A stretch of DNA of 61,270 bases, filler included. It is 4 parts of 4 records of this genome, joined end to end, with 100 filler letters (N's around TTAATTAATTAA, not from the genome) between each part and the next. Parts side by side here need not be neighbours in the genome. Positions count along the whole stretch, not along the records: positions 1 to 10,724 come from SRR20825010_3663; 3 more parts are not named here. One strand, 5' to 3'. Positions 1 to 61,270 of this stretch are shown in pieces; positions within the stretch are counted from its first letter, which is position 1, and each line of letters begins with the position of its first letter. The notes beneath the pieces are model-generated. The model saw nothing but the letters and a program-made list of their open reading frames with translations. It searched no databases and was not told the origin of the DNA. The position numbers and the translations under genes were made by a program.

Positions 1-468
1 TCCCGGATTTCCCGAAATTCTCCGGGGGAAGTTTTCCCGTCGGAAAGTTTTGGTCATTACCGGAAATTCTACACGGAAAATTTTTCACGAAGGTACGTTT
101 ACCTGAATTCAAGGAAGTCCACACGTTAAACTTTTCTTATCCGGAAGTTTTATACACATCGTGTATGTTAAACACCTTTCCTATGGTGATGGTTACTTTA
201 ATTTCGTAGAATGCATCTACTCAACCAAAAAAATTCTGGTGCAGCGTGTCCTCCCCGAGAGAAATACAACAACATGTACACACAGTAATACACGTTATTA
301 ATACGTACTTTAATGTGCGTTGATCTACGCGGGGTACATGAATCTTCGGAAAGGTGTGTCACTACGTATATGAACGTTACACGCAAGTACGTATATGTGT
401 TAACCAGTTCCGTTTATATACATGCCCGTAGTAAATGCCTGGTAAATACATCACTTTACTTTATTCGT

Positions 469-483
469 TGTGTTTGGTTTTTT
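469..483 (-). ncRNA. Candidate gRNA core complementary to edited COX3 (CVWFF)
   Basis: + strand tgt gtt tgg ttt ttt ends 26 nt before the motif at 509. Resembles trypanosomatid COX3 HFVDxVWFFLLR; attacgt follows, but out of frame. Confidence 0.4.
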
Positions 484-651
484 ATTACGTGTAACACAAT
501 AACATACAGGAAAGGTGTACAGCATGTAAAAGTTGATATCTATGTACATGCCCACGCGTATAAATTAATAGTTACTACCGTGTATGTTATGCATACATCC
601 GATATAGCCGTGTACACCTTTCCTAAAGTGTAATACATCTAAATTCATTAT

Positions 652-666
652 CACAAAAAATCATTC
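652..666 (+). ncRNA. Candidate gRNA core complementary to CYb PEWFF region
   Basis: Reverse complement gaa tga ttt ttt = E W F F (UGA=Trp), preceded by ata ttg ggc (ILxEWFF vs ILPEWFF). Starts about 30 nt after motif 614-623. Confidence 0.45.
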
Positions 667-787
667 GCCCAATATGTTATAATATATAACGTGCAACATG
701 TTAACAAACATGTTATTTTTTAGTATACATGTACATACACATGAATTTCGTTGACATACCTACTGACGTTATAGTTTTACGGTGTTA

Positions 788-803
788 GTATATTGTCGTA
801 GTT
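788..803 (-). ncRNA. Candidate gRNA core complementary to CYb VYCRS region
   Basis: + strand gta tat tgt cgt agt t = V Y C R S. The match ends 31 nt before the motif at 834. Confidence 0.55.
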
Positions 804-2050
804 ACTATTGTAGTATGTGAATTGCACATTACAGGAAAGGTGTACTCGATGTGTAACAAACGCGTACGCTGGAAGTTGTACTATCCTATTACTACCCGAC
901 TTACACCTTTCCAGTGGGAACAAGACAATACACACACTAAACCGTATAGTGCATTATTCTTTACGTATTAGTGACACGTTACGGTACAGTACTACTATGG
1001 TAATATACTACCTTACTACATCCATACACATACATGTTGTGTAGACACCTTTCCATGTGTATGTGTTAAAAAATAACCGTGAATAACAATCCCAAAATAA
1101 TGATGGACATCACAATGTACTGCGTAGATGGTAGCTTCCCGGATATGTTATTACTACATCCTCTTCCAGGTAGCATACATGTATATATGTCTACGTGATG
1201 TTATACCCGCGGGCACATACATTTTTGTAAGGGTGTAACGCTACTACGTGAAGGACACCTTTCCGGGATGGATATTATAATGTTGCTTAACACATACAAA
1301 AACATGTAGAAGAATAACGCCAAACAGAGCAAGTCTTCTTGTTTGAGACTGTAATGATGCATCTACACCGTATTGTTTTATTACGTTATTTGAATACTAG
1401 TATCGCCTACACCGTATGTGCTTGGTGATAGATATGTACATATACGTAGACCTAAACTTGTATACACCTTTCCTAAAGTGTGTGTATGCGGTATCTTTTA
1501 ACAAAACACAAACAAACAACACAGAATTGTAATAAACGATAATATTAACTCGGTAACGTAACTTGTTGTGTAAGCATTGCGTGTTGTTACATATGATACC
1601 GTTACACACAGATACATAGTAGACTTAAAGCCCTGTACACCTTTCCGGCGTAGTACTAACAATCTTATACGGGTGCTATCGCACAACATACACATAACAC
1701 AAAATGGGGAGTAACTACCTAATCCCATAGACATGGTGCTACCCGGGGGAATGTTAAAAACGTATGAAAACATGTACACGACATATCGTTTACACGTAAC
1801 GTGCAACCTAATTACGCGCGCACAATACCAACGAGACATTACCGTGTATGAGTTGATATTTGTTTTTGTTTGTGTAAAATCTAACCTACCCCGTATAACC
1901 TAGGAAAGGTGTACAGCATTTGCTTATACAAAGATTTAAACGGCGACTGTTTAATTATTGTCGTGTCTACGACAGATGCCAGCCTGTCTGTAACCTACGG
2001 AAAGGTGTACCCCGGTGTGTAAAGGACATGTGTAATGCATCATCATGGTC

Positions 2051-2071
2051 ATTTTGTAGTTTGTTGTCCTT
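2051..2071 (-). ncRNA. Candidate ATP6 gRNA core (FC[N/S]LLS family, copy 1)
   Basis: attttgtagtttgttgtcctt ends 31 nt before motif 2102. Differs from 3503-3523 by three transitions only. Confidence 0.65.
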
Positions 2072-2340
2072 TACTGTGTGTACGATAGGAAACATTTTAT
2101 AGGAAAGGTGTACTCTGCCAGCAAAACACATAGATTGTATGCAACCACGTGCACACGATTTAGATATGTGGCAACTATCGTTACCCCAGGCATATACTGC
2201 GTAAATCTAACTTTTTTAGGTAAGCGCCCTAAACTAAACATGTCTTTACATAAACTCACAGAGGCTTATATACGTAAGATATTACAGCATGGGGTGTATA
2301 CACACACCTTTCCAGTAGGACCTATCGACACTGCTGTAAT

Positions 2341-2361
2341 CAGAGAAAAACACTCCAGAAA
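2341..2361 (+). ncRNA. Candidate ATP6 gRNA core (FLECFSL)
   Basis: Reverse complement ttt ctg gag tgt ttt tct ctg = FLECFSL, identical to the recalled trypanosomatid A6 peptide CFLECFSLL. Starts 28 nt after motif 2304-2313. Confidence 0.7.
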
Positions 2362-3502
2362 TTTCACAAAGTACAAGCAGTATATACTGTATACATGTAT
2401 AATAGTGTCGTGTGTATAAACGTATACTCATACACCTTTCCTAGTTAATCCTATACACACTATCGTATACGCTATCGCGAATCAATCAAATAACGTACGG
2501 CGTGTAACATATCATGCACATTGCACATTACATAAAGTGTAACATTACGGAACTAGTGCGCGGTTTTATAATGTATATGTGTTCCATTCATTCTGCAGAT
2601 TTTTATGTGGCCTGTTATACTAGTAATACCAGGAAAGGTGTATGTGCTGTGTAACAATACATGACGGGGGTTGATATATAACCACACCCTAACGAAGCGT
2701 TGCACGTATAGTCGTTCATTATAGGTCGTTTATCGTGTACACGATATGGTTAGTACACCTTTCCGGGGGTTGTATCTTCCCATTACGTATACATTCAATA
2801 AAAAAAATAAAGTTACATTACATGTATGCGGTCCATCCTGGATGTGTAGTGTACGCGTCTGTTAGTTCGTGTGAGTATATTATGCATGTGCATCTAAATA
2901 AACATAGTGTACTGGATATGTGGGAGGCCTTACGTATATCGTGTTGGTCTGCCGTTATTTTGCTCTATACTGTATACTGTGTTTATTGTGTAATATTAGG
3001 AAAGGTGTATTACTATACCCCGTGTGGCGGTACTTATATAGTGCCGTATACAGTATAAGGCATGGTGAACTACCCGAGTGTGTTAAACAACCCTATCCGA
3101 CAGTAAAGAATATCCACCTAGGAAGTATGTTTTTTTACGTGTAAGTATTACAACGTATATTAACTACACGGAAAGGTGTTTTTTTCAGGCTTGTATGTTC
3201 TTCGGTTAAGGGTCTGTACTTTATTGGCTTTACGTAAAATAATGCTTTACCAGTGCACACATATTACGCAATTACGTATAACCGTACGTGCAGCAACCGA
3301 TACATGTAGACGGTTTGGTGGTTTACATTACGAATGGTGATGCACCTAGCGGGAACTACACCTACACTAACAAGGGGTGCTACACTTCTGGTAAGTAATA
3401 TACACTATACGATTACATACGTGTAGGCGGGTTATCGACAATAACATGCATTTTCCGATCTGGTCCCACGGAAATTAGCGTACACGTATACATCGTATGT
3501 TA

Positions 3503-3523
3503 GTTCTGTAATTTGTTGTCCTT
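3503..3523 (-). ncRNA. Candidate ATP6 gRNA core (FCNLLS family, copy 2)
   Basis: g ttc tgt aat ttg ttg tcc tt = FCNLLS (recalled A6 RLFCNLLSSH). Ends 32 nt before the variant motif at 3555. Confidence 0.7.
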
Positions 3524-4684
3524 AGTTACTATGGGGTTAAGCTATACATGGCAAGGAAAGGTGACACACGTTGTGTACTAACAGTTTACTGGTATATGCT
3601 TTACGGATGACACGCAGTACACCGCGCACATACCATGTTTAAAAATGTATGTGTATAATACACAGTTAGACTATATGTATCTGTTACCACGTAAATACTT
3701 TGATGCCACCCCATGCAAACGTTGTATCGTATACACCCCGAGATGAAGAACTTACCAAACACAGATGGACCGTGTATCATCATATAATATAAACGTGTGT
3801 ATTATAATTTGTATGAGCGATAGCGATATACACAAGCACAACACCTGTTATAAGCGGAAAGGTGTACATCCTGTAATGGTATGGTGTAATATATTCTGTG
3901 GTGCAACATGTTATTACATTAATCCCATTAATGTCCCGTGGGGGATATACATGTTGTTGTAACGACGTATAACCATATGTCCTTGTACAGCACAGTTATG
4001 TCTACGTCGGTGTTTTGCTCTTTGTATACACAGTAAAGCATTACGTCCTACAGGAAAGGTGTATTATACAGTGTATGTACTGTAATATACTACACATGTA
4101 AACTACGGACGGGCCTTAACGGAAATTATTATTGTACATGAATAGTCCTTGCAGGCAGACATCGTACACACAGTATCCGGGTATAACCACATGGTAATGG
4201 ATTACATTACACGTACGCATGGTGTTGTATACAACCCGAGGTATTACGTAGGACAGGTATGTACACAGAATACGTACCACAGGTAACAACGGCGTGTATA
4301 ACTATCTTGTACGTATTTGTGTTTGCGTGTTATTGTAATACTGAACATAGTACTGTACGGAAAGGTGTAACTCTTGACATGTACGTGCGCATGAACAACG
4401 TCACGCAAACTACGTACACAGTGTCTGTCATATGTAACATTATATACATGTACACTTCCAACGGGTGTTCATTGTTTTTGTTGTTGCAGTATACCTTTTT
4501 AATCGTATTATAGGAAAGGTGTATCCCACGCAATATACGCGTAGGTGCACACCCTATCACGACGCAAATATGTCTGTTGTAACACGTAATGCCACGGGTT
4601 TTTCTGGGGTCATATCACATACTAACAAGCGTGTTGTAACGTTACTACACCTTTCCGAGAATAACAGTGTGTGTCATAATAATT

Positions 4685-4708
4685 ACAAAAATCAAAAAAT
4701 AGTATCAA
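4685..4708 (+). ncRNA. Candidate gRNA core (LFFDF; ATP6 or COX3)
   Basis: Reverse complement ttg ata cta ttt ttt gat ttt tgt; compare A6 LLMFFDFF. Starts 29 nt after motif 4647-4656. Confidence 0.4.
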
Positions 4709-4928
4709 AATTGTATAGTACAGCGTTTAACTATAATCGTGTACTTTACTTGTGAGTGTGTTTTGTTTTGTATTAACAGCACCCACTATCATTACTTTGC
4801 GGGAAAGGTGTATAGGCTTCGGGTGACATCTGCTAATTATATTACAGCCAATATGTGTATACATGTAGTGTACCGTAGCGTAAGCATCCAACACTTATTG
4901 TTGGTTACGATAAACACACACGGAACTT

Positions 4929-4958
4929 TGTAGTTTGCGTTTTGTTTTTTTTGTATTT
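4929..4958 (-). ncRNA. Candidate RPS12 gRNA core (CSLRFVFFVF)
   Basis: + strand translates CSLRFVFFVF vs recalled T. brucei RPS12 CCLRFVLFVL. Ends 30 nt before motif 4988. Low complexity weakens the match. Confidence 0.4.
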
Positions 4959-6506
4959 ACGTTACACGGTTTTATGTAATACACATAGGAAAGGTGTATC
5001 CCTGGTAACGTAGGTTGATAGTTTAGCATTATAGCAGTATCCTGTTGATTGCATACTGTATGGTATGCCTTGTGTGGTACATTCTATGCTGTAACACAAT
5101 TGCCGTAGACTAAGTTGCAAAGTACATTATTAATCAACTACGTTTTTGTTGTTTTTAGTATACGCGACACTTTACAACCTATTCCGGAAAGGTGTTATAC
5201 ATACTCACATACACGATGACAGGTGTATACCACATCTTGTACAGGTAAAACTAACTACACGTACATATAACTTATACCAAGCAAGTTCACCAGGCAACTT
5301 ATACTGTTAATATCAAATGATATGACGTGGATACTTTCCCGGCAAGAACAATGTTAGTCTACGTAAAACACGACATGTTTATACACACAGGTATGCTTTC
5401 GGATGTATAATGACTACACCTTTCCACGTAATACACACAAGTACGTTATGTGCTAACGCACAACAAAATTAAAAAATAAGTATAAACCACATGTCCTTAT
5501 ATGATAATAGTGTTCTCCTATACGGGGTAGGATACTTCACGTATATCAACGGTACATAGTAGACATGTGTACTTATCACCCGGTAATAACAACAGTAATC
5601 TGCATGCCTGGTAGACAGCTGTACGTACAGTACTCCGAGCAGTATATGTGCACACACCGTTGTGTAATATCCTTGTTTTACAGCCCGGGTAATGTATACT
5701 ATGTAACTATGTTACGTCATGTATAAACGTGTACTATAAATATACACACCTTTCCTATTATCCACGTAACATACACTTACCACCCAAAAAAAACAAACAA
5801 ACAGCATACATTACATACTATATACATTTGTAGACACACGTAATCCATGTCATACACACTTTTTTTACCGAGGTGGTTAACGTTATCCGCGGATACCGCA
5901 ACTGCCTATGCGTATGCAATTACATGCCCAGGTATGTAGTAACATGTTTTACACAGCATGGGGTTACACAGATAAATATCGGCACATGTAAAATAGTAAA
6001 AAACATCTTTCCATAGATCACAGTATGGTTAGTTAAGTAAACCTAACCAACAACGTGCATTGTAACAAAGTAATACAACACGTACTTTACACGTCACGGG
6101 TTGTTAATATTACACCCTTCTACTATTACGAGGTTCCTCCTGCATTGCATTATTATTTTGGGATTGATACTTGTAGCAAGAATTCTGTGTATATCTCGGA
6201 AAGGTGTGGGTGTTACCCGCGTAACCAGGTAACACATCGCCGTATACAGTGTTAAACCCACAGTTATTTTTATAATATTCTGTACCTTGTGTAGTAAAGT
6301 TCCTATTACCGCAATACTATAAGTACGTATCTTTTCTGTGTAACCTTTACGATGTGCGGTTGTACTGCCGCCTATAAAACCTGAGTTGCTTCGATGACTC
6401 ATGGATGTAAGTTATTTGTCCTATTTTTTTTGATGATGGTCCTGCATGGACCTGTACCCGCCTACCCACACCTTTCCAAATGTGTAATGAATATTTAAAA
6501 CCATAC

Positions 6507-6526
6507 AGGACAACAACTTACAAAAC
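6507..6526 (+). ncRNA. Candidate ATP6 gRNA core (FCNLLS family, copy 3)
   Basis: Reverse complement gttttgtaagttgttgtcct is 18/20 identical to 3503-3522. Starts 30 nt after motif 6468-6477. Confidence 0.6.
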
Positions 6527-9341
6527 ATGTATAGCATATTTTGCATGTAGTTGGCATCTGTAACTGTTATGGGAGTAACATACTATCCTGGTACGTATAG
6601 CGCTGTATGATCTTACAGTCGTGTACGCTACGTTCCCACTGGGTGTGTCACGTCACGCTAACGTTCACACCGACCCAGCATGTTTAACAACGCGTATTTA
6701 AAAAGTATATATCCGGTAGTGTTATTTTATAACAGTACGTAGTATGCACACCTTTCCTAATGTTACGTTCGCCCCGGTAGTACACGTATAATCACAAAAA
6801 AAAGATTACAACGTGTATGCGCGTAATACTATGTACGGGTGTTAGTGCACATCCAAAGTTGTGTGTTAGTAACGCAGTACACACCTTTCCTTTTCGTTCT
6901 TTAATACCGTATGCAACACACCCTGCGGGAAAGTATATGCGCTTATGGAACTGCGTTGTCCCGCTTATGCCGTGCATGCCGGTTTTCTGTCATTACACGT
7001 ACATTGCTCCGGTACATTATAGTATGTTCTTTTTATATGGGTACACACCTTTCCTGTAAGTACGTCGTGCATTACATTACAACAACAACAAAACAAAACC
7101 GAAGTAATAACATGGTACATCACAACCCTCGCAAGTTACGTACTTACGTGTGATAGGATGATATATTACATGTCTGGTAAGTGGATGCTTACTTTTTGGC
7201 ATTTGTTTTCCTGTACCTTACGTCGGTTTATGTTAAGTACAATACATCAGGACCGGTAGGGTACTTACGGTAACATACTGTGCAGTTACATTGTATACAC
7301 GCATACTATCACAATATATAGGATACATGTTTGACACCTTTCCGGCAAGTTATAATACCTTATACATAGTGCTACCGCACAAGTAAACTTATCATTATTA
7401 CGTTACGTTTGTACTATTTATATACGCGTACCGCTTACAAAAAAGAGTAATATATGTGAGTGTGTGTTGCTAACCTAACACACCTTTCCTGGGTAATGTA
7501 CTTACACCTATATGGTTCGTATACACTCACCCTCCCTAGTAGAGTACTGCATACAAACTGTACATAGTATGTAAGACTTACCCACATATATAAATATTAT
7601 ACTACGTATAACATACAACCCACGGTATGCTAATACGATGCATAGCCAAGAATAATAAGCGTGCTCCACCGGGCTTACCGGTTCTTATTTTGGGATTGTA
7701 TGTTTACGTACATGGAAGTGCGCGTACGGAAAGGTGTTCACACGTATGTAACCTACCATATGTATTATACATAGTGTTTTGCAGCAGTATACCCTATAGA
7801 ACAGTTAAGTGTAAACTGTGTACCACCGTACATCTTTCCGCTACGGTTATTGCTTATGATGTGTGCGTTTACATATGCACAAATATATGTAAGACCACAC
7901 CACACCACTTACATACAGAAATAACCTACCCTGTATAATACGTTGTATGTAAGCAATCATGCACCCGGTCTGGTACAATTAATGATATACATTAGGTTTT
8001 TTTTAATGTACTAATTACTACAGTGCAAGTTTACAACTGCTGGAAAGGTGTACCTCTGGTGAGAGGTTAACATTACACGCCTGCATTATTGCAGTATGCT
8101 TGCAGCATGTAGACGTATTGCAACCATGTACAACAACCAAAATAAAAGTAGAATACCCCCCCCCGAGTATACGTACCCATACTATCACAAATATATATTA
8201 ACTGTTGCTGAACGGGTGTAACGCAGGTTGTTATACTCGTAACGGTTGTATGATTACCTCGACGTACGGCATCAACGTATACTCAGATCGCTGCATATAC
8301 GGTATACACCTTTCCGGATGGGATATAAATATGTATGGCTTAGTCGTTACACTCCAAATTAAATAATGTAACACTTACTAACATACACTGTTGTACGTGT
8401 AATGCCCGTAATCCACAATATGTTGTTTGCTTACTACCTAGTTGGGTATAGATGGTTATCAAACGTATATACACCTTTCCTAGAAAATTAAAGTACACTC
8501 CGTTACATGCAAACAACAACGCATCCAACACAGTAGAGGTAACAGTAAACGTTACGGATGCAGTTGTATGTCTCGTATGCGTGGTGTAACCGGCACGCTG
8601 TATATAAGCCCGTATACGTAAAGACGCGTATGTAACGTTATACGTACAATAGTAACACCGGTGATATCTTGTTCGGTTTTAGTTGTTTAAGTTTACCGGA
8701 TGTATGATTATTACAGTTAACCCTGTTATAGTGGAAAGGTGCAGCCAATCACCCTACTAGGGGTTACTTTTATTAAACCTGCACCTTTCCTTATTTGTTG
8801 CGTTTTAAAAACCCGTAATACTTAAAAAACAACAAATAGCAAATTGTTGTACGTGCAGTTACATAGTATAGAGACACGTTACGTATATGTCTAGCGTGTA
8901 CACCTTTCCGAAAGCATCATACAGGCCTGGTAAAAACAACATCCCAAAATAAGGATATACTATTAATTTATACATACTTTTGTCGTTTTTAGTGGGGCGT
9001 AACTTTTGCACGGCGTATGGACCTGTATTACGCATACGTGTAGTATTCAAGACAGGCTATACTCTTACGTATTTCCGTTTGGTTTCATTGAGTTGTGTTC
9101 TGTGTAATATGTTAAACGTTATCCCTGGAAAGGTGTGATATGGGGGTCGTCCAGGTGACTACAATTTTCTGTAGACAGTACCACGATTACAACTACGTGC
9201 CGTACATATTACCACACGCACCACGTACGATAGTAAGTAATGTAATAACATACGAAACCCGGTTTTAAAATATAGAGCTCCTCGTGCATGTAAATGCAGA
9301 CTGTTCGTACACCTTTCCAGTATCACAGTAACGTACTTGTT

Positions 9342-9368
9342 CATACATACACAACATAAATAAAACAT
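9342..9368 (+). ncRNA. Candidate gRNA core complementary to the COX1 5' end (MFYLCCVCM)
   Basis: Reverse complement atg ttt tat tta tgt tgt gta tgt atg vs recalled trypanosomatid COX1 start MF(F/W)LCLVCLS. Lies downstream of motif 9309-9318. Confidence 0.5.
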
Positions 9369-10724
9369 AACGGTTATCGTATAAATTATAAACATTTATG
9401 TATGCGGGTACACTAACACCTTTCCGGATATGATTTGTTATCGTACATTAATCGTAAACACACAAAAAACGAGGGCTTACCATGTTGTTTGTAATATTTA
9501 CGCACGTTGTATATGCTACGTCTATTGTATACGTGTGGTATAAAGATATACGTTCAGTATTAACAGTATCCACGGGGTGGTGTATGTACGCACATGAGTT
9601 GTATACTACTGTTATGCATTACAGCCTACAGGATTTATTACCACAACAAATTACTGTGGTGTATATTACTAATATACAACAAATGCGGGTATACCTTTCC
9701 TGTATGTGTAATTGTTTATTTACAAAAAACAAAAACACACCACACAATTTTATATTGGTCTACGTGGGTAGTTACTACATCCTACACGGAGTATAACGCG
9801 AACCGTACACGTCAAGTTTTGTTTTTTTTGTTTTTGGGTTGGTGTGTGCTTGCTATGTATGGTTCCCGGGAAAGGTGTGGTAGCAATCGTGTTGTATATG
9901 TACACCTTTCCTATTAGAACTATGCGTAAATGTATGTGCCTTACACAAAACACAACGTACAATAACCGAGTTGGGACACGTACTTCGTACATCATGTTCC
10001 GTAGTATTGCTAGTATGTTGCATGGTGTGTATATACCTAGTTTACACACCTTTCCTAAGGCACGTAAAAGCATGGGATATACATAAAAACAAAAAAGGAA
10101 GGTTCCATAATTATGTATACACCACGCTACGTAATGTGTGTATGCATACACTATCAAAGTGGATCCTACTGGTATTTCCGGGGAATACACATGTGCATTT
10201 GACTTTGTATTATTTATTTCGTGATAACGAATATATGTATACACATGCTCGGTCCATGGAAAGGTGTACTACCACAACATACGTGCTATATGGGTATACA
10301 TGTGCACGCAACGCAAAGAACGCGTACCCTCCACTGGAAATATATGTCTATACGTTACACCTTTCCGTATGCGTTACGTTTATGTTTGTATATGCATACA
10401 ATCACAAACAGAACGTACAAATAAAAAAATGAAAACACGCTGTTAAGAGTATAAGCATTACAATACACGCACAGTATGGTGTAAGGTACTAGTTGGACTG
10501 TTAATAATACGTCACGCGCATCCGAGGGTGTGCACCTTTCCTATACACCATGTACAAACCCGGATCATAAACAATTCACACAAACAAAACTGTATAGCGT
10601 AAAGTACTACGTATATAGGTGTGAATTGTAAACAATGTCGTGTACAAGTAAAGGGACAAGAGTTAATTACGACATTAATACACAAACTTTTATTGGGAAG
10701 TTATCTCAGGTTTAAGAAACTTCC

Positions 10725-10824
10725 NNNNNNNNNNNNNNNNNNNNNNNNNNNNNNNNNNNNNNNNNNNNTTAATTAATTAANNNNNNNNNNNNNNNNNNNN
10801 NNNNNNNNNNNNNNNNNNNNNNNN
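10725..10824. other. Artificial contig spacer
   Basis: N-run + TTAATTAATTAA (stops in all six frames) + N-run; composition changes abruptly. Confidence 0.99.
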
Positions 10825-13800
10825 GCTGACCAAGGCGTACGTGAACGTGTCGCCAGCATCCGCATCGGTCGTGCTCAACGCACCCACTGCGGTTCCCGAT
10901 GCGACGTCTTCAGCGATGGTGTCGTTGTCAATCGCGATCGCGGTTGGCACGGCGTTCGTGCCGGTGATCGTAATCGTCAGGATCTGCGTGATGGTTGCTC
11001 CTGCCGAGTCCGTCGATTGAACACGAACCGAGTACGACGATTGGGTGTCGAAGTCGAACGTCGTTGCCGTCACCAAGTTGCTGCCATCAATCGAGAAGGC
11101 GGCGTTGTCGGTGTCGCCTTCCCCGCTGACGAGGGCATATGTGAACGTGTCACCAGCGTCAGCGTCCGTCGTGCTCAGAGCACCAACGACAGTGCCAGAT
11201 GCCACGTCTTCGGAGATCGTTGCGTTGTCAATCGCGAGCGACGTTGGAGCGTCGTTGGAATCGGTGATCGACAGAGTCAGAATTTGTTCAAACGTGGCTC
11301 CACCCGAATCGGTCGTTTGCACTCGAATTGAGTAAGACGACTGAGTCTCGAAGTCAAACGTAGTGGCTGTCACGAGATTGCTGCCACTGATCGTGAAGGC
11401 AGCGTTGTCCGTGTCGCCTTCGCCGCTGACCAAGGCGTAGGTGAATGTGTCCGAAGCATTCGCGTCGGTCGTGCTGAGCGATCCCACGGTGGTTCCGACG
11501 GTCGCGTGTTCTTCGATGTCCGTGTTGTCGATCGAAATCGCGGTTGGCGTTTGGTTGGCTTCGCTTTCCGTGATCGTGATCGTCAAGACTTGCTCGAAGG
11601 TTGCTCCGGCCGAGTCTTCCGTTTGGACACGAATCGAATAAGACGACTGGGTGTCGAAGTCGAACGTGGTTGCGGTCACCAAGTTCCCGCCACTGATGGT
11701 GAACGCGGCATTGTCGGTGTCACCTTCTCCACTGACCAGCGTGTAAGTAAATGTGTCCGATGCATCGGCGTCGGTCGTGCTGAATGCACCCACCGTGGTA
11801 CCGGACGCGGCATCTTCCGAAATGCTGCTGTTGTCCAGCGAAATCGCGGTGGGAACTTCGTTGGTGTCAGTCACGGTGATCGTGAGGACTTGTTCGAAAG
11901 TCGCGCCGGCGGAATCGGTCGTCTGAACTCGGATCGAGTAGGACGACTGAGTTTCAAAGTCGAACGTGGTCGCGGTGACGAGGTTGTTTCCGCTGATGGT
12001 GAAGGCAGCGTTGTCCGTGTCGCCATCGCCACTGACCAAGGCATAGGTGAACGTGTCCGATGCATCGTCGTCCGTGGTGGTGAACGAGCCAACCGTCGTT
12101 CCTGACGCGGTGTCTTCTGCGATCGTGCTGTTGTCGATCGCGATCGCGGTCGGAGCATCGTTCACGTTTGTGGCGGTGATCGTGAACGTTTCCACGGTCG
12201 ACAATCCAAACGGATCGGTGCTTTGGATTCGAACCGAGTAAGACGATTGGGTTTCGAAGTCCAACGATGCGGCGGTCACCAAGTTGTTGCCGTCGATCGC
12301 GAAGGATGCATTGTCGGTATCCCCCGTGCCACTGACCAACGTGTAGACGAACGAGTCCATTGTGTTGGCGTCGGTCGTGCTGAGCGTGCCGACGGTGGTT
12401 CCGATGTCTGCGTTTTCCTCGACGTCGTTGTTGTCAATCGCGATGGCGGTGGGTGCCACGTTGGTCGACGTGATGGTGATCGTGAACGTTTCTTCGGTGG
12501 ATAGCCCCTCCGCATCCTGCGCTCTCACTCGCACCGAATAAGACGATTGGGTTTGCTGGTTGGCCGCAAACGCGGTGACCAATTCTCCATTGGAGATGGT
12601 GAACGAGGCGTTGTCCGTGTCGCCGGTTCCCGAAACCAACGTGTAGGTGATCGTGTCGCCGGAATCCGGATCATCGGTGCCCAGAGTTCCAACCGTCGTG
12701 CCGCTTGGTTCACCGGTTGCGACGTGGGTGCCCGACAAAGTGATCGTGGTTGGTGCTTCGTTGACACTGGAAACCGTGATGGTGAAGGTTTCTTCGGTGA
12801 ATCCGCCCGTCGAGTCGGTGCTGCGAATTCGGATCGTCAGCGTGCCTTGCGTTTCGGCATCCAAAGATCCGGCGGTTTGCAATTCATCGCCGTCGATTTG
12901 GAACAACGCATTGTCGTCGTCGCCTTCACCGGTCACGAAGGTGTACGTGAACGTGTCACCGGATGTCGGGTCGGTGGAACTGAGGGTGCCCACGGTATCT
13001 CCGGCCGATCCGTTTTCAGCCACGGTGGAATCGCTGAGCGAGATCGCAGTCGGTCCTTCGTTGCTTTGAACAATCGTGAAGACTTGTTCAAAAGTTTCGC
13101 CGCCCGAATCCGTTGTTTGGATTCGGATGCTGTAACTGCTTTGCGTGTCGAAGTCGATCGTTGTCGCCGTTCGCAGTTCATTGCCCACGATGGTGAACGA
13201 GGCGTTGTCCGTGTCACCAGTGCCGGATACCAACGCATAGGTGAACGTGTCGGATGCATCCACGTCGGTGGTGGTGAAGGATCCAACGACGGTTCCCGAG
13301 ACCGAATCATCCGCAACCGAATCATCGCTCAGAGCGATCGCGGTGGGAGCTTCGTTGATGTCATCGACATTGATGGTGAAGGTCTGATCGAATGACAATC
13401 CGCCTTGGTCGGTGGTGCGAACCACGACGGTGTAGCTGCTCTTGGTTTCAAAATCGAGCGATTCTGTGGCGACCAACGAATTGCCAGAGATGGCAAATGT
13501 GGTGTCGGTGGTGCTGCCGTCGATCGAAACGATGCTGTAAGTGAACGTGTCCCCGGTGTTGCTATCGGTGGTCGAAAGGTCGCCAACCGAAGTGCTCGCC
13601 GCTTCGTTTTCAGCGATCGATGTGTCGCTCAGCGAAATCCCGGTGGGAGCGACATTTTGATCGGTAACCGTCAACGTGAAGACACGCTCAAGAGTGCGAC
13701 CAGTCGAGTCGGTGGTCTGCACGCGGATGGTGTAGGTGTCTTGCACCGATGAGTCGAAAACTTCTGCGGTCAACAAAGTGTTGCCCGAGATGGTGAACGA

Positions 13801-15138
13801 ACTGTTGTCCGTGTCACCTGTGCCAGAAACCAATGCATAGGTGTGTGTGTCGCCCGAGTCAGGATCCATCGTGGAGAACGTTCCCACGGAAGTTCCCACG
13901 GCAACATTTTCTGCCACGGTGGTGCTGGAAAGGCTGATGTTTGTCGGTGCTTGGGCATCCGGTAGATCCGGAATGTTTGGCGTCGACAATCCGACGACTC
14001 GTCGCAACAAATCGCTCGCGTCGAGTGGGCTCAGTCCGTCTTGTCCCGTCACATCACCGAGCAGGTTCGGGTCGATCGCGGCGAAAGGCACAAAGGTTTC
14101 GCCGGATGCGGTTGCGTCGGTGACAACAAAGCCGCTGTCCAAGTCGACTCCTACACGAGCAACCAACCGAGCATCTTCGGCGTCGTAACGACGGTTGGCG
14201 TTGACGTCGCCGGGGAACGCGACGACTTGAATGGCATCGTCCGCGCTGGCGGTCATGGCTCCCGCATTCACATCCAACGAACTGATCGTCAGGCTGCCAG
14301 TCGAACCATAAGGAGCGTCTTCTGGAATGGTCGCGATCAAGTCGATGATGTCGGCTTGGCCCGCGTCCATGGCCTCCAGGCTGAAGAACGTGATCGTTGC
14401 AACGCCGGGGGTGTCCAAGTTCGCTTCGACTTGGCTGCCGGTGGGGGCATCAGCACCAAGTTGAACGCCCGAGATATCAAGCAGTGCAGGATCGTACTGG
14501 ATTGTCATGGTGACCGACGTCACGCCATCCGCATTGCTCAGTTGAATCGGCAGCCCGGCTGGCAATTCCGTGCCGCTGCCACCGACGGGCAACTGAACCG
14601 TTTGGCTGGGTCCGCGAACGATGTCGGGCAACCCAACAACCAACGACGCGGGACTGGCAACGGTGAACGTCGTTACAAAGTTGCCGCCGGCGGTTCCGTT
14701 GTCATCGCCATCAAGAAGCTCGCCGTCAGCCAGATCGGTGAAGCCGTCGCTGGCACTTCGAAGAGTCGCTGTGTAGGTGTCGGCAGCGAGCGGTCCATCG
14801 GTTGCAATGAATGTAACGGTTGTGCCGTTGATAACGAGTGAACCGCGCACTTCACCAGTCGTTGCACCCTGCAACGTCACGTCAGCGGCGCCCGCCGCTC
14901 CAGCTTCAGTGTCGTACAAGTTGATTTTTTGGACGCTGATCTCTTCGCTCAACTCAGCGGTGAAGCCGGATGGAGTGGGTGCGAAGGAAGCGATCGTGGC
15001 CGCCAAAACGCGACGTGACTCCAGCGATTCGACTTTCAATCGACGATCGCTCGATCCGAGATATCGGCTCTTGTGGCGGGAATGACGGGGTTTATTCGAA
15101 GTCAGACGAGCTAGCAATCGTTGGACAGCGGGTTTCAT
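10825..15138 (-). CDS. Large planctomycete surface protein: N-terminal planctomycete extracellular motif, cohesin, dockerin, about 10 cadherin-like repeats (3' truncated)
   Basis: RRLKVESLESRRVLA motif; cohesin-like LPIQLSNADGVTSVTMTIQYDPALL; paired dockerin GDVNANRRYDAEDA / GDVTGQDGLSPLDA; repeated APTAIAIDN...DFETQSSYSIRVQTTD units. ATG at 15138. Confidence 0.9.
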
Positions 15139-15390
15139 AGATGGGAGACCTTGTTCGACCAAGGGTCGAGAGAAAAGCAATACTGCCGTCCCTGCTGAGG
15201 TTGGATTGTCACGCGGTCCCTGGCGACAAACGGAGTGCTCAATTCGAGCCCACGGTGATTTTAAGACGACGCCGAACGAATTTCGTCACCGGGCTTTTGA
15301 AATTTTTTTAGAAATTTTTTGTGCGTTGATGCGTCAGAGGTATCGTTGAGTGAGACATCGAAACAACAAGAAAGACTCTGGCAAGCTCTG

Positions 15391-16578
15391 ATGAAACCTT
15401 CTCGATCCCGTCGCCTTTCCGTTGAATCGCTCGAAGGCCGACGCCTTCTCGCAGCGGTCAATATTCCTGATGACCTCACGTCGGCACCCGATGCGATCGT
15501 CTCTGTTCCAGTGAACATTGACTCGGCAACCGGAGTGCGTGCGGCGGAGATTCGGTTGAGCTACGACACGTCGGTGTTGGATCTCGATGCTGATGACATC
15601 GACTTCGGCAGTATTTGGGGGGCCGGAAGTGACACCCAAGTCACTGCGAATGTGGACGACGCGGCGGGAACAGTGGTCATCTTTGTTTCTGCCTCCAGTG
15701 CGTTGACTGACGTTTCCGGCAGTCTGGTCGAACTTCCGTTTTCAGTGGCTAGCAACGCAGTGGTGGATAGCACCACGGTGCTGGACCTGACACAAGTCAC
15801 ATTGAACGAAGGACAAATCTCGGTCGATCCAGCACCCGTTTCCGGATCGGACTCAACCGACGGATTGATCACCATCACCGCGGCAGCAACCGGCGATGAC
15901 TCGATCTCTGGATTTGTATACGCGGACGCAAACAATGACAACGTTGTTGGAACCGGCGAAGCCATCCCGGGCGTCACAGTCACTCTAACCAACACATCCA
16001 CCGGCGCAGAATTTCAGACAACCACTGATGCCGACGGCAGTTACGAGTTCACCGATTTGGCACCCGGCGAATATGAAATTGTTCAGTCGCAACCAGTCGC
16101 TTACTTGGACAGTGGTGTCAACGAGCTGACCGTCACGCTTGTCGAAGGCACCACGCTCGAAGATCAGAACTTCCGCGAACTGGGGCTGCTTCCTCAGTAC
16201 ATCTTCAATCGCTTGCACACCAACACGGTGATGCCCGTTGGTTCCGACAATTGGAACGACGCAATCAGTGAGATCAACACCTTCGCCGAGTCAACGAATA
16301 GCTCCAGTGCGACAAGTTCTGCGGCAGCAAGTTCCAGTGTCGTGGCGGCATCCACTTCGTCCGCTAGCGGGACCGAGGCAACCACCACCGCGACCTCGGA
16401 TTCAACGGCCAGCGGCGAACCCTTGATGGATGAGTCCACCACATCGCCGGTAAGTTCCACCGCATCAAGTGTTGCCACCGCACAAACGGCGGCGATGGGA
16501 ACACCCGTTGGTTCCGGTGACGACGACTCGGATGACACCGCCGCGGTCGATGAAGTTTTTGCAAGCAATCTGTTTTAG
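15391..16578 (+). CDS. Cohesin + SdrD-B/Cna-B-like domain secreted protein with Ser/Thr-rich tail
   Basis: RRLSVESLEGRRLLA motif; VSVPVNIDSATGVRAAEIRLSYD cohesin; ISGFVYADANND...TTTDADGSYEFTDLAPGEYEI. Confidence 0.85.
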   Translation: MKPSRSRRLSVESLEGRRLLAAVNIPDDLTSAPDAIVSVPVNIDSATGVRAAEIRLSYDTSVLDLDADDIDFGSIWGAGSDTQVTANVDDAAGTVVIFVSASSALTDVSGSLVELPFSVASNAVVDSTTVLDLTQVTLNEGQISVDPAPVSGSDSTDGLITITAAATGDDSISGFVYADANNDNVVGTGEAIPGVTVTLTNTSTGAEFQTTTDADGSYEFTDLAPGEYEIVQSQPVAYLDSGVNELTVTLVEGTTLEDQNFRELGLLPQYIFNRLHTNTVMPVGSDNWNDAISEINTFAESTNSSSATSSAAASSSVVAASTSSASGTEATTTATSDSTASGEPLMDESTTSPVSSTASSVATAQTAAMGTPVGSGDDDSDDTAAVDEVFASNLF

Positions 16579-16910
16579 CGAAGCTTTTGAATCCCGCGTT
16601 TCGGGCACGAACTATTTGCTCGTGCCATGAAACAGATTTCTGTTTGCAACCTGTGCTTCCGCTTCGCATCGCCCGCTAAGAAAACGATCCGAGTCACTTC
16701 GATGACTCTCAATGAAACTCGGTTTTGCGCCAGCGAATTCTTGCAGAGTGTTCGCTGAGTGACGTTGACACAAATGTTCAGCCTGGACTACTTCTTTGAT
16801 TGAAGTCCCCAAGTTCGATTGGAGTTTCGAACTCCAATTGAATTTGCTGGGCGTTCATTGCACTCGTGATGAACAGAAGATTCCATTCGGAAACATACAT
16901 GGGAGCCAGG

Positions 16911-17546
16911 ATGGCCAAAACATGTCGCGTGTTGACGACCGAGCGTTTGGAAGGTCGACACTTGATGGCAAGTGTTTCGTTGGACCTCATCGGACCAGTT
17001 CCGATGCAAGAGTCCGTGGCGTCGATCCGAGTCGAAGATGCTCCCGCACTTCGAGCTGCCGAGATTCGATTTGAGTTCGACCCTCAGTTCGTGCAAATCG
17101 AAAAAGAAGACATCCGCCCCGGTGCGATCTGGGACAACAAAGCCGCTCTCATTGCGAATGTCGATGAGGAATCCGGCACCGTAGTTGCCTATGTGTTTTC
17201 CACTCAGCCGATCCTCGGCAGCGATGGCAACTTGCTCGACATTGAAATCGATCAATCGCGAAATGCGGCTTGCTTGACTCCGGCAAAGTTGGATCTTCAA
17301 CATGTCCGGTTGAACGAAGGCACAATCGAACTGGAATCCGAACCCGTCGCGGGACCGGACCCAACGGACCGTTCTGCAATGCGTTCCGCACGCTCGACAG
17401 ACATGTTTGCACCGCCGGAGACAAAGCCATTTATTGGCCCGGTCTTGCCGGACCACTTGAAACCCAGCCATGTGGACACGGTCATGAACGATATCTTCCG
17501 ATCACCCGTTCACGGAAGAATGCTTGGCTTTCAACGCAACGGTTGA
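16911..17546 (+). CDS. Small cohesin-domain protein, paralog of the upstream gene
   Basis: ERLEGRHLMA motif; shares RAAEIR, ANVD..GTV, LNEG and DxTD with 15391-16578. Confidence 0.8.
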   Translation: MAKTCRVLTTERLEGRHLMASVSLDLIGPVPMQESVASIRVEDAPALRAAEIRFEFDPQFVQIEKEDIRPGAIWDNKAALIANVDEESGTVVAYVFSTQPILGSDGNLLDIEIDQSRNAACLTPAKLDLQHVRLNEGTIELESEPVAGPDPTDRSAMRSARSTDMFAPPETKPFIGPVLPDHLKPSHVDTVMNDIFRSPVHGRMLGFQRNG

Positions 17547-17554
17547 ATGACCGG

Positions 17555-19117
17555 TCAACCGACAATCTCGCTGATCACACTTCCGTAGACATCGGTCAAT
17601 CGGAAGTCGCGGCCCGCATAACGATACGTCAACTTTTCATGATCCAGCCCTAGCAGGTGCAGGATCGTGGCGTGCCAATCGTGGATGTGGCATTTGCCTT
17701 CGACGGCTTCGTAACCATGTTCGTCGGTGGCTCCATAACTGAAGCCACCGCGAACTCCGCCGCCGGCCATCCAAGTGGTGTAACCCTTGTTGTTGTGGTC
17801 GCGGCCATCTCCGTTTTGAGCGTGTGGAGTTCGGCCAAATTCACCGGCCCAGATCACCAGCGTTTCATCCAGCAAACCTCGTTGCTTGAGGTCTTGCAAC
17901 AACCCCGCGATGGGTTGATCGATCTGCGAGCAATGATCGTCCATTTCATCTCGCAAGTTTCGGTGGTGATCCCATCCGGGGCTGACGCATTCGATGAATC
18001 GGACGCCGCGTTCTGCTAAACGTCGTGCCATCAAGCACTGACGACCAAAGTCATCCGTGCCCGAACCGTTGATGCCGTACAGCTCCAAGGTGTCCTGAGA
18101 TTCATCGGACAAATCGATCGCTTCGGGCATCTCGGATTGCATTCGATAAGCCAACTCAAACGATTCGATCATGCCTTCCACTTGTGGCTGGTGCCCATCG
18201 CGATCGAGTTTGTTTTGATTCAGGTTTTGAATCAGATCCAACTGAATGCGCTGCAGGTCCGGATCCAACATGCGGTTGGTCAGATTCGGAATTGCACTGT
18301 CATCGCGTCCGGCGAATTGATCGCGGAAGGGACGGCCAAACGGACGCTGTTGCATCGATGCGTCCATGCCACCCGACATCCCCATCCGCGACTCGGCGTA
18401 GCGTCGGCGTCGATCGCCGTTCATTCCCGATTGCATCCCGCGACGCATTCGACCGGGTTGATTCGAAGTGTTTGCACGCATCATGTTTTGAGCGAACCCG
18501 CCGCGGCTTCGACCGCCCGCTTTCATCTTGGTTCCCTGATAGATCGCCGGCAAGAATGAACTGGCATAGTTGCCGCTGTCACCAGGGGACGGATTCAAAA
18601 CGATGAACCCGGGCAAGTTCTCGTTTTCGGTGCCGAGACCATAAAGCGTCCACGCCCCCATCGACGGCCGCGGGAACTGGAAGTTTCCCGTGTGAGTTTG
18701 CGTGGTCGCTTGTGGGTGATTGGGCTGATCGCAATGCATGCCTCGCAGCAAACAAAGTTCATCGGCTTGCTTGGAAAGTTCAGGAAACAAATCCGAGATC
18801 CACAAACCACTATCGCCTCGCTGACGAAATTCCCACGGCGATCCCAACAACCGTCCGGTCCCGCCGTACTTGCCAACTTTGCCCGTGTCTTGTGTCAGTT
18901 GCGGTTTGTAATCAAACGTGTCGACATGTGACGGTGCACCCCGCATCGACAGAAAGATGACTCGCTTGGCTTTGGATTCAAAGTGTGGCTCTTTCACCTC
19001 CAGTGGATTGCTGGCGCGTGCTTGTTCGGTAGCCAATGCCGCGAACGCGAGGTAGCCAAATCCGCTGCTGACTGCTTTGAGTGCGTTGCGGCGAGAGAGA
19101 TCGTTTGGCTCTGACAT
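17555..19117 (-). CDS. DUF1501 family (sulfatase-like) Tat-exported protein
   Basis: SRRNALK Tat motif; AKRVIFLSMRGAPSHVDTFDYKP; GEFGRTP; GRDH; RDFRLTDVYG. Confidence 0.92.
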   Translation of the reverse strand: MSEPNDLSRRNALKAVSSGFGYLAFAALATEQARASNPLEVKEPHFESKAKRVIFLSMRGAPSHVDTFDYKPQLTQDTGKVGKYGGTGRLLGSPWEFRQRGDSGLWISDLFPELSKQADELCLLRGMHCDQPNHPQATTQTHTGNFQFPRPSMGAWTLYGLGTENENLPGFIVLNPSPGDSGNYASSFLPAIYQGTKMKAGGRSRGGFAQNMMRANTSNQPGRMRRGMQSGMNGDRRRRYAESRMGMSGGMDASMQQRPFGRPFRDQFAGRDDSAIPNLTNRMLDPDLQRIQLDLIQNLNQNKLDRDGHQPQVEGMIESFELAYRMQSEMPEAIDLSDESQDTLELYGINGSGTDDFGRQCLMARRLAERGVRFIECVSPGWDHHRNLRDEMDDHCSQIDQPIAGLLQDLKQRGLLDETLVIWAGEFGRTPHAQNGDGRDHNNKGYTTWMAGGGVRGGFSYGATDEHGYEAVEGKCHIHDWHATILHLLGLDHEKLTYRYAGRDFRLTDVYGSVISEIVG

Positions 19118-19159
19118 AACGTTGACCTGATGAGATTACGAAGTGGAGGAGTGAAGCTT

Positions 19160-19255
19160 CTTAGCGGAGCGGCGCAAGCCGCCCGGTGCGGCAATTCCCT
19201 GTGGCGTAGGCTTCCACCCTGGGAGTGAGGTCCACGAGCTGGAAACCCATTTCAC
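19160..19255. repeat. Planctomycete REP-like palindromes
   Basis: gcggcgcaagccgc hairpin plus a degenerate taggcttcca...tggaaaccca inverted pair, related to gataggcttccagcctgtc at about 21775. Confidence 0.5.
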
Positions 19256-19260
19256 ATGAT

Positions 19261-21714
19261 TCAGTTCAGACATCGGAATTCAGCCGAGGCGATCAACGCT
19301 TGGCAGAATGCGGTCATCGCAAGTTCTTGTGTTTGCAAAAAGCGGCTGGATCTTCTTCGAGCCGGCCCCACGAATTCTTGGAAGAAGTCCACGCAGCTTC
19401 GGATCTCGGAATCAGTCGCGGGCCGGCCATAAGTCGCCAGGAACGCTGCGGCAACGCCATCGCGAGTGTTCTTGTGCTCATCGAGCAATCGCCGGCCCAG
19501 CGCCTCCGCGTTCTGCAGGACAAACTCATCGTTCATCAAATACAACGCCTGGGTTGGAACGTTCGACACGTCCCGTTTCGCATTGCTGAGACTCGGGTCG
19601 GCAAAATCAAACAACGCCAGTGAACGCGGCACGGCATCGCGAACGATCGGCAAATACACCGATCGACGATCGTTCAGTCCATCCAACAGCGAAGCGTCGA
19701 GTGTTCTGCCGATTCGGTTGTTTCCATAGCGAGCGATGGGCGATCCGATCGGACGTTCCAGATTCAGTCCACCGCCAATCGCAAGGATCGCATCTCGCAT
19801 GGATTCCGCATCCAACTGTCGAGGACTGGCACGCCAAAGCATTCGGTTGTCTGGATCGACTTCGTAGTTCGCCTCGTCCATTCGTGAACTCATTTGATAA
19901 GTTCGCGACAACACAATGTCGCGAATTATTGACTTCACGGACCAATCCTTCGCGAACTCCATTGCCAAGTGATCCAGCAACTCGGGATGCGAAGGAGCTT
20001 GCCCGGTCAGTCCCCAATTGTTTGGCGTCGACACAATGCCTTCACCAAACAGATGCAGCCAAATGCGATTGACCATCACACGGGCGGTCAATGGATTCTC
20101 GGGCGAAGTCAGCCACTGTGCCAATTCCATCCGTCCACTGGAATCAGACGGGATCGAGAAGTCGGAACTGTGCGGGAGAACTTGAACGAAACCCCGTGGC
20201 ACGCGTTGAGCGGGAGTCTCCACGTCACCGCGAACCAAAACCGCTGCGTCTTGGCAGGAATCGGATTCCTGCACACCCATCGCGAGCGTCCGCGGAGTGC
20301 CGTCGTCTTCAATCTCTGACAACACCCCTTGGATCAACGCGATTTGAGCCCGCAAGCGAATGACCGTTTGCTGTTGCGATGGATTGTCACGGTCGCGAAC
20401 CGCTTCGGCCATCTGAGAACGAACATCTCGCATTCGTTCGTTGAGGTCTTCGATTTCGTCGAGTGAATATTTTCTACCGGCGGGCACTTTGTCCTCAATC
20501 GGCAGTTGCAACAGATCCGATGCGTTTCGATTGGTGATCCCCTCAGCCGTTCCATAGTACGTGTTGGTGCTCTGAAAGATCCCAGCCATCGCGTAGTAGT
20601 CGGTCGTGGGGATCGGATCCAATTTGTGGTCGTGGCAACGGGCACAGGCAACGGTCAAACCCAAGAACGCTTTGGTCACCGTGTCGATCTGCTCATCGAT
20701 GATGTCCGCTTGGACTTGCCGCGGATTTCGTTCGACCAGGTTCTTGGTTCCGATCGCCAGAAACCCGGTTGCGATCAGGTTCTCTTGCCACTGTTCGTCA
20801 GTTTTGACGGGCAACAAATCACCGGCGACTTGTTCGGCGATGAAGCGATCATAGGGCGTGTCGTCGTTGAAAGAATCGATCACATAGTCGCGGTAACGCC
20901 ACGCATGCGGATACGTGTTGTTGGTGCTATTGCCGCATGATTCGGCATAGCGAGCCACGTCCATCCAGTGGCGTCCCCAACGTTCGCCAAAACGAGGGCT
21001 GTCGAGCAGTTCGTCCACCTTGGCCTCGATCGCCGCGTCGCGATCCTTGGCGGTCGCACGCAGAAACGACTGAACTTCATCGGGGGAAGGAGGCAATCCG
21101 ACCAAGTCGAACGAAAGACGACGTAGCAGCGTCGCTGCATCCGCATCGGCCGCGGGTTCCAGACCGTTGTCTTCCAATTTCGCGAGCACATAGCGGTCGA
21201 TCGTCGACTTGGCCCAATCCGAATCCTGGACATCGGGGGGCGTTTGATCGTGCGGTTTCTGAAAGGCCCAGTGATCTCGACCGGCTTCCAAATCGATCGT
21301 GCTTTCCACCGTGATCGATTCGCGAATGCGTGGATCGGGCAATCCCATTTCAATCCATCGTTTGAAATCTGCCAGCACATCGTCGGGCAGTTGGCCTCGT
21401 GGTGGCATCTCCCAACCGTTGTACGTGATCGCATCCCAAAACGGACTGTCCTCAGGATGGCCGGGAACGATCGACGGCCCTGACTCACCGCCCAACAGCA
21501 ATGCGTCTCGCGTGTCCAGTCGCAGGCCGCCCCGCGTCTTGCCCGATTCTGCTGAGTGGCACTCATAGCATTCGCGAACCAGCACCGGACGGATTCGATT
21601 CTCAAAGAACTCGAGTTGTTCCGGGGAGATTTCGGCGGTCTCTTGGGCCCGCGACTCAAGCGTACCGATCACGCTCAACGAAGCGACCAACATAGAAAAG
21701 ACGAACGTTTTCAT
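19261..21714 (-). CDS. Planctomycete cytochrome c / DUF1549 / DUF1553 (PSCyt1-PSCyt2-PSD1) protein
   Basis: FFENRIRPVL..CYECH; HWAF; ERWGRHWMDVARYAES; CARCHDHK; NPLTARVMVNRIW; PTQALYLMN. Confidence 0.93.
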   Translation of the reverse strand: MKTFVFSMLVASLSVIGTLESRAQETAEISPEQLEFFENRIRPVLVRECYECHSAESGKTRGGLRLDTRDALLLGGESGPSIVPGHPEDSPFWDAITYNGWEMPPRGQLPDDVLADFKRWIEMGLPDPRIRESITVESTIDLEAGRDHWAFQKPHDQTPPDVQDSDWAKSTIDRYVLAKLEDNGLEPAADADAATLLRRLSFDLVGLPPSPDEVQSFLRATAKDRDAAIEAKVDELLDSPRFGERWGRHWMDVARYAESCGNSTNNTYPHAWRYRDYVIDSFNDDTPYDRFIAEQVAGDLLPVKTDEQWQENLIATGFLAIGTKNLVERNPRQVQADIIDEQIDTVTKAFLGLTVACARCHDHKLDPIPTTDYYAMAGIFQSTNTYYGTAEGITNRNASDLLQLPIEDKVPAGRKYSLDEIEDLNERMRDVRSQMAEAVRDRDNPSQQQTVIRLRAQIALIQGVLSEIEDDGTPRTLAMGVQESDSCQDAAVLVRGDVETPAQRVPRGFVQVLPHSSDFSIPSDSSGRMELAQWLTSPENPLTARVMVNRIWLHLFGEGIVSTPNNWGLTGQAPSHPELLDHLAMEFAKDWSVKSIIRDIVLSRTYQMSSRMDEANYEVDPDNRMLWRASPRQLDAESMRDAILAIGGGLNLERPIGSPIARYGNNRIGRTLDASLLDGLNDRRSVYLPIVRDAVPRSLALFDFADPSLSNAKRDVSNVPTQALYLMNDEFVLQNAEALGRRLLDEHKNTRDGVAAAFLATYGRPATDSEIRSCVDFFQEFVGPARRRSSRFLQTQELAMTAFCQALIASAEFRCLN

Positions 21715-21769
21715 GGCGTCACGTGCAATCATGAAGTCTGACAGAGAAGAGATAAGAATGGGCATCCAA

Positions 21770-21793
21770 TGTGAGATAGGCTTCCAGCCTGTC
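21770..21793. repeat. Half of a Pirellulaceae-type REP (GTGxGATAGGCTTCCAGCCTGTC)
   Basis: Intergenic tgtgagataggcttccagcctgtc; similar to 19201-19255. Confidence 0.45.
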
Positions 21794-21849
21794 GTCCTTC
21801 AAAGCGAAACCCCCGGATCACTGACCGGCACCACCGGCGTCGGTCACCA

Positions 21850-22281
21850 TCATTCACCGGGGCGTTTGGGCTGCACGCCCTTGTCCTGGTTTCGTATCGC
21901 ACGTTGACCATCAGCTCCCGGTCGCATCCCTTCACGGCCTTGGCCTTGCCGACCTCGCATGCCTTGCATTCGATCTTCGCGAATCGCTGTCAGGGCTGCA
22001 GCGAGTTCTTTTTCATTGAGAGCACCATCGCCGTCCTTGTCATGGTCTTTGATCAATTTCGCTGCGATCTTGGTTGAGTCCAATTGCATACCGGCGCCCA
22101 TCCGCCGTCTGGCTTGCGGGTCGCGCTCGCCATCTTTGGCCATGCGGTTGGGTTTTTGAGCGAACGCGACTGACGAGATCAGTGGCAGGGCGGTTCCGCC
22201 GGCCAACAATTTCATCAAGAAGCGACGTCGCTGTGGGTGCTCTTCTGCAGGCTGACTCGAGCCAATGTTTTCGTTTGTCAT
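21850..22281 (-). CDS. Small Tat-exported EF-hand protein
   Basis: QRRRFLMK Tat signal; DKDGDGALNEKEL EF-hand loop. Confidence 0.8.
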   Translation of the reverse strand: MTNENIGSSQPAEEHPQRRRFLMKLLAGGTALPLISSVAFAQKPNRMAKDGERDPQARRRMGAGMQLDSTKIAAKLIKDHDKDGDGALNEKELAAALTAIREDRMQGMRGRQGQGREGMRPGADGQRAIRNQDKGVQPKRPGE

Positions 22282-22417
22282 TGTGAATTCCTGTTTGGGA
22301 ACTGGGGCAAAAAGATTGATCCAAAGGGACGGTTGGTGCAAAGTTTCAGGTAACTCGTCACGGAACGTCCTGTGGGACGCTTCGCACAAATGGCAACTGA
22401 AACTCTGCTGCTATGCA

Positions 22418-23890
22418 TCACTTCGGTCGTCGAGGAAAGAACGGGCGGATGGATGCGTCGACGATCACTCGAACGTGATCGCCTCTCCGGCCAAACGACA
22501 TCAGGCTCAAGTCGATGGTTCGGCGGTCTTCGCTGAGCGTGATGATGTCGCTGATGCGCATCGCGTCCAGTTCCAAACCTTGTCCAAACGGCAGGCTGGC
22601 GGCACTGCGGAATGAGAACCGGCCATCGGTTGCAAACAACGTTTTGTCTTGAACGATCACGCCGAGAATCGGTTGTTGAAACGTGATGCTTCCCTCGACC
22701 AATTCCAAGTCGCGAATCATGGGGCGTTGGCGGTTCGTTGGTGCGTCGGCCGGAACCTCGGGATTGAACATCAACAGGAACGAACGCACGCGGCGATCGG
22801 TCGGAATGTCCGATGGCAACAACTGCGTCGCCTTCGTGTATTTGCCGGGCTCGGTGATGTCGACCGAACAAGGGGCGTGCAATCGAGTCGCGTAGCCTTC
22901 GGGCAGTACAAAGACGCGACGGTCACTTTGGATTCGGTTGACAGAACGTGGCCAGGGAGGAGCGAACCGGAACGCGCCGGTTGATTTGACGATTCCCGAG
23001 CTGAACGGCCACAGTTTTTCAAAACGCTGAGTTTCAAAAGCAATGTCGCTCATGCTGCCGTCCGAAGACAGTTCGACGCTTTGGCCCTCGGTCAGCAAAC
23101 GCTTTTGATGATCCTTGTCCGTGACCACCTCCACTTCGCCGTCGAAGACCGACACCTTGGACAATCCCTCGCGGTCCAGTTCGATCCCAAACGCGGTTCC
23201 CAAGTCAATGACTTGCGCCGACGGCGTGTCGACACGAAAACCTTCGGCACCCGGCGGGACGGTGGCGGACAGAAGCCCGTAAGCCAATTTGGTTCGATCA
23301 ATCGATTGCAATTCGTACGATGCCGGGCCTTCCAGCGTGACCTCGACGCCACTGTCGAACTGCACCTGCACGATGCCGGATCGAAGACGAATGGTCTGGG
23401 CGTCCAAACGGTCGCCGGATTGCGAAGCGTGTTCGTCTTCCCACGTTGCATCGATGGACTGGACCAAAGTCGCAAACGTTGTGTCGGGCTCGCCATCAGG
23501 ATCCGCTGGTGCAACGGAATTCTGAGCGATGGATGGCCCCGTCGCTCCGTTGACATTGGTGGGGTCATCGGCCGTACGAATCGCCCATCCGGCAACCAAC
23601 AAAATCGCGGCTGCGATGGCGGCAATCGTCCACACCATCCGCTTGCCTAGCGGAAAAGTCGCGGGGGATACCGGAGACGACTCGATCAAATCCGATTTCG
23701 CCGAATCGGGATCCGTGAATTGTTGCCAACTCAGTTCAGCCGTCATCCGTTCGTCGAAGTGAACTGCGTCTGCGAATCGTTGCGCATGGTCTGGATTTGC
23801 GTTGATCCATGTTTCCAGTTCGGACAATTGATCTGGCGTTAGCGTTTCATCCAGGTAGCCGTCGATCAGCGTTTGAATGGGAGTGCTCAT
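22418..23890 (-). CDS. FecR-family anti-sigma factor
   Basis: TM helix, then GVEVTLEGPA...GFRVDTPSAQVIDLGTAFG...VSVFDGEV. Start overlaps the sigma factor stop. Confidence 0.9.
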   Translation of the reverse strand: MSTPIQTLIDGYLDETLTPDQLSELETWINANPDHAQRFADAVHFDERMTAELSWQQFTDPDSAKSDLIESSPVSPATFPLGKRMVWTIAAIAAAILLVAGWAIRTADDPTNVNGATGPSIAQNSVAPADPDGEPDTTFATLVQSIDATWEDEHASQSGDRLDAQTIRLRSGIVQVQFDSGVEVTLEGPASYELQSIDRTKLAYGLLSATVPPGAEGFRVDTPSAQVIDLGTAFGIELDREGLSKVSVFDGEVEVVTDKDHQKRLLTEGQSVELSSDGSMSDIAFETQRFEKLWPFSSGIVKSTGAFRFAPPWPRSVNRIQSDRRVFVLPEGYATRLHAPCSVDITEPGKYTKATQLLPSDIPTDRRVRSFLLMFNPEVPADAPTNRQRPMIRDLELVEGSITFQQPILGVIVQDKTLFATDGRFSFRSAASLPFGQGLELDAMRISDIITLSEDRRTIDLSLMSFGRRGDHVRVIVDASIRPFFPRRPK

Positions 23891-24405
23891 CCGTTTGCAC
23901 CCTCCGAAACGAATTTGTCTTCGATGCATTCACGAAGTTGTTCTCGGATCCGCTGCAAGGCTTTGGATACCGAGTTGGCCGTCATCCCAATTTGTTCGCT
24001 GATCGCGATCGGCTTGAGTCTCTTTTGATATCTCAGTTCGCAGATCTTTCGGGAGCGACCTGATAATTGATCAATGCACGTCGGCAAATGATCCAGTTCC
24101 TCCGGAGGCGATGATTGCTCGAACGTCGACTGCAAATTCGCGATCGTTTCTTCGTTGAACACCAGACGATCGCGTCGACGACGTCGCAGATACAAACTGA
24201 TTTGGTTGCGTGCGACGCCAATCGCCCAGCCCTGAAACGCTTGCGAAGAATCGTAGGATTCGAAGGAATTCAAAACCGCGAGCGCAGTCTCTTGCAGCAC
24301 ATCTTCGCGATCGCGGCGATCTCGAACCACCGACGCAACGAAAGCGGCCACCACCGGCTGAGCCGAGGTCCACAATCGGGTCGCATGGCGTGTTGAATCG
24401 TCCAC
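23887..24405 (-). CDS. ECF sigma-70 factor
   Basis: EDVLQET, FQGWAIGVARN, and C-terminal HTH VSKALQRIREQLRECIE. GTG start with AGGAG RBS. Confidence 0.92.
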   Translation of the reverse strand: MDDSTRHATRLWTSAQPVVAAFVASVVRDRRDREDVLQETALAVLNSFESYDSSQAFQGWAIGVARNQISLYLRRRRRDRLVFNEETIANLQSTFEQSSPPEELDHLPTCIDQLSGRSRKICELRYQKRLKPIAISEQIGMTANSVSKALQRIREQLRECIEDKFVSEGANG

Positions 24406-24625
24406 TCATAACTCCTGGAATTGGGTTTGCATCAGTTCCTTATCCGCTCGAATCAAATCATGACATGAAAGCGGCCGTTTTTTCGAAATTTGTGATTCCG
24501 CCGTCCTCCACGCGGCCAATTGTTCTCAATCGCTGGAGTACGATGGAGCCCCCATTCCCACCGCAGCAGACCGGCCTGAACAAACGTTTGCCTGCCTGTC
24601 CCCACCTCATGTACCCCACATCCAG

Positions 24626-25969
24626 ATGACTCAATCTGAAATTGAAAAGCAATTTCCCACGCTCGATCGACGTTCGTTCCTGAGCAGTTCCGTCACGAAA
24701 GGACTTGCCGTTGGAGCGATCGGAACAAGCGGTTCACTTTGGCGGTCATTGGCGTCTGCTGCTGATGGAAAGACGCCCAAACGCGTTCTGCTTCGGTCGT
24801 CTTGGCAAACCGTCAACATCGGCGACATCGCCCACACTCCGGGGGTACTCAGCATTCTTCGCGAGCACCTGCCCGACGTCGAAGTCACCCTTTGGCCATC
24901 GAACGTCGACAACGGTGTGGAGGCATTGCTGCGAAAGGAATTTCCAAAGCTGAAGATCGCTAAACCAAGGTCAGAGGAGTTGAAGCAGGCCTTTCAAGAA
25001 TGTGACTTCCTGCTGCACGGATCGGGAGCGTCCATCGTTGCCGAACGTGACTTGGTGCGGTGGCGAGAGGAAACGGGAAAGCCGTACGGCATCTATGGCA
25101 TCACTTTCCCGATGAAGAAATCTTCTGCCACGACGGCTCGCAACGAAGAAGCAATGGCTCGGTCGGTTGAGGTGTTGAGCCAAGCCAGGTTCGTCTTCTT
25201 CCGAGACAGCAAATCGCTGGAACTCGCCAAGAGTCTTGGAGCGTCCGCCCCTGTGATGGAATTTGGTCCCGACGGCGCTTTCGCGTGTGACTTGCGAGAC
25301 GAACCCGCGGCGGATCGTTTCTTGGCGGAGAACCGATTGGAGCCGCAGAAGTTTCTGTGTTGCATCCCTCGCCTTCGCTACACGCCGTATTGGACGATCA
25401 AACCCAACGTCAAATTTGATCCGATCAAGCACGCTCGCAACGAAGCGATGAAGGAACACGACCATGCACAGCTTCGCGAAGCGATCGTGCGGGTCGTTCG
25501 CGAAACGGACCACAAGGTATTGGTGTGCCCCGAGGATCGCACTCAGATGGCGGTGGGCAAAGAGATGCTGATCGATCGATTGCCAAAGGATGTTTTGTCA
25601 CGCGTCGTTTGGCGACCAAACTATTGGCTGACCGGTGAAGCGGTCAGCGTGTACCTGAAGAGCGGCGGATTGTTTGGCAATGAAATGCATTCACCGATCA
25701 TGTGCATCGGCCACGGCATCCCCGCGATCGTTTGCCGTTTTGAGGAACAAACCAGCAAAGGCTACATGTGGGAAGACATCGGCTTGGGCGATTGGTTGTT
25801 CGATCTGGATTCAGAAACGGATCGAAACCGCATCGTGCCAGCGGTCTTGCAGATGGCAAAAGATTTGGACGCCGCAAAAGCCAAAGCCAACAAGGCACGC
25901 CAGTTCGTCGAAAAACGCCAACGCGAAACCATGGCGGTTCTGCAGAGCGAGCTCGCCAGTGTGTCCTGA
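24626..25969 (+). CDS. Polysaccharide pyruvyl transferase family protein, Tat-exported
   Basis: DRRSFL Tat motif; NIGD, FFRDSKS, FGPDGAF, EMHSPI motifs. Confidence 0.8.
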
Positions 25970-26002
25970 CGATCGATCGTTTGGAGACTCTGAACGAAAG
26001 TG

Positions 26003-26467
26003 TTAAAGCTTAATGGGGCCGTCTTCGGGCGGATCGGTAAACTGCGGATGTGCCCCGGCCGGTAGATCGGGCACGTCAATGCCGGCCTTCGGTAGTGTAC
26101 CGGCCAACTCTTGTTTCCAATGGTCAACGTCTCCCGCAGGGCCATAGCAGTAGATGAACGTCGCGCTGACATCGCCAATGTTGGTCACTTGGTGACAGAC
26201 CCCCGGCGGGATGTGGACGATTTGTCCGGATGTCAATTCCCATCGCTCTTCACCGAGACACATTTCCGTTCGACCGGAGATGACGAAGTACACCTCCTCT
26301 TCTTCGTGACGATGCCAAGGCACTTGGCCTCCATTGGGTTCCAAGGTAACGAGCCCCATCGCGAAGTGATTGCAGTGAATTGGCGACGCACCGCCAACCA
26401 GATTTTGCGTCCGTCGCTTCGCCGGATAGCATCGGCCTTGAATGTTCTTCAGGTCTCCGACAATCAT
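26003..26467 (-). CDS. Cupin domain protein
   Basis: PWHRHEEEEVYFVISG and HIPPGVCHQVTN cupin motifs. Confidence 0.88.
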   Translation of the reverse strand: MIVGDLKNIQGRCYPAKRRTQNLVGGASPIHCNHFAMGLVTLEPNGGQVPWHRHEEEEVYFVISGRTEMCLGEERWELTSGQIVHIPPGVCHQVTNIGDVSATFIYCYGPAGDVDHWKQELAGTLPKAGIDVPDLPAGAHPQFTDPPEDGPIKL

Positions 26468-28335
26468 TCGTTTTCCTTCATCGGCATGGTAAGCGTCACA
26501 TTACGATCTTCCGTTGCCGAGACAGTCCAAGTTTGATCGCCAACGATGACTTGATAATCGCCTTTGAAAACACGTGAACTGACGGAACCTTTCTCATCCA
26601 AAATGCCATCGACATTGCTCATCCATTTTTGTTGGGTCAATCCTGTCCAGGCTTTGCCAAACGGTGTGAGGTTCCAATGAGTGTCATAGATCGCTGATCC
26701 TGGCCGCCAGTGCGCTCCCGCCCAAAACCCCCACGTGATGATTCCATCGACATCGGGGTGTGAAAAGCAAACGCTCAAAAAATCGCGAGTGAAATCGGCC
26801 ATCAATTGTTCATCTGTCACGCCAACATCAAATTCGGTGATGAGAATCTTCTTATCAAACTGACCCCAACGATCCAATTCGCGAATGAGGCGATGGGGAG
26901 GCGTCAAAATTTCTCCAAAGTGGCCTTGGATGCCGATGCCGTCGATGGGAGCACCTTCTTCGATCAAACGACGAATCGTCATTTCAAAGTGGTCCTTGTG
27001 GTAGGTGTTCACGCCGGCGCGGACCAAGCCAGCGTAGTCGTTGTAGTACAACGCGGCATTTGGCAAGACGCCGTCCGCTGACTTGAAGAACTCAGTGAAA
27101 CACTCGGCGCCGAGGTACTGTTCAAATTCGCGGTTATCGAATGTCTCGTTGAGCACATCCCACTCGACCACCCGCTCTCGAGTTGCAAAACCCATTTCGC
27201 GAATATGGGTATCAATGACTTTTTTCAAAGCGATCGGTGTGTCGTAAAGCGAGGTGATCCAATCGGGTGAGTTCTTTTGGGCGGGCCATACGAGCACGTG
27301 CCCACGGACCGCGATGCCATGTTCATTGCACCAATCCATCGCCGACAAGACCTGGTCGCGTTCGTCGCTGGTCTTTTGGTCCCAATATTGCCACTTCAAT
27401 CCATTTTCGATCGTCGCGACATTGAACAATTCCTTCAAGACTTCGCGGTATCTCTCTGCATCACTGTCGCTGCGTCCAATCATTTCCACGTTGGCAGCCG
27501 TGCCGAACCGGAAGGCATGTTTGGTCTGTGCAATCGACACGGCGTGACCCGAAAGTGGCATGCCCGACGCATCGAGAATTTTGAGTTCTAGATCGCACAT
27601 GCGGAGTTCTTCGATACGCTGCTCAGCTTCCCTTCGCCAAGCCGCGTCCAGCTCTCGCCCCGTGTAAGTCCTCGGCGACATTGGCAACGTCTTCAGGTCT
27701 GTTTCAGGCGGGTACCTCCAAACCTGCAGATTCGCAACTTCAATCCGTTGCGGCGAGTAGCCAATTTGAAACCCGACACCACATTGCCCAGCGTCATAGT
27801 CCTCTTCGGAGACACAACGGATCCAAACTTGCTTCCACTCGTTGTTGGGCGGAGTCTCTACGAGATACTGAACACTCTTGGTGTATGGTTCGCTTTGCTT
27901 TTCGAAAACAACTTCCACGACACCGCCGTCACCTTGAATGGCTTCGCCTTCCTTCGATAGAGACTCCCCTCGGACCCATGCTCCAATCAGAACGCGATCA
28001 CCTTTTTGGATCGCGATGTCAGACTTCGCTGATAGACTCGCGTCCCAAGTGTTGCGGGGTTGGTCAAAGACGGTGATCGAAACGGTCGGGACGTCCTTCA
28101 AGCCCGATAGATTGATCGAAGTCAGGCCGTCTGAACGAATGTCATGCCTCAGGCTGTCGGCAACATGGGATCGTATGTTTTCGGGCAAAATGGAGTTCGC
28201 TTGCATCAGCCTTTCGCCGCCGGCGGGTGCCTCCATCGGCAGCGAAACTTCATCAGCGTTGCAGTGGTTTGTGATGCCAACGAGGGCGGTCAAAAGCAGG
28301 ACGGCAATCCCGCTGAATGCGGTTGGTCTTGTCAT
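26464..28335 (-). CDS. GH10 glycoside hydrolase (endo-1,4-beta-xylanase-like) with N-terminal CBM-like domain
   Basis: ENGLKW, RGHVLVW, WDVLNE, YNDY, DGIGIQGH, ITEFD motifs; signal peptide from MTRP. Confidence 0.9.
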   Translation of the reverse strand: MTRPTAFSGIAVLLLTALVGITNHCNADEVSLPMEAPAGGERLMQANSILPENIRSHVADSLRHDIRSDGLTSINLSGLKDVPTVSITVFDQPRNTWDASLSAKSDIAIQKGDRVLIGAWVRGESLSKEGEAIQGDGGVVEVVFEKQSEPYTKSVQYLVETPPNNEWKQVWIRCVSEEDYDAGQCGVGFQIGYSPQRIEVANLQVWRYPPETDLKTLPMSPRTYTGRELDAAWRREAEQRIEELRMCDLELKILDASGMPLSGHAVSIAQTKHAFRFGTAANVEMIGRSDSDAERYREVLKELFNVATIENGLKWQYWDQKTSDERDQVLSAMDWCNEHGIAVRGHVLVWPAQKNSPDWITSLYDTPIALKKVIDTHIREMGFATRERVVEWDVLNETFDNREFEQYLGAECFTEFFKSADGVLPNAALYYNDYAGLVRAGVNTYHKDHFEMTIRRLIEEGAPIDGIGIQGHFGEILTPPHRLIRELDRWGQFDKKILITEFDVGVTDEQLMADFTRDFLSVCFSHPDVDGIITWGFWAGAHWRPGSAIYDTHWNLTPFGKAWTGLTQQKWMSNVDGILDEKGSVSSRVFKGDYQVIVGDQTWTVSATEDRNVTLTMPMKENE

Positions 28336-28597
28336 GGGGTGCGTTGCGGGGGAGGAAGCAAGGCCAAGCCAAATGTCTGGACGATGGTCTTGCAGGAATG
28401 GACGCGAATGAGAAATGTCAGCGATGGACCGGCAATCATAATCCACGATCACCCCACGCTGTCGCTGCCACTCCCGTTCGCCGGCTTTGGCTGCAATTCA
28501 AATCCAGGTCCATTAAAATCAACGTTGTAGTAGTCTCATCCTGAATCACAGACGACACCCTGTCGTCCAGAACTCCGTTGGGAGACCTCGACTTAAC

Positions 28598-28930
28598 ATG
28601 TCGTCACCGCAATTGACCCACGAAACATATGCTGACTTCGTCGCGTTAAATTCGTTCGCGGTGGTCCACTGCTGGGCGGTATGGAACGGTTACGATCACC
28701 AAATGAGGGCAGCGCTCGCCGAGCAAATGCCGCGTTTCCCGCAACTCACGTTCGCCGAATTCGACATTGACCCATCCGATCACCACCAAATTTGCCGTGA
28801 CTTGAACATGCAAGGGCCGCCATTTCTCGCCCTTTACCGTGATGGCAGTCTCGTCACGACCCGCGTTGGGCTGATGGAGCGTGCGGACTTGCATGCGTTT
28901 CTTGATGGCTTACTCAACCCTGCCGCATAG
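28598..28930 (+). CDS. Thioredoxin-fold protein lacking CxxC
   Basis: VVHCWAVWNGYD in place of xxDFWAxWCGPC; cis-Pro loop GPPFLALYRDG; GGAG RBS-like site upstream. Confidence 0.7.
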   Translation: MSSPQLTHETYADFVALNSFAVVHCWAVWNGYDHQMRAALAEQMPRFPQLTFAEFDIDPSDHHQICRDLNMQGPPFLALYRDGSLVTTRVGLMERADLHAFLDGLLNPAA

Positions 28931-29094
28931 GTCGTGTAACATTGTTTTTGCGAATTGCGAAAGGGCTTCGGCGCACCTCGGCTCTTTGGCAACGGGCCAT
29001 GAATTTGGATGATTTTTCGTATTTCAGGCGTCGTTCACTTCGTTCAGGGCGGTGTCTTAAAAAACTTCCGTTGTGCGGCACGTTAGTCGGTTGC

Positions 29095-29194
29095 NNNNNN
29101 NNNNNNNNNNNNNNNNNNNNNNNNNNNNNNNNNNNNNNTTAATTAATTAANNNNNNNNNNNNNNNNNNNNNNNNNNNNNNNNNNNNNNNNNNNN
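29095..29194. other. Artificial contig spacer
   Basis: N-run + TTAATTAATTAA + N-run. Confidence 0.99.
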
Positions 29195-29567
29195 CCTTTT
29201 GGCCTGGTGCCACCTTTCCTTCAATCAGGTTTTCCATGCCGTGGCCTTTTGGCGAAGAACGCACATAGATGAATGGAAGCTCCAATTCGTCAGCAAGCAA
29301 AGCGCCTTGTGGAATACCCGCAGTGGCTACTCCAGCAATGGACTGAGCTTCTGGGAACAATCTTTTACAGGCCTCGGCAAGTGCCTTCTTTATATAAGTT
29401 CTGGTTTCTGGAAATGAAAGCGATAAGCGGTTATCGCAATAAATTGGTGATTTCCAACCCGAACTCCATGTAAACGGTTGAGACTTATTTAGTTGAATTG
29501 CTTTTATTTCTAATAAATCGGAAGCAACTCTTAGTGCTGTATCTTTAGGGGTGCCTGTTTTTTCCAT
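29195..29567 (-). CDS. pyrE: Orotate phosphoribosyltransferase (3' truncated)
   Basis: FTWSSGWKSPIYCDNR; GVATAGIPQG; YVRSSPKGHG. Confidence 0.95.
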
Positions 29568-29669
29568 GGCACGAATTTAAGGGAATTTTTTTTCTGAAAT
29601 TTATAAACCCAACAGAGGTATTGTTCTTAAAAAATATTTCATATTAGCAAAAATTAGTGCTCACGATAG

Positions 29670-30353
29670 ATGAGGATATACATCAAAGATAAGCCTCTCC
29701 GAATCAAACGGCCGGAGGAAGTTAAGGATCATTCTAAATTCGATCTTGTTATAAACGTGGATGACGTTATCCTGAATGAAAAAGCATTCAGGGGTAATAT
29801 GTTGATCACGAATGCTTCACAAGGCATGATAAAGTCCTTGCTATTCATTTTGCACCACAGCAAATTAAAAGGCTTCAAATCGGTGACACTTATTACTCCC
29901 GAGTATGAGGAAACTATTCGTTTAATTAAGGATAAGTTTAAGATAATCAAAGCGGCAGGTGGAGTGGTGGAAAAGGACAATAAAGTGTTGATGATCCACC
30001 GATTAGGAATGTGGGATTTTCCGAAAGGTAAAATTGAAGGGAAAGAAAGTATTGAGGCCGGTGCTAAGAGAGAAGTAGAAGAGGAGTGCAGTGTAAAGGT
30101 GCTAGTGAAGGAAGAGATTTGTGTTACCTGGCATACTTATGTGCGTGGGGGCAAGGATATTCTAAAGAAAACGAGTTGGTTTTTGATGGATAGTCTGGAT
30201 GATTCTAAAATGAAACCTCAAGTGGACGAGGGTATTGATGAAGTCAAATGGATGAACTCTAATGAGGTCAACGTTGCACTTTATAACACCTACCGGTCCA
30301 TCAAGCATGTGTATAAAAAGTATAAGAAAAAAAGAGGGAAGAAGGCCGTTTAA
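29670..30353 (+). CDS. NUDIX hydrolase
   Basis: AAGGVV; WDFPKGKIEGKESIEAGAKREVEEE Nudix box. Confidence 0.9.
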   Translation: MRIYIKDKPLRIKRPEEVKDHSKFDLVINVDDVILNEKAFRGNMLITNASQGMIKSLLFILHHSKLKGFKSVTLITPEYEETIRLIKDKFKIIKAAGGVVEKDNKVLMIHRLGMWDFPKGKIEGKESIEAGAKREVEEECSVKVLVKEEICVTWHTYVRGGKDILKKTSWFLMDSLDDSKMKPQVDEGIDEVKWMNSNEVNVALYNTYRSIKHVYKKYKKKRGKKAV

Positions 30354-30805
30354 AGCTTGTAAGGTATAAATTCCTGAACATCTCCACCATAGCGATGAAC
30401 TTCTCTGATAATAGTAGAACTGACCGATGATAGCTCTGGAGATGTAATCAAAAATACAGTCTCCAGTTCATCGTTTAGGTGTCGGTTCACCTGAGATATA
30501 CTATTCTCGTATTCAAAATCTGTTGTGTTTCTTAAACCTCTAACAAGGTATTTCGCTCCCATTTTACTGGCTAGGGTGGCAGTGAGTTCATTATAAACCA
30601 CTACAGAAACTCTTGGTATTTTGCTGAAAGTTTCTTCGATTTTCTTTACCATGAACTCGATATCGAAGTATCTATTTTGTTTGGCGGTATTGTAACCAAT
30701 CGCTATCACCACTTCGTCAAAAATACCCAAGGACCTCATTACAATGTCTTGATGCCCTTTGGTAAAAGGGTCAAAAGAACCAGGGAAAATAGCAATGCGC
30801 TTCAT
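30350..30805 (-). CDS. coaD: Pantetheine-phosphate adenylyltransferase
   Basis: IAIFPGSFDPFTKGH; VRGLRNTTDFEYE; SSTIIRE. Confidence 0.96.
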   Translation of the reverse strand: MKRIAIFPGSFDPFTKGHQDIVMRSLGIFDEVVIAIGYNTAKQNRYFDIEFMVKKIEETFSKIPRVSVVVYNELTATLASKMGAKYLVRGLRNTTDFEYENSISQVNRHLNDELETVFLITSPELSSVSSTIIREVHRYGGDVQEFIPYKL

Positions 30806-30821
30806 AGCAATGGAGTGTCTG

Positions 30822-31694
30822 TTATGAATTGGTGGTAGAGAAGCTTCCAAATATTTCTACATATTCGTGAAGCTCTATTTCATCAAACTGATGATTCATT
30901 TTAGCTTGCGTAGATCTTTTACCCAAGCTAAGGTTTTTAAAGTACTTTTTCAGCAATGGTTCCAAGCTTTTTACTTTGTCTTTAACGCCCCAAAGTACAA
31001 TTGGAGTATCCTGACCTTCTTGGCTAAATTGCTGAATGGACATTAGAATTAATTTGGGCAACTGTTTTAGATCTCCAACTTTAAACTGATTGTAAATCAT
31101 TAATTTTTGCCCACTAAAACCTGCTAGCATTAAAGTGTCAGAATTACAATTGAGATACAAAGCGGGCTTTGTGATTTTAAGCAGTTGGTACTCAATGCTA
31201 TTTAAAAAGGTAGAGCCTTCGTGAAAAACATGAATGCTTGCCCTTTTGTATTTTGAGAAAAACCAATCTTGAATGGCTGAAGGGTAGCCAAAAACATAAG
31301 TGGCTGCCAGTGATTTGTGTTGTTGTATGGCATAGTTATCCAACTCGGGATTACTGTCAGTGTTGAGTCTTATGTAATTGTAAGCTGAATCTTCATCAAA
31401 CAGAAAACTAGGAACCAGACAAAACTGATTGTTCCTTATATGAATATGGATGGTAGGCCAAAAACCAGCAGGCACTAGCTCGTGCTGGTCATGGATTTTG
31501 TTTAGGAAACCAATAGGGGATGATTCAATGAGATAATTTTCGAATAACAGAAGCTTCTGCTTTTGCTCGTCAAATACAGTGATTTGACAATCATACTCCC
31601 CAATAAAAAACGAAAGACGACATTGATCAATATGATCAATGTTCATTCTTTCGTCTTTAATTTTTATGAGTTGTTGGTTTGTAACAGTACTCAC
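30822..31694 (-). CDS. DUF3822-like protein
   Basis: FCLVPSFLFD motif; conserved Bacteroidota position upstream of coaD. Confidence 0.7.
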   Translation of the reverse strand: MSTVTNQQLIKIKDERMNIDHIDQCRLSFFIGEYDCQITVFDEQKQKLLLFENYLIESSPIGFLNKIHDQHELVPAGFWPTIHIHIRNNQFCLVPSFLFDEDSAYNYIRLNTDSNPELDNYAIQQHKSLAATYVFGYPSAIQDWFFSKYKRASIHVFHEGSTFLNSIEYQLLKITKPALYLNCNSDTLMLAGFSGQKLMIYNQFKVGDLKQLPKLILMSIQQFSQEGQDTPIVLWGVKDKVKSLEPLLKKYFKNLSLGKRSTQAKMNHQFDEIELHEYVEIFGSFSTTNS

Positions 31695-31706
31695 TATAAT
31701 GATTTA

Positions 31707-32285
31707 CTACCAGTTACCTGAAGTGGTGATTTCAGTTCTTGAACCGAAACGTAGGGGTCTTCTGTTTTTAATTTCGTTATCCTCTGTTCTTGATCTGTCG
31801 AAAGGATACGTATCAACTACCTCAACATAATCTACACTAACTCCTGAACGAATTGAATCTTTTGCGTAAAGCGAAAAATATTTGTCTGGTGCGTGCGGCA
31901 ATCTTGGTAAATTCATTGGGTTGAAATTCGGTATTTTAAACAATGAATCTCTCACTGTTCTAAAACCTAGGGTGTCATAAGCAAAGGTCGAGATCTCTTC
32001 TCCATAGGCTTGAGGAGTAATAGTTTCGGTTCTTTGGATTAACCAAATTTTACCACTGTCTACATAAGAGATTAATTTCTCCCACGTATCTGCATAGTCA
32101 CCATAGGCAACTTGGTAGGCAATTTGGGCGTCACGAATGAGCTCAAGCTTGGCTTTTACCGTGGCTTCTACTCTTTCGATTTCTTTTGCTTTCTCAATAG
32201 TTGAGTTGATACTGTCATACAGGAAGTAGCCAAATGTGATGGCTCCGATGAATATGACTACAGTAAGAATTTTAGTTAGGCTCAT
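31707..32285 (-). CDS. Conserved Bacteroidota membrane-anchored hypothetical protein
   Basis: N-terminal TM; LELIRDAQIAY; C-terminal FGSRTEITTSGNW. Confidence 0.75.
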   Translation of the reverse strand: MSLTKILTVVIFIGAITFGYFLYDSINSTIEKAKEIERVEATVKAKLELIRDAQIAYQVAYGDYADTWEKLISYVDSGKIWLIQRTETITPQAYGEEISTFAYDTLGFRTVRDSLFKIPNFNPMNLPRLPHAPDKYFSLYAKDSIRSGVSVDYVEVVDTYPFDRSRTEDNEIKNRRPLRFGSRTEITTSGNW

Positions 32286-32642
32286 TTTTAAGGTTGATCT
32301 TTTTGCGAAAATAACTATTTTATTAGGTAACTGAAATAAATCGAACTGCTATTTTATGCAATTCTAATGAATTTTGAAATAGCCTGTCTGATTTAAAAGG
32401 CTTTCGAAACTAGTAATATTTTGAATAACATAGTGCAACCCATCCTCAGGTATTTGTTTTATTTCTTCAAAGGGTTTAAAATCGGTTTGAGTGATCATTT
32501 GAAAATCGCCTTGCATTTCAGATTAGAGGCCTTTTTTAGCTTTTCCGGGTTGTTTTGTACCTAAAATATTTTTCAAGGTTTAAAAAGTGATGGAAGTGGT
32601 CAGATTGGAAAATGAGGTTTTTTGGAACAATATTCTTGCTGA

Positions 32643-34220
32643 CTAATTGTTCGAAGCGTTCAGCACCTTCATTAACTGTGCTTTTAGAAGTTCCGATTCA
32701 CTTGGCCTTGGTGCGTCTTTGTTAACCAACTGCCCATTGGTATCATAAATCATATAACGAGGAATGAATTGAATTTCTAACTCGTCCATTTGCAATGAAT
32801 TATCCGCATTCATGATTCGGTAATTGGTATTTCCTTCTAACTCTAACTTTTTTAATGCCTTTTGCCATGGTTCTTCTGTGCGGTCGGTAGAAAGGTAGAG
32901 GTAGACGATATTCTCGTTGTTTATTTCTTTCTGGAATTTCTTAGAACTAGGCATTTCAGCAATACAAGGGGCGCACCAGCTGGCCCAATAATCTACATAG
33001 ATCGCCTTTCCTTTGTTGGCCGAAATGAATTCATTCAGTGTTCCCGTCTTTCCACTGTTGTCTACCAATTGAACATCATCATCAATTTCAAATTTGACAT
33101 TATACTTTTTGACAAAGTCATTAAATAACGCAGTGTCTTGATAATCATTTTTGAATTTGGTGAGGTACTTAAGCCTTGTTTCAATATTAAAATGTGCAGT
33201 TTCAGAAAGTATTTTGTCCAAGTTTTTATACTGAAGAAGCTTTCGTTCAGTTGGACTGAAATCAGTGGACGCCTGTAATGAATCGTATGAGGATGGATAG
33301 TTCCACGTACGACTTGCGCTTCCTCTCCCTTTTATCTCGAGCATCTCTACTGGATAGAGTCGTTTGGCTTTAGTTTCAATGAAACTTTGATAAACCCCTG
33401 AAACAAGAAGTGAGTCGTTTCTAACCGCAAGTACTGGGTGATCTCTTTCTAAGTCTTTTAAAATTTGACGCAAATACTCGAAGTTCTCTTCCTCAGGAAC
33501 AGTACTTAATTCAGTCAGCTTATTGGTGAGCTTCCAATACAAGTCACTAAGCATGGCATTATGATGATGATCAGTGATTAGACCCTCTGTTCTGAGTGAG
33601 CTGATTTGTGTAATATCTTGCCTTAGCTCTTGGTTCAGTATGTTGCCTATCTTGATTTCATATTTTTTCTTAAATTCTTTAAAATCAGTAGCCTTGTCAC
33701 CTCTAATATATTCCCAAAATACTATCATGGAATGATTGAAAATAGCTAAAGCAGGCAAATCGTCTTTATAGACTGAATCTCGTTGATTTAGACTGAAGTT
33801 CGTGACTTCTGCATTTTCTTTTCGGTTAGCGATTTCCGCAATTGGTTTTTTGTCTTCATAACTGAAAACTACAGTATCTCCCTTCTGAAAGTAATACGTT
33901 AGTTCATCTATAGCCTTGTAGGTGAGTTTGACCTCAAGCAAATCACGCTTGGTGCTTATGGTCACTGTGTCTGATGGAGCGTCAACTTCAAAGTGATAAC
34001 GGGTTGGTAAAAACTCATCGCTTATAGTGGCGATTTGTTGAGGGCGGGCTAGACTGGTTAGGTTATGAAAAGTGGGGAAAGTGTATTCCGAATGTGATTG
34101 TGGATTCTTGAAAATTAGGACGACCTGATTTGGCAATAGGGGCTGATTTATGGGTTTATCTTTGTAATCACTACAGCCTAAAGTCGATATTAAGATCAAA
34201 GAAATGAGATGCTTGTTCAT
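32643..34220 (-). CDS. TlpA-family thiol-disulfide oxidoreductase lipoprotein
   Basis: Lipobox LGC; YVDYWASWCAPC; IPRY; APRPS. Confidence 0.88.
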   Translation of the reverse strand: MNKHLISLILISTLGCSDYKDKPINQPLLPNQVVLIFKNPQSHSEYTFPTFHNLTSLARPQQIATISDEFLPTRYHFEVDAPSDTVTISTKRDLLEVKLTYKAIDELTYYFQKGDTVVFSYEDKKPIAEIANRKENAEVTNFSLNQRDSVYKDDLPALAIFNHSMIVFWEYIRGDKATDFKEFKKKYEIKIGNILNQELRQDITQISSLRTEGLITDHHHNAMLSDLYWKLTNKLTELSTVPEEENFEYLRQILKDLERDHPVLAVRNDSLLVSGVYQSFIETKAKRLYPVEMLEIKGRGSASRTWNYPSSYDSLQASTDFSPTERKLLQYKNLDKILSETAHFNIETRLKYLTKFKNDYQDTALFNDFVKKYNVKFEIDDDVQLVDNSGKTGTLNEFISANKGKAIYVDYWASWCAPCIAEMPSSKKFQKEINNENIVYLYLSTDRTEEPWQKALKKLELEGNTNYRIMNADNSLQMDELEIQFIPRYMIYDTNGQLVNKDAPRPSESELLKAQLMKVLNASNN

Positions 34221-34280
34221 AACATGTCGTTTATTCTATCAAATATATAGAAATACCACATTTATAAACTAACTATTTAG

Positions 34281-34772
34281 TTATTTGTTTTTCGAATAGC
34301 CGGTCCTACTTAAAAGGCTATCGAAGCTGCTTATGTTTTGGATCACATAATGCAAATGTGCTTTTGGGAGCTGTTGTATTTCGAATAGAGATTTAAATTC
34401 GACTTCTGTAATGATTTGTGCATCGGCCTCCATTTCAGGATCAGCACCTTTTTTGAGTTTTCCACCCGTTATTTTTACTTCAAAAAATAATTCGATCCCA
34501 TGCAGCGGTGGGTCGAGGTATTCATGCACAAAAAGGAATCTCTCCACTTCAATGTCTAAATGGGTTTCTTCCATAAACTCACGTTTTAATGCTTCATGGG
34601 TACTTTCTCCATATTCCATACCTCCGCCCGGTGGAGCCCATAAAGAACCATCTTTTCCCAAAGCGGTATGATGAACCATCAACAGACCTTCTTCGGTAAT
34701 GCAGATGCCGCAAACCCGAACCCGAAGTTTTTCCCCATAATTAGATTTGATTTTGGATTCCAGTGAGTCCAT
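34281..34772 (-). CDS. NUDIX hydrolase
   Basis: PGGGMEYGESTHEALKREFMEET Nudix box. Confidence 0.9.
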   Translation of the reverse strand: MDSLESKIKSNYGEKLRVRVCGICITEEGLLMVHHTALGKDGSLWAPPGGGMEYGESTHEALKREFMEETHLDIEVERFLFVHEYLDPPLHGIELFFEVKITGGKLKKGADPEMEADAQIITEVEFKSLFEIQQLPKAHLHYVIQNISSFDSLLSRTGYSKNK

Positions 34773-34810
34773 AAGTAGGAGATACGATATATTTGTCCAA
34801 AATTGAAAAG

Positions 34811-35266
34811 ATGATAAAGGTATTGAATCCCAACTTTAAATCAAGAATCGAGAAATTCCTCGAAAGGCAATATTTCATGAAGCTTGTGGGCTTTGATTTG
34901 AATGTGATTGAAGCAGGAACTACTGAGGGGTGGCTGACTTTGACACAGGAACATCAGCAGCAAACAGGCTTGGTGCATGGGGGTGTTACAGCTACGGTAG
35001 CCGATATTGTAGCTGGATTTGCGGCTTATACTGTGGTGCCAGAAGATCACCATGTGGTGACGGGGGAGATCAAAATCTCTTATTTCTCTAAAGGAAAGGG
35101 AGATAGACTTCATGCCATTGGTAAAGTGATTAAGCAAGGCAGAAAATTGAACTTCTGCGAAGCGGAAGTATGGTGCTTAAATGGAGAGAAAAGAACATTG
35201 ATTGCTAAAGCCACCACGACAATGGCCACCATTTTCCCTGAAGATATTTCACGCGCTAAGCAATAA
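34811..35266 (+). CDS. PaaI-family thioesterase
   Basis: QQTGLVHGGVTATVAD hotdog-fold motif. Confidence 0.9.
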   Translation: MIKVLNPNFKSRIEKFLERQYFMKLVGFDLNVIEAGTTEGWLTLTQEHQQQTGLVHGGVTATVADIVAGFAAYTVVPEDHHVVTGEIKISYFSKGKGDRLHAIGKVIKQGRKLNFCEAEVWCLNGEKRTLIAKATTTMATIFPEDISRAKQ

Positions 35267-35269
35267 CCA

Positions 35270-36670
35270 TTGGCAAAACCTTCTGAAATATTATTGAACA
35301 AATTCCCTTTTGAGCCCACTTCTGGTCAAAAGGAGCTTTTCCGTATGTTCGATACATTTCTTTTGGACAAAGACTTAGTTAAGCCTACCCTGACTATTCG
35401 AGGTTATGCCGGAACGGGTAAAACCACGGTAATTGGAGCGGTGGTGAATATGCTTCCCTTCTTCAATATGAAGTATGTATTGATGGCGCCCACAGGCCGA
35501 GCGGCCAAAGTGATGTCTTCTTATTCCAAACGCACGGCTTTTACGATCCACAAAAAGATCTTCCAGCAAACGGAAGAGCCAGGGGGAAGTCTCCGTTTTT
35601 CGCGTCAGAAGAATTACCACATCAATACGCTTTTTATAGTCGATGAAGCTTCAATGCTTTCCGATCAATCGGATTACGGCACCAAGGGTTTATTGACCGA
35701 GTTGATGGACTACGTGTTTGAAAAGGAGGGGAACAGACTCTTACTGATTGGTGATGTGGCCCAGCTTCCGCCAGTAGGTAGTGTCGAAAGCCCGGCTTTG
35801 GAAGCTTCTTATCTGAAACATAATTTCAAAACGGATAACTTTTCCATTGAGCTTACAGAAGTAATGCGGCAGGAGGAATCTTCGGGAATTCTTTTCAATG
35901 CCACACAGCTTAGGAGAGAGTTAGGCAAGGAGAAGTTTGATATTAAGTTTACCACAGGTCAGTTCAAGGATATTTTTAAGATGACTGGTGAAAAGCTGGA
36001 AGACGGTCTTCGATATGCTTATGATAAATATGGCACCGAGAATACGGTGATTGTTTGTAGGTCGAATAAAAATGCGGTGCAGTACAATCAGTACATCCGC
36101 AGGGCCATTCAATATAGAGAAGACGAATTGGAGGCTGGAGATATATTGATGATTGTGCGAAACAACTATCATTATTTACCAGAGAACACACCTGGTGGTT
36201 TTTTAGCCAACGGTGATTTTGTAGAGGTGATGAAAATCGTTCGCTTCGAAGATGTTTACGGATTACGTTTTGCAACCCTCAACCTGCGATTACTCGATTA
36301 CCCTGACCACGAGCCTTTTGAGGCCAAAGTAATTTTAGATACCCTTTATACTCCAGAAGCATCATTGCCGAGTACCGAGCAGAAAAAGCTTTACGAGCAA
36401 GTGGTAGAAGATTATGCGGATGTAGAATCGAAAGGAGAGCGGATAAAATTGATTAAGAAAGACCCTTATTTGAATGCCCTACAAGTGAAATTTGCTTATG
36501 CACTTACCTGTCACAAATCTCAAGGGGGGCAGTGGGAGGCGGTTTTTGTAGATCAAGGTTACCTGAATGAAGATATGATCGATCAGGATTATTTACGCTG
36601 GCTGTACACAGCAGTCACTCGTGCGTCAAAAGAGCTTTTCCTCGTTAATTTTCATCAGAAATTCTTCTGA
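35270..36670 (+). CDS. RecD-like SF1 ATP-dependent DNA helicase
   Basis: GYAGTGKT; APTGRAA; VDEASM; GDVAQLPPV; YALTCHKSQG; YTAVTRA. Confidence 0.92.
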   Translation: MAKPSEILLNKFPFEPTSGQKELFRMFDTFLLDKDLVKPTLTIRGYAGTGKTTVIGAVVNMLPFFNMKYVLMAPTGRAAKVMSSYSKRTAFTIHKKIFQQTEEPGGSLRFSRQKNYHINTLFIVDEASMLSDQSDYGTKGLLTELMDYVFEKEGNRLLLIGDVAQLPPVGSVESPALEASYLKHNFKTDNFSIELTEVMRQEESSGILFNATQLRRELGKEKFDIKFTTGQFKDIFKMTGEKLEDGLRYAYDKYGTENTVIVCRSNKNAVQYNQYIRRAIQYREDELEAGDILMIVRNNYHYLPENTPGGFLANGDFVEVMKIVRFEDVYGLRFATLNLRLLDYPDHEPFEAKVILDTLYTPEASLPSTEQKKLYEQVVEDYADVESKGERIKLIKKDPYLNALQVKFAYALTCHKSQGGQWEAVFVDQGYLNEDMIDQDYLRWLYTAVTRASKELFLVNFHQKFF

Positions 36671-36694
36671 TTCCTCATTTTACACCCTTGTGTT

Positions 36695-36758
36695 TTAGTC
36701 TTTTTGGTGAATTGATTCACCAAAAGTTAGTCTTATTGGTGAATTGATTCACCAAAAG
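36695..36758. promoter_or_regulatory. Two tandem 32-bp repeats, each containing the palindrome TTGGTGAAT-TG-ATTCACCAA (putative operator)
   Basis: 36695-36726 and 36727-36758 differ at one base; they end 34 bp upstream of the ATPase start. Confidence 0.75.
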
Positions 36759-36792
36759 TTATTATCTTTGAGTAGGTTTTAGTGAGGTTACT

Positions 36793-37911
36793 ATGATTAA
36801 GCGCGCATTAGAGAAGAGAATTAGAAGCAAAATAGGGCGAGGCAAAGCCATTGTTTTGATTGGGCCAAGGCAGGTAGGGAAGACTACATTGATCAATCAG
36901 ATATTAAATGGTGAAGACTTTCTTTTCTTGGATTGTGATGATCCTACAGTGAGGAATATTATTTCTACTGCTGGCACTGAAGAGCTTAAAAGCTTAATTG
37001 GTACCCATAAATTCATTTTCATTGACGAGGCACAACGGGTTCAAGAAATAGGCTTGAAGCTTAAGATTATAATTGATCAAATCAAACCACATCAATTATT
37101 CGTGAGCGGCTCTTCCGCATTCAAACTTAACAATGAACTGCATGAGCCTCTTACAGGGAGGAAGTGGGAATATGAGTTGTTCCCAATTTCGTGGAGCGAA
37201 CTTGAAGGGCATGTAGGCTACCTTAAATCAGAACAACAATTACCGTTGAGATTAATCTATGGTATGTATCCAGATGTCATCAATAATCCTGGTGAAGAAG
37301 TTGAAGTACTTAAAGAACTTGTTAATAGTTATTTGTACAGAGACCTTCTTGCTTTTGGTGGTATAAAGAAACCTGAGGTTTTGGAACGCCTACTACGTGC
37401 TTTGGCTTTTCAAATAGGCAATGAGTTTAGCTACAATGAATTAGCAAACCTTTTGGGGATTGATAAGAATACGGTGAATTCATACATGGATGTCCTTGAA
37501 AAAGGATTTGTTATTTATCGTTTACCTTCTTTTAGTAAAAACCTTCGCAATGAGATTAAGATGAACCGCAAGGTGTATTTCTACGATAATGGAATTAGAA
37601 ATATGATTATTGGGGACTTTAAAAACCCAGAAATCAGGAATGACATGGGTGCTTTGTGGGAGAATTTTTTAATTACTGAGAGAATAAAACTTAATCGATA
37701 CTTTCAACCGACAGCGCACTCTTACTTCTGGCGAACAAAACAAAAGCAAGAGGTAGATTATGTTGAGGAACTGAACGGTGATGTTTCTGGCTATGAAATA
37801 AAATGGAACCCAAAGGCTAAGATCGGTCCTATTCAAAAATTCACAGAGACGTATAACAGTAGTATCTCTAGATTAAGCAGAGATAATTTTAGGCCTTTTT
37901 TGGAGGTATAA
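36793..37911 (+). CDS. AAA_14 / DUF4143 ATPase
   Basis: GPRQVGKTT; IDEAQ; SGSS; LTGR; KVYFYDNGIRN; GALWEN; EVD...EIK nuclease-like tail. Confidence 0.92.
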   Translation: MIKRALEKRIRSKIGRGKAIVLIGPRQVGKTTLINQILNGEDFLFLDCDDPTVRNIISTAGTEELKSLIGTHKFIFIDEAQRVQEIGLKLKIIIDQIKPHQLFVSGSSAFKLNNELHEPLTGRKWEYELFPISWSELEGHVGYLKSEQQLPLRLIYGMYPDVINNPGEEVEVLKELVNSYLYRDLLAFGGIKKPEVLERLLRALAFQIGNEFSYNELANLLGIDKNTVNSYMDVLEKGFVIYRLPSFSKNLRNEIKMNRKVYFYDNGIRNMIIGDFKNPEIRNDMGALWENFLITERIKLNRYFQPTAHSYFWRTKQKQEVDYVEELNGDVSGYEIKWNPKAKIGPIQKFTETYNSSISRLSRDNFRPFLEV

Positions 37912-38289
37912 TTAAAGACTATTCTTAACCCCTAAAACCAAAAACAGCCAACCCATAATAAAGCCCAAACCTCCAATTGGAGTAATGGCGCCCAACCATG
38001 TAACATTGGTCAGTGATAAGGTGTAGAGCGACCCGCTAAAAATGAATATGCCGGCTACAAAGCAGATGGCAGCATAACCGAAATAGTTACTTTGATAGTT
38101 GATCATTAAGAAGCCCAAAATTAAAAGCGCTAAGGTGTGATAAAACTGGTATTTCACACCTGTTTCAAAAGTCCCTAATCGATTGTTGGCGGTCAGGGTG
38201 CTTTCCAAAGCATGCGCACCAAAGGCACCAATTGCTACGGATAACATTCCAAATATTCCTGCTAAGATTAAAACGGTTTTTGCGCTCAT
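37912..38289 (-). CDS. DUF423 membrane protein
   Basis: GAFGAH; YQFYH; FSGSLY; GAITPIGG. Confidence 0.92.
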   Translation of the reverse strand: MSAKTVLILAGIFGMLSVAIGAFGAHALESTLTANNRLGTFETGVKYQFYHTLALLILGFLMINYQSNYFGYAAICFVAGIFIFSGSLYTLSLTNVTWLGAITPIGGLGFIMGWLFLVLGVKNSL

Positions 38290-38966
38290 TATTGATTATA
38301 GTTTCGTCCTCCAAAAATAGCAGATCCAATCCTCACCATAGTACTTCCTGCTTCACAGGCTACTTGGTAATCGCTGGTCATGCCCATTGATAATTCTTTC
38401 ATTTCTAAATTTCCAGAATGAATTTCGGTTTTAATCTGCTCAAAAAGGGCCTTCAGTCCAGTAAATTCATTCTTCACCCTTTGCATGTCGTCAGTATTGG
38501 TGGCCATACCCATCAGCCCAACGACTTTGATGTGTTTTAAATCTTTAAAGGCATCAGATTTTAGGAAGTCAAGCAATTCTTCTTCTGAAAACCCAAACTT
38601 ACTTTCTTCCTTGGCAATAAACACTTGAAGCAAACAGGGAATAATGCGTTCGTTTTTCTCCGCTTGCTTATCGACTTCCTTCAAAAGTCGATCACTATCC
38701 ACTGCATGAATGAGGTGAACAAAAGGAGCAATGTACTTTACTTTATTTCGCTGCAAGTGGCCAATCATGTGCCACTCAATGTCTTTTGGGAGGGATTCAG
38801 CTTTTTCTGTGAGCTCTTGCACTTTATTTTCGCCAAAAGCACGTTGTCCAGCCTCATAAGCCTGTAACAAATCTTCCTTGGGCTTAGTCTTACTAACGGC
38901 AATCAATTGAGCACCGAATGGTTTTAGAATTTCGCGGTATTTTTTTATGTTGTTTTCTACACTCAT
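38289..38966 (-). CDS. yggS: PLP homeostasis protein
   Basis: AVSKTKP; FGENKVQE; WHMIGHLQRNK; LSMGMTSD; VRIGSAIFG. Confidence 0.95.
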   Translation of the reverse strand: MSVENNIKKYREILKPFGAQLIAVSKTKPKEDLLQAYEAGQRAFGENKVQELTEKAESLPKDIEWHMIGHLQRNKVKYIAPFVHLIHAVDSDRLLKEVDKQAEKNERIIPCLLQVFIAKEESKFGFSEEELLDFLKSDAFKDLKHIKVVGLMGMATNTDDMQRVKNEFTGLKALFEQIKTEIHSGNLEMKELSMGMTSDYQVACEAGSTMVRIGSAIFGGRNYNQ

Positions 38967-39081
38967 TTGAGTTGCCTTATTTTCAGTAGTACTTTTGTTT
39001 ATATTTGAAACTCTCAGTAGACTCCAAAGTTAGGATAAATTCGCTTTGAAGTGGGCTTACTGATCATATGAAATTAATTGA

Positions 39082-40635
39082 ATGGCCATATTAGGGACTA
39101 TACTTAAAAGAGGAATAAAGCTTAGGGAAACATTAGAACAAGATTATACATCACCCTATGAACTTCAGAAAAAAGAGTTGTCTAAACTGCTTATTAGTGC
39201 AAGAAACACACAATTTGGTAGGGAGTATGATTTTGTAAGTGTTCTCGAATCTTTTAGGAATCATGGAGGGCACGATTTTTTAGATAAATTTAAAGCCAAT
39301 GTGCCTGTCTGTGATTATGAAAAAATTAATGCGGATTGGTGGCATAAAATTAGAGAAGGTGAAGAGGATGTTTGCTGGCCAGGTAAAACCAAGTTTTTCG
39401 CTTTAAGCTCTGGTACCTCAGGTGCAGCCTCAAAATATATTCCCGTTACAAAGGATATGATTCGCCAGATTAGAAGAACGGGGACAAGACATATCTATAC
39501 ACTTTCTAAATACGATTTACCTGATAAATTCTTTCAGTCAGGTATGCTTATGCTGGGAGGAAGTACCTCGCTCAATTTTTCTGGAAACTATTATTATGGT
39601 GACTTGAGTGGAATTACCACGGGGCAACTACCGCTTTGGGTGCAAGGTTTTTCAAGACCTACACCAAAGATTAAAAAGAATAAAGACTGGGCAGCCAAGC
39701 TAGATGAAATTGTAGAGTCAGCGCCAAAGTGGAATATTGGAATGATTGTGGGTGTGCCTGCATGGATGCAGATCCTTTTAGAACGAATTATTGAAAGGTA
39801 TCATGTCAAGGATATTCATGAGATTTGGCCAAACCTGCAAGCTTTTGTGCATGGGGGGGTGTCTTTCGAACCGTATAAAAAGGGTTTTGAAAAACTATTG
39901 GGCAAGCCGGTTCATTTTATAGAAACTTATTTGGCTTCCGAAGGATTTTTAGCCTTCCAGTCTGAGCCAAATAAAAAATCAATGCGACTGGTTTTGAATA
40001 ATGGGATTTTCTATGAGTTTGTACCTTTTAATGATAAGAACTTTAGCCCCGATGGGGTCATTGTTGAGCACCCAGAGACGGTCATGATTGATCAAGTGGA
40101 GGAGGGGAAGGATTATGCTTTGTTGATTTCTACCTGTGCCGGAGCATGGCGTTATCAAATTGGAGATACTGTGAAGCTCGTAGATAAAAGAAATTCAGAG
40201 ATTATAATAACAGGCCGAACGAAGCATTTCTTAAGCCTTTGTGGCGAACACCTTTCTGTAGATAATATGAATCATGCCATTGAATTGGCTGCCGAGGAAC
40301 TGAATATTAGTGTTAAGGAATTTACGGTTACAGGTATTCCCGATGGTACACTATTCTCACACAAATGGTATGTCGGAACTGATGATGATGTGGATAGCGC
40401 TGCTTTGTGCGAACGTATTGACGCACACCTTAAGATCGTGAATGATGACTATGCCGTAGAGCGAAAGCATGCCTTGAAGAATGTTTCTTTAGAGATTATA
40501 CCGACATCGGTTTTCTATGATTGGATGCGCTCAGAAGGTAAAGAAGGCGGTCAATCCAAGTTCCCGAGGGTACTCAAAGGTGATCACCTTCATAGCTGGG
40601 TTAAATTTTTGAAAGATCAACCAGAGAAGTCCTGA
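39082..40635 (+). CDS. GH3 family acyl-adenylate-forming protein
   Basis: SSGTSGAASKYIP; YLASEG; WRYQIGD; GQSKFPR. Confidence 0.9.
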   Translation: MAILGTILKRGIKLRETLEQDYTSPYELQKKELSKLLISARNTQFGREYDFVSVLESFRNHGGHDFLDKFKANVPVCDYEKINADWWHKIREGEEDVCWPGKTKFFALSSGTSGAASKYIPVTKDMIRQIRRTGTRHIYTLSKYDLPDKFFQSGMLMLGGSTSLNFSGNYYYGDLSGITTGQLPLWVQGFSRPTPKIKKNKDWAAKLDEIVESAPKWNIGMIVGVPAWMQILLERIIERYHVKDIHEIWPNLQAFVHGGVSFEPYKKGFEKLLGKPVHFIETYLASEGFLAFQSEPNKKSMRLVLNNGIFYEFVPFNDKNFSPDGVIVEHPETVMIDQVEEGKDYALLISTCAGAWRYQIGDTVKLVDKRNSEIIITGRTKHFLSLCGEHLSVDNMNHAIELAAEELNISVKEFTVTGIPDGTLFSHKWYVGTDDDVDSAALCERIDAHLKIVNDDYAVERKHALKNVSLEIIPTSVFYDWMRSEGKEGGQSKFPRVLKGDHLHSWVKFLKDQPEKS

Positions 40636-41273
40636 TGCATCCTATACTTAATGGCTTGTTGTTTGGTTTGTTACTTTGTGTGCTGATTGGCCCCGTTTTC
40701 TTTGCACTTATTCAGAACAGCATAGAAAAGGGTTTTTGGTCTGGATTCTTTATGGCAATTGGGGTCGCGCTAAGCGATGTTTTTTATATCGTAATTACTT
40801 ACTTCGGAGTTTCTCAACTTGTGGAGAGTGAGAACTTTAAAATGTGGCTGGGAGGAGTAGGGGGAGTAATTATGCTGGTTTTTGGGCTTTTCTATTTGTT
40901 CAAATCAGTGCCTAAAACGACTGCCATGAAGAGTACCAATGGTGGTAAACACGGTTTCAAACAGATATTAAAAGGCTTTTTCCTGAATGGCGTAAATCCC
41001 TTTGTGTTGTTTTTTTGGATTGGGATTATGAGTAAAGTTTCCATTGATTTTGAATACTCTTCGAATCAAGCCCTTGGGTTCTTTATTGCCTTAGTGGGGA
41101 CCGTGTTTATTGTAGATGTCCTGAAGTCTTATTTCGCTACTAAACTTAGAGAAATTGTTACCGTTCGTTTTATGAAAATCATGAACCGAACCGTAGGCGT
41201 GGCTTTGATTCTTTTTGCACTCCGATTGCTTAATTTCTTGCTTGAAGGTTTCGGTATTCAACTCTTTGCGTAA
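40635..41273 (+). CDS. LysE family transporter
   Basis: IGPVFFALIQ; GVALSD; GFFLNGVNP; multiple TM helices. Confidence 0.88.
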   Translation: MHPILNGLLFGLLLCVLIGPVFFALIQNSIEKGFWSGFFMAIGVALSDVFYIVITYFGVSQLVESENFKMWLGGVGGVIMLVFGLFYLFKSVPKTTAMKSTNGGKHGFKQILKGFFLNGVNPFVLFFWIGIMSKVSIDFEYSSNQALGFFIALVGTVFIVDVLKSYFATKLREIVTVRFMKIMNRTVGVALILFALRLLNFLLEGFGIQLFA

Positions 41274-41275
41274 CC

Positions 41276-41872
41276 ATGAAAAAATCATTCTTTCTTACTG
41301 TTCTTCTGATTTTTATCACCTTTCAGGCGCTTGGTCAGCCTTCTGAACTCACAGCATTTAATACTGACCGACTGGAGTTGAATAAAGTGGGAATGATTGT
41401 GCTGGGCAGTTGGGCCATTGGTAACTTCGCCACCAATGCAGCTTTATTGAAAAGCCCAAGTTCTAAAGAACGAGGCCATTTTTATAGAATGAATATCTAT
41501 TGGAATGTGGTGAATTTAGCATTATCGGTACCGGGCTTGCGCAATTCTATAATTACAGATCCGAGCAGCTTGAGTTTAGCGAAATCCATTGGCGACTATC
41601 GCCAAATGGGTAAAGTGCTTTTGATCAATGCGGGGCTAGATGTAGCTTACATTACAGGTGGTTTCTTAATGAAAGAGATGGCTAAATCACGTCCAAACAA
41701 ACAGGATTTACTTAATGGGTATGGTAGGTCTCTAATTCTCCAAGGAGGATTTTTATTTGCTTTTGATGTAGTGATGTATAGCTTGCTTCAATCCAAGAGC
41801 AACAGCCTGAATAAAATACTAGAAACAGTAACCGTGAATGTTGACGGATTGAGCCTAATTTTTAGGCTTTAA
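41276..41872 (+). CDS. Conserved hypothetical secreted/membrane protein
   Basis: Signal peptide; MNIYWNVVN; NAGLDVAY; QGGFLFAFD. Confidence 0.75.
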   Translation: MKKSFFLTVLLIFITFQALGQPSELTAFNTDRLELNKVGMIVLGSWAIGNFATNAALLKSPSSKERGHFYRMNIYWNVVNLALSVPGLRNSIITDPSSLSLAKSIGDYRQMGKVLLINAGLDVAYITGGFLMKEMAKSRPNKQDLLNGYGRSLILQGGFLFAFDVVMYSLLQSKSNSLNKILETVTVNVDGLSLIFRL

Positions 41873-41911
41873 GAGTGTATCACGCTTTGACAATAGGCAC
41901 TAGAAAGCCAC

Positions 41912-42961
41912 CTAATCTTCCAACACGTTACTGATAAAAGTGCTTTTAGAAAGCATAAACAGAATAAAGAAAACCAAGCCCCATTTAGCATAAATAGGGT
42001 AGAAGTCAGTAGTGTTTTTGTAGCGGGTTTCTTTGATCTCAGCTTTCTCGTACTGGTCAATTAAGCTAAAAACGTTTGAAAGTGCTTCGTTATCGGAAGC
42101 ACGATAGAACTGACCATCACCAATCTCGGCAATCTTTCTTAGCGTGGTCTCATCTAGCGTATTCTCAATGTAATTGGGCCTGCCAAAGAAGTCTTTTCCG
42201 TAAGGTACTTTTCCATCCTTACCAATGCCAATGGTGTAGATTTTAATGCCGTAAGCTGCTGCTAATTCAGCTGCAGTAATTGGATCAATGTTTCCAGCGG
42301 TGTTATCTCCGTCACTCAATAAAATCATCACCTTAGAAGCAGCAGAGGATTCTGTCATTCGGTTGGTGCCTGTTGCAATGGCGCTACCAATGGCCGTACC
42401 ACGGTTCTCTATTTTACCAAAGTCTACCTCTGTGTCAATGAAACTGCCCAGTAATTCATAGTCAGTAGTTAATGGAGAAAGCGAATAGGCATCACCAGAA
42501 AAAATCACGAGTCCAATTCTATCCTGAAAACGACCCGAAATAAAGCCACGAGCTGTTTCTTTAGCCGCCTCAAGTCGGTTTGGTTTAAAATCTTCAATCT
42601 GCATTGATTCTGAGGTATCGATGATCAACACGATATCAATTCCTTCTGTCCATTGCTCCACCTCTTCGTTGGTGCGCTGAGGGCGAGCCAGCGCTACGAT
42701 TAACATGGTCAAGGCCAAGGCAGTGAAAAGGTTAGGGATAACCCTCAAGTAGCTTGTCCAGCTGCGTTCTATGTCTTGTTTGGGAAGTGCAACGGGGAGT
42801 TTTTGCTTTATTTTGGTGCCTATCAGCCATTTAAGAAGAAACAGGATCAGAACTAATGGAAGGGCGTATAGAAAAATAGGAAACGCCCAATCAAAGGATT
42901 TGAGACCTGTAGGAGTAAACCACTCCAGTGAAAGCCAACTATATTTCGATTCGTCAAGCAT
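41912..42961 (-). CDS. batA: BatA-like VWA domain protein
   Basis: ALARPQ; DTSESM MIDAS; PNRLEAAK; SPLTTD; LSDGDN; IYTIGIG. Confidence 0.8.
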   Translation of the reverse strand: MLDESKYSWLSLEWFTPTGLKSFDWAFPIFLYALPLVLILFLLKWLIGTKIKQKLPVALPKQDIERSWTSYLRVIPNLFTALALTMLIVALARPQRTNEEVEQWTEGIDIVLIIDTSESMQIEDFKPNRLEAAKETARGFISGRFQDRIGLVIFSGDAYSLSPLTTDYELLGSFIDTEVDFGKIENRGTAIGSAIATGTNRMTESSAASKVMILLSDGDNTAGNIDPITAAELAAAYGIKIYTIGIGKDGKVPYGKDFFGRPNYIENTLDETTLRKIAEIGDGQFYRASDNEALSNVFSLIDQYEKAEIKETRYKNTTDFYPIYAKWGLVFFILFMLSKSTFISNVLED

Positions 42962-43853
42962 TTTTAATTACTTCTGAAATGTGATTGTATCGGTCTTGAG
43001 TATAGTCTTTCAAAAACTCAAAATCGTTTTGTAAGGCAGAAACGGTAGCCCTACTGTATATGTTTTTATCAATGGATTTGAGCGTTTCATCCAAGCTGGA
43101 ACTTTGCTTCAATAATACAATTTCCTTGGTGGTTAATTTGGTATAGGGTAAGTTTTCTAAACCTTCCATATAGCTCTTCCAGTATTTTAAAGTCTTTTCA
43201 ATATTCGCCTTTGTCGTGTCATTGCTCAAAGCATCAATCTGTTGCTCGAAGCCTGCTTTGAACTTCTCAAGGCCTTTGTTTAGTCGGTAAAGCTTTATTC
43301 TTTTTCTAATCTCTTTACCCCAAACTACTAAAACGATTATAGCCAAAACACCTAGAACCACTAAAACGATAATGAAATACGGATAATTGAACTCCAATGA
43401 AACAGGCCTGTAATAAGCGTTTTCCTCCATACTCACGCTATCAGGCATTTGTGTAACTACCTGATCTAGAATAATGGAATCCATTAAACTGAAATTCGGA
43501 ATACTGTCGCTTTCTGTAATTAGAAATACAGGTAAGGACAGTCTCTGAACCGTATCGATTTCAAAAGTGGTGAGGTAATACACCGCACTGTCAATACTAT
43601 TTAAGTCGTCAGACTGAGTATTGAAATACTCCTTCTTAACCAGTTCAAAGGGAGCGAAATTATAGAGCGAATCAGGAAATATAACGGACCTGTTTTTCTT
43701 GTCTTTATAACTGAAAATAAATGGAACCGGCTCACCGATTTTCACACTGTCTTTCAGGAAAAAACCAATGGGTTTTGTTTCCTGAGCGTGAATTGCCTGA
43801 CTTCCAGAGAAAATTAAGGCGGCTAGAATGGTAAGTTTAACGATCTTAATCAC
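42954..43853 (-). CDS. Hypothetical membrane protein of the Bat/MoxR cluster
   Basis: Signal peptide, DSVKIGEP, one TM helix; lies between DUF58 and batA. Confidence 0.75.
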   Translation of the reverse strand: MIKIVKLTILAALIFSGSQAIHAQETKPIGFFLKDSVKIGEPVPFIFSYKDKKNRSVIFPDSLYNFAPFELVKKEYFNTQSDDLNSIDSAVYYLTTFEIDTVQRLSLPVFLITESDSIPNFSLMDSIILDQVVTQMPDSVSMEENAYYRPVSLEFNYPYFIIVLVVLGVLAIIVLVVWGKEIRKRIKLYRLNKGLEKFKAGFEQQIDALSNDTTKANIEKTLKYWKSYMEGLENLPYTKLTTKEIVLLKQSSSLDETLKSIDKNIYSRATVSALQNDFEFLKDYTQDRYNHISEVIKNA

Positions 43854-44724
43854 GCTTCATTGATTTATTTCGCAGTTTGAAAAGTTTGATGAGTTGGGGG
43901 ATGTAATAATCCTTGGTATTGATTTCTACATAATTGATCTGGTGCTTTCTGCAAAACACCTGTAAGTCATCTTTATTCGTAGAGTATCGTTTTTCTAGCT
44001 TATTTCTAAAGTCCCTTGACGAAGTGTTTACCCACACCGTTTTACGACTCTCTTTGTCGTAAACAGGAATTATGCCCAAGTTAGGCAAATTAGTTTCTCT
44101 GTCGTCTTTTAAGTGAATCACCACAAGGTCGTGCTTACTTGATAAAGTCCTGAGGTTTTTTTCGTAATCGGTGTCAATGAAATCCGAGATCAAAATCACC
44201 ACACTCTTTTTATTGATGGCTTCAAGTGCTAACCCAATGGCCTTACTGATGTTCGTTTTTCCTGATTTCGGTTTCAGATTATAGAGTTCATGAATAATGG
44301 CATAACCGTGTTTGTTGCCTTTTCCAGACTTTACAAATTTTTCTTTTTGATCTGAAAAGCAAATGAGCCCCACTCTGTTTTGCTCTTTAATCGCAGAAAG
44401 CGTTAGAACCGCAGCAATTTCTTTTCCTACATCTACCTTTTGTGCACCCGGGTTTCCTATTTCTTGCGAACCACTCACATCGAGTAAGAAGAAAACGGTT
44501 TGTTCTTTTTCTTCTTTAAAAGTCTTTACAAAGGTTCCATGCCCTTTGGCCGAAGTGTTCCAGTCAATATTTCGGACGTCATCGCCATAGTGGTATTCGC
44601 GCACTCCGTCAAACTCCATCCCCGATCCTTTGAAAATGGAATGGAAATCCCCTTGCATCCGGGAATTGATGGCTTTTCTGATTTGTATTTCGTACTTCCT
44701 AAGCTTGGAAATTATGTGCTCCAT
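43846..44724 (-). CDS. DUF58 domain protein
   Basis: FKGSGMEFDGVREYHYGDDVRNIDWN; DVSGS; ISDF. Confidence 0.93.
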   Translation of the reverse strand: MEHIISKLRKYEIQIRKAINSRMQGDFHSIFKGSGMEFDGVREYHYGDDVRNIDWNTSAKGHGTFVKTFKEEKEQTVFFLLDVSGSQEIGNPGAQKVDVGKEIAAVLTLSAIKEQNRVGLICFSDQKEKFVKSGKGNKHGYAIIHELYNLKPKSGKTNISKAIGLALEAINKKSVVILISDFIDTDYEKNLRTLSSKHDLVVIHLKDDRETNLPNLGIIPVYDKESRKTVWVNTSSRDFRNKLEKRYSTNKDDLQVFCRKHQINYVEINTKDYYIPQLIKLFKLRNKSMKRD

Positions 44725-44869
44725 ATCTAAAAGGCCAAAAATAGAATTAAATCGGTTTTATTCAGCGTCAACTATCTTAAATTTGGTTAAGAAGCATTCC
44801 GCTACCGTGCAGAATACGTTACCTTTGACAAATTCGTTTGAAAATCGAAGTTGAAAATAAAATTGAGGA

Positions 44870-45220
44870 TTGAGTGTGAAAAAGCTTTTTTTGTTGGCGG
44901 TTAGTTGCTTGTTTTTTACCTGCGGTAGTAAAGAAGAGTTGCCTGAAGGATTATTGTCAGAATCTGAGATGATTGACATCATGATTGATATCCGAGTAGC
45001 AGAGGGTAAGGTTACCCACTTGTTGCTTAAGCCCGATTCCGCAAAACAGGTGTTTAAGATATTGGAAAAGAGGATTTTCGAGGAACATAATGTGGATACT
45101 ATAGCTTATAAAAGTAGCTATCAGTACTATTTGCTTCATCCAGAAAAGGCTTCTGTAATATTCTCAGCCACCTTGGATAGCCTCAATGTTATGAAAGAAA
45201 GAGTCACCAACGACAGATAA
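44870..45220 (+). CDS. DUF4296-like lipoprotein
   Basis: Lipobox Cys; PEGLLSESEMIDIMIDI; SYQYY. Confidence 0.75.
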   Translation: MSVKKLFLLAVSCLFFTCGSKEELPEGLLSESEMIDIMIDIRVAEGKVTHLLLKPDSAKQVFKILEKRIFEEHNVDTIAYKSSYQYYLLHPEKASVIFSATLDSLNVMKERVTNDR

Positions 45221-45240
45221 GAACAATACGCCTTTACCGA

Positions 45241-47619
45241 ATGCTTTATCCCCCAAATTTAGAAGAAAAACTAGGTTTTGATAAGATCAGGACAATGTTA
45301 CTCGACCAATGCGAGAGTAACTTAGGTGCCCAGTTCGTTTCAAAAATAAAATACTCTACAGACCGCAATTCTATAGATAAGTGGTTGGAACAAACCCACG
45401 AATTCACCAGAATTATCCAAAGTGGAGAGCTTTTTCCGAACGCGAACTACATCGATGTATCATCACACCTTAAAAAGGTACAGATGGAAAACTCATTTCT
45501 TTCCGAAGAAGAGTTTTTTGATTTGCTCTTGGTTTTCAAAACTGCCGACCAATGTTTAAGCTTCTTTAGCCAAAAGCGAGAGGATTATCCGGAACTCACT
45601 CAGCTTACACATCCATTGCTTTGGAATGATGCATTGCTTTGGTCCATCGATCGGAAATTTGACGAGCGAGGAAAACTAAAAGACAATGCTTCTGCTTTAT
45701 TGGCTGAAATCAGGAAAGGGATTTTCACAGAACAACAAAGACTTAGAAAAGTACTTGATGGTATTTTAAGAAGAGCACAGAAAGACGGTTTTACCCCAGA
45801 CGATGTATCCATTACTATTCGTGAAGGCCGAATGGTAATTCCTGTGTTGGCGGAATACAAAAGAAGAGTGCGCGGCTTTGTGCATGGCGAATCTGCCACT
45901 GGCCAAACCGTTTATTTAGAACCCAGCGAAGTACTCGAAATCAATAATGAAGTTCGTGAGCTAGAGTATGCTGAAAAGCGAGAAGTCACACGAATCCTAA
46001 CATCATTGACCGATGAGGTGCGTCCTGAACTGGAGAACCTTTCGGGGATAATGAGATTTTTGGGCGTTATCGATTTTATTCGTGCCAAAGCTCGGTTCGG
46101 AATTGAAATTGAAGGCATAAAGCCTGTTTGGAACGAAAATAAAGGTTTTGAATGGAAGGAAGCTAGGCACCCATCACTTTACCTTTCCTTTAAAAAGTTA
46201 GGGAAGACGGTAGTGCCATTGAATATTTCACTCGATGCCGAAAAACGAATTCTAGTTATTTCTGGGCCAAATGCCGGAGGGAAAAGTGTTTGCCTGAAAA
46301 CTGTTGGCTTATTGCAGTACATGTTCCAATGTGGCCTGCTGGTTTCGGTGAACGAAACTTCACGCTTCACTATTTACAATGACCTATTTATTGATATTGG
46401 TGATGAACAATCTATCGAGAACGATCTAAGTACATACAGTTCGCACTTGGTGAACATGAAGAACCTCTTGGGGCATGTTAATAAGGCCAGCTTATTCCTG
46501 ATTGATGAATTTGGAACGGGAACCGAACCGCAGTTTGGTGGTGCCATTGCCGAGGCTATTCTGGATGAATTGCGCAGCTCAAAAGGTATGGGTGTAATTA
46601 CTACACACTATGGCAACCTAAAGGAATATGCCGACAAGCAACATGGATTGGTAAATGGAGCCATGAAGTACGATTTAAAGAACCTTCAACCTATTTATCA
46701 ACTAGAAATTGGTAAGCCTGGAAGTTCATTCGCTTTAGAAATTGCCAGAAAAATTGGCCTTTCAAATCAGACTATAGAATACGCCAAATCTAAAGTAGGA
46801 ATTAAGCAGGTTTCTGTAGATCAGCTTTTAGGTCAGCTAGAAAGTCAACAGTACGAAGTTGAGAAAGCTGAGAAGCGAGTGAAGACCAAGGAGAAGGAAT
46901 TGGATGAGTTAACGACTCAGTATGCCGAGCTAAAATCTCATCTAGAAAATCAAGAGAAGAAGATACTGAACACAGCCAAGCGCGAAGCTAAAGTGCTTTT
47001 GGACAGTGCAAATAAAGAGGTGGAGCGTGTTATTCGTGAGATCAAAGAAGCCCAAGCGGACAAGGAAAAAGTAAAGCAAGCCCGCGAAAGCTTAGAGGTT
47101 GCTAAGAAGAAAACCAAAATCACTTCGCAAGAAAAGGAGGAGGTTCAAACCGAATCTGGTGCAATTGAAGTAGGAAGCTATGTCCGCATTAAGGGACAAG
47201 AAACCTCAGGGAAAGTGGTGTCTATCAAGGGAAAGGACGTTGAGTTAAGTATTGGAGCATTAAGCTCTATGGTCAAGCTTAATCGCTTAGAGAAAATAAC
47301 TCGCAAAGAAACCCGTGAAAAAGCCAATGTGATGTTAGGCAAAGCGGGAGTTTCGATCAACGAGAAAATGGCCAACTTCACTCAGAAGTTAGATATCCGT
47401 GGTTATCGTGCCGAAGAAGTAATTCCAAAGCTAGAGCAATACATAGACGAAGCCATTTTATTAGGCTTTAACGAACTCCATATTCTTCATGGAAAAGGCA
47501 ATGGTGTGTTAAGGCAAATTGTGCGAACTCACCTATCAACTTACAAAGAGATTGCCCAAATGAAAGATGAACATGTGGACCGAGGAGGAGCAGGAGTTAC
47601 TGTGGTTACTATGCGGTAG
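45241..47619 (+). CDS. mutS2: Endonuclease MutS2
   Basis: SATGQTVYLEP; ISGPNAGGKS; LIDEFGTGT; TTHY; C-terminal Smr HGKGNG. Confidence 0.95.
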   Translation: MLYPPNLEEKLGFDKIRTMLLDQCESNLGAQFVSKIKYSTDRNSIDKWLEQTHEFTRIIQSGELFPNANYIDVSSHLKKVQMENSFLSEEEFFDLLLVFKTADQCLSFFSQKREDYPELTQLTHPLLWNDALLWSIDRKFDERGKLKDNASALLAEIRKGIFTEQQRLRKVLDGILRRAQKDGFTPDDVSITIREGRMVIPVLAEYKRRVRGFVHGESATGQTVYLEPSEVLEINNEVRELEYAEKREVTRILTSLTDEVRPELENLSGIMRFLGVIDFIRAKARFGIEIEGIKPVWNENKGFEWKEARHPSLYLSFKKLGKTVVPLNISLDAEKRILVISGPNAGGKSVCLKTVGLLQYMFQCGLLVSVNETSRFTIYNDLFIDIGDEQSIENDLSTYSSHLVNMKNLLGHVNKASLFLIDEFGTGTEPQFGGAIAEAILDELRSSKGMGVITTHYGNLKEYADKQHGLVNGAMKYDLKNLQPIYQLEIGKPGSSFALEIARKIGLSNQTIEYAKSKVGIKQVSVDQLLGQLESQQYEVEKAEKRVKTKEKELDELTTQYAELKSHLENQEKKILNTAKREAKVLLDSANKEVERVIREIKEAQADKEKVKQARESLEVAKKKTKITSQEKEEVQTESGAIEVGSYVRIKGQETSGKVVSIKGKDVELSIGALSSMVKLNRLEKITRKETREKANVMLGKAGVSINEKMANFTQKLDIRGYRAEEVIPKLEQYIDEAILLGFNELHILHGKGNGVLRQIVRTHLSTYKEIAQMKDEHVDRGGAGVTVVTMR

Positions 47620-47735
47620 GGTAATTATAGGTTGATTAGTGTATTGGTTACTAGTAACTACGAGTTGATCGCTTCGATTTGACGGACTCTTTCGCATTCG
47701 CCCAAAAGCCATTTTTCAGAGTGACGGTAATTTCC

Positions 47736-47877
47736 ATCGTCATTGCTAGAAATAGGCTTCGCGGGAGCGAAAGGCTATGACGAAGCAATCCCACTTTTCA
47801 AATCACAGAAACTGCCACGTTGAAACTGCTTGTTACAGTCCATTGCTATCGCATGGACTATGCCTCGCAGTGACGAT
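47736..47877. repeat. REP-like inverted-repeat element (CGTCATTGC...CGAAGCAATC...GCAGTGACG)
   Basis: Terminal IR atcgtcattgc / gcagtgacgat and inner hairpin agtccat...atggact, between convergent genes. Confidence 0.65.
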
Positions 47878-47926
47878 TCTGATTCAAGCTTTGTGTTTCT
47901 TTGTGTTCTTTGTGGTTAAACCAACC

Positions 47927-48295
47927 CTAAACCAATCCCAGCATTGCATCATAGTCAATCGACATGTGTGAACTATGATGAACTGCCTTCCCATTTTTGA
48001 TGACAATCGCCTGCGGAGATTCATGTTGCACGCCAAATTGTTCTGCTATGGAATTCGATACATCTCTGAATTGAATCAGGTCTAAATAATAGATTTTCAA
48101 TTGGTTTCCTTCTTCAGTCCAGTTGCGCTCCAAACGGTTCAGCGCCATACTGCTAATACTGCAACGGGTGCTGTGCTTATAAATCACAACCGTTTGGTTT
48201 TCACTCTTTTCTATGATCTCAGAAAGCTGATCCATTCGCTCCAACCTATTCCACGGCACTTCAATAGTGTCTTCCTTCTTTTTATTCCAAAACAT
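47927..48295 (-). CDS. ytxJ: Bacillithiol-system redox-active protein YtxJ family
   Basis: KHSTRCSIS; HESPQ; SH motifs. Confidence 0.88.
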   Translation of the reverse strand: MFWNKKKEDTIEVPWNRLERMDQLSEIIEKSENQTVVIYKHSTRCSISSMALNRLERNWTEEGNQLKIYYLDLIQFRDVSNSIAEQFGVQHESPQAIVIKNGKAVHHSSHMSIDYDAMLGLV

Positions 48296-48300
48296 ATAGC

Positions 48301-50274
48301 CTAATAATTTAGCAAGTCGCTTAACTTCTCTACAAGTCTTTGTTTTGGTAAAAAGTTCTCTTCAAGGTGTTTCCCGAAAGGAACAGCAGTGTCCAAGCTG
48401 CCCACTCTAGCTACAGGAGCATCTAAATTTTGGAAACAGTTTTCACCAATCCAAGCGGCTATTTCGGCACCAATACCGCCAGTAAGCGTGTCTTCGTGCA
48501 ATACAATTACCTTATTAGTTTTCTTAACCGTAGCTTCAACGGCTTCCTTATCCCAAGGCAGCAAAGTTCTTAAATCCAGAATTTCAATTGAGGCTTCCGA
48601 AGTTGCGGCTAATTCCTTTGCCCAATGTACGCCCATACCATAAGTGATGATAGAGATGTCTTCACCTGTTTGAGCAATGGCAGCTTTTCCCACTTCAACA
48701 GTGTAATAATCATCCGGAATATTTTCGACCACGGAACGGTACATGGCTTTGTGTTCGAAGAACAAATAAGGGTTTGGGTCTTCAATGGCCGCAGCTAAAA
48801 GCCCCTTAGCATCTCTTGGGTTCGAAGGGTAGACGATTTTCAAACCAGGGGTATGGAAGAACCAAGCTTCGTTGGATTGCGAATGGAATGGGCCAGCTCC
48901 AACTCCAGCGCCAGTCGGCATGCGAACTACGACATCGGCATTTTGTCCCCAACGGTAATGGCTTTTTGCCAAGTTGTTTACAATTTGGTTGAAGCCGCAG
49001 GTCACGAAATCGGCAAACTGCATTTCAACCATGGCCTTGTAGCCATTAATACAAAGGCCGAGCCCCGTACCAATAATGGCCGATTCACACAAAGGTGTGT
49101 TACGCACTCTTCCTTCTCCAAATTGCTCTAAAAAGCCATCGGTGATTTTGAAAACTCCACCATAGTCTGCAATATCTTGCCCCATTAACACAAGGTTGTC
49201 ATAGCGCTCCATGCTTTGTTTCAGACCATCTGAAATGGCATCTACAAAACGCTTTTCAGACGTTGTATCCGTTTTAGGCTCAATTACTTCCTGAACGAAT
49301 GGCGCATGCATATCGTCAATTTCCATCTGCGTGGCAGGAGGTAATTCTTCAGCATAAGCCAATTCTAAACCTTCTTCAATGTCTGCTTTGATTTTCGCTC
49401 TGATTTCTTTTTCTGCTTTTGCGGTGAGTACTTTTTCCTTCTTTAAAAAAGACTCATAATTCTCAACTGGATCTTTTTTCGCCCATTCTTCCATTAAGGC
49501 TTTAGGGACGTATTTAGTACCGCTGGCTTCTTCGTGTCCACGCATTCTAAATGTCATGCATTCCACAATAACTGGCTTAGGCTCTTTCCTAATTTCTTCG
49601 GCCAAGTGCTTTATAGTAGAATGTACTTCAAGCAAATTATTGCCATCTACTTTTACGGCCTTAATGCCATAGCCTGGCCCCTTATCTACAAAATTCTTGA
49701 ACCTGAACTGTTGTTCGCTAGGCGTTGAAAGGCCATAACCGTTGTTTTCAATCACAAAAATTACAGGCAAGTCCCAAACAGCAGCCACGTTAAGTGCTTC
49801 GTGAAAGTCACCTTCCGAACTAGCTCCATCACCCGTAAACACCAAAGTAGCTTTTTTGCTTTCTTTAAGTTTGTCGGCTAAGGCAATTCCGTCCGCCAAG
49901 GCCATTTGTGGGCCCAAATGCGAGATCATTCCGACAATGTTAAATTCATTTGTTCCGAAGTGGAAGGAGCGATCCCTTCCTTTTGTGAAGCCGTTTAATT
50001 TACCTTGAAACTGCGCGAAAAGGCGGTTGTAAGGGATGTTTCTACCCGTAAAAACACCTAAATTGCGGTGCATAGGTAGAATGTATTCTTCTTGGTCAAT
50101 GGCATTCACCGCTCCAACTGAAACCGCTTCTTGCCCTATTCCAGAGAACCATTTGGTGATTCTTCCTTGTCGAAGTAGGATGAGCATTTTTTCTTCGATC
50201 ATACGGGGTCTAAGAATTTGCTCGTAGAGGTTTAAAAGTTCTTGCTTGGAGTAACCTTCTCGTTTAAAAATCAT
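48301..50274 (-). CDS. 2-oxoacid dehydrogenase E1, fused alpha/beta subunits
   Basis: GDGASSEGDFHEALN TPP motif; RMRGH; NTPLCE; GPFHSQS. Confidence 0.93.
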   Translation of the reverse strand: MIFKREGYSKQELLNLYEQILRPRMIEEKMLILLRQGRITKWFSGIGQEAVSVGAVNAIDQEEYILPMHRNLGVFTGRNIPYNRLFAQFQGKLNGFTKGRDRSFHFGTNEFNIVGMISHLGPQMALADGIALADKLKESKKATLVFTGDGASSEGDFHEALNVAAVWDLPVIFVIENNGYGLSTPSEQQFRFKNFVDKGPGYGIKAVKVDGNNLLEVHSTIKHLAEEIRKEPKPVIVECMTFRMRGHEEASGTKYVPKALMEEWAKKDPVENYESFLKKEKVLTAKAEKEIRAKIKADIEEGLELAYAEELPPATQMEIDDMHAPFVQEVIEPKTDTTSEKRFVDAISDGLKQSMERYDNLVLMGQDIADYGGVFKITDGFLEQFGEGRVRNTPLCESAIIGTGLGLCINGYKAMVEMQFADFVTCGFNQIVNNLAKSHYRWGQNADVVVRMPTGAGVGAGPFHSQSNEAWFFHTPGLKIVYPSNPRDAKGLLAAAIEDPNPYLFFEHKAMYRSVVENIPDDYYTVEVGKAAIAQTGEDISIITYGMGVHWAKELAATSEASIEILDLRTLLPWDKEAVEATVKKTNKVIVLHEDTLTGGIGAEIAAWIGENCFQNLDAPVARVGSLDTAVPFGKHLEENFLPKQRLVEKLSDLLNY

Positions 50275-50372
50275 AATTGTTCACGTGGAGTGCGCAACAA
50301 AATTAAAGTAAACCCTCAATTGCCGAAATTAATGTGCATTATTTTTATTTTTGCCAGCCTACCCAATTGTAT

Positions 50373-51617
50373 ATGATCCAATTTGAACGATTTGAGTTAA
50401 AAAACGGCCTTCAGGTCATTTTTCACCAAGACCTTACCTCGCCTATGGTGGTGGTGAATGTGCTTTATGACGTGGGGTCTAGAGATGAAGAAGAACATCG
50501 TACCGGATTTGCTCACCTTTTTGAGCATTTAATGTTTGGCGGTTCGCTAAACGTGCCCAATTATGACGAGCCTTTGCAGAAGGTTGGGGGAGAGAACAAT
50601 GCGTTCACTAGCCCAGATATTACAAATTATTACATCACGCTCCCTGCGGAAAATATGGAAACAGCATTTTGGTTGGAGTCTGACCGAATGTTAAGCCTTT
50701 CTTTCGATCAAAAAGTATTGGAAGTGCAGCGTTCTGTGGTGATCGAAGAATTTAAGCAACGGTATTTGAATCAACCTTATGGCGATGCTTGGTTGAAATT
50801 GAGGCCATTGGTGTATAAAGAGCATCCTTACAAATGGGCGACCATCGGAAAGGAAATTGAGCACATTGAAAAGGCGACCATGGAAGATGTGAAGGATTTC
50901 TTCCATCGTTTCTACAAGCCGAACAATGCGGTTTTAGTGGTGGCTGGAAATACTTCTTTGGAAGAAGTAAAACGACTGACAAAAAAGTGGTTTGGTGAAA
51001 TCCCTAAAGGGGAAACCAATGAGCGAAACTTACCTCAAGAGCCTGCCCAAACCGAATTCAGAGAATTGGAAATGGAGGCTCCTGTACCAGCAGACTCTCT
51101 CTACATGGCTTTTCATATGGAAGGTCGAGCGGATGAAAAGTACTATGCCACTGATTTACTGAGTGATATTCTAGGACGCGGCAAGTCGTCATTATTACAC
51201 GATCAGTTGGTAGAAAAGCAGCGACTGTTCAGTTCAATCGGAGCTTATGTTATGGGTTCCAGTGATCCAGGTTTACTCGTGATCAATGGGCAATTGAGTG
51301 CTGGTGTTTCGCTTGCTGATGGTGAAAAGGCTGTATGGGATTTGATTGAAGATTTTAAAAGCAATTCGATTGAAGCCGCTACTTTGCAAAAAGTAAAAAA
51401 CAAGGCGGAGTCAACTATTGTTTTTGGGGAAGTTGAATTATTGAACCGTGCGATGAATTTGGCGCACGCTTGGACTTTGGGAGATCCTGATATGGTCAAT
51501 CATGAAGGCGAGAAAATTCAGGCCGTTTCGGTAGAGGACATTAAAGCGCAGGCCGATAAAATATTAGTTAAAACAAACGCCTCGGTATTAAGGTATAAAG
51601 CAAAAAACGAAATATGA
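50373..51617 (+). CDS. M16 family zinc peptidase
   Basis: GFAHLFEHLMF (HxxEH); NAFT; LESDRM. Confidence 0.93.
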   Translation: MIQFERFELKNGLQVIFHQDLTSPMVVVNVLYDVGSRDEEEHRTGFAHLFEHLMFGGSLNVPNYDEPLQKVGGENNAFTSPDITNYYITLPAENMETAFWLESDRMLSLSFDQKVLEVQRSVVIEEFKQRYLNQPYGDAWLKLRPLVYKEHPYKWATIGKEIEHIEKATMEDVKDFFHRFYKPNNAVLVVAGNTSLEEVKRLTKKWFGEIPKGETNERNLPQEPAQTEFRELEMEAPVPADSLYMAFHMEGRADEKYYATDLLSDILGRGKSSLLHDQLVEKQRLFSSIGAYVMGSSDPGLLVINGQLSAGVSLADGEKAVWDLIEDFKSNSIEAATLQKVKNKAESTIVFGEVELLNRAMNLAHAWTLGDPDMVNHEGEKIQAVSVEDIKAQADKILVKTNASVLRYKAKNEI

Positions 51618-52090
51618 AAATCAGGGTAGGTTTTGGATACGATGTACACCGTTTAGAAGAAGGGAAAGACTTTTGGTTGGGTGGAATTAAGCTGCCGCAT
51701 ACGCATGGAGCGGTAGGTCATTCTGATGCAGATGTGCTGATTCATGTGATTTGCGATGCGCTTTTGGGAGCCGCTAACTTGCGTGATATCGGTTTCCATT
51801 TTTCGGACAAGGATCCAAAGTTTAAAGGGATTGATAGCAAAATTTTATTAAAGGAAGTAGTAGCCATGGTGGAGGCCAAAGGCTTTACTATAGGCAATAT
51901 TGACAGCACGATTTGTTTAGAGTTGCCGAAAGTAAACCCACACATTCCTGAAATGCAAAATTGTCTTGCTGAGGTGATGGGTATTGATGAAGAAGATCTT
52001 TCCATCAAGGCGACAACAACCGAAAAGCTTGGTTTTGTAGGTAAAGCTGAAGGCGTGGCCGCTTATGCCACAGTACTTATTCAAAAGTAA
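51614..52090 (+). CDS. ispF: 2-C-methyl-D-erythritol 2,4-cyclodiphosphate synthase
   Basis: GFGYDVH; GHSDADV; DIG; KATTTEKLGF. Confidence 0.96.
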   Translation: MKIRVGFGYDVHRLEEGKDFWLGGIKLPHTHGAVGHSDADVLIHVICDALLGAANLRDIGFHFSDKDPKFKGIDSKILLKEVVAMVEAKGFTIGNIDSTICLELPKVNPHIPEMQNCLAEVMGIDEEDLSIKATTTEKLGFVGKAEGVAAYATVLIQK

Positions 52091-52768
52091 ATGGGCGAAG
52101 TTAAAATTATTATCACCGAAGACGGTTCGCATTCGCTGTACCATGCCGAATTGAATGAAACTTACCATTCGTTTCATGGGGCGGTGCAAGAGTCGCGTCA
52201 TGTGTTTCTGAAGGAAGGACTCGATTTTCTTCGTTCTAGTTTCGGTTTAGATAAAATCCGAGTGCTTGAAGTTGGTTTTGGTACGGGCTTAAACGCCATC
52301 CTTACTTCAGAATGGGCGGCAGCACATCGGGTGAAAATTGAGTACACCACCTTAGAACCTTTCCCATTAAAAAGTGAAGTGTATGAAGCGCTGAATTATC
52401 ACGAGTTTTTTGAAGATAAAACCGTGAAGGAGCGGTTTTTAGAACTCCATAATGCCGATTGGGAAAAGCCATTTGAGCAAAATGAATTCTTCACTATGCT
52501 GAAAACCGAAGCCAAACTACAAGACTTTAAAATCGAATCACTTTTCGATATTGTCTTTTTCGATGCTTTTGCACCAAGCAAACAATCTGAAATGTGGGAT
52601 TTGGAAGTGATTGAAAAGACGGCTGCTTTGCTCGACTCAAATGGAGTTTTTATTACCTATTGCGCCAAAGGTCAGTTAAAAAGGGACTTGAAATCAGTTG
52701 GTTTAACTGTAGAAACGCTTCCCGGCCCTCCAGGAAAAAAGGAAATGGTAAGAGGTGTAAAGCGTTAA
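52091..52768 (+). CDS. mnmD: tRNA mnm5s2U34 methyltransferase MnmD
   Basis: TEDGSHSL; YHSFHGA..ESRHVF; EVGFGTGLN; FDAFAP; PGPPGKKEM. Confidence 0.9.
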   Translation: MGEVKIIITEDGSHSLYHAELNETYHSFHGAVQESRHVFLKEGLDFLRSSFGLDKIRVLEVGFGTGLNAILTSEWAAAHRVKIEYTTLEPFPLKSEVYEALNYHEFFEDKTVKERFLELHNADWEKPFEQNEFFTMLKTEAKLQDFKIESLFDIVFFDAFAPSKQSEMWDLEVIEKTAALLDSNGVFITYCAKGQLKRDLKSVGLTVETLPGPPGKKEMVRGVKR

Positions 52769-52848
52769 TAGCTATATGGCTTTAAATTTGCAATCAAGTT
52801 CATGATGCATTTTGATAAATCGTATATTGAAGCAGTTTTTAATTCCTG

Positions 52849-53286
52849 ATGATGAAAGCAAACCAATACAGACTACTTAGTTATAATCTTTTTGTTGTTC
52901 TATTTTTATTGGCAGGGTGCAAATCTGCCGAAAAAAATGATTCAATTGAATTTACTGTGAAAGAGGCGCGTGAATTTTCATTGAATACTGAAGGGGTAAA
53001 AGAAGTTGCCCCCTCTAATATGATCAAAGATGCAATTAGACTAAAAGGCGAGATTGAGTCGGTAAAGAGTACTTCTGATCGTGGAAATACTTATGTTTTT
53101 GTAGTCGATGAAATCGTGAAATATGGGGCTACATTCGCCACGGTTGCGCCTGGAATTGGAGATAAGATAAGTATTGAAACCCCCGCAGACGTTCAATTCA
53201 GCAAAGGTGATAAGGTGTTAATAGATGTTTTGACCCCAATTACTAAAACAAAGGAAATGCTTAGCGCTACAATGGTTCAAAACTAA
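52849..53286 (+). CDS. Hypothetical lipoprotein
   Basis: LLAGC lipobox. Confidence 0.7.
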   Translation: MMKANQYRLLSYNLFVVLFLLAGCKSAEKNDSIEFTVKEAREFSLNTEGVKEVAPSNMIKDAIRLKGEIESVKSTSDRGNTYVFVVDEIVKYGATFATVAPGIGDKISIETPADVQFSKGDKVLIDVLTPITKTKEMLSATMVQN

Positions 53287-53292
53287 GCAACC

Positions 53293-56186
53293 ATGAAACC
53301 ATTCTGGAAGGCAGGATTCCTGACGGTAATACTTTCTTTACTTGCCTACTTTATTTTTAAGAGTGATGATCAATGGTTTACTAAGGAGTACAACCGATCA
53401 ATAGCCTTTGAGGCCATTCCTGATTCATTAGAAACTCAGGAGAGCGAGGCTGAATTCGAGAACCCAATCAAGCGACTTCAATTTGAATACGAGATGCTCG
53501 CCAATCCTACTACGGGTAAAATTCCATCAGGAATAAGAGAAAAGGAACTTCGTTTTGCCGAGGCGCAGAAGAGTATTTCAGGATTGAATATTAGGATGCA
53601 AGCAAGAGGTTTAAGTCAAACTCAAGCGTCTTCTTTTGTAAGCAGAGGCCCTTATAATATTGGGGGAAGAACCCGTGCCCTCGGTATAGATATTTCGAAT
53701 GAAGATGTGATTTTAGCTGGGGGGATTTCTGGTGGCGTTTGGCGATCGGCAGATGCTGGTCAAACTTGGACAAGAACCTCTTCTGTAATGCAGCTGCCGG
53801 CAGTTTCGGCCTTGGTGCAGGATCAACGTACAGGCAATACAGGCACATGGTTTTATTCAGCAGGTGAACTTTTCGGTAATTCCGCCTCCGCCAATGGAGC
53901 ATTTTATCTTGGGGATGGTATTTTTAAATCTACAGACGGTGGATTGTCATGGACGGTAATTCCTACTACTACCCAAAATGATAATACTGACCTTGGTGAA
54001 TTCGGTTTAGTCGGTGAGATAATAATTGACAATTCTAATGCTGATGTACGTGAAATGTATGCCGCTAGGCTCGGGAATATTATAAGGACTACAGATGATT
54101 TTGCTACCTACTCAATGGTATTGGGTGCAAATAATACCGGCTTTTCATATAGTGACGTGGCCATATCCAGTACTGGAGTTTTAATTGCAGCAATTGCCAA
54201 TAATGTTAATAATGGGCAAAATGCGCAAGAAGGAATTTACAAGTCTGAAGATGGCTTGACTTGGGTTAATATTAACCCGCCTTCAGGTTTGCCAAGCTCA
54301 TACGAAAGAATTGAAGTAGCATTTGACCCTCAAAACGAAGATGTATTTTATGCTGTAGGCTCCAGCTTTTTACTTAAACATACCATTAGCACTGGAGAAT
54401 GGGTTGCACTCACTAGTAATCTAGGTATTTCTACAGATTCTGGACAGGGACATAATACTCAAGGAGGTTATAATCTGATCATGAAGGTTCATCCTTCAAG
54501 TTCAGACACCATTTTTATTGGAGGAACAAATCTTTTGCGAAGTGCCTCGGCTTTTACTACCAGTTCTGATAGAGTAAATATTGGTGGATATAGAGAGGAT
54601 AATAACTCAGAGAGCTTTCCGAAATACGACAACCATCATCCAGATATTCATGCCTTGGTGTTTTATCCATCAGACCCAAATAAAATGCTTTCGGGATCAG
54701 ATGGTGGGGTTCATGTGACACTTGATAATGCCGTTGCCGGCACGAGCAGCCCAGTAGTTTGGCAGTCTCTCAATAATGGTTATCTCACCACACAGATTTA
54801 TGCCATTGACTATTACCGATTTAATAGAGGAGAAGAACTTTTGATTGCTGGAATGCAAGATAACGGAACTTGGGGTGCAAATGAAAACCTCTCCAATACA
54901 GATTGGGTTGAAATTTTTGGAGGAGACGGTTCATTCAATGCTATCACCTATAATTCATTGTATGTTTCTGCCCAAGAGGGTCAATTACGAAGGTTTGAGG
55001 TAAATGCTGAAAGCAATACCTATGAGTATAAAGGAGATATCTCTCCGAGTAAAGATGATACTGAGTTTTTGTTCGTCAACCCGTTTATTTATGATCCGGT
55101 AAATCAAGATAGAATGTATGTTGGGGCAAAAGGTAAAATTTATTTCACCCATAATATCCGTGAAAACCCTGGGGTTGGAGAGTGGGTTGGGATATCCATG
55201 GGCACCGCTAGAACAAATGATTTTGTGTCAGCCCTTACCGCGTCTATTGAACCTGAAGGAGTACTTTATTTCGGGACACGCAATGGTAAAATATTCAAAG
55301 TAGCCGATGTAAATAGCGATCTTACTCCTGTGGAGGTTACAGGAAGTAATATGCCTGGTGGAACTATCACAAGTTTAACTGTTGATCCAGCGGATGCAAA
55401 TCGAGTATTTGCTACCTACGGGAACTACGGAATTGTGAGTGCTTGGATGAGTGAAAATGGCGGGCAAACATGGGCCTCCATTTCAGGTAATCTAGAAGAG
55501 AATGCTAATGGATCGGGGAACGGCCCTTCGGTACGATATATAGAAATGTTGCCAAATGGATCGTCTCCGATTTACTTTGTAGGGACATCTCTAGGGCTTT
55601 ATAAAACTTCTGTTTTAGATGGCGATAACACCGTTTGGATACAGGAGGCCTCTGGTATTATAGGAAACTCAATTGTTAGCATGATTAAAGTCAGGCCTAT
55701 AGAAGGGCAAGTAGTGGTTGCTACACATGGTAATGGTGTTTTTCAGGCCAGTTATGATGTGGCATTTGCTCCAAATATCAACTATTCCATCAATTACGCA
55801 ACACAAGAGGCAACTCTTAAAGGACCCATTTCCTTTACCACAGGAGCTGGGTTTTCATATCAATGGATTAAAGACGGCCAAGATATTTCGGGAGCAACAA
55901 GTTCCGAATTATTGGTTTCAGAGCCTGGGGTTTATAGACTGAGGGTTACGGATCAATTGGGGCCAGTGGAAGTTTCCAATCCTATTAACCTAAAGTTAGA
56001 TAAAACGGCACCTGTTGTAAGCTCTATTACGAGGCTAAACCCAACCCAAGAGCAGGTTGAAACTGCTGAGGTTAATTTCCAGGTCACTTTTGATGAACCC
56101 GTTCAAGGGGTAACTACTGGTTCATTTGAACTTGCTGGAACAGCAGCAGGTAACATTGCATCAGTTTCGTATGTTTCCTCTACTGT
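53293..56186 (+). CDS. Large secreted BNR/VPS10-like beta-propeller protein with Ig-like domains (3' truncated)
   Basis: GPYNIGGRTRAL; Asp-box repeats (SADAGQTW, STDGGLSW, SENGGQTW); HPDIH; GMQDNGT; ATHGNG; YQWIKDG. Confidence 0.85.
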
Positions 56187-56286
56187 NNNNNNNNNNNNNN
56201 NNNNNNNNNNNNNNNNNNNNNNNNNNNNNNTTAATTAATTAANNNNNNNNNNNNNNNNNNNNNNNNNNNNNNNNNNNNNNNNNNNN
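56187..56286. other. Artificial contig spacer
   Basis: N-run + TTAATTAATTAA + N-run. Confidence 0.99.
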
Positions 56287-56854
56287 TTCGCGGGATGTCG
56301 GCATTCTCGTCCGGCATGTCTCCGATGATTCGAGCCTTGCCGAGGTTGCCGTCAGGGATCCCGATATCGCCGCCATGCTGGGCTACCTGCGCAACAACCG
56401 CCTCACCGAGGCGGCTTTCGTGGCAAAGGATTACGAACGCTGGCTCTGGAGCAAGCGCCGCAACCCGTTTGCCGCGGCCGCCGGCGGCTATGTGCTGCTG
56501 GCCACGCAACTGGGTTTCGAGAACGCGCCGTGGACGGACTGGATCCGCAATCTCAATGCATGGTTTCCCACCATACCAGATGGCGCGGTGCTGGAGGGCT
56601 ACATGTGCCTGAACGGCCCGAAACCGCTTCGCGACTTCGAGCGCGCGGCTGAGTGCTTCCAGAGCGCCTTCGAACGCGGCATCCCGCACTACACCATCGG
56701 ATTGTCCTGGCTCCGGAGCGGCCTGCGGTCGCTTGCGGGCGATTTCGGCCATCTCAGGGATGCGGCCGAGACCGTCTCGCTGGCATCACGGCTGTCGGAG
56801 ACCTCGCAGGTGTTTTCGTCGTTCCGGTTGAAGCGGGAGCAGGCAAATGACTGA
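56287..56854 (+). CDS. Hypothetical protein, 5' truncated
   Basis: Frame open from the contig edge; NPFAAAAGGYVLL...PDGAVL...GIPHYTIGL; stop overlaps the next start. Confidence 0.7.
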
Positions 56855-57932
56855 TTTCTTTACGATCGACATGCTGCCGGCGCGTGAGGGCGACTGCATC
56901 TGGATCGAGTACGGGAATGAATCGAACACACACCGGATCCTGATCGATGGCGGCCGGTCCAGCGCCTATGACACGGTGAAAGAGCGGTTCGACGCCTTGC
57001 CGGATGCCGAACGCGAGCTGGAACTCCTGGTCTGCACCCATGTCGACGCCGATCACATCGAGGGCCTGCTCAAGCTGATCGAGGATCCCGCGCTGCCGGT
57101 CAGCTTCAAGGATGTCTGGTTCAACGGCTATGTCCACCTGACTCGGCCCACCGGAGCCGAGACCTTCGGCGCAAAACAGGGCGAACAGCTGACCGATGGC
57201 ATTGTCGACCGGCGCTGGAGCTGGAACGGCGCCTTCGGCCATCAGTCTGTGGTGGTCGGCGATAACGGGCCGCTGCCTTCCGTCACGCTTGCCGGCGGGA
57301 TGAAGGTCACGCTGCTGTCGCCGCACTGGCCGGCGCTGGAAGCGCTCAGGCCGGTCTGGAAGAGGGAATGCGAGAAGGCCGGCCTGATCCCCGGTGTCCA
57401 GGCGCGTCCGGAGGTCGACGACGGGCTGGAGCGCTTCGGCGGGCTTTCGGCGGCCAAGGTTCGTGAGCTTGCGGCGGCGCCCTACAAGAAGGACGGGTCG
57501 AAGGCGAACGGCTCCTCGATTGCCCTGCTGCTGGAGTACGGCGGCAAGACGGCGCTGCTTGCGGGCGATGCCCATGGCGAGGCGCTGCAGGCATCGATCG
57601 GGCGGCTGACCGGCGGCGGCAAGCTCGCCGTCGACGTGCTCAAGCTGTCGCACCACGGCAGCCAGGGGACCCTGCCGCCATCGCTCATGGACGCGGTCGA
57701 CTGCGACAGCTTCCTGGTCTCGACCGACGGCTCGCGGCATGGCCACCCCGACCGGGAGGCGATCGCCCGGTTGGCGGTTTCCCGTGAGGGCGGGTTTTCG
57801 CTGATCGGCAATTACCGCTCGGCGGAAATGCTCGAATGGGACCAGGCCGCCCTGAAGCGGGCTTTTGGCTACAGCGTGCGGCTGCCCGGCGACAGTGAGC
57901 CGGACGGCATCATGCGCCACCGGCTTCTGTGA
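56847..57932 (+). CDS. MBL-fold metallo-hydrolase (ComEC/Avs1a-like)
   Basis: GDCIWI; LIDGG; THVDADHIEG; NGSS; GDA; KLSHHGS; HGHP. Confidence 0.88.
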   Translation: MTDFFTIDMLPAREGDCIWIEYGNESNTHRILIDGGRSSAYDTVKERFDALPDAERELELLVCTHVDADHIEGLLKLIEDPALPVSFKDVWFNGYVHLTRPTGAETFGAKQGEQLTDGIVDRRWSWNGAFGHQSVVVGDNGPLPSVTLAGGMKVTLLSPHWPALEALRPVWKRECEKAGLIPGVQARPEVDDGLERFGGLSAAKVRELAAAPYKKDGSKANGSSIALLLEYGGKTALLAGDAHGEALQASIGRLTGGGKLAVDVLKLSHHGSQGTLPPSLMDAVDCDSFLVSTDGSRHGHPDREAIARLAVSREGGFSLIGNYRSAEMLEWDQAALKRAFGYSVRLPGDSEPDGIMRHRLL

Positions 57933-58130
57933 CTGAGGCTTCCGTAACAGGGGCTTCCGTCACGGAAGCTGGCGGCAGCCGCCGGAATCCTGCGCCGGTG
58001 AAAGGACGGGAGTGACGTGTCGCATCACGCCGGGTAAACTTTGTCACATATTCGTGTCTTGATTTTGTTGCGCTGCAGCATTAAATCGGAGCCAGGATAT
58101 TTCGGGAGGAATGACCGTTGGAGGTCGACA

Positions 58131-58736
58131 ATGCTCTTGAAGTTTCTGTTCAAACCGCGTGAACCGCAATTCGCCCTGGGCGATGACATCAGGCTGAGAT
58201 ATCTCGGCCCCTCGGACGCGGCCGCTTTCCGCGACCATATCCACGAGCTTCACTTCGAGGATTTCCGCGACCGTTTCAACGGCCTGGTGTCCGACTACTG
58301 GCTCGACAAATACATCGCCCGGTCGCTGAACGAGGCCATCGTCATCGGCGCCTTTGCCGGGGATCACCTGGTCGGCGTGGGCGAGCTGCACACCGGCGGC
58401 AGGATCGAGCCGGGGCAGGGCGAATCGGCCTTCTCGGTGGCGTCGGACTGGCGGCACAAGGGGCTCGGCACCATCCTCTTGAAGGCGATGCTGCGCGCCG
58501 CCTCTGAGAACGACATCTCCACCATCATCGTCATGACCGGCTCGCAGAACCACGCGATGAAGGCGCTGGCGCGGCGCTTCGGCGCCAGGATGCAGTTTGC
58601 CGGCGACCAGTCGGTGGGCCGGATCAATGTCGCCGACGGGCTGAGGCTCGCCGCCCGCAGGCTCAAGGACCGGAACTTCCCGGCGCCTCCGGTTCCTGTC
58701 GCCGATCCGCCCGCAGTTTCGGCGTCGCTCATATAA
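58131..58736 (+). CDS. GNAT family acetyltransferase
   Basis: ESAFSVASDWRHKGLGT; NHAMKALARRFG. ATG at 58131 with GGAGG upstream. Confidence 0.88.
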   Translation: MLLKFLFKPREPQFALGDDIRLRYLGPSDAAAFRDHIHELHFEDFRDRFNGLVSDYWLDKYIARSLNEAIVIGAFAGDHLVGVGELHTGGRIEPGQGESAFSVASDWRHKGLGTILLKAMLRAASENDISTIIVMTGSQNHAMKALARRFGARMQFAGDQSVGRINVADGLRLAARRLKDRNFPAPPVPVADPPAVSASLI

Positions 58737-58973
58737 GAAACTGATTCAACTGTCTTTGAAACAGAGTCCGGAAAATTGCTCAAGTCTCTGAGATGTAACA
58801 GAAAATCGTTCCGGTTCGGGGCGTTCGGCCCGGTGCCGGACAGCCGTCCGGCGGGACACGGTGTCGACGAGGCGGGGCCGAGGCGGATAAACCATTGGGG
58901 CTTGCGGCCCGGATCTGTATAGTCGGGGCCACTGCAACCGGCGGGCGCGCCCGCCGCAACCCGGAGGATTTCC

Positions 58974-59411
58974 ATGACTGACAAGAAGGCCACCGACGAC
59001 CTGGTTTCGATGTTCATGAATTTCGGCAAGGACATGAAGCTGCCCACTCCCGACCTCGAGGCGATTGTCGAACGCCACAAGAAGAACCTGCAGGCGCTCG
59101 ACACCGCGGCCAAGACCGCCGGCTCCGGGGCGAGCTCGATCCTGGCGCGGCAGCGCGAGATGGTGCAGGAGGCGCTCGACGAGATTTCGGCGATGGCCGA
59201 GAAGGTCAAGGGCGGCACTGATCCGCAGAGCCTGATGGCGGCGCAGACGGAGTTCGCCCGGCGCTCGTTCGAAAAGGCCATCCAGAACACCTCCGAGATC
59301 GCCGAACTGGCGCAGAAATCCTCCACCGACGCCTTCAAGGTGCTGCAGCAGAACATGCAGGAAACGCTCGAGGAAGCGCGCAAGGCGATGACGGGCCAGA
59401 GCAGGAAATAG
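58974..59411 (+). CDS. phaP: Phasin (PHA granule protein)
   Basis: HKKNLQAL..A; RQREM; FEKAIQNTSEIAELAQKS. GGAGG RBS. Confidence 0.85.
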   Translation: MTDKKATDDLVSMFMNFGKDMKLPTPDLEAIVERHKKNLQALDTAAKTAGSGASSILARQREMVQEALDEISAMAEKVKGGTDPQSLMAAQTEFARRSFEKAIQNTSEIAELAQKSSTDAFKVLQQNMQETLEEARKAMTGQSRK

Positions 59412-59625
59412 GCTGGACCTGCCACTTCGATCTCACGGGCCGGTGCATCGCGTCACCGGCCCGTTTTCGTTTGCGGCCCTGGCGCCGATGTCGTCTTTCC
59501 GATGCGGTCGACACGACCGGGATGACGTGTCCCTGCGGGTTGCGCCAGGTGCGCCGGGGCGCATAGGGTGCGGCAGGGCTGCGATACACATCGCGATACA
59601 CAAGACGACCAACGAGGAAACAAGC

Positions 59626-60561
59626 ATGCGCATTGTCACCGGTAACGATATCCGATCCGTCTGTTCCTGGCCGTTCGCGGTGGAGGCGCTGAGGGCCGGC
59701 CACCTGATGCCGCCGGCGGATTTGCGCGATTCGCTGATCGAGCAGGCGGGCCGCAAGATGCTGGTCCGCACCGCCTGGATCCCCGGCCTTGCGTCGGGCG
59801 TCAAGGCGGTGACGATCTATCCCGACAATCCGTCCGCGACCCCGCCGATGCCGTCGGTGCAGGGGCAGGTGCTGCTGTTCGACGAGGCGCGGGGCGATGT
59901 GGTCGCGGTGCTCGAGGGCGTTGACCTCACCGCCTGGAAGACCGCCGGCGATTCGGCGCTCGGCGCCTCGTGCCTGGCGCGGCAGGATGCCGCCACCATG
60001 CTGATGGTCGGCGCCGGCTCGATGGCGCGGCCGCTGATCGACGCGCACCGGACGATGCGGCCGTCGCTCGAGAGAGTGCTGGTGTGGAACCGGGGGCGGG
60101 AGCGCGCCGAGGCGCTTGCGCAGGCGCTTGCCGATGACGGGATTGCCGCCGAGATCGCCACCGATCTCGACGAGGCCGTCTCGCGCGCCGACCTGATCTC
60201 GTCCGCCACCATGTCGACCGAGCCGCTGATCAGGGGCGCGGCGCTCAAGCCCGGCGCGCATGTCGATCTCGTCGGCGCCTACACGCCCTCGATGCGCGAG
60301 GCCGACGACGCGGCGCTGACCCGCGGGCGGCTGTTCGTCGACAGTTTCGCCACCACCGTCGGCCATATCGGCGAGGTGATGATCCCGATGGCCGCGGGCG
60401 TGATTTCCCGCGACGACATTCAGGGCGACCTGCACGCCCTGGTGCACGGGCGCACGAGCCGCCACTCGCCCGACGAGATCACCATCTTCAAGAACGGCGG
60501 CGGCGCCCATCTCGACGTGATGATCGCGCATGCGGTCTATCTGGCGCTCGAGGGGCGCTGA
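59626..60561 (+). CDS. Ornithine cyclodeaminase / mu-crystallin family
   Basis: GVKAVTIYPDN; LTAWKTA; GAGSMA; HVDLVGA; FKNGGGAHLD. Confidence 0.9.
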   Translation: MRIVTGNDIRSVCSWPFAVEALRAGHLMPPADLRDSLIEQAGRKMLVRTAWIPGLASGVKAVTIYPDNPSATPPMPSVQGQVLLFDEARGDVVAVLEGVDLTAWKTAGDSALGASCLARQDAATMLMVGAGSMARPLIDAHRTMRPSLERVLVWNRGRERAEALAQALADDGIAAEIATDLDEAVSRADLISSATMSTEPLIRGAALKPGAHVDLVGAYTPSMREADDAALTRGRLFVDSFATTVGHIGEVMIPMAAGVISRDDIQGDLHALVHGRTSRHSPDEITIFKNGGGAHLDVMIAHAVYLALEGR

Positions 60562-60890
60562 CACCGGCGGCTCGCGGGCAAGCTCGGCCAGAGCCGGATC
60601 GGCCGCTCCGGGCCCTGCAGTGCCGCGCATCCGATTGGATGCGTAAAGGACGCTGCAGCCCTTTGAAATGATGCATGCTCGTTATCGCTCAAGTGAATCC
60701 AGTTGAGCGCGGCAAGCTTCGGGCAACAGCAATTGGTTAACCATTTGCGTTCATACATTGTTAGAGCTTTTCAGGCGGCGGCAGAACCGGCGACAAGGCT
60801 CCAACATGTTGTTTTCATGCAATTCCACAGGCGAGACCGGGTCTCGCTTTTGCCGGAATTGGCTTGGCGAAACCGGGGCTCGGTCGCAAA

Positions 60891-61270
60891 ATGTCGATGT
60901 TCAGATACTACGCATCCAAGCCAAAGCCGCAGGCATCCGGCCCCGGGCTGGCGATCCACACCAATTTCTTGAGGACCGGGCGCATCAACCGCCAGGATGA
61001 CTGGGTCGAGGAAGAGCGGCGCTACCTGACCGAGGAGGAAGTGGCCGAGCGCACCGGCAAGCGGCTCGAGAGCGCCGGCAAGAAGACCCACCAGCGGCTC
61101 AACAGCTTCCACCGCAAGATCCGTTTCCCGGAGATGATCTTTCACAAGACGCTAGCGACCGCGCCGCATCTCGGCTATGTCCACGTCACCGCGTCGAAGG
61201 CCGACATCGCCGAGCACAAGGGCGTGACCTGGGGCTTCTACATCGCCAATTTCTCGGCCGAGATCAGCGG
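60891..61270 (+). CDS. Conserved alphaproteobacterial hypothetical protein (possibly DUF6656), 3' truncated; absent from the ORF track
   Basis: Open frame MSMFRYYASKPK...HTNFLRTGRINR...RYLTEEEVAERTG...PHLGYVHVT...WGFYIANF runs to the window end with high GC3. Confidence 0.75.
   Translation, partial: MSMFRYYASKPKPQASGPGLAIHTNFLRTGRINRQDDWVEEERRYLTEEEVAERTGKRLESAGKKTHQRLNSFHRKIRFPEMIFHKTLATAPHLGYVHVTASKADIAEHKGVTWGFYIANFSAEIS

Follow-up and report, generated by a model that had tools for sequence, protein, structure and literature searches.

The analyzed window is a 61,270-nt stretch of DNA made up of four contigs joined by N spacers, and positions 1-10724 are one of these (contig 1). The array of short repeated cassettes found there therefore fills a whole contig rather than a genome region. 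The array is marked by the 10-base motif ACACCTTTCC. Allowing at most one mismatch, the window contains 60 copies against 3.95 expected (sd 2.01), a number reached in none of 100 shuffles. Within 172-10541 lie 56 of the 60 copies (49 exact, 7 with one mismatch), and the remaining four are isolated one-mismatch matches, scattered. The features of contig 1 are given below; each cassette is represented by 70 bp counted from the motif start.

1..171, no strand, left contig end, cassette-free, built of TTTCCCGGAA / TTTCCCG-N2-CGGGAA-type units
172..10601, both strands, whole array: 56 polar cassettes, 32 on + and 24 on -, median free gap ~110 bp, without ORFs, tRNAs or Rfam families
10602..10724, no strand, right contig end, cassette-free, short GGAAGTTTC-like end only; N spacer from 10725

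Cassettes:
172..241, +, motif 172-181, A/C tract 222-233
288..357, -, motif 348-357, weak tract 314-322
449..518, -, motif 509-518, tract 460-483
614..683, +, motif 614-623, tract 652-660
774..843, -, motif 834-843, tract 774-803
903..972, +, motif 903-912, tract 930-943
1045..1114, +, motif 1045-1054, tract 1085-1097, ATCCCAAAATAA at 1089-1100
1255..1324, +, motif 1255-1264, tract 1289-1326
1464..1533, +, motif 1464-1473, tract 1500-1523
1637..1706, +, motif 1637-1646, tract 1682-1704
1843..1912, -, motif 1903-1912, tract 1844-1875
1939..2008, -, motif 1999-2008, tract 1948-1966
2042..2111, -, motif 2102-2111, tract 2052-2081
2304..2373, +, motif 2304-2313, tract 2346-2361
2432..2501, +, motif 2432-2441, tract 2483-2494
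2572..2641, -, motif 2632-2641, tract 2600-2610
2755..2824, +, motif 2755-2764, tract 2796-2811
2939..3008, -, motif 2999-3008, tract 2941-2962
3110..3179, -, motif 3170-3179, tract 3128-3136
3495..3564, -, motif 3555-3564 (1 mismatch), tract 3498-3538
3796..3865, -, motif 3856-3865, no clear tract
3993..4062, -, motif 4053-4062, tract 4009-4025
4299..4368, -, motif 4359-4368, tract 4316-4336
4453..4522, -, motif 4513-4522, tract 4463-4486
4647..4716, +, motif 4647-4656, tract 4685-4699
4742..4811, -, motif 4802-4811, tract 4750-4771; tail-to-tail with 4647..4716, the window's closest convergent pair (155 bp)
4928..4997, -, motif 4988-4997, tract 4927-4958
5126..5195, -, motif 5186-5195, tract 5142-5156
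5416..5485, +, motif 5416-5425, tract 5455-5491
5746..5815, +, motif 5746-5755, tract 5779-5810
6003..6072, +, motif 6003-6012 (1 mismatch), tract 6039-6054
6138..6207, -, motif 6198-6207, tract 6156-6166, ATCCCAAAATAA at 6153-6164
6468..6537, +, motif 6468-6477, tract 6497-6527
6748..6817, +, motif 6748-6757, tract 6793-6803
6881..6950, +, motif 6881-6890, weak tract 6914-6923
7045..7114, +, motif 7045-7054, tract 7079-7128
7334..7403, +, motif 7334-7343, weak tract 7374-7382
7480..7549, +, motif 7480-7489, tract 7523-7536
7668..7737, -, motif 7728-7737, tract 7680-7705, ATCCCAAAATAA at 7685-7696
7830..7899, +, motif 7830-7839 (1 mismatch), late tract 7894-7908
7982..8051, -, motif 8042-8051, tract 7995-8004
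8306..8375, +, motif 8306-8315, tract 8349-8358
8471..8540, +, motif 8471-8480, tract 8510-8532; 76% alike over -1..+71 to one cassette of a metagenome locus (L086)
8673..8742, -, motif 8733-8742 (1 mismatch), tract 8669-8688
8781..8850, +, motif 8781-8790 (1 mismatch), tract 8807-8843; back-to-back with 8673..8742 (48 bp)
8900..8969, +, motif 8900-8909, tract 8932-8949, ATCCCAAAATAA at 8941-8952
9067..9136, -, motif 9127-9136, tract 9077-9105
9309..9378, +, motif 9309-9318, tract 9345-9371
9416..9485, +, motif 9416-9425, tract 9456-9470
9691..9760, +, motif 9691-9700 (1 mismatch), tract 9722-9747
9809..9878, -, motif 9869-9878, tract 9816-9852
9902..9971, +, motif 9902-9911, tract 9943-9967; back-to-back with 9809..9878, the window's closest divergent pair (33 bp)
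10046..10115, +, motif 10046-10055, tract 10081-10096
10198..10267, -, motif 10258-10267, tract 10204-10223
10357..10426, +, motif 10357-10366, tract 10398-10438
10532..10601, +, motif 10532-10541 (1 mismatch), tract 10569-10590

A family of high-copy, non-coding molecules

Contig 1 is non-bacterial DNA and stands apart from the bacterial contigs of the window; its GC content is 38%, compared with 40-62% in the three unrelated neighbours. Its 10.7 kb contain stop-free frames of at most 182 aa under code 11 and 202 aa under code 4, and searches of the contig revealed no Pfam match above the cut-off, no tRNA and no Rfam family. Replication or other protein genes were likewise absent from all 16 contigs examined (contig 1 and 15 metagenome contigs). 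With a word depth of 423 in run X1 (~400x), the molecule is also abundant. The same run contains records of 10665, 10130 and 8519 nt (depths 1104, 828 and 81) that carry the terminal 50 nt of contig 1, and further 10.5-11.5-kb records with this end are found in runs X4 and X7. Depths of the molecules thus span 80 to 1100 in a 212-Mb run. Contig 1 is one of several ~10-kb molecules with common terminal repeats, and one among many protein-free, very high-copy molecules of this size from a marine/estuarine eukaryote.

According to BLAST, bases 1-50 of contig 1 match the ends or near-ends of four other cassette-bearing contigs (L082_83, L047, L013 and L068), of which the last, 6.6 kb long, is bounded on both sides by an inverted repeat of 292 bp. 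Beyond base 1 the sequence continues in contigs of other runs. The shared terminal repeat was not matched by BLAST in the right end (10602..10724). TTTCC/GGAAA palindromes make up the terminal repeats, and their core is also that of the cassette motif. CSB-3 (GGGGTTGGTGTA, up to 2 mismatches) is absent from every assembled terminal region; the few 2-mismatch matches are dispersed inside arrays.

Orientation-dependent spacing and cassette anatomy

The original prediction rested on start-to-start distances between motif copies, and our recomputation reproduced them: 155-266 bp (mean 215.0, n=13) for convergent pairs (ACACCTTTCC then GGAAAGGTGT), 33-270 bp (mean 143.2, n=13) for divergent pairs (GGAAAGGTGT then ACACCTTTCC) and, as claimed, never below 96 bp in the same orientation (n=29). 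To assess chance, we shuffled the orientation labels 5000 times with positions fixed. Both the difference between convergent and divergent means (71.8, p=0.0044) and a convergent minimum of at least 155 (p=0.0038) are unexpected under random labels; the same-orientation minimum of 96 alone is not significant in the window (p=0.13). The classes were expected to stay distinguishable in a larger set of contigs, and they do. Across 17 independent metagenome loci from 15 other contigs, which add 314 motif copies, the medians are 249 bp for convergent (n=65), 177.5 for same-orientation (n=160) and 122 for divergent pairs (n=72). Convergent and divergent distances differ strongly (Mann-Whitney p=2.9e-13), and none of 5000 label shuffles reaches the observed difference of means. 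Orientation-dependent spacing is thus confirmed and replicated.

The inferred asymmetry of the cassette holds as well, with practically all of it on one side of the motif: divergent motifs come as near as 10-36 bp while convergent tract-bearing pairs are never closer than 148 bp. The proposed cassette size of ~95 bp, however, is too large. Valid same-orientation cassettes are spaced at 79-88 bp, and the 352 intervals are incompatible with a 95-bp footprint (p=0.0003), whereas 70 bp from the motif start equalizes the three gap distributions (Kruskal-Wallis p=0.99; medians of the orientation classes 106, 111.5 and 112). Footprints of 60-80 bp are acceptable and 10 bp is not (p=4e-17). A single polar footprint of ~70 bp explains all three spacing classes: they arise because ~70-bp cassettes with the motif at the 5′ edge do not overlap, and nothing further is needed. 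The cassettes are placed in either orientation, with free gaps of ~110 bp. Sequence similarity between cassettes is limited to about -10..+70, with 122 of 199 alignments in register and none reaching +85.

We compiled an anchored composition profile of 356 cassettes. The order is Y-RCACCTTTCC, 7 C-poor bases, a spacer and an A/C-rich tract at +37..+63. Position -1 is T or C in 86% of cassettes, and C drops to 5-8% at +10..+16 from a background of 20%. The tract itself has 45-68% A and 4-17% G, with the lowest G (4-8%) at +39..+52, and background composition is regained by about +66. An A+C fraction of at least 0.73 at +38..+59 is seen in 194 of 368 cassettes, compared with 3.8% of random 22-mers. 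On the motif side the tract has a sharp edge, T|A(A/C)A, and it fades on the far side. The profile reveals a single upstream motif and no downstream partner element. The predicted spacer of ~30 nt agrees with these data, as the motif ends at +9 and the tract most commonly starts at +35..+40 (a gap of ~27 bases). The predicted RNA of 40-45 nt does not: the conserved or specific part past the spacer covers only ~25-35 nt (+37..+63/70), as follows from a footprint of ~70 rather than ~95 bp.

The tract is, judging from its recurrence, sequence-specific. Identical 23-24-nt tracts occur at +37..+61 with unrelated spacers and downstream DNA, also across samples. Tract windows matching at 20/20 positions were observed 3 times and at 19/20 positions 6 times, versus 0 and 2, respectively, in three column-shuffles. 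The 12-mer ATCCCAAAATAA has 4 copies in contig 1 (0.02 expected) and one more in a TARA contig, and all five are located at +41..+44 of a cassette. Cassette pairs with similar spacers differ in the tract, and vice versa.

Putative guide-RNA genes and their alternatives

We consider it somewhat probable that the cassettes are guide-RNA genes carried by the mitochondrial DNA of a kinetoplastid-like protist, marine and unsequenced, with Trypanoplasma borreli as its nearest counterpart. Contig 1 would then most likely be mitochondrial (kinetoplast-type) DNA of such a flagellate. Each cassette might act as an independent, one-directional mini-gene, in which (Y)RCACCTTTCC together with the ~7 C-poor bases would be a promoter-proximal signal. 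The transcript would begin at T|A(A/C)A, ~26-30 bp beyond the motif, and be a short unstructured A/C-rich RNA of ~25-35 nt. Such RNAs would pair with U/G-rich mRNA, a composition that uridine-insertion-edited mitochondrial messages have, and would act as guide RNAs. Several results count against the guide reading or give it no support. CSB-3 is missing from the assembled ends, and G is rare in the tract, which implies fewer G:U pairs than in trypanosomatid guides. Mismatches between similar tracts (AC 400, AT 309, AG 152, CT 139) show no A/G or C/T excess, predicted from G:U wobble, over three shuffles (AC 378, AT 306, AG 157, CT 114). Staggered suffix-prefix overlaps of tracts, expected for an editing cascade, are not above control (1-2 observed versus 0-4).

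The product might instead come from the opposite strand, as a U/G-rich RNA ending in a T/G-rich tract ~27 nt before GGAAAGGTGT, for example a guide whose U-rich tail is encoded in the template. In that case the motif would serve as a terminator or as a signal for 3′ processing, or else as the promoter of an antisense RNA by which the 3′ end is set. Runs rich in T often act as stop signals, antisense transcripts reportedly delimit guide 3′ ends in T. brucei, and a tract that is sharp on the motif side and fades away from it would fit a fixed 3′ end too. We nevertheless regard this as unlikely. Identical tracts and the recurrent 12-mer indicate that the tract holds specific information and is not a generic tail or stop. 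Moreover, according to the consulted parts of the literature, the guides of T. brucei and T. borreli are preceded by a conserved motif that is about as far away as here, and the T|A(A/C)A edge resembles the A-rich guide starts of T. brucei (5′-RYAYA, PMC6868439). Quite unlikely, in our view, is that the cassettes are not genes at all and represent selfish or structural non-coding high-copy DNA (linear plasmid-like or satellite), with motif and tract as protein-binding, replication or packaging sites. Because the terminal palindromes share the motif core, one DNA-binding protein could recognize both ends and cassettes. This would leave unexplained why a sequence-specific tract of 25 nt, variable yet recurrent, stands at a constant distance, and why 70-bp units strictly avoid overlap while their orientation is free; nor does any of the 16 contigs contain a gene for replication or for any other protein.

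Guide-like RNAs for a different organellar RNA-guided process in another protist group, such as the matching and joining of split mitochondrial gene fragments in diplonemid-like flagellates, would suit the marine setting and the multipartite, high-copy, non-coding DNA. Diplonemids are protists that abound in the sea and whose mitochondrial DNA is multipartite (PMC7049700). However, the chromosomes described in the consulted part of that paper mostly carry a single gene module, set in constant regions specific to the chromosome class, unlike the ~50 uniform cassettes here, and the A/C-only composition suits U/G-rich edited RNA better than ordinary coding modules; we therefore consider this very unlikely. 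Least credible, to the point of being close to negligible, is a small-RNA array of prokaryotic or phage type, CRISPR-like or serving some other RNA-guided defence, that belongs to one of the window's bacteria. It is suggested by the bacterial contigs that contig 1 adjoins in the window, and is opposed by the mixed orientation, the irregular spacing, the lack of protein genes on the contig and the GC difference from its neighbours. A dense mixed-orientation array was lacking at all 101 loci drawn from the genomes of 185,579 prokaryote species and at all 3 viral loci, and phage and plasmid collections gave no blastn match.

Comparison with known systems

The layout is best matched by the guide-RNA chromosomes of kinetoplastid mitochondria. 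A formal resemblance also exists to nematode 21U-RNA (piRNA) clusters. There, autonomous mini-genes numbering in the thousands occupy both strands, and every small RNA is preceded by a short motif at a constant distance. Those clusters are nuclear and megabase-scale with a motif unlike that found here, whereas the present cassettes reside on ~10-kb molecules with common ends and variable depth.

The kinetoplastid comparisons refer to the consulted portions of the cited papers. Of the minicircle-encoded gRNAs of T. brucei, more than 94% begin 30-32 bp beyond their upstream repeat (Cooper et al. 2019, PMC6868439), close to the ~26-30 bp proposed here; the A-rich start and the density of about one cassette per 200-250 bp are also alike. 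T. brucei cassettes, in contrast, are enclosed by two 18-bp inverted repeats and occur almost exclusively on one strand, with 3-4 of them on each 1-kb circle, which also bears CSB-1/2/3 (PMC6868439). Here each cassette has one motif, on its upstream side, the cassettes lie on both strands and a molecule has ~50 of them. Perkinsela gRNA candidates share the A- or A/C-rich tract on the 5′ side, and U and G predominate in the edited mRNAs of Perkinsela (David et al. 2015, PMC4669381). Marine host association and an enormous amount of mitochondrial DNA are further likenesses; its contigs are short (mean 730 bp), and no common flanking motif is reported in the portion consulted (PMC4669381).

The guide-RNA kDNA of T. 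borreli (‘ScaI-flanked contigs’) comprises contigs flanked by inversely oriented terminal repeats, with on average 23 putative gRNA loci each on both strands. Every locus is preceded, at 20-40 bp, by the motif RYAGGCTTT, and the guides, with a median of 28 bp, are short and form few G:U pairs (Gerasimov et al. 2022, PMC9679448). Differences are seen in molecule size (about 6-12 kb here versus ~70 kb), cassettes per molecule (~45-55, roughly one per 190-300 bp, versus ~23), the motif (RCACCTTTCC here), the terminal units (~40-50-bp TTTCCCG-type repeats versus 1-kb ScaI repeats) and the lack of a CSB-3-like 12-mer in the assembled ends here, where the guides are putative. In both, different molecules carry terminal repeats in inverse orientation that enclose a unique interior, and putative guide loci, tens per molecule, are scattered over both strands without a placement pattern. 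High redundancy, short putative guides with few G:U pairs and a short conserved motif upstream of each putative guide locus are likewise common to the two.

Motif arrays and orientation-dependent spacing

Since the four contigs of the window are unrelated, we judged contig 1 separately, and any finding across the joints would be an artefact. The window is made up as follows.

1-10724: contig 1, 38% GC, filled by the cassette array
10725-10824: joint, N run around TTAATTAATTAA
10825-29094: contig 2, ~55% GC, planctomycete-type genes
29095-29194: joint, N run around TTAATTAATTAA
29195-56186: contig 3, ~40% GC, ordinary bacterial genes
56187-56286: joint, N run around TTAATTAATTAA
56287-61270: contig 4, ~62% GC

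Contig 1 has a GC content of 38% versus 40-62% in the other three contigs. Contig 2 codes for PSCyt1-PSCyt2-PSD1, DUF1501, a GH10 xylanase-like gene, a polysaccharide pyruvyl transferase and a giant cadherin/Big_9 repeat protein (>1450 aa, truncated at the contig end), and contig 3 for GH3-family, MutS2 and E1 dehydrogenase genes. Three long ORFs, one of 964 aa that runs off its contig and two of 388 and 431 aa, lie at 53293-56186 and 56754-60630 and matched no Pfam family at E<=1e-5.

Allowing at most one mismatch, ACACCTTTCC occurs 60 times in the window (3.95 expected), and 56 of these copies, 49 of them exact, lie at 172-10541 of contig 1. They are found on both strands (32 on +, 24 on -) at spacings of 33-385 bp. 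A CRISPR array consists of direct repeats in a single orientation, regularly spaced by unique spacers; the mixed strands and irregular spacing here do not fit one.

According to the original prediction, distances between neighbouring motif starts depend on their relative orientation. Recomputation from the window gave the same figures: 155-266 bp for convergent pairs (mean 215, n=13), 33-270 bp for divergent pairs (mean 143.2, n=13) and a minimum of 96 bp for pairs in the same orientation (n=29). When orientation labels were shuffled over the fixed motif positions of the window, the convergent-divergent difference (71.8 bp, p=0.0044) and the convergent minimum (p=0.0038) departed from chance, whereas the same-orientation minimum did not (p=0.13). 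We also scanned metagenome contigs for two same-strand motifs 134-164 nt apart, obtaining at least 126 stretches in 124 loci. Among the matches listed, at least 15 contigs carry a dense mixed-orientation array at 35-40% GC (14 from one TARA sample, 1 from another marine sample), and the others are mostly chance pairs or tandem repeats. The unique sequence of these array contigs is unrelated to that of contig 1; all they have in common with it is the motif, base composition and contig ends. In 17 loci from the 15 contigs among the matches listed (65.7 kb, 314 motif copies), median spacings were 249 bp for convergent (n=65), 177.5 bp for same-orientation (n=160) and 122 bp for divergent pairs (n=72), a separation (Mann-Whitney p=2.9e-13) matched by none of 5000 label shuffles. 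Since the classes separate in these further loci, and better than in the window, they do not become indistinguishable in a larger set of contigs.

Size and anatomy of the cassette

The cassette is about 70 bp long and lies wholly to one side of the motif, with free gaps of about 110 bp in any orientation. The one-sided layout originally proposed is thus retained, but its size of about 95 bp is not. We modelled a cassette as F bp running from the motif's first base (+0), with nothing upstream, and subtracted the implied lengths in each orientation class. At F=70 the gap medians are 106, 111.5 and 112 bp, and the classes are indistinguishable (Kruskal-Wallis p=0.99). Footprints of 60-79 bp are acceptable (p=0.25-0.99). 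The corresponding values are p=0.046 for 85 bp, p=0.0003 for 95 bp and p=4e-17 for 10 bp. The tightest valid neighbours, 79-88 bp apart in the same orientation and 148-156 bp apart when convergent, agree with this equalisation of gaps, and we therefore set the unit at ~70 bp rather than 95. Only two convergent pairs are nearer than 148 bp, one of 59 bp (metagenome locus L040:5081-5149) and one of 49 bp (merged L061/L062 contig:2996-3054). In each, at least one copy is devoid of the A/C-rich tract; these pairs may represent decayed cassettes or chance copies.

We profiled cassette anatomy in 356 cassettes whose flanks are complete. The motif reads R-CACCTTTCC, RCACCTTTCC being found in 370 cassettes, and is preceded at position -1 by T or C in 86% of cases. 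It is followed by a C-poor segment at +10..+16 (5-8% C vs 20% background), a stretch of background composition at +17..+36 and an A/C-rich tract at +37..+63 (A 45-68%, G 4-17%), in which G is lowest (4-8%) at +39..+52. Composition is back to background by about +66. Tract starts peak at +35..+40, follow a T and read A(A/C)A. At +38..+59, 194 of 368 cassettes have an A+C fraction of at least 0.73, compared with 3.8% of random 22-mers. In the 356 profiled cassettes no second conserved element was detected downstream, information content beyond +65 being no higher than background. Folding of 120 of the 370 cassettes against mononucleotide shuffles revealed no extra secondary structure relative to flanks (mean z -0.5 to -0.7 everywhere); the cassettes are in fact less stable than their flanks (-6.9 vs -11 kcal/mol for 65 nt).

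Unrelated cassettes resemble one another locally only within about -10..+70; of 199 alignments, 122 keep the register and not one extends as far as +85. Several pairs are identical over 23-24 bases at +37..+61 but unrelated in the preceding spacer and the following DNA. Matching 20-nt windows with 20/20 identities were observed 3 times versus 0 in the column-shuffle control, and those with 19/20 identities 6 times versus 2 in three column shuffles; near-identical window pairs total 386 against 377 summed over three shuffles. The 12-mer ATCCCAAAATAA is present in four copies on both strands of contig 1 (0.02 expected) and in a fifth in a TARA contig, all five at +41..+44 of cassettes with unrelated surroundings. 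Moreover, pairs similar in the spacer are not alike in the tract, and vice versa. Accordingly, a stretch of ~25 nt that begins ~27 nt past the motif is under sequence-specific constraint and is present in redundant copies. Over 76 kb, staggered tract overlaps (suffix-prefix, exact or purine/pyrimidine-collapsed) did not exceed the reversed-partner control, and tract mismatches showed no transition excess that would mark wobble pairing.

Nature and distribution of the array DNA

No reassignment of stop codons opens real ORFs in contig 1. With code 4, few stop-free frames of at least 130 aa occur in 76 kb (the longest is 239 aa), and the four scanned against Pfam gave nothing above the cut-off (best E=0.014). 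The tRNA search found none, and Rfam yielded no family, its two matches being below threshold and due to chance (17.8 and 24.9 bits vs gathering scores of 100 and 80). Extreme dinucleotide bias throughout contig 1, spacers included (GA/TC 0.48-0.51, AG/CT 0.65-0.68, AC/GT 1.6), points to a tendency towards purine/pyrimidine alternation.

In sequencing run X1 the entire contig 1 is present at a word depth of 423, and its terminal 50 nt recur in other records, 10665, 10130 and 8519 nt long (depths 1104, 828 and 81). Runs X1, X4 and X7 contain several records of about 10 kb with this end, and estuary and other runs contain further ones of 10.5-11.5 kb. None of the runs listed is recorded as RNA; in run X5, labelled RNA by guess, matches are 212-303-nt pieces at depth 2-6, resembling low-depth DNA contigs. 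Related TARA contigs among the matches listed span 6.6-12 kb. At least six metagenome contigs have ends in common with contig 1, and their inner sequence is unrelated. These ends consist of arrayed TTTCCCGGAA / TTTCCCG-N2-CGGGAA units; one contig (L068) has a 292-bp inverted repeat at both ends. As contigs of other runs continue at least 255 nt beyond base 1 of contig 1, the molecule ends are not assembled. Short palindromes around TTTCC...GGAAA make up the terminal arrays at window 1-171, at L068:1-300 and 6280-6622, and at the ends of L013, L016, L047, L061/62 and L082/83. Their core is that of the cassette motif (CC-TTTCC), and one DNA-binding protein might therefore recognise both ends and cassettes. 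The first 275 bases of L082 (TARA scaffold60334_2) hold about three copies of a ~79-bp tandem repeat unlike the usual terminal units.

Among prokaryotes, none of 101 motif-pair loci from 185,579 species genomes is such an array; all are chance pairs or single-orientation tandem repeats. Phage and plasmid collections gave no blastn match to the array DNA, and none of three motif-pair loci in viral contigs is alike, two being chance pairs and one a 52-bp tandem repeat. The latter, on a giant-virus MAG contig (L002), has the 10-mer seven times in a single orientation, and is not made of cassettes. Literature matches to both 10-mers, among those listed, are unrelated and mostly primers, and both 10-mers as well as the sub-motifs CACCTTTCC and CCTTTCC are absent from the Perkinsela supplementary text. 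In the accessible literature on diplonemid, Perkinsela and bodonid kDNA, neither the motif nor 10-kb guide molecules came up.

Possible relationship to known guide-RNA systems

We consider it probable that the cassettes are autonomous ~70-bp small-RNA mini-genes on high-copy, multipartite, non-coding extrachromosomal DNA of a eukaryote. Among known systems, such an architecture (protein-free molecules with common ends and dozens of polar units on both strands, in which a short motif precedes a short specific sequence by a set distance) corresponds to guide-RNA-bearing kinetoplast DNA. Kinetoplastid guides pair, G:U included, with edited mitochondrial mRNA and have a 5' anchor; they are redundant and overlap in cascades, and their primary transcripts, ~25-60 nt long, bear 5' triphosphates and 3' oligo(U). 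Bodo caudatus was reported in the 1980s to have non-catenated circles of 10-12 kb. As in kinetoplastid minicircles, molecules of the contig 1 family differ from one another and have common ends, and the motif stands a short, constant distance ahead of what we infer to be a small-RNA gene. The minicircle element CSB-3, GGGGTTGGTGTA (at most two mismatches), is absent from the assembled terminal regions of 18 sequences, in which terminal arrays are incompletely assembled; within arrays there are only scattered two-mismatch matches. On balance, we lean slightly towards contig 1 working like a kinetoplastid minicircle family. However, it is only a candidate member, because the assembled ends lack CSB-3, mismatches show no transition bias, tract overlaps stay at control level, and its RNAs, their mRNA targets and its taxon are putative. 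The lack of CSB-3 and of a wobble signature, together with the polar single-motif cassette, leaves room for a different RNA-guided process. It is very unlikely, in our estimate, that these are ~10-kb 'all-guide' chromosomes of a marine protist with an undescribed organelle genome, whose ~25-nt A/C RNAs drive something other than classical U-insertion/deletion editing. Such RNAs may be the long-sought guides for matching and joining split mitochondrial gene fragments in diplonemid-like flagellates, or may serve a new editing chemistry.

For a minicircle-like family, the closest known description is Trypanoplasma borreli kDNA. There, contigs between inversely oriented terminal repeats carry an average of 23 putative guide loci spread over the two strands, the motif RYAGGCTTT lies 20-40 bp upstream of guide loci, and the guides are short (median 28 bp), highly redundant and poor in G:U pairs (PMC9679448). 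In T. brucei, over 94% of guides begin 30-32 bp past the upstream repeat with an A-rich start (PMC6868439); there, an 18-bp inverted-repeat pair frames the gene, whereas here each cassette has one conserved element. In Perkinsela, all that candidate guides have in common is a tract rich in A or A/C at the 5' side, and U and G predominate in the edited mRNAs (PMC4669381). By likeness to these three systems, transcription would start at the T|A(A/C)A edge, with the motif as a promoter-proximal element and the A/C tract as the guide, and the A/C-rich RNA would pair, mainly by Watson-Crick pairs, with U/G-rich edited sequence. Diplonemid mitochondrial chromosomes mostly have one coding module each within a class-specific constant region (PMC7049700), in contrast to the array contigs, which show no sign of coding and hold ~45-55 uniform cassettes apiece.

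Should the guide-RNA reading be true, kinetoplast genome architectures would extend beyond parasites to an uncultured or unsequenced marine or estuarine lineage. The rule of motif, +36 start and 70-bp footprint would enable mRNA-independent gene calling in metagenomes and single-cell data. In practice, it would also draw attention to eukaryotic organelle DNA that may enter bacterial bins. By the table of a 2026 review, a 0.7-2-kb minicircle holds one to a few guides, a Vickermania circle 2-5 and a ~70-kb T. borreli molecule ~23 (PMC12936278). If the reading holds, ~50 single-motif cassettes per ~10-kb molecule would be new among guide-RNA DNA and the densest guide-RNA gene arrangement to date.

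Follow-up and report, generated by a model that had tools for sequence, protein, structure and literature searches.

Short conserved words at a fixed distance from an 11-nt motif on a high-copy 10.7-kb molecule: a candidate guide-RNA chromosome

This study concerns a molecule of 10.7 kb (contig 1) that carries 56 short cassettes, each with an 11-nt motif and a T/G-rich block at a set distance from it, and on which one word of about 20 nt recurs in three independent cassettes. By comparison with known systems we consider it, with moderate confidence, to be guide-RNA-only mitochondrial (kinetoplast) DNA from a kinetoplastid flagellate of marine or estuarine waters. On this view the three words would be paralogous genes encoding one guide, in which selection on a pairing segment of ~20 nt keeps the words and the flanks have drifted apart. 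The window, that is the whole stretch of DNA analysed (61,270 nt), consists of four unrelated contigs with linkers of N and TTAATTAATTAA between them, and only contig 1 is relevant to the words.

The carrier molecule

The main parts of contig 1 and its boundary are as follows.

Positions 1-10724, unstranded: contig 1, the cassette carrier, with 38% GC, no credible genes and 56 motif copies
Positions 1-170, unstranded: repetitive terminal region with units of the GGGAA..TTCCC type, the first ~50 nt of which are common to sibling molecules
Positions 10725-10824: linker, N44-TTAATTAATTAA-N44, parting contig 1 from unrelated bacterial contigs

The molecule is present in high copy. A Logan contig of 10743 nt covers all of contig 1 at a depth of ~423, and depths of 423-1104 are found in a run of 212 Mb. 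No Rfam family passed the gathering threshold in contig 1 and ARAGORN called no tRNA, the only ORFs of at least 120 aa are two mechanical ones at 9750-10432, and under code 4 there are no ORFs of note on any of 15 contigs (contig 1 and the sisters described below). Protein coding was considered and rejected: stop-free frames reach 742 codons under the ciliate code, but they occur in all six frames and are an artefact of the depletion of TGA/TCA and GA/TC in contig 1. Nine runs contain the stretch, none of them recorded as RNA; one run guessed to be RNA (X5) has 13 contigs, of which the eight listed are 212-303 nt long and of low depth, and it is uninformative on small RNAs.

The terminal region is shared with other molecules. 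Among contigs matched to contig 1 its depth is 5697, against ~500, and other contigs of 10-11.5 kb align to contig 1 at positions 1-50 only. It is 92-93% identical to the ends of two sister contigs, L082 and L090, and in one sibling contig it is found at both ends, inverted. The contigs fall into size classes of 10.1-10.7 kb and 11.5-12.1 kb, and these molecules of ~10-12 kb are probably linear. The classes match the 10-kb and 12-kb non-catenated 'minicircles', described as circles, that Hajduk et al. reportedly found in 1986 in the kDNA of Bodo (Parabodo) caudatus. High copy, shared repetitive ends and no genes seen are among the features expected of a carrier of guide genes; its mitochondrial location and kinetoplastid host we infer.

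Motif, block and cassette

The motif GGAAAGGTGT, allowing at most one mismatch, occurs in 56 copies on both strands of contig 1; four more one-mismatch matches in the remaining 50 kb bring the total for the whole window to 60, where 3.85 would be expected. Every motif of contig 1 is accompanied by a T/G-rich, C-poor block at about -50 to -28, and at -48 to -28 T+G account for 68-93% of bases and C for as little as a few percent. In most cassettes 25-35 nt separate the motif from the proximal end of the block (29-31 nt at the three sites of the word), which lies within the fixed ~20-40 nt expected for a conserved element upstream of a guide gene. Head-to-head motifs can be as close as 0-26 nt, gaps between motifs of the same orientation are mostly 60-90 nt or more, and tail-to-tail gaps are at least 138 nt, three outliers aside; the unit therefore lies wholly on one side of its motif and needs ~60-75 nt.

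A single pattern scan of metagenomes collected 14 sister contigs with the same anatomy, which have only their termini in common and which, together with contig 1, hold 452 cassettes at about one per 209 bp. A scan of prokaryote genomes gave 104 matching stretches, none with the cassette density, and viral contigs gave three, none cassette-like. The block profile recurs in the 452 pooled cassettes and also in 405 cassette rows from 15 metagenome loci, a set that still includes L040 (396 rows and 14 loci without it); the nine motif matches of L040 lie in a GT-rich repeat with no relation to the cassettes, and this locus was dropped from later pooled counts. Read on the RNA-sense strand, the pooled block is 70-87% A+C with 4-8% G (the complement of C), the A/C-rich, G/U-poor composition that is expected of the 5' anchor of a kinetoplastid guide gene. 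Beyond ~25 nt of block the composition returns to background, and the pooled cassettes do not contain a purine-rich guiding region of ~30 nt with frequent G:U pairs, as in trypanosomatids. The cassette block fits only the short, G:U-poor type of guide known from Trypanoplasma borreli.

As guide genes, each of the 56 cassettes would be a mini-gene of ~60-75 nt, in which the motif (TACACCTTTCC on the RNA-sense strand) may serve as a transcription or positioning signal. The small RNA would start ~25-30 nt downstream of TACACCTTTCC with an A/C-rich, G/U-poor stretch of ~20-28 nt, predicted to be antisense to a U/G-rich (U-insertion-edited) mRNA segment. Alternatively, motif and block could act at the level of DNA, with no RNA involved, as protein-binding, replication-priming, nicking or packaging sites on a linear plasmid or satellite present in high copy, with the word families as variants of a site or remnants of old duplications. 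It would be consistent with this that GGAAAG is common to the motif and the terminal repeats, and that the remainder of contig 1 is strongly depleted in GA/TC and AG/CT steps, as if stray sites were avoided. However, the one-sided footprint of 60-75 nt resembles a transcription unit, binding would not require hundreds of distinct conserved 20-nt words at a fixed offset, and the word described next is exact across samples with both of its flanks randomised; sites of this kind seem to us improbable.

Words conserved at a fixed offset

The three copies of the word and their motifs are located as follows.

Positions 2051-2071, + strand: word copy 1, ATTTTGTAGTTTGTTGTCCTT, on the T/G-rich, 'mRNA-like' strand
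Positions 2102-2111, + strand: motif of copy 1, GGAAAGGTGT
Positions 3503-3523, + strand: word copy 2, GTTCTGTAATTTGTTGTCCTT, with a 16-nt core that L044 and L082 share exactly
Positions 3555-3564, + strand: motif of copy 2, the one-mismatch variant GGAAAGGTGA, ending in A
Positions 6507-6526, - strand: word copy 3, GTTTTGTAAGTTGTTGTCCT (reverse complement), the T/G-rich strand being the - strand
Positions 6468-6477, - strand: motif of copy 3

The small RNA predicted from copy 1 would have the complementary sequence, as read on the - strand. An initial annotation had described three look-alike 20-mers in independent cassettes with unrelated flanks, 31, 32 and 30 nt from their motifs. The words are indeed present, beyond chance in shuffle tests, and the distances hold as coordinate differences, the intervening bases numbering 30, 31 and 29. 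In a MAFFT alignment of 136-nt cassettes the likeness is confined to word and motif, and alignment and identity profiles alike bear out one short word at a fixed motif distance in independent cassettes. The consensus 20-mer, with up to three mismatches, is found at three places only in 61 kb, against 0.02 expected, and none of 100 shuffles reaches three. Among the 56 cassettes, eight pairs agree at 17 or more of 20 positions when compared at equal offset; position-preserving shuffles under two nulls gave means of 0.98 and 0.79 such pairs, with 0/300 reaching eight in each, and a three-way clique like that of the sites arose in 1/500. The word family of the three sites is the TGTAATTTGTTGTCCT family.

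It could be argued that the three-way likeness reflects a shared T/G-rich composition together with ordinary duplication and decay, the word itself being unselected. Part of the likeness must be compositional, since a T/G-rich block lies at this offset in every cassette. In addition, the longest exact run common to sites 1 and 2 is 12 nt, and exact repeats of 13-15 nt recur at other offsets in the low-complexity contig 1, 15 of 22 having both copies outside the block zones; the case for the words rests on fixed offset and multi-copy conservation, not on match length. Against this explanation stand the shuffles just described, the three more copies that unrelated molecules in other samples carry at this offset, and an identity that falls to background no more than 1-2 nt from either end of the word, a drop that duplication followed by decay would not give. 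It is already disfavoured, and we hold it to be very improbable.

The TGTAATTTGTTGTCCT family has six members, the three window sites and those in L044, L059 and L082 (found in a search that included L040), and the 16-nt core is exact in two of 220 loci searched. Conservation spans ~20 nt, and just outside the word exact identity is at background (0.26-0.30), as is purine/pyrimidine (RY) identity at 0.5; simple duplication was rejected on account of such flanks. The pooled cassettes, here with L040, hold 96 pairs that are at least 18/20 identical, compared with 6-14 in five shuffles. Contig 1 itself has two further word families:

Positions 1089-1100, - strand: second word family, TTATTTTGGGAT(TG), at the same motif offset in all copies
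Positions 6153-6164, + strand: second word family, further copy
Positions 7685-7696, + strand: second word family, further copy
Positions 8941-8952, - strand: second word family, further copy
Positions 1673-1686, - strand: third word family, TTGTGCGNTAGCAC
Positions 5450-5463, - strand: third word family, further copy
Positions 7369-7382, - strand: third word family, further copy

The variants had also been said to differ mostly by transitions of the G:U type. This is true only of sites 1 and 2 (three transitions, no transversions): there is also one T/G transversion at site 3, and transversions occur in two of the three copies outside the window. Of the 166 differences in the pooled near-identical pairs, 68 are transitions (41%, compared with 22-27% for shuffled data) and 59% are transversions, meaning that transitions are enriched among word variants, yet not a majority. 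The RY identity of 0.5 shows no wobble-tolerant extension beyond the 20-nt word. Overlap matches, of the kind expected of a cascade, are in 2-3-fold excess at shifts up to ~9 nt, an excess that low-complexity T/G runs could equally explain, and their counts are down to the null level by a shift of ~11. One candidate cascade partner of the word, a cassette in L069 (5313, - strand), matches it over 15 nt with three transitions and no transversions, at a shift where the count equals the null.

Comparison with known guide-RNA systems and meaning

The closest parallels are with T. borreli, where guide loci occupy either strand of contigs that are probably linear and end in repeats, a motif of 9 nt lies 20-40 bp away from the match to the mRNA, and guides have a median length of 28 nt and few G:U pairs (PMC9679448). 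Contig 1 is like the ScaI-flanked kDNA contigs in being gene-less and apparently linear with repetitive termini, in having loci on both strands with no evident order, in its short conserved motif upstream of the putative guide and 20-40 bp from the mRNA-like match, and in its short, highly redundant putative guides with few predicted G:U pairs (PMC9679448). The motifs differ, RYAGGCTTT in T. borreli compared with GGAAAGGTGT(A) here (mRNA-like strand), and so do the molecules, which in T. borreli are ~70 kb with ~23 loci each, whereas here they are ~10-12 kb with ~50-60 cassettes, one per 209 bp (PMC9679448). The T. borreli loci were found by aligning to known edited mRNAs, whereas the present cassettes are known from DNA alone (PMC9679448).

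Minicircles of Trypanosoma brucei likewise have an RNA start at a constant distance of 30-32 nt from a cassette repeat that is conserved, a 5' anchor that is AC-rich and GT-poor, and redundant guides (PMC9202587). In T. brucei, however, the cassettes are bracketed by 18-bp inverted repeats, where those described here have one motif of 10-11 nt each, and they number 3-5 per 1-kb catenated circle, unlike those of contig 1 (PMC9202587). The T. brucei guides measure ~42 nt, are G-rich in their guiding regions and form many G:U pairs (PMC9202587), compared with a segment of ~20-28 nt here that is nearly devoid of C, the base by which G:U pairs would be marked; an ATATA-type start consensus was not found in the present cassettes. 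The guide candidates of Perkinsela have a 5' A/C-rich tract, and they agree with contig 1 in this A- or A/C-rich tract on the 5' side of the guide and in their short, high-copy carrier contigs; no common flanking motif was reported for them, unlike the cassettes described here (PMC4669381). In those parts of the literature that were compared, a 10-kb molecule with about one cassette in every 200 bp is without counterpart, which counts against the guide reading. So do the length of the conserved segment, only ~20 nt, unlike the ~42 nt of trypanosomatid guides, the failure to find a purine-rich guiding region or a wobble-tolerant extension, and the 59% of transversions among word differences.

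The same mini-genes could make small RNAs that have no part in U-indel editing, such as antisense regulators or other RNA or DNA guides, carried by some protist, kinetoplastid or not, on an organelle chromosome or a linear plasmid; here too the words would be paralogous genes for one RNA. Elsewhere there do exist small-RNA mini-genes that are autonomous and have their upstream motif at a fixed spacing, as in the 21U-RNA genes of nematodes. The brevity of the conserved segment (just ~20 nt, with no wobble extension) would suit such RNAs, contig 1 shows no tie to Kinetoplastea, and all 14 literature matches to the 11-nt motif were unrelated. On the other hand, kinetoplastid mRNAs edited by U insertion are T/G-rich and C-poor, and the words resemble them in both respects. 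Moreover, agreement with T. borreli in molecule type, motif distance, use of both strands, short guides and few G:U pairs, all at once, would be hard to reach by accident (PMC9679448), and we regard RNAs of this other kind as unlikely.

A variant, although a long shot, is that these are arrays of ~50-60 autonomous small-RNA mini-genes in an RNA-guided system other than classical kinetoplastid U-indel editing, each of which may comprise a single 11-nt motif and a near-Watson-Crick guide of 20-25 nt. The owner of the system may be a euglenozoan outside the kinetoplastids or some other marine protist, or such RNAs may have a second function; if true, it would be the first sight of the guide repertoire of such an organelle RNA-processing system.

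Returning to guide RNAs of the kinetoplastid type, complementarity to a target is the defining property of a guide. The proposed target of the three words, ATP6 (A6), goes back to a six-residue match to an A6 peptide named in the initial annotation. In frame, the words read FCS-, FCN- and FCK-LLS at the three sites of the window, and DCN-, YCN- and LYK-LLS in the copies outside it; under strict G:U logic sites 1 and 2 taken together would imply a codon for Ser, not Asn. A phmmer search of PDB chains with the 24-aa translation around site 1 gave no match at E up to 10, and a literature text search for the A6 peptide words gave none either. ATP6 is possible as the target but unsupported, and we think it doubtful.

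If contig 1 is what we take it to be, it would be a compact, dense form of guide-RNA chromosome, in which mini-genes with one short motif and a guide of ~20-28 nt each follow at about one per 200 bp, and three copies of one guide would be ordinary guide redundancy. To our knowledge, the kinetoplast DNA of free-living marine or estuarine kinetoplastids is almost unsequenced. The strictness of the motif would make a whole guide repertoire readable from metagenomes, as the 452 cassettes from one pattern scan suggest, and such a repertoire would permit guide redundancy and turnover to be compared across natural populations. Together with the matching edited mRNAs, it would reveal how short and wobble-free a working guide can be.

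Three look-alike words in contig 1

The window is a concatenation of unrelated contigs that differ strongly in G+C, and its features are not readable across the joints, which are formed by spacers of the type N44-TTAATTAATTAA-N44.

Spacers joining the four contigs
10725-10824, first spacer
29095-29194, second spacer
56187-56286, third spacer

Contig 1 (1-10724, 38% G+C) contains the entire finding. The second contig (10777-28452) is planctomycete-like in its proteins, which include FecR, a GH10 xylanase, DUF1501 paired with PSCyt-PSD1, and a cadherin-repeat protein of 1467 aa bearing a Planc_extracel signal; the contig is ordinary and unconnected to the three words.

The three similar 20-mers reported in the initial annotation were recovered at their positions and with the sequences quoted, each upstream of its own motif.

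Words and motifs
2051-2071, plus strand, word of site 1; motif GGAAAGGTGT starts at 2102, 30 intervening bases
3503-3523, plus strand, word of site 2; motif GGAAAGGTGT with A as last base starts at 3555, 31 intervening bases
6507-6526, minus strand, word of site 3; motif GGAAAGGTGT starts at 6468, 29 intervening bases

Sites 1 and 2 differ by transitions alone (three), as had been claimed, and site 3 differs from the other two by one T/G transversion. The flanks are indeed unrelated: when aligned over 136 nt, the three cassettes share the word and the motif alone. With up to 3 mismatches, the 20-mer consensus occurs at 3 places in the whole window against 0.02 expected, and none of 100 shuffles reached 3. 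Among the 56 cassettes of contig 1, eight pairs are identical at 17 or more of 20 positions, compared with a mean of 0.98 when each alignment column was permuted among the cassettes, which controls for shared composition at the word offset, and 0.79 when bases were shuffled within each cassette; eight was reached in 0 of 300 shuffles of either kind, and a fully connected triple arose once in 500. Given these controls and the consensus search, the likeness is real and beyond chance. Part of it comes free, since every cassette is T/G-rich at that offset. Contig 1 also holds 22 exact repeats of at least 13 nt outside the motif. The block zones take up 15.7% of its length; seven of the repeats have both copies inside these zones and 15 have both elsewhere, so a 12-nt exact match alone is unremarkable.

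The motif GGAAAGGTGT, allowing one mismatch, is present 56 times in contig 1 (24 on one strand, 32 on the other), while the other 50 kb of the window have only four one-mismatch matches, the expectation for the whole window being 3.85. When the 56 cassettes are oriented by motif, T+G reaches 68-93% at -48 to -28, with C and A almost missing near -40, and composition is at background farther upstream and downstream. The word is thus one instance of a T/G block found in every cassette. Two head-to-head motif pairs, at 8733-8790 and 9869-9911, lie just 38 and 23 nt apart, the former consisting of two copies of a rarer motif variant ending in C.

Contig 1 has only two ORFs of at least 120 aa, both mechanical (9750-10432), and no tRNA or Rfam family was found in it. 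Under the ciliate code, all six frames contain stretches free of stops that reach 742 codons, but these were rejected as genes because they are explained by the odd dinucleotide make-up of the contig (GA/TC 0.5, AG/CT 0.65 and AC/GT 1.6 of expectation) and by the depletion of TGA and TCA, which stand at about 40% of the expected frequency. One possible cause of this bias is that stray motif-like GGAAAGG sites are avoided.

A family of high-copy molecules

At least part of the stretch was detected in sequencing runs listed in nine rows from five studies, none recorded as RNA; all sampled words were present in three runs, and one estuary metagenome held a fraction of 0.48. When the contigs of four runs were compared, a 10743-nt contig in a 212-Mb run covered the whole stretch at a depth of about 423, and contigs of 10130, 10665, 10576, 11477 and 11498 nt matched just its first ~50 bases. 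The depth of these bases is about 5700, loose ends show the end continuing as a repeat of itself, and the 10576-nt contig has the same end at both termini in inverted orientation. The terminal regions consist of degenerate ~15-nt units with palindromic GGGAA..TTCCC cores within a ~50-nt repeat, at about 10 times the depth of the body.

Terminal regions
1-170 of the window
11580-12073 of L090
3600-4130 of L096
both ends of L069

Metagenome contigs were scanned for pairs of motifs separated by 131-161 nt, which gave at least 116 stretches, most of them chance or unrelated repeats. Fourteen cassette-bearing sister contigs were found among the matches listed (L011, L015, L025, L034, L038, L044, L045, L059, L069, L082, L085, L090, L096 and L104), 13 being scaffolds of one Tara sample and L044 coming from a different project. 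They have the G+C of contig 1, carry 3-6 motifs per kb on both strands, and show no ORF of note under code 4 (longest 239 codons). By BLASTN they share the terminal regions alone (92-93% over ~50 nt), both among themselves and with contig 1, their bodies being unrelated. No cassette-like locus was present among 104 stretches from prokaryotes (one genome each, 185,579 species) or among the three that the same scan returned from IMG/VR. From the sister contigs, the depth, the shared ends and these two null results it follows that contig 1 belongs to a family whose members are gene-less, high in copy number and ~10-12 kb long, with individually different bodies and with shared, repetitive ends that are probably inverted. 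The molecules occur in some cultures as well as in samples of marine and estuarine origin, and are neither prokaryotic nor a feature of assembly.

Two further repeats were observed: L096 has a tandem array beyond its terminal repeat (4135-4729; 79-nt period, 7.7 copies, 76% matches), and L222, a giant-virus MAG contig (9533 nt, 28% G+C), has eight copies of CACCTTTCC on a single strand, in which, as in its G+C, it is unlike the cassette contigs.

Conservation confined to the word

The pooled set comprises 452 cassettes from 15 contigs, one per 209 bp, with L040, an unrelated GT-rich repeat, left out. The sister contigs independently reproduce the T/G profile. Facing motifs can be 0-26 nt apart, neighbours in the same orientation are mostly at least 60-90 nt apart, and back-to-back motifs, save three outliers, at least 138 nt apart, so that all needed sequence must lie on the side of the motif that bears the T/G block, no more than ~60-75 nt away. 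The T-rich signal begins ~25-28 nt before the proximal block end. From this end to the motif the distance is mostly 22-35 nt, and no strong consensus follows the end in the pooled cassettes. Pooled words at -43 to -30 are ~50-65% T, 17-31% G, 9-19% A and 4-8% C. A subset of cassettes has a T-run ending in a small G+C hairpin (for example GTGC-N4-GCAC, TATGC-GGA-GCATA or GCC-GAA-GGC) instead of plain T/G sequence; such cassettes may form a class of RNA or target of their own.

Hairpin-ending cassettes
1673-1686, 5450-5463 and 7369-7382 of the window, minus strand
L038:887-, L038:7833-, L044:1806-, L044:2433- and L104:972-

Two more word families occur in contig 1 at the same offset and with unrelated flanks, TTATTTTGGGAT(TG) in four copies and TTGTGCGNTAGCAC in three. 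With L040 included, the pool gave 96 pairs identical at 18 or more of 20 positions, against 6-14 in five column shuffles, and single linkage gave 37 word families. The original word gained three members (L044:2129-, L059:7375- and L082:8897-), and L044 and L082, two of 220 loci, contain its 16-nt core TGTAATTTGTTGTCCT without a mismatch. In the 92 such pairs without L040, identity is 0.79-1.00 within the 20-nt word and 0.26-0.30 outside it (0.26 for random cassette pairs), so the likeness does not extend evenly through the cassettes. It is therefore very improbable that composition plus duplication and decay explain the three-way likeness, an account disfavoured by these sharp edges and by the shuffles. 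That the words are DNA-level sites without an RNA product is decidedly unlikely, since hundreds of them are distinct and specifically conserved.

The initial annotation had the words varying mostly by G:U-type transitions. Transitions are enriched, at 68 of 166 differences (41%, the pairs not being independent) where shuffled sets with similar cut-offs gave 22-27%, but they are not the majority. Purine/pyrimidine identity outside the word is ~0.5, with none of the wobble-tolerant extension expected of long guides.

Candidate guide RNAs and their proposed target

On the strand opposite the T/G block, each cassette shows in order TACACCTTTCC, an unconstrained spacer of ~25-30 nt and an A/C-rich, G/T-poor segment of ~20-28 nt; this last segment is specifically conserved even where cassettes are unrelated in all other respects. 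The arrangement is that published for kinetoplastid guide-RNA genes. The T-rich, C-poor composition of the words is that of U-insertion-edited mRNAs. Because of this composition and the likeness in layout to T. borreli and Perkinsela loci, we favour, with moderate confidence, the reading that contig 1 is guide-RNA-only kinetoplast DNA of a free-living kinetoplastid, in which the three sites would be redundant genes for one predicted guide, transcribed, paired with an mRNA and directing its editing. The short specified segment and the transversions that make up most within-family differences count against this reading. That the cassettes are small-RNA mini-genes with another function, or come from a non-kinetoplastid, is rather unlikely.

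When the words were compared for overlap between successive guides, as in an editing cascade, matches ran 2-3-fold above the null only for shifts no larger than ~9 nt, a pattern that T/G low complexity could also produce. Over 15 nt, the proximal block end of L069:5313- (..TTGGTTCCGTAAT) matches the distal part of word copy 2 (window 3490-3510), differing by three transitions and no transversions; this is how the next guide of a cascade would appear, but the match count at this shift equals the shuffle null.

T. borreli carries its guide loci, in either orientation, on contigs of ~70 kb that are probably linear and end in repeats; the mRNA match lies 20-40 bp from a 9-nt motif, and the guides, of 28 nt median length, are highly redundant and form few G:U pairs (0.11 per base) (PMC9679448). 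In Perkinsela, the guide candidates show a tract rich in A/C at the 5' side (PMC4669381). Of the described cases T. borreli comes closest, although its motif is different and contig 1-type molecules are about seven times smaller, with cassettes more than ten times denser. Literature searches on the motif and on bodonid guide-RNA organisation returned, in the text they covered, no description of like molecules. Bodo caudatus kDNA was reportedly described in 1986 as free 10- and 12-kb circles, sizes which would fit both size classes among the present contigs.

The proposed target, ATP6 (A6) mRNA, is a tentative assignment that we consider unlikely. In the proposed frame, the six word copies read FCS-, FCN-, FCK-, DCN-, YCN- and LYK-, each followed by LLS, and the comparison peptide agrees with the conserved arginine-helix region of trypanosome A6, which gives a lead for the assignment. 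A full-text literature search did not find the A6 peptide words, and phmmer matched the 24-residue translation to none of the PDB chains. If a single mRNA paired without mismatch with sites 1 and 2 alike, the A/G column would have to be G, giving Ser and not Asn. The T/G column in two of the six copies has to reflect either a mismatch or a second target. If the three-copy guide is true, it would represent ordinary redundancy inside such a system.

Follow-up and report, generated by a model that had tools for sequence, protein, structure and literature searches.

The first 10.7 kb of the window (the whole stretch of DNA analysed here, 61,270 nucleotides in length) look like guide RNA-bearing mitochondrial DNA of a kinetoplastid in a new and very dense form. 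The window consists of four unrelated contigs joined with N spacers; contig 1, the first of them, is treated in the following, and the other contigs are bacterial. Fifty six guide-like cassettes are found on contig 1, 32 on the plus and 24 on the minus strand, which is about one per 191 nucleotides or 5.2 per kb. It is probable that contig 1 is a kinetoplastid guide RNA gene array with cassettes which would direct uridine insertion and deletion and of which a part may target ATP6. An uncultured kinetoplastid of marine or estuarine waters is the most likely source of the molecule family, which would reside in its mitochondrion (kinetoplast). The features discussed below are collected in Table 1.

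Table 1. Features of contig 1, with positions counted along the whole window
Feature	Position	Strand	Remarks
Contig 1	1–10724	.	one multicopy DNA molecule of ~10.7 kb, bounded by N spacers
Terminal repeat region	1–60	.	TTTCCCGGAAA / GGGAAATTTTCCCGACGGGAAGTTT type units, common to the ends of related molecules
Block of second redundancy family	1084–1126	+	core ATCCCAAAATAA; inverted repeat pairs I1, I10
Other copies of the ATCCCAAAATAA family	6127–6169; 7684–7707; 8930–8953	-; -; +	
FCNLLS-family cassette	2049–2111	-	2049–2069 reads SFCSLLS; repeat family D17
Motif ACACCTTTCC, first stretch	2304–2313	+	other strand GGAAAGGTGT
Putative guide block, first stretch	2335–2382	+ (guide sense)	reverse complement YCLYFVKFLECFSLIT, FLECFSL at 2341–2361
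FCNLLS cassette, one-mismatch motif at 3555–3564	3504–3564	-	complement of block reads FCNLLS (3504–3521); repeat family D17
Motif ACACCTTTCC, second stretch	4647–4656	+	
Putative guide block, second stretch	4685–4708	+	reverse complement LILFFDFC; begins 28 nt past the motif
FCNLLS-family cassette	6468–6528	+	complement of 6508–6528 reads MFCKLLS

A repeated cassette on a family of multicopy molecules

The cassettes are marked by the 10-mer ACACCTTTCC. Forty nine exact copies of it are present where 0.17 would be expected, all of those in the window being confined to contig 1, and seven further copies with one mismatch complete the total of 56. Downstream of each copy lies an A/C-rich block of about 25 nucleotides (range about 15–45), and in the cassettes inspected the motif precedes this block by a fixed short distance of 27–33 nucleotides. 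Counted from the motif start, positions +37 to +62 are A/C-rich; position 48 is A in 29, C in 16, G in 3 and T in 1 of the 49 copies.

At least 15 contigs from marine metagenomes are built like contig 1. Together with the cassettes of the window they give a pool of 466, which for contig 1 and 15 relatives occupies 98,023 nucleotides (4.75 per kb). Among the matches listed, a single marine assembly accounts for 14 of the 15 relatives; the other holders are estuarine or marine. In the pool the blocks contain 53% A, 20% C, 9% G and 18% T, and the leaders between motif and block 33% A, 15% C, 21% G and 32% T. A 20-nucleotide window with at least 16 A or C is found in 332 of the 466 cassettes, compared to 52 of 466 random segments.

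The block is the sole part which different cassettes have in common. It forms families of two to six cassettes with unrelated flanks, and an independent repeat finder returned the motif and the block families and nothing else. Thirteen-mers which recur at distinct genomic places are most frequent at the motif and between +20 and +43, with 129, 462, 321, and 106 per six-nucleotide bin there and 26–109 elsewhere between −70 and +115. A 13-mer in common with another cassette is found in 297 of the 466, as opposed to 57–101 in 20 shuffles. The family around the reading FCNLLS which the first-pass annotation had named does exist, with FCNLLS and SFCSLLS on the plus and MFCKLLS on the minus strand of contig 1, and six guides have ...TGTAA(T/G)TTGTTGTCC in common. 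A second redundancy family is built around the core ATCCCAAAATAA.

Contig 1, which has a GC content of 0.38, is a member of a high-copy family of molecules of about 10–11.5 kb with common inverted terminal repeats. In one run (X1) a contig of 10743 nucleotides covers positions 3–10724 of the window at a depth of 423, and the whole of contig 1 is present in three runs carrying three different organism labels. Contigs of 10665, 10130, 11498, 11477, and 10576 nucleotides from three runs match positions 1–50 only. The repeats seen there occur also at the ends of the related contigs L119, L123, L166, and L188; these four and the contig of the window carry the terminal repeat at one end, and two further relatives, L191 and L195, carry it at both ends in inverted orientation. 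A further run (X5), for which RNA is only a guess, contributed 13 short contigs of low depth, which say nothing about expression.

Searches by other routes gave little. Under translation table 4 there are 29 open reading frames of at least 70 amino acids, the longest with 173. Comparison of contig 1 to Rfam yielded no family above threshold and, at E ≤ 1, two sub-threshold matches at chance level. Guide-bearing molecules of kinetoplast DNA would be expected to carry the CSB3-like 12-mer GGGGTTGGTGTA. A search for it found four matches with two mismatches in contig 1 and ten in the whole window, where 3.84 would be expected; none was exact, and some overlap the GGTGTA of the motif itself, which accounts for part of the similarity. 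A motif-pair scan of viral contigs (3 loci) and genome contigs (105 loci) returned chance or tandem-repeat matches throughout, and none of the 108 loci combined the cassette density of the window with an A/C block. Paper texts searched with the motif strings gave only unrelated primer matches among the matches listed.

A working model can be drawn from this layout. The molecule is filled with mini-cassettes of about 190 nucleotides on both strands, each with ACACCTTTCC, a variable leader of about 27–33 nucleotides, and an A/C-rich block of about 15–45 nucleotides. The motif may be a promoter or a processing signal, and the strand which carries it would be transcribed to a short guide RNA. The block would form a duplex with an edited mitochondrial mRNA rich in U and G, in which A faces U, C faces G, and G:U pairs are few, and the paired block would direct uridine insertion and deletion, block by block in the 3'-to-5' direction. 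The complement of the blocks does have the U/G-rich make-up expected of edited mRNA.

The two stretches and ATP6 as a candidate target

In the first-pass annotation the stretches 2341–2361 and 4685–4708 had been read, together with the FCNLLS family, as a cascade of short guides for ATP6, by means of a presumed trypanosomatid A6 peptide. Both stretches proved to be guide-like elements of the kind described above. Their build fits guide RNA genes for uridine insertion and deletion: the motif keeps a constant distance, the antisense blocks are short and rich in A and C, the blocks fall into redundancy families, and relatives are many. The peptide readings were also found as claimed. FLECFSL is exact on the minus strand under table 4, where positions 2335–2370 read FVKFLECFSLIT; the block begins 27–31 nucleotides past its motif. 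Judging from a related cassette in L188 (motif at 4469), the reading of which is YCICFMKFLICFCN, the first-stretch block probably reaches to about 2382. LFFDF is found at 4688–4702 on the minus strand of the second stretch as part of LILFFDFC, and the minus strand of 4658–4738 contains ...TILILFFDFCNYY....

Several observations argue for ATP6. FLECFSL fits the E-x-x-S-L of E. coli AtpB, where the sequence E-x-x-S-L-L is followed by the essential arginine 14 residues past the glutamate (E196, R210) and then by LRLFxN. A guide in L191 reads SFLQLFCN, in which glutamine may become arginine through G:U pairing, and overlaps the FCNLLS guides; the guide at 2049–2069 is wobble-compatible with it over 18 nucleotides, which places it among the ten best of 465. 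The E-x-x-S-L and L-(R)-L-F-x-N readings have the order and approximate spacing of residues 194–214 of E. coli AtpB. In subunit a of T. brucei the corresponding residues are R146 and H155 (PMC9553925), and the arginine-to-histidine spacing of nine in the peptide of the first-pass annotation agrees with this.

These matches may still be coincidental. The guide RNA genes would then be real, and both stretches and the FCNLLS family would guide other pan-edited mRNAs, the products of which have just as much F, L, C, S, and V; of the alternatives to the ATP6 reading this one survives best, though it is unlikely. Valine and leucine each make up 12% of the translations of the guide blocks, phenylalanine 9% and cysteine 8%; short hydrophobic matches are therefore easily obtained, and in such a composition a real reference is needed before a target gene can be named from guide complements. 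Another frame of the FLECFSL guide reads EISGVFFS and matches AISGVFFS of NuoJ in seven of eight positions, and 3 of 40 shuffles scored as high; as such a seven-residue run arises by chance, scanning of many proteins would yield about one match like FLECFSL. The related guide in L188 has isoleucine or valine at the place of the glutamate. Under strict pairing the 18-nucleotide overlap of the 2049–2069 and L191 guides gives UGG/AGU, which is Trp/Ser where ATP6 needs Arg/Asn, so the ATP6 reading requires two mismatches in about 27 nucleotides. The register of the FLECFSL glutamate to the arginine depends on a compatible overlap of only six nucleotides with the next guide, which ranks 21st of 129 offsets and is no better than chance. 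LFFDF is weak when taken alone because FFDF or FFNF occurs in four other cassettes among the 466.

Coincidence is nevertheless opposed by the letter order of the readings. When the letters of FLECFSL were rearranged to give a composition-matched null, none of the 1259 other orders was present in the six-frame translation of contig 1; the figures are 1 of 359 for FCNLLS and 0 of 19 for LFFDF. In addition the three guide groups fall in one stretch of 30 residues, where conservation of subunit a is highest (E..SL, LRLFxN), and SFL(Q/R)LFCN emerged although only four to five of its eight positions had been specified in the search.

The links needed for a cascade were not obtained among the 466 cassettes. 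No guide was found with the histidine (mitochondria) or glutamate (E219 of E. coli) nine residues past the arginine, and none bridging FCNLLS to LFFDF, in a search which covered NLLSxH, LLSSH, and bridging sequences, the 466 cassettes giving an incomplete coverage of the guides. When all guide frames were scored blindly on AtpB of E. coli, with and without wobble sets, the maxima stayed within those of shuffles. The same was true for 1398 guide frames compared to 15 E. coli proteins (AtpB, CyoA/B/C, ten Nuo proteins, and RpsL), where the strongest single lead was RpsL (RGVC...YT, score 34), equalled by 5 of 40 shuffles. In the PDB neither phmmer with the translations of both guides nor a profile built from the FCN family gave a match at E ≤ 10, a result of no weight in either direction, the queries being too short for the local-alignment cost of HMMER. 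Searching a large protein collection toward kinetoplastid A6 revealed no near relative and one word-sharing candidate, which was left unscored; in viral contigs 27 pattern matches were found in the A6 search, none of them confirmed. Full-text literature search for FLECFSL and FCNLLS gave no match.

The idea that the edited mRNA could be reconstructed from guides alone did not hold for the 466 cassettes, as overlaps so short and of such low complexity leave the joins ambiguous. In wobble-tolerant overlap assembly the seeds drew many low-complexity matches, and single linkage by 12-mers merged 314 of the 466 cassettes into one cluster.

In part, the ATP6 cascade is supported by the fit of FLECFSL, the overlap of the SFL(Q/R)LFCN guide with the FCNLLS guides, and the arginine-to-histidine spacing; the chain to LFFDF and the six-nucleotide join gained no support. 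Guiding of ATP6 by both stretches is plausible, not proven. The chances are slightly better than even that 2341–2361 guides the part of ATP6 helix 5 with the conserved glutamate 14 residues before the essential arginine, and the FCNLLS family would then sit directly past this arginine. For 4685–4708 an ATP6 target is rather doubtful.

Relation to known guide RNA systems

Minicircles of trypanosomatids such as T. brucei are circles of 0.5–10 kb with one to five guides and a conserved region with CSB1–3. Like the putative guide genes of contig 1, theirs are small and independent of each other, have conserved signals at their flanks, run antisense to edited mRNA with a high U content, and fall in redundant classes. 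In contrast to minicircles, contig 1 holds dozens of cassettes on an apparently linear molecule, one upstream 10-mer replaces the flanking inverted repeats, and the guides are nearly without G.

The closest published layout is that of Trypanoplasma borreli, for which guide RNA loci on both strands are reported with the motif RYAGGCTTT 20–40 bp upstream, guides of a median 28 bp with 0.11 G:U pairs per base, and contigs flanked by inverted repeats (PMC9679448). Its 'ScaI-flanked' molecules carry, like contig 1, many loci on both strands with no placement pattern (PMC9679448), and they also have the fixed 20–40 bp motif distance, the short guides, the few G:U pairs, the inverse flanking repeats, and the high redundancy in common with it. 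The motif itself differs, RYAGGCTTT being absent from contig 1 and found in the window as one match in another contig, where ACACCTTTCC is used here. The terminal repeats differ as well, and a clear CSB3 was not seen here. According to the same source T. borreli molecules measure about 70 kb with about 23 high-confidence loci per contig, compared to about 10–11.5 kb here and 56 cassettes in 10.7 kb, so that the cassette density is roughly 15 times that of T. borreli.

More distant parallels are provided by Perkinsela, the guide candidates of which begin, on their 5' side, with a tract rich in A or in A and C (PMC4669381), and by the guide contigs of free-living Prokinetoplastina, small molecules of high coverage built on a conserved backbone (PMC7859406). 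These contigs are only about 0.6–2.2 kb long with one to three guides, and in Perkinsela no common motif is reported to have been found (PMC4669381, PMC7859406). Unlike in Perkinsela, the A/C-rich tract is here itself the conserved, peptide-matching part.

It is improbable that the cassettes are not guide RNA genes at all and that contig 1 is some linear high-copy element without coding function and full of repeats, be it a plasmid, DNA of a satellite-like kind, or part of the organelle DNA of another eukaryote, where motif and A/C block would be promoters of another class of small RNA or sites of replication or packaging. The lack of a convincing CSB3 and of a known RNA family would fit such an element, as would the three organism labels of the runs with contig 1, the bacterial neighbours in the window, and the finding that among the listed runs with contig 1 none is recorded as RNA. 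Against it, the layout matches the T. borreli guide loci point for point (PMC9679448). Moreover, what is conserved is a short A/C block on one specific strand, with a complement U/G-rich like pan-edited mRNAs, and small redundancy families with unrelated flanks are what guide genes form.

Diplonemids are abundant in marine and estuarine waters, where the relatives of contig 1 were also found, but their chromosomes are described as circular, each holding a single gene module within a long constant region, and nothing of this kind is seen here; as the U/G-rich complements fit pan-edited kinetoplastid mRNAs and the closest published layout is kinetoplastid, it is very improbable that a diplonemid or other non-kinetoplastid euglenozoan is the source, with antisense RNAs for another step such as module joining or U-appendage.

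Meaning of a probable dense guide RNA gene array

Contig 1 may represent an undescribed kinetoplast architecture, a reading to which we give an even chance: linear guide RNA chromosomes of about 10–11.5 kb with telomere-like inverted ends, about 50 mini-genes each, very short guides nearly free of G:U pairs, and one 10-nucleotide upstream signal, in a widespread uncultured marine or estuarine carrier. The organisation of guide RNA genes has been detailed for trypanosomatids and few other kinetoplastids, and the free-living marine lineages, which make up most of kinetoplastid diversity, are nearly uncharted. The density of one cassette per about 190 nucleotides, the size of about 10–11 kb, and the common ends are also of interest for the replication and segregation of such molecules in the absence of a minicircle network. 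A 10-nucleotide tag at a fixed distance from every guide gene would permit guide repertoires to be collected from environmental data, the extent of editing in uncultured species to be estimated, and ideas to be tested on the evolution of guide redundancy and kinetoplast DNA inflation. Should the architecture prove true, a whole guide repertoire would become readable from metagenomes by motif fishing, and the entire editing programme as well once RNA data to match are at hand.

Anatomy of the cassettes in contig 1

The window was found to consist of four unrelated contigs joined by three spacers (10725-10824, 29095-29194 and 56187-56286), each composed of 44 N, TTAATTAATTAA and 44 N. The gene content of contigs 2 and 3 was taken from Pfam, to which ten ORFs were submitted and eight matched; contig 2 additionally encodes a 1452-aa cadherin-repeat protein, and for two large ORFs (53293-56186 and 59335-60630) no match was obtained at 1e-5. 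In contig 1 all ORFs are short, the longest having 173 aa with translation table 4, Rfam yielded no family at threshold, and a general repeat finder gave nothing beyond a ten-letter motif and a few families of A/C-rich blocks.

This motif, GGAAAGGTGT or ACACCTTTCC according to strand, occurs in 49 exact copies on both strands, all within 172-10366, where 0.17 were expected and the maximum in 100 shuffles was 2; allowing up to one mismatch there are 56. Oriented by ACACCTTTCC, the 25-30 nt which follow are of unremarkable composition, and between +37 and +62, counted from the start of the motif, the sequence is rich in A and C with G and T very scarce (position 48: A29 C16 G3 T1). Motif, leader and block are here called a cassette. 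The two stretches singled out in the first-pass annotation, as well as all three members of the FCNLLS family, coincide exactly with such blocks, and the peptides read there were confirmed in table 4 translation. As a composition-matched null, other orderings of the same letters were sought in the six-frame translation of contig 1; present were 0 of 1259 for FLECFSL, 1 of 359 for FCNLLS and 0 of 19 for LFFDF. The 7-mer FLECFSL is therefore not produced by composition alone. LFFDF is a weak match, since FFDF or FFNF recurs in four further cassettes of the pooled set described below.

Features of the window and of the cassettes in contig 1
Feature	Position	Strand read	Motif	Remarks
Contig 1	1-10724			GC 0.38; contains both stretches under study
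Contig 2	10825-29094			GC about 0.56; planctomycete-type genes (PSCyt1/2, PSD1, DUF1501, Planc_extracel)
Contig 3				GC about 0.40; ordinary bacterial genes (GH3, MutS2/Smr, thioredoxin-like)
FLECFSL guide	2341-2361	minus	2304-2313	block begins 28-29 nt later; 2335-2370 reads FVKFLECFSLIT
LILFFDFC guide	4685-4708	minus	4647-4656	block begins 28-29 nt later; 4658-4738 reads ...TILILFFDFCNYY...
FCNLLS	3504-3521			FCNLLS family
MFCKLLS	6508-6528	minus		FCNLLS family
SFCSLLS	2049-2069			FCNLLS family
Four-copy guide family	1084-1126, 6127-6169, 7684-7707, 8930-8953			core ATCCCAAAATAA
Shared block openings	1637-1700, 2432-2490, 3800-3865, 7334-7390			GCTATCGC(A/G) or CGCTATCGCG; also in loci L201, L188, L151, L146

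Related loci and the carrier molecule

Relatives were sought with a scan for pairs of motif copies separated by 130-160 nt. From the viral and prokaryote-genome collections only chance or tandem-repeat matches emerged. The metagenome collection gave at least 116 loci, and among the matches listed 15 carry the signature of contig 1, namely an exact-motif density of 2.9-5.7 per kb, the copies being spread over both strands or almost so, a GC of 0.37-0.40 and a block mean A+C of 0.68-0.82. One marine assembly prefix is common to 14 of the 15, and none shares more than fifty 31-mers with contig 1 or with another locus. Together with contig 1 they form a pooled set of 466 cassettes (378 with the exact motif) in 98023 nt, or 4.75 per kb. 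Base frequencies of the blocks in this set are A.53, C.20, G.09, T.18, those of the leaders A.33, C.15, G.21, T.32, and 332 cassettes, as compared to 52 of 466 random segments, have 16 or more A+C within a stretch of 20 nt. Counts of 13-mers that recur at separate genomic places are highest at the motif and between +20 and +43 (129, 462, 321 and 106 per 6-nt bin at the peaks, 26-109 elsewhere between -70 and +115), so that besides the motif only the block is conserved. Block families have just 15-20 nt in common with unrelated flanks, examples being six guides ending in ...TTGTTGTCC and the ATCCCAAAATAA family with its four copies in the window. In about 15-17 of the 466 cassettes the block opens with GCTATCGC(A/G) or CGCTATCGCG and then diverges, which may represent a 5' anchor used in common while the guiding portion varies, or an initiator-like element confined to some cassettes.

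In a comparison of positions 1-10000, contig 1 was matched at least partly by nine public runs from five studies. Three runs of one study, each with a different coded organism label, contain it whole, and the carrier is therefore probably none of the labelled organisms but a companion or contaminant common to these samples; other runs are labelled estuary or marine metagenome. A 10743-nt run contig covering 3-10724 at a depth of 423 may be the window's own source and thus lends no independent support. The same run has contigs of 10665 and 10130 nt (depths 1104 and 828), an estuary run two of 11498 and 11477 nt, and a third study one of 10576 nt; the match of each is limited to the first about 50 nt of contig 1. 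Positions 1-60 consist of TTTCCCGGAAA / GGGAAATTTTCCCGACGGGAAGTTT-type units, telomere-like terminal repeats which also end the related loci L119, L123, L166 and L188 and stand, inverted, at both ends of L191 and L195. Such repeats are common to otherwise different 10-11.5 kb molecules from three studies. What emerges is a population of molecules, each about 10-11.5 kb long and present in high copy, whose inner sequence varies and whose inverted ends are common to all; we infer them to be linear.

ATP6 as a candidate target

The assignment of these guides to ATP6 (ATP synthase subunit a), put forward in the first-pass annotation, is plausible but unproven. E. coli AtpB (K-12 record) and not kinetoplastid A6 served as the reference. 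It has Glu196 in E-x-x-S-L-L and, 14 residues on, Arg210 in L-R-L-F-x-N, and FLECFSL agrees with E-x-x-S-L. From a cassette of L191 whose motif lies at 1329 on the minus strand, VILHCNSFLQLFCN is read, where the Q codon CAA (guide UUG) could equally be CGA or CGG, i.e., Arg, and six FCN-family guides continue from it. Glu219 of AtpB lies nine residues past Arg210, and a spacing of nine fits the T. brucei protein. R146 and H155 are named for T. brucei subunit a in the available text of PMC9553925, and their spacing of 9 is that of the A6 peptide used in the annotation.

Against the assignment stand several results. In the register of the 14-residue spacing the FLECFSL and L191 guides are compatible over 6 nt only, rank 21 of 129 offsets. 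Between the SFCSLLS and L191 guides wobble-compatibility extends over 18 nt, one of the 10 best results of 465. An mRNA that paired perfectly with both guides would read UGG and AGU, with Trp and Ser in place of the Arg and Asn expected, and the ATP6 reading then requires two mismatches over about 27 nt; such a proportion lies within the mismatch rate given for Trypanoplasma borreli in the part of PMC9679448 available, yet it is no evidence for ATP6. A related guide of L188 (YCICFMKFLICFCN) has I/V where Glu would be, and among the 466 cassettes none supplies the expected His or a link from FCNLLS to LFFDF. When all 1398 guide frames were scanned blind against AtpB and E. coli homologues of 14 other mitochondrial proteins, the scores stayed within shuffles. 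How cheap such peptide matches are is shown by another frame of the FLECFSL guide (2321-2386, minus strand, LCEISGVFFSDY): EISGVFFS is identical in 7 of 8 positions to AISGVFFS, residues 38-45 of E. coli NuoJ, the homologue of ND6. Three of 40 shuffles attained its score of 40, and the match is taken as chance, although ND6 is pan-edited in trypanosomatids.

ATP6 is a somewhat probable target for 2341-2361 and a rather doubtful one for 4685-4708. Rebuilding edited mRNAs from guides alone, also envisaged in the first-pass annotation, failed with the 466 cassettes because the blocks are short, of low complexity and from more than one strain.

Two further peptide similarities were observed. In L195 (motif at 10785, plus strand) the guide complement ...TRGVCRLLYT resembles KRGVCTRVYT, a conserved S12 motif in E. 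coli RpsL (score 34, reached by 5 of 40 shuffles), a lead toward an rps12 guide. Complements of the ATCCCAAAATAA family read ...SLFWD..., ...YFGI... or ...IILGL... by frame, and the score of 37 against CLSLFWHF of E. coli CyoC (COX3 homologue) is inside the shuffle range.

Proposed function and known guide RNA systems

Contig 1 is likely a guide RNA array, and the claim that the stretches are guides is well supported by cassette anatomy and relatives. The strand with ACACCTTTCC would be the transcribed one, and the motif, situated about 30 nt ahead of the block, would serve as its promoter or as a signal for processing. The A/C block of the RNA would pair with U/G-rich edited mRNA, A specifying U, and few G:U pairs would be expected, like in T. 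borreli, because G is nearly absent from the block.

As far as the available text of PMC9679448 describes T. borreli, the layout agrees point by point: guide RNA loci are placed without pattern on both strands of large molecules, 20-40 bp downstream of a motif RYAGGCTTT, the median guide length is 28 bp, G:U pairs and mismatches amount to 0.11 and 0.13 per base, redundancy is extensive, and contigs carry inversely oriented flanking repeats with a CSB3-like 12-mer. In contrast, RYAGGCTTT is absent from contig 1, no convincing copy of CSB3 was found here, the molecules are of about 10.7 kb instead of about 70 kb, and 56 cassettes in 10.7 kb compare with about 23 high-confidence loci per contig as given there. 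In the accessible text, guide candidates of Perkinsela bear a tract rich in A and C on the 5' side but no motif (PMC4669381) and prokinetoplastid guide contigs of 0.6-2.2 kb carry 1-3 guides each (PMC7859406). A full-text literature search found neither ACACCTTTCC nor arrays this dense described, and the structure of guide genes is not a subject of the accessible part of a 2026 preprint on the kDNA content of free-living kinetoplastids.

The result which goes beyond the first-pass annotation, and is judged the more interesting one, is a compact, motif-tagged putative guide-gene chromosome with inverted terminal repeats, its probable origin being an uncultured marine or estuarine kinetoplastid.
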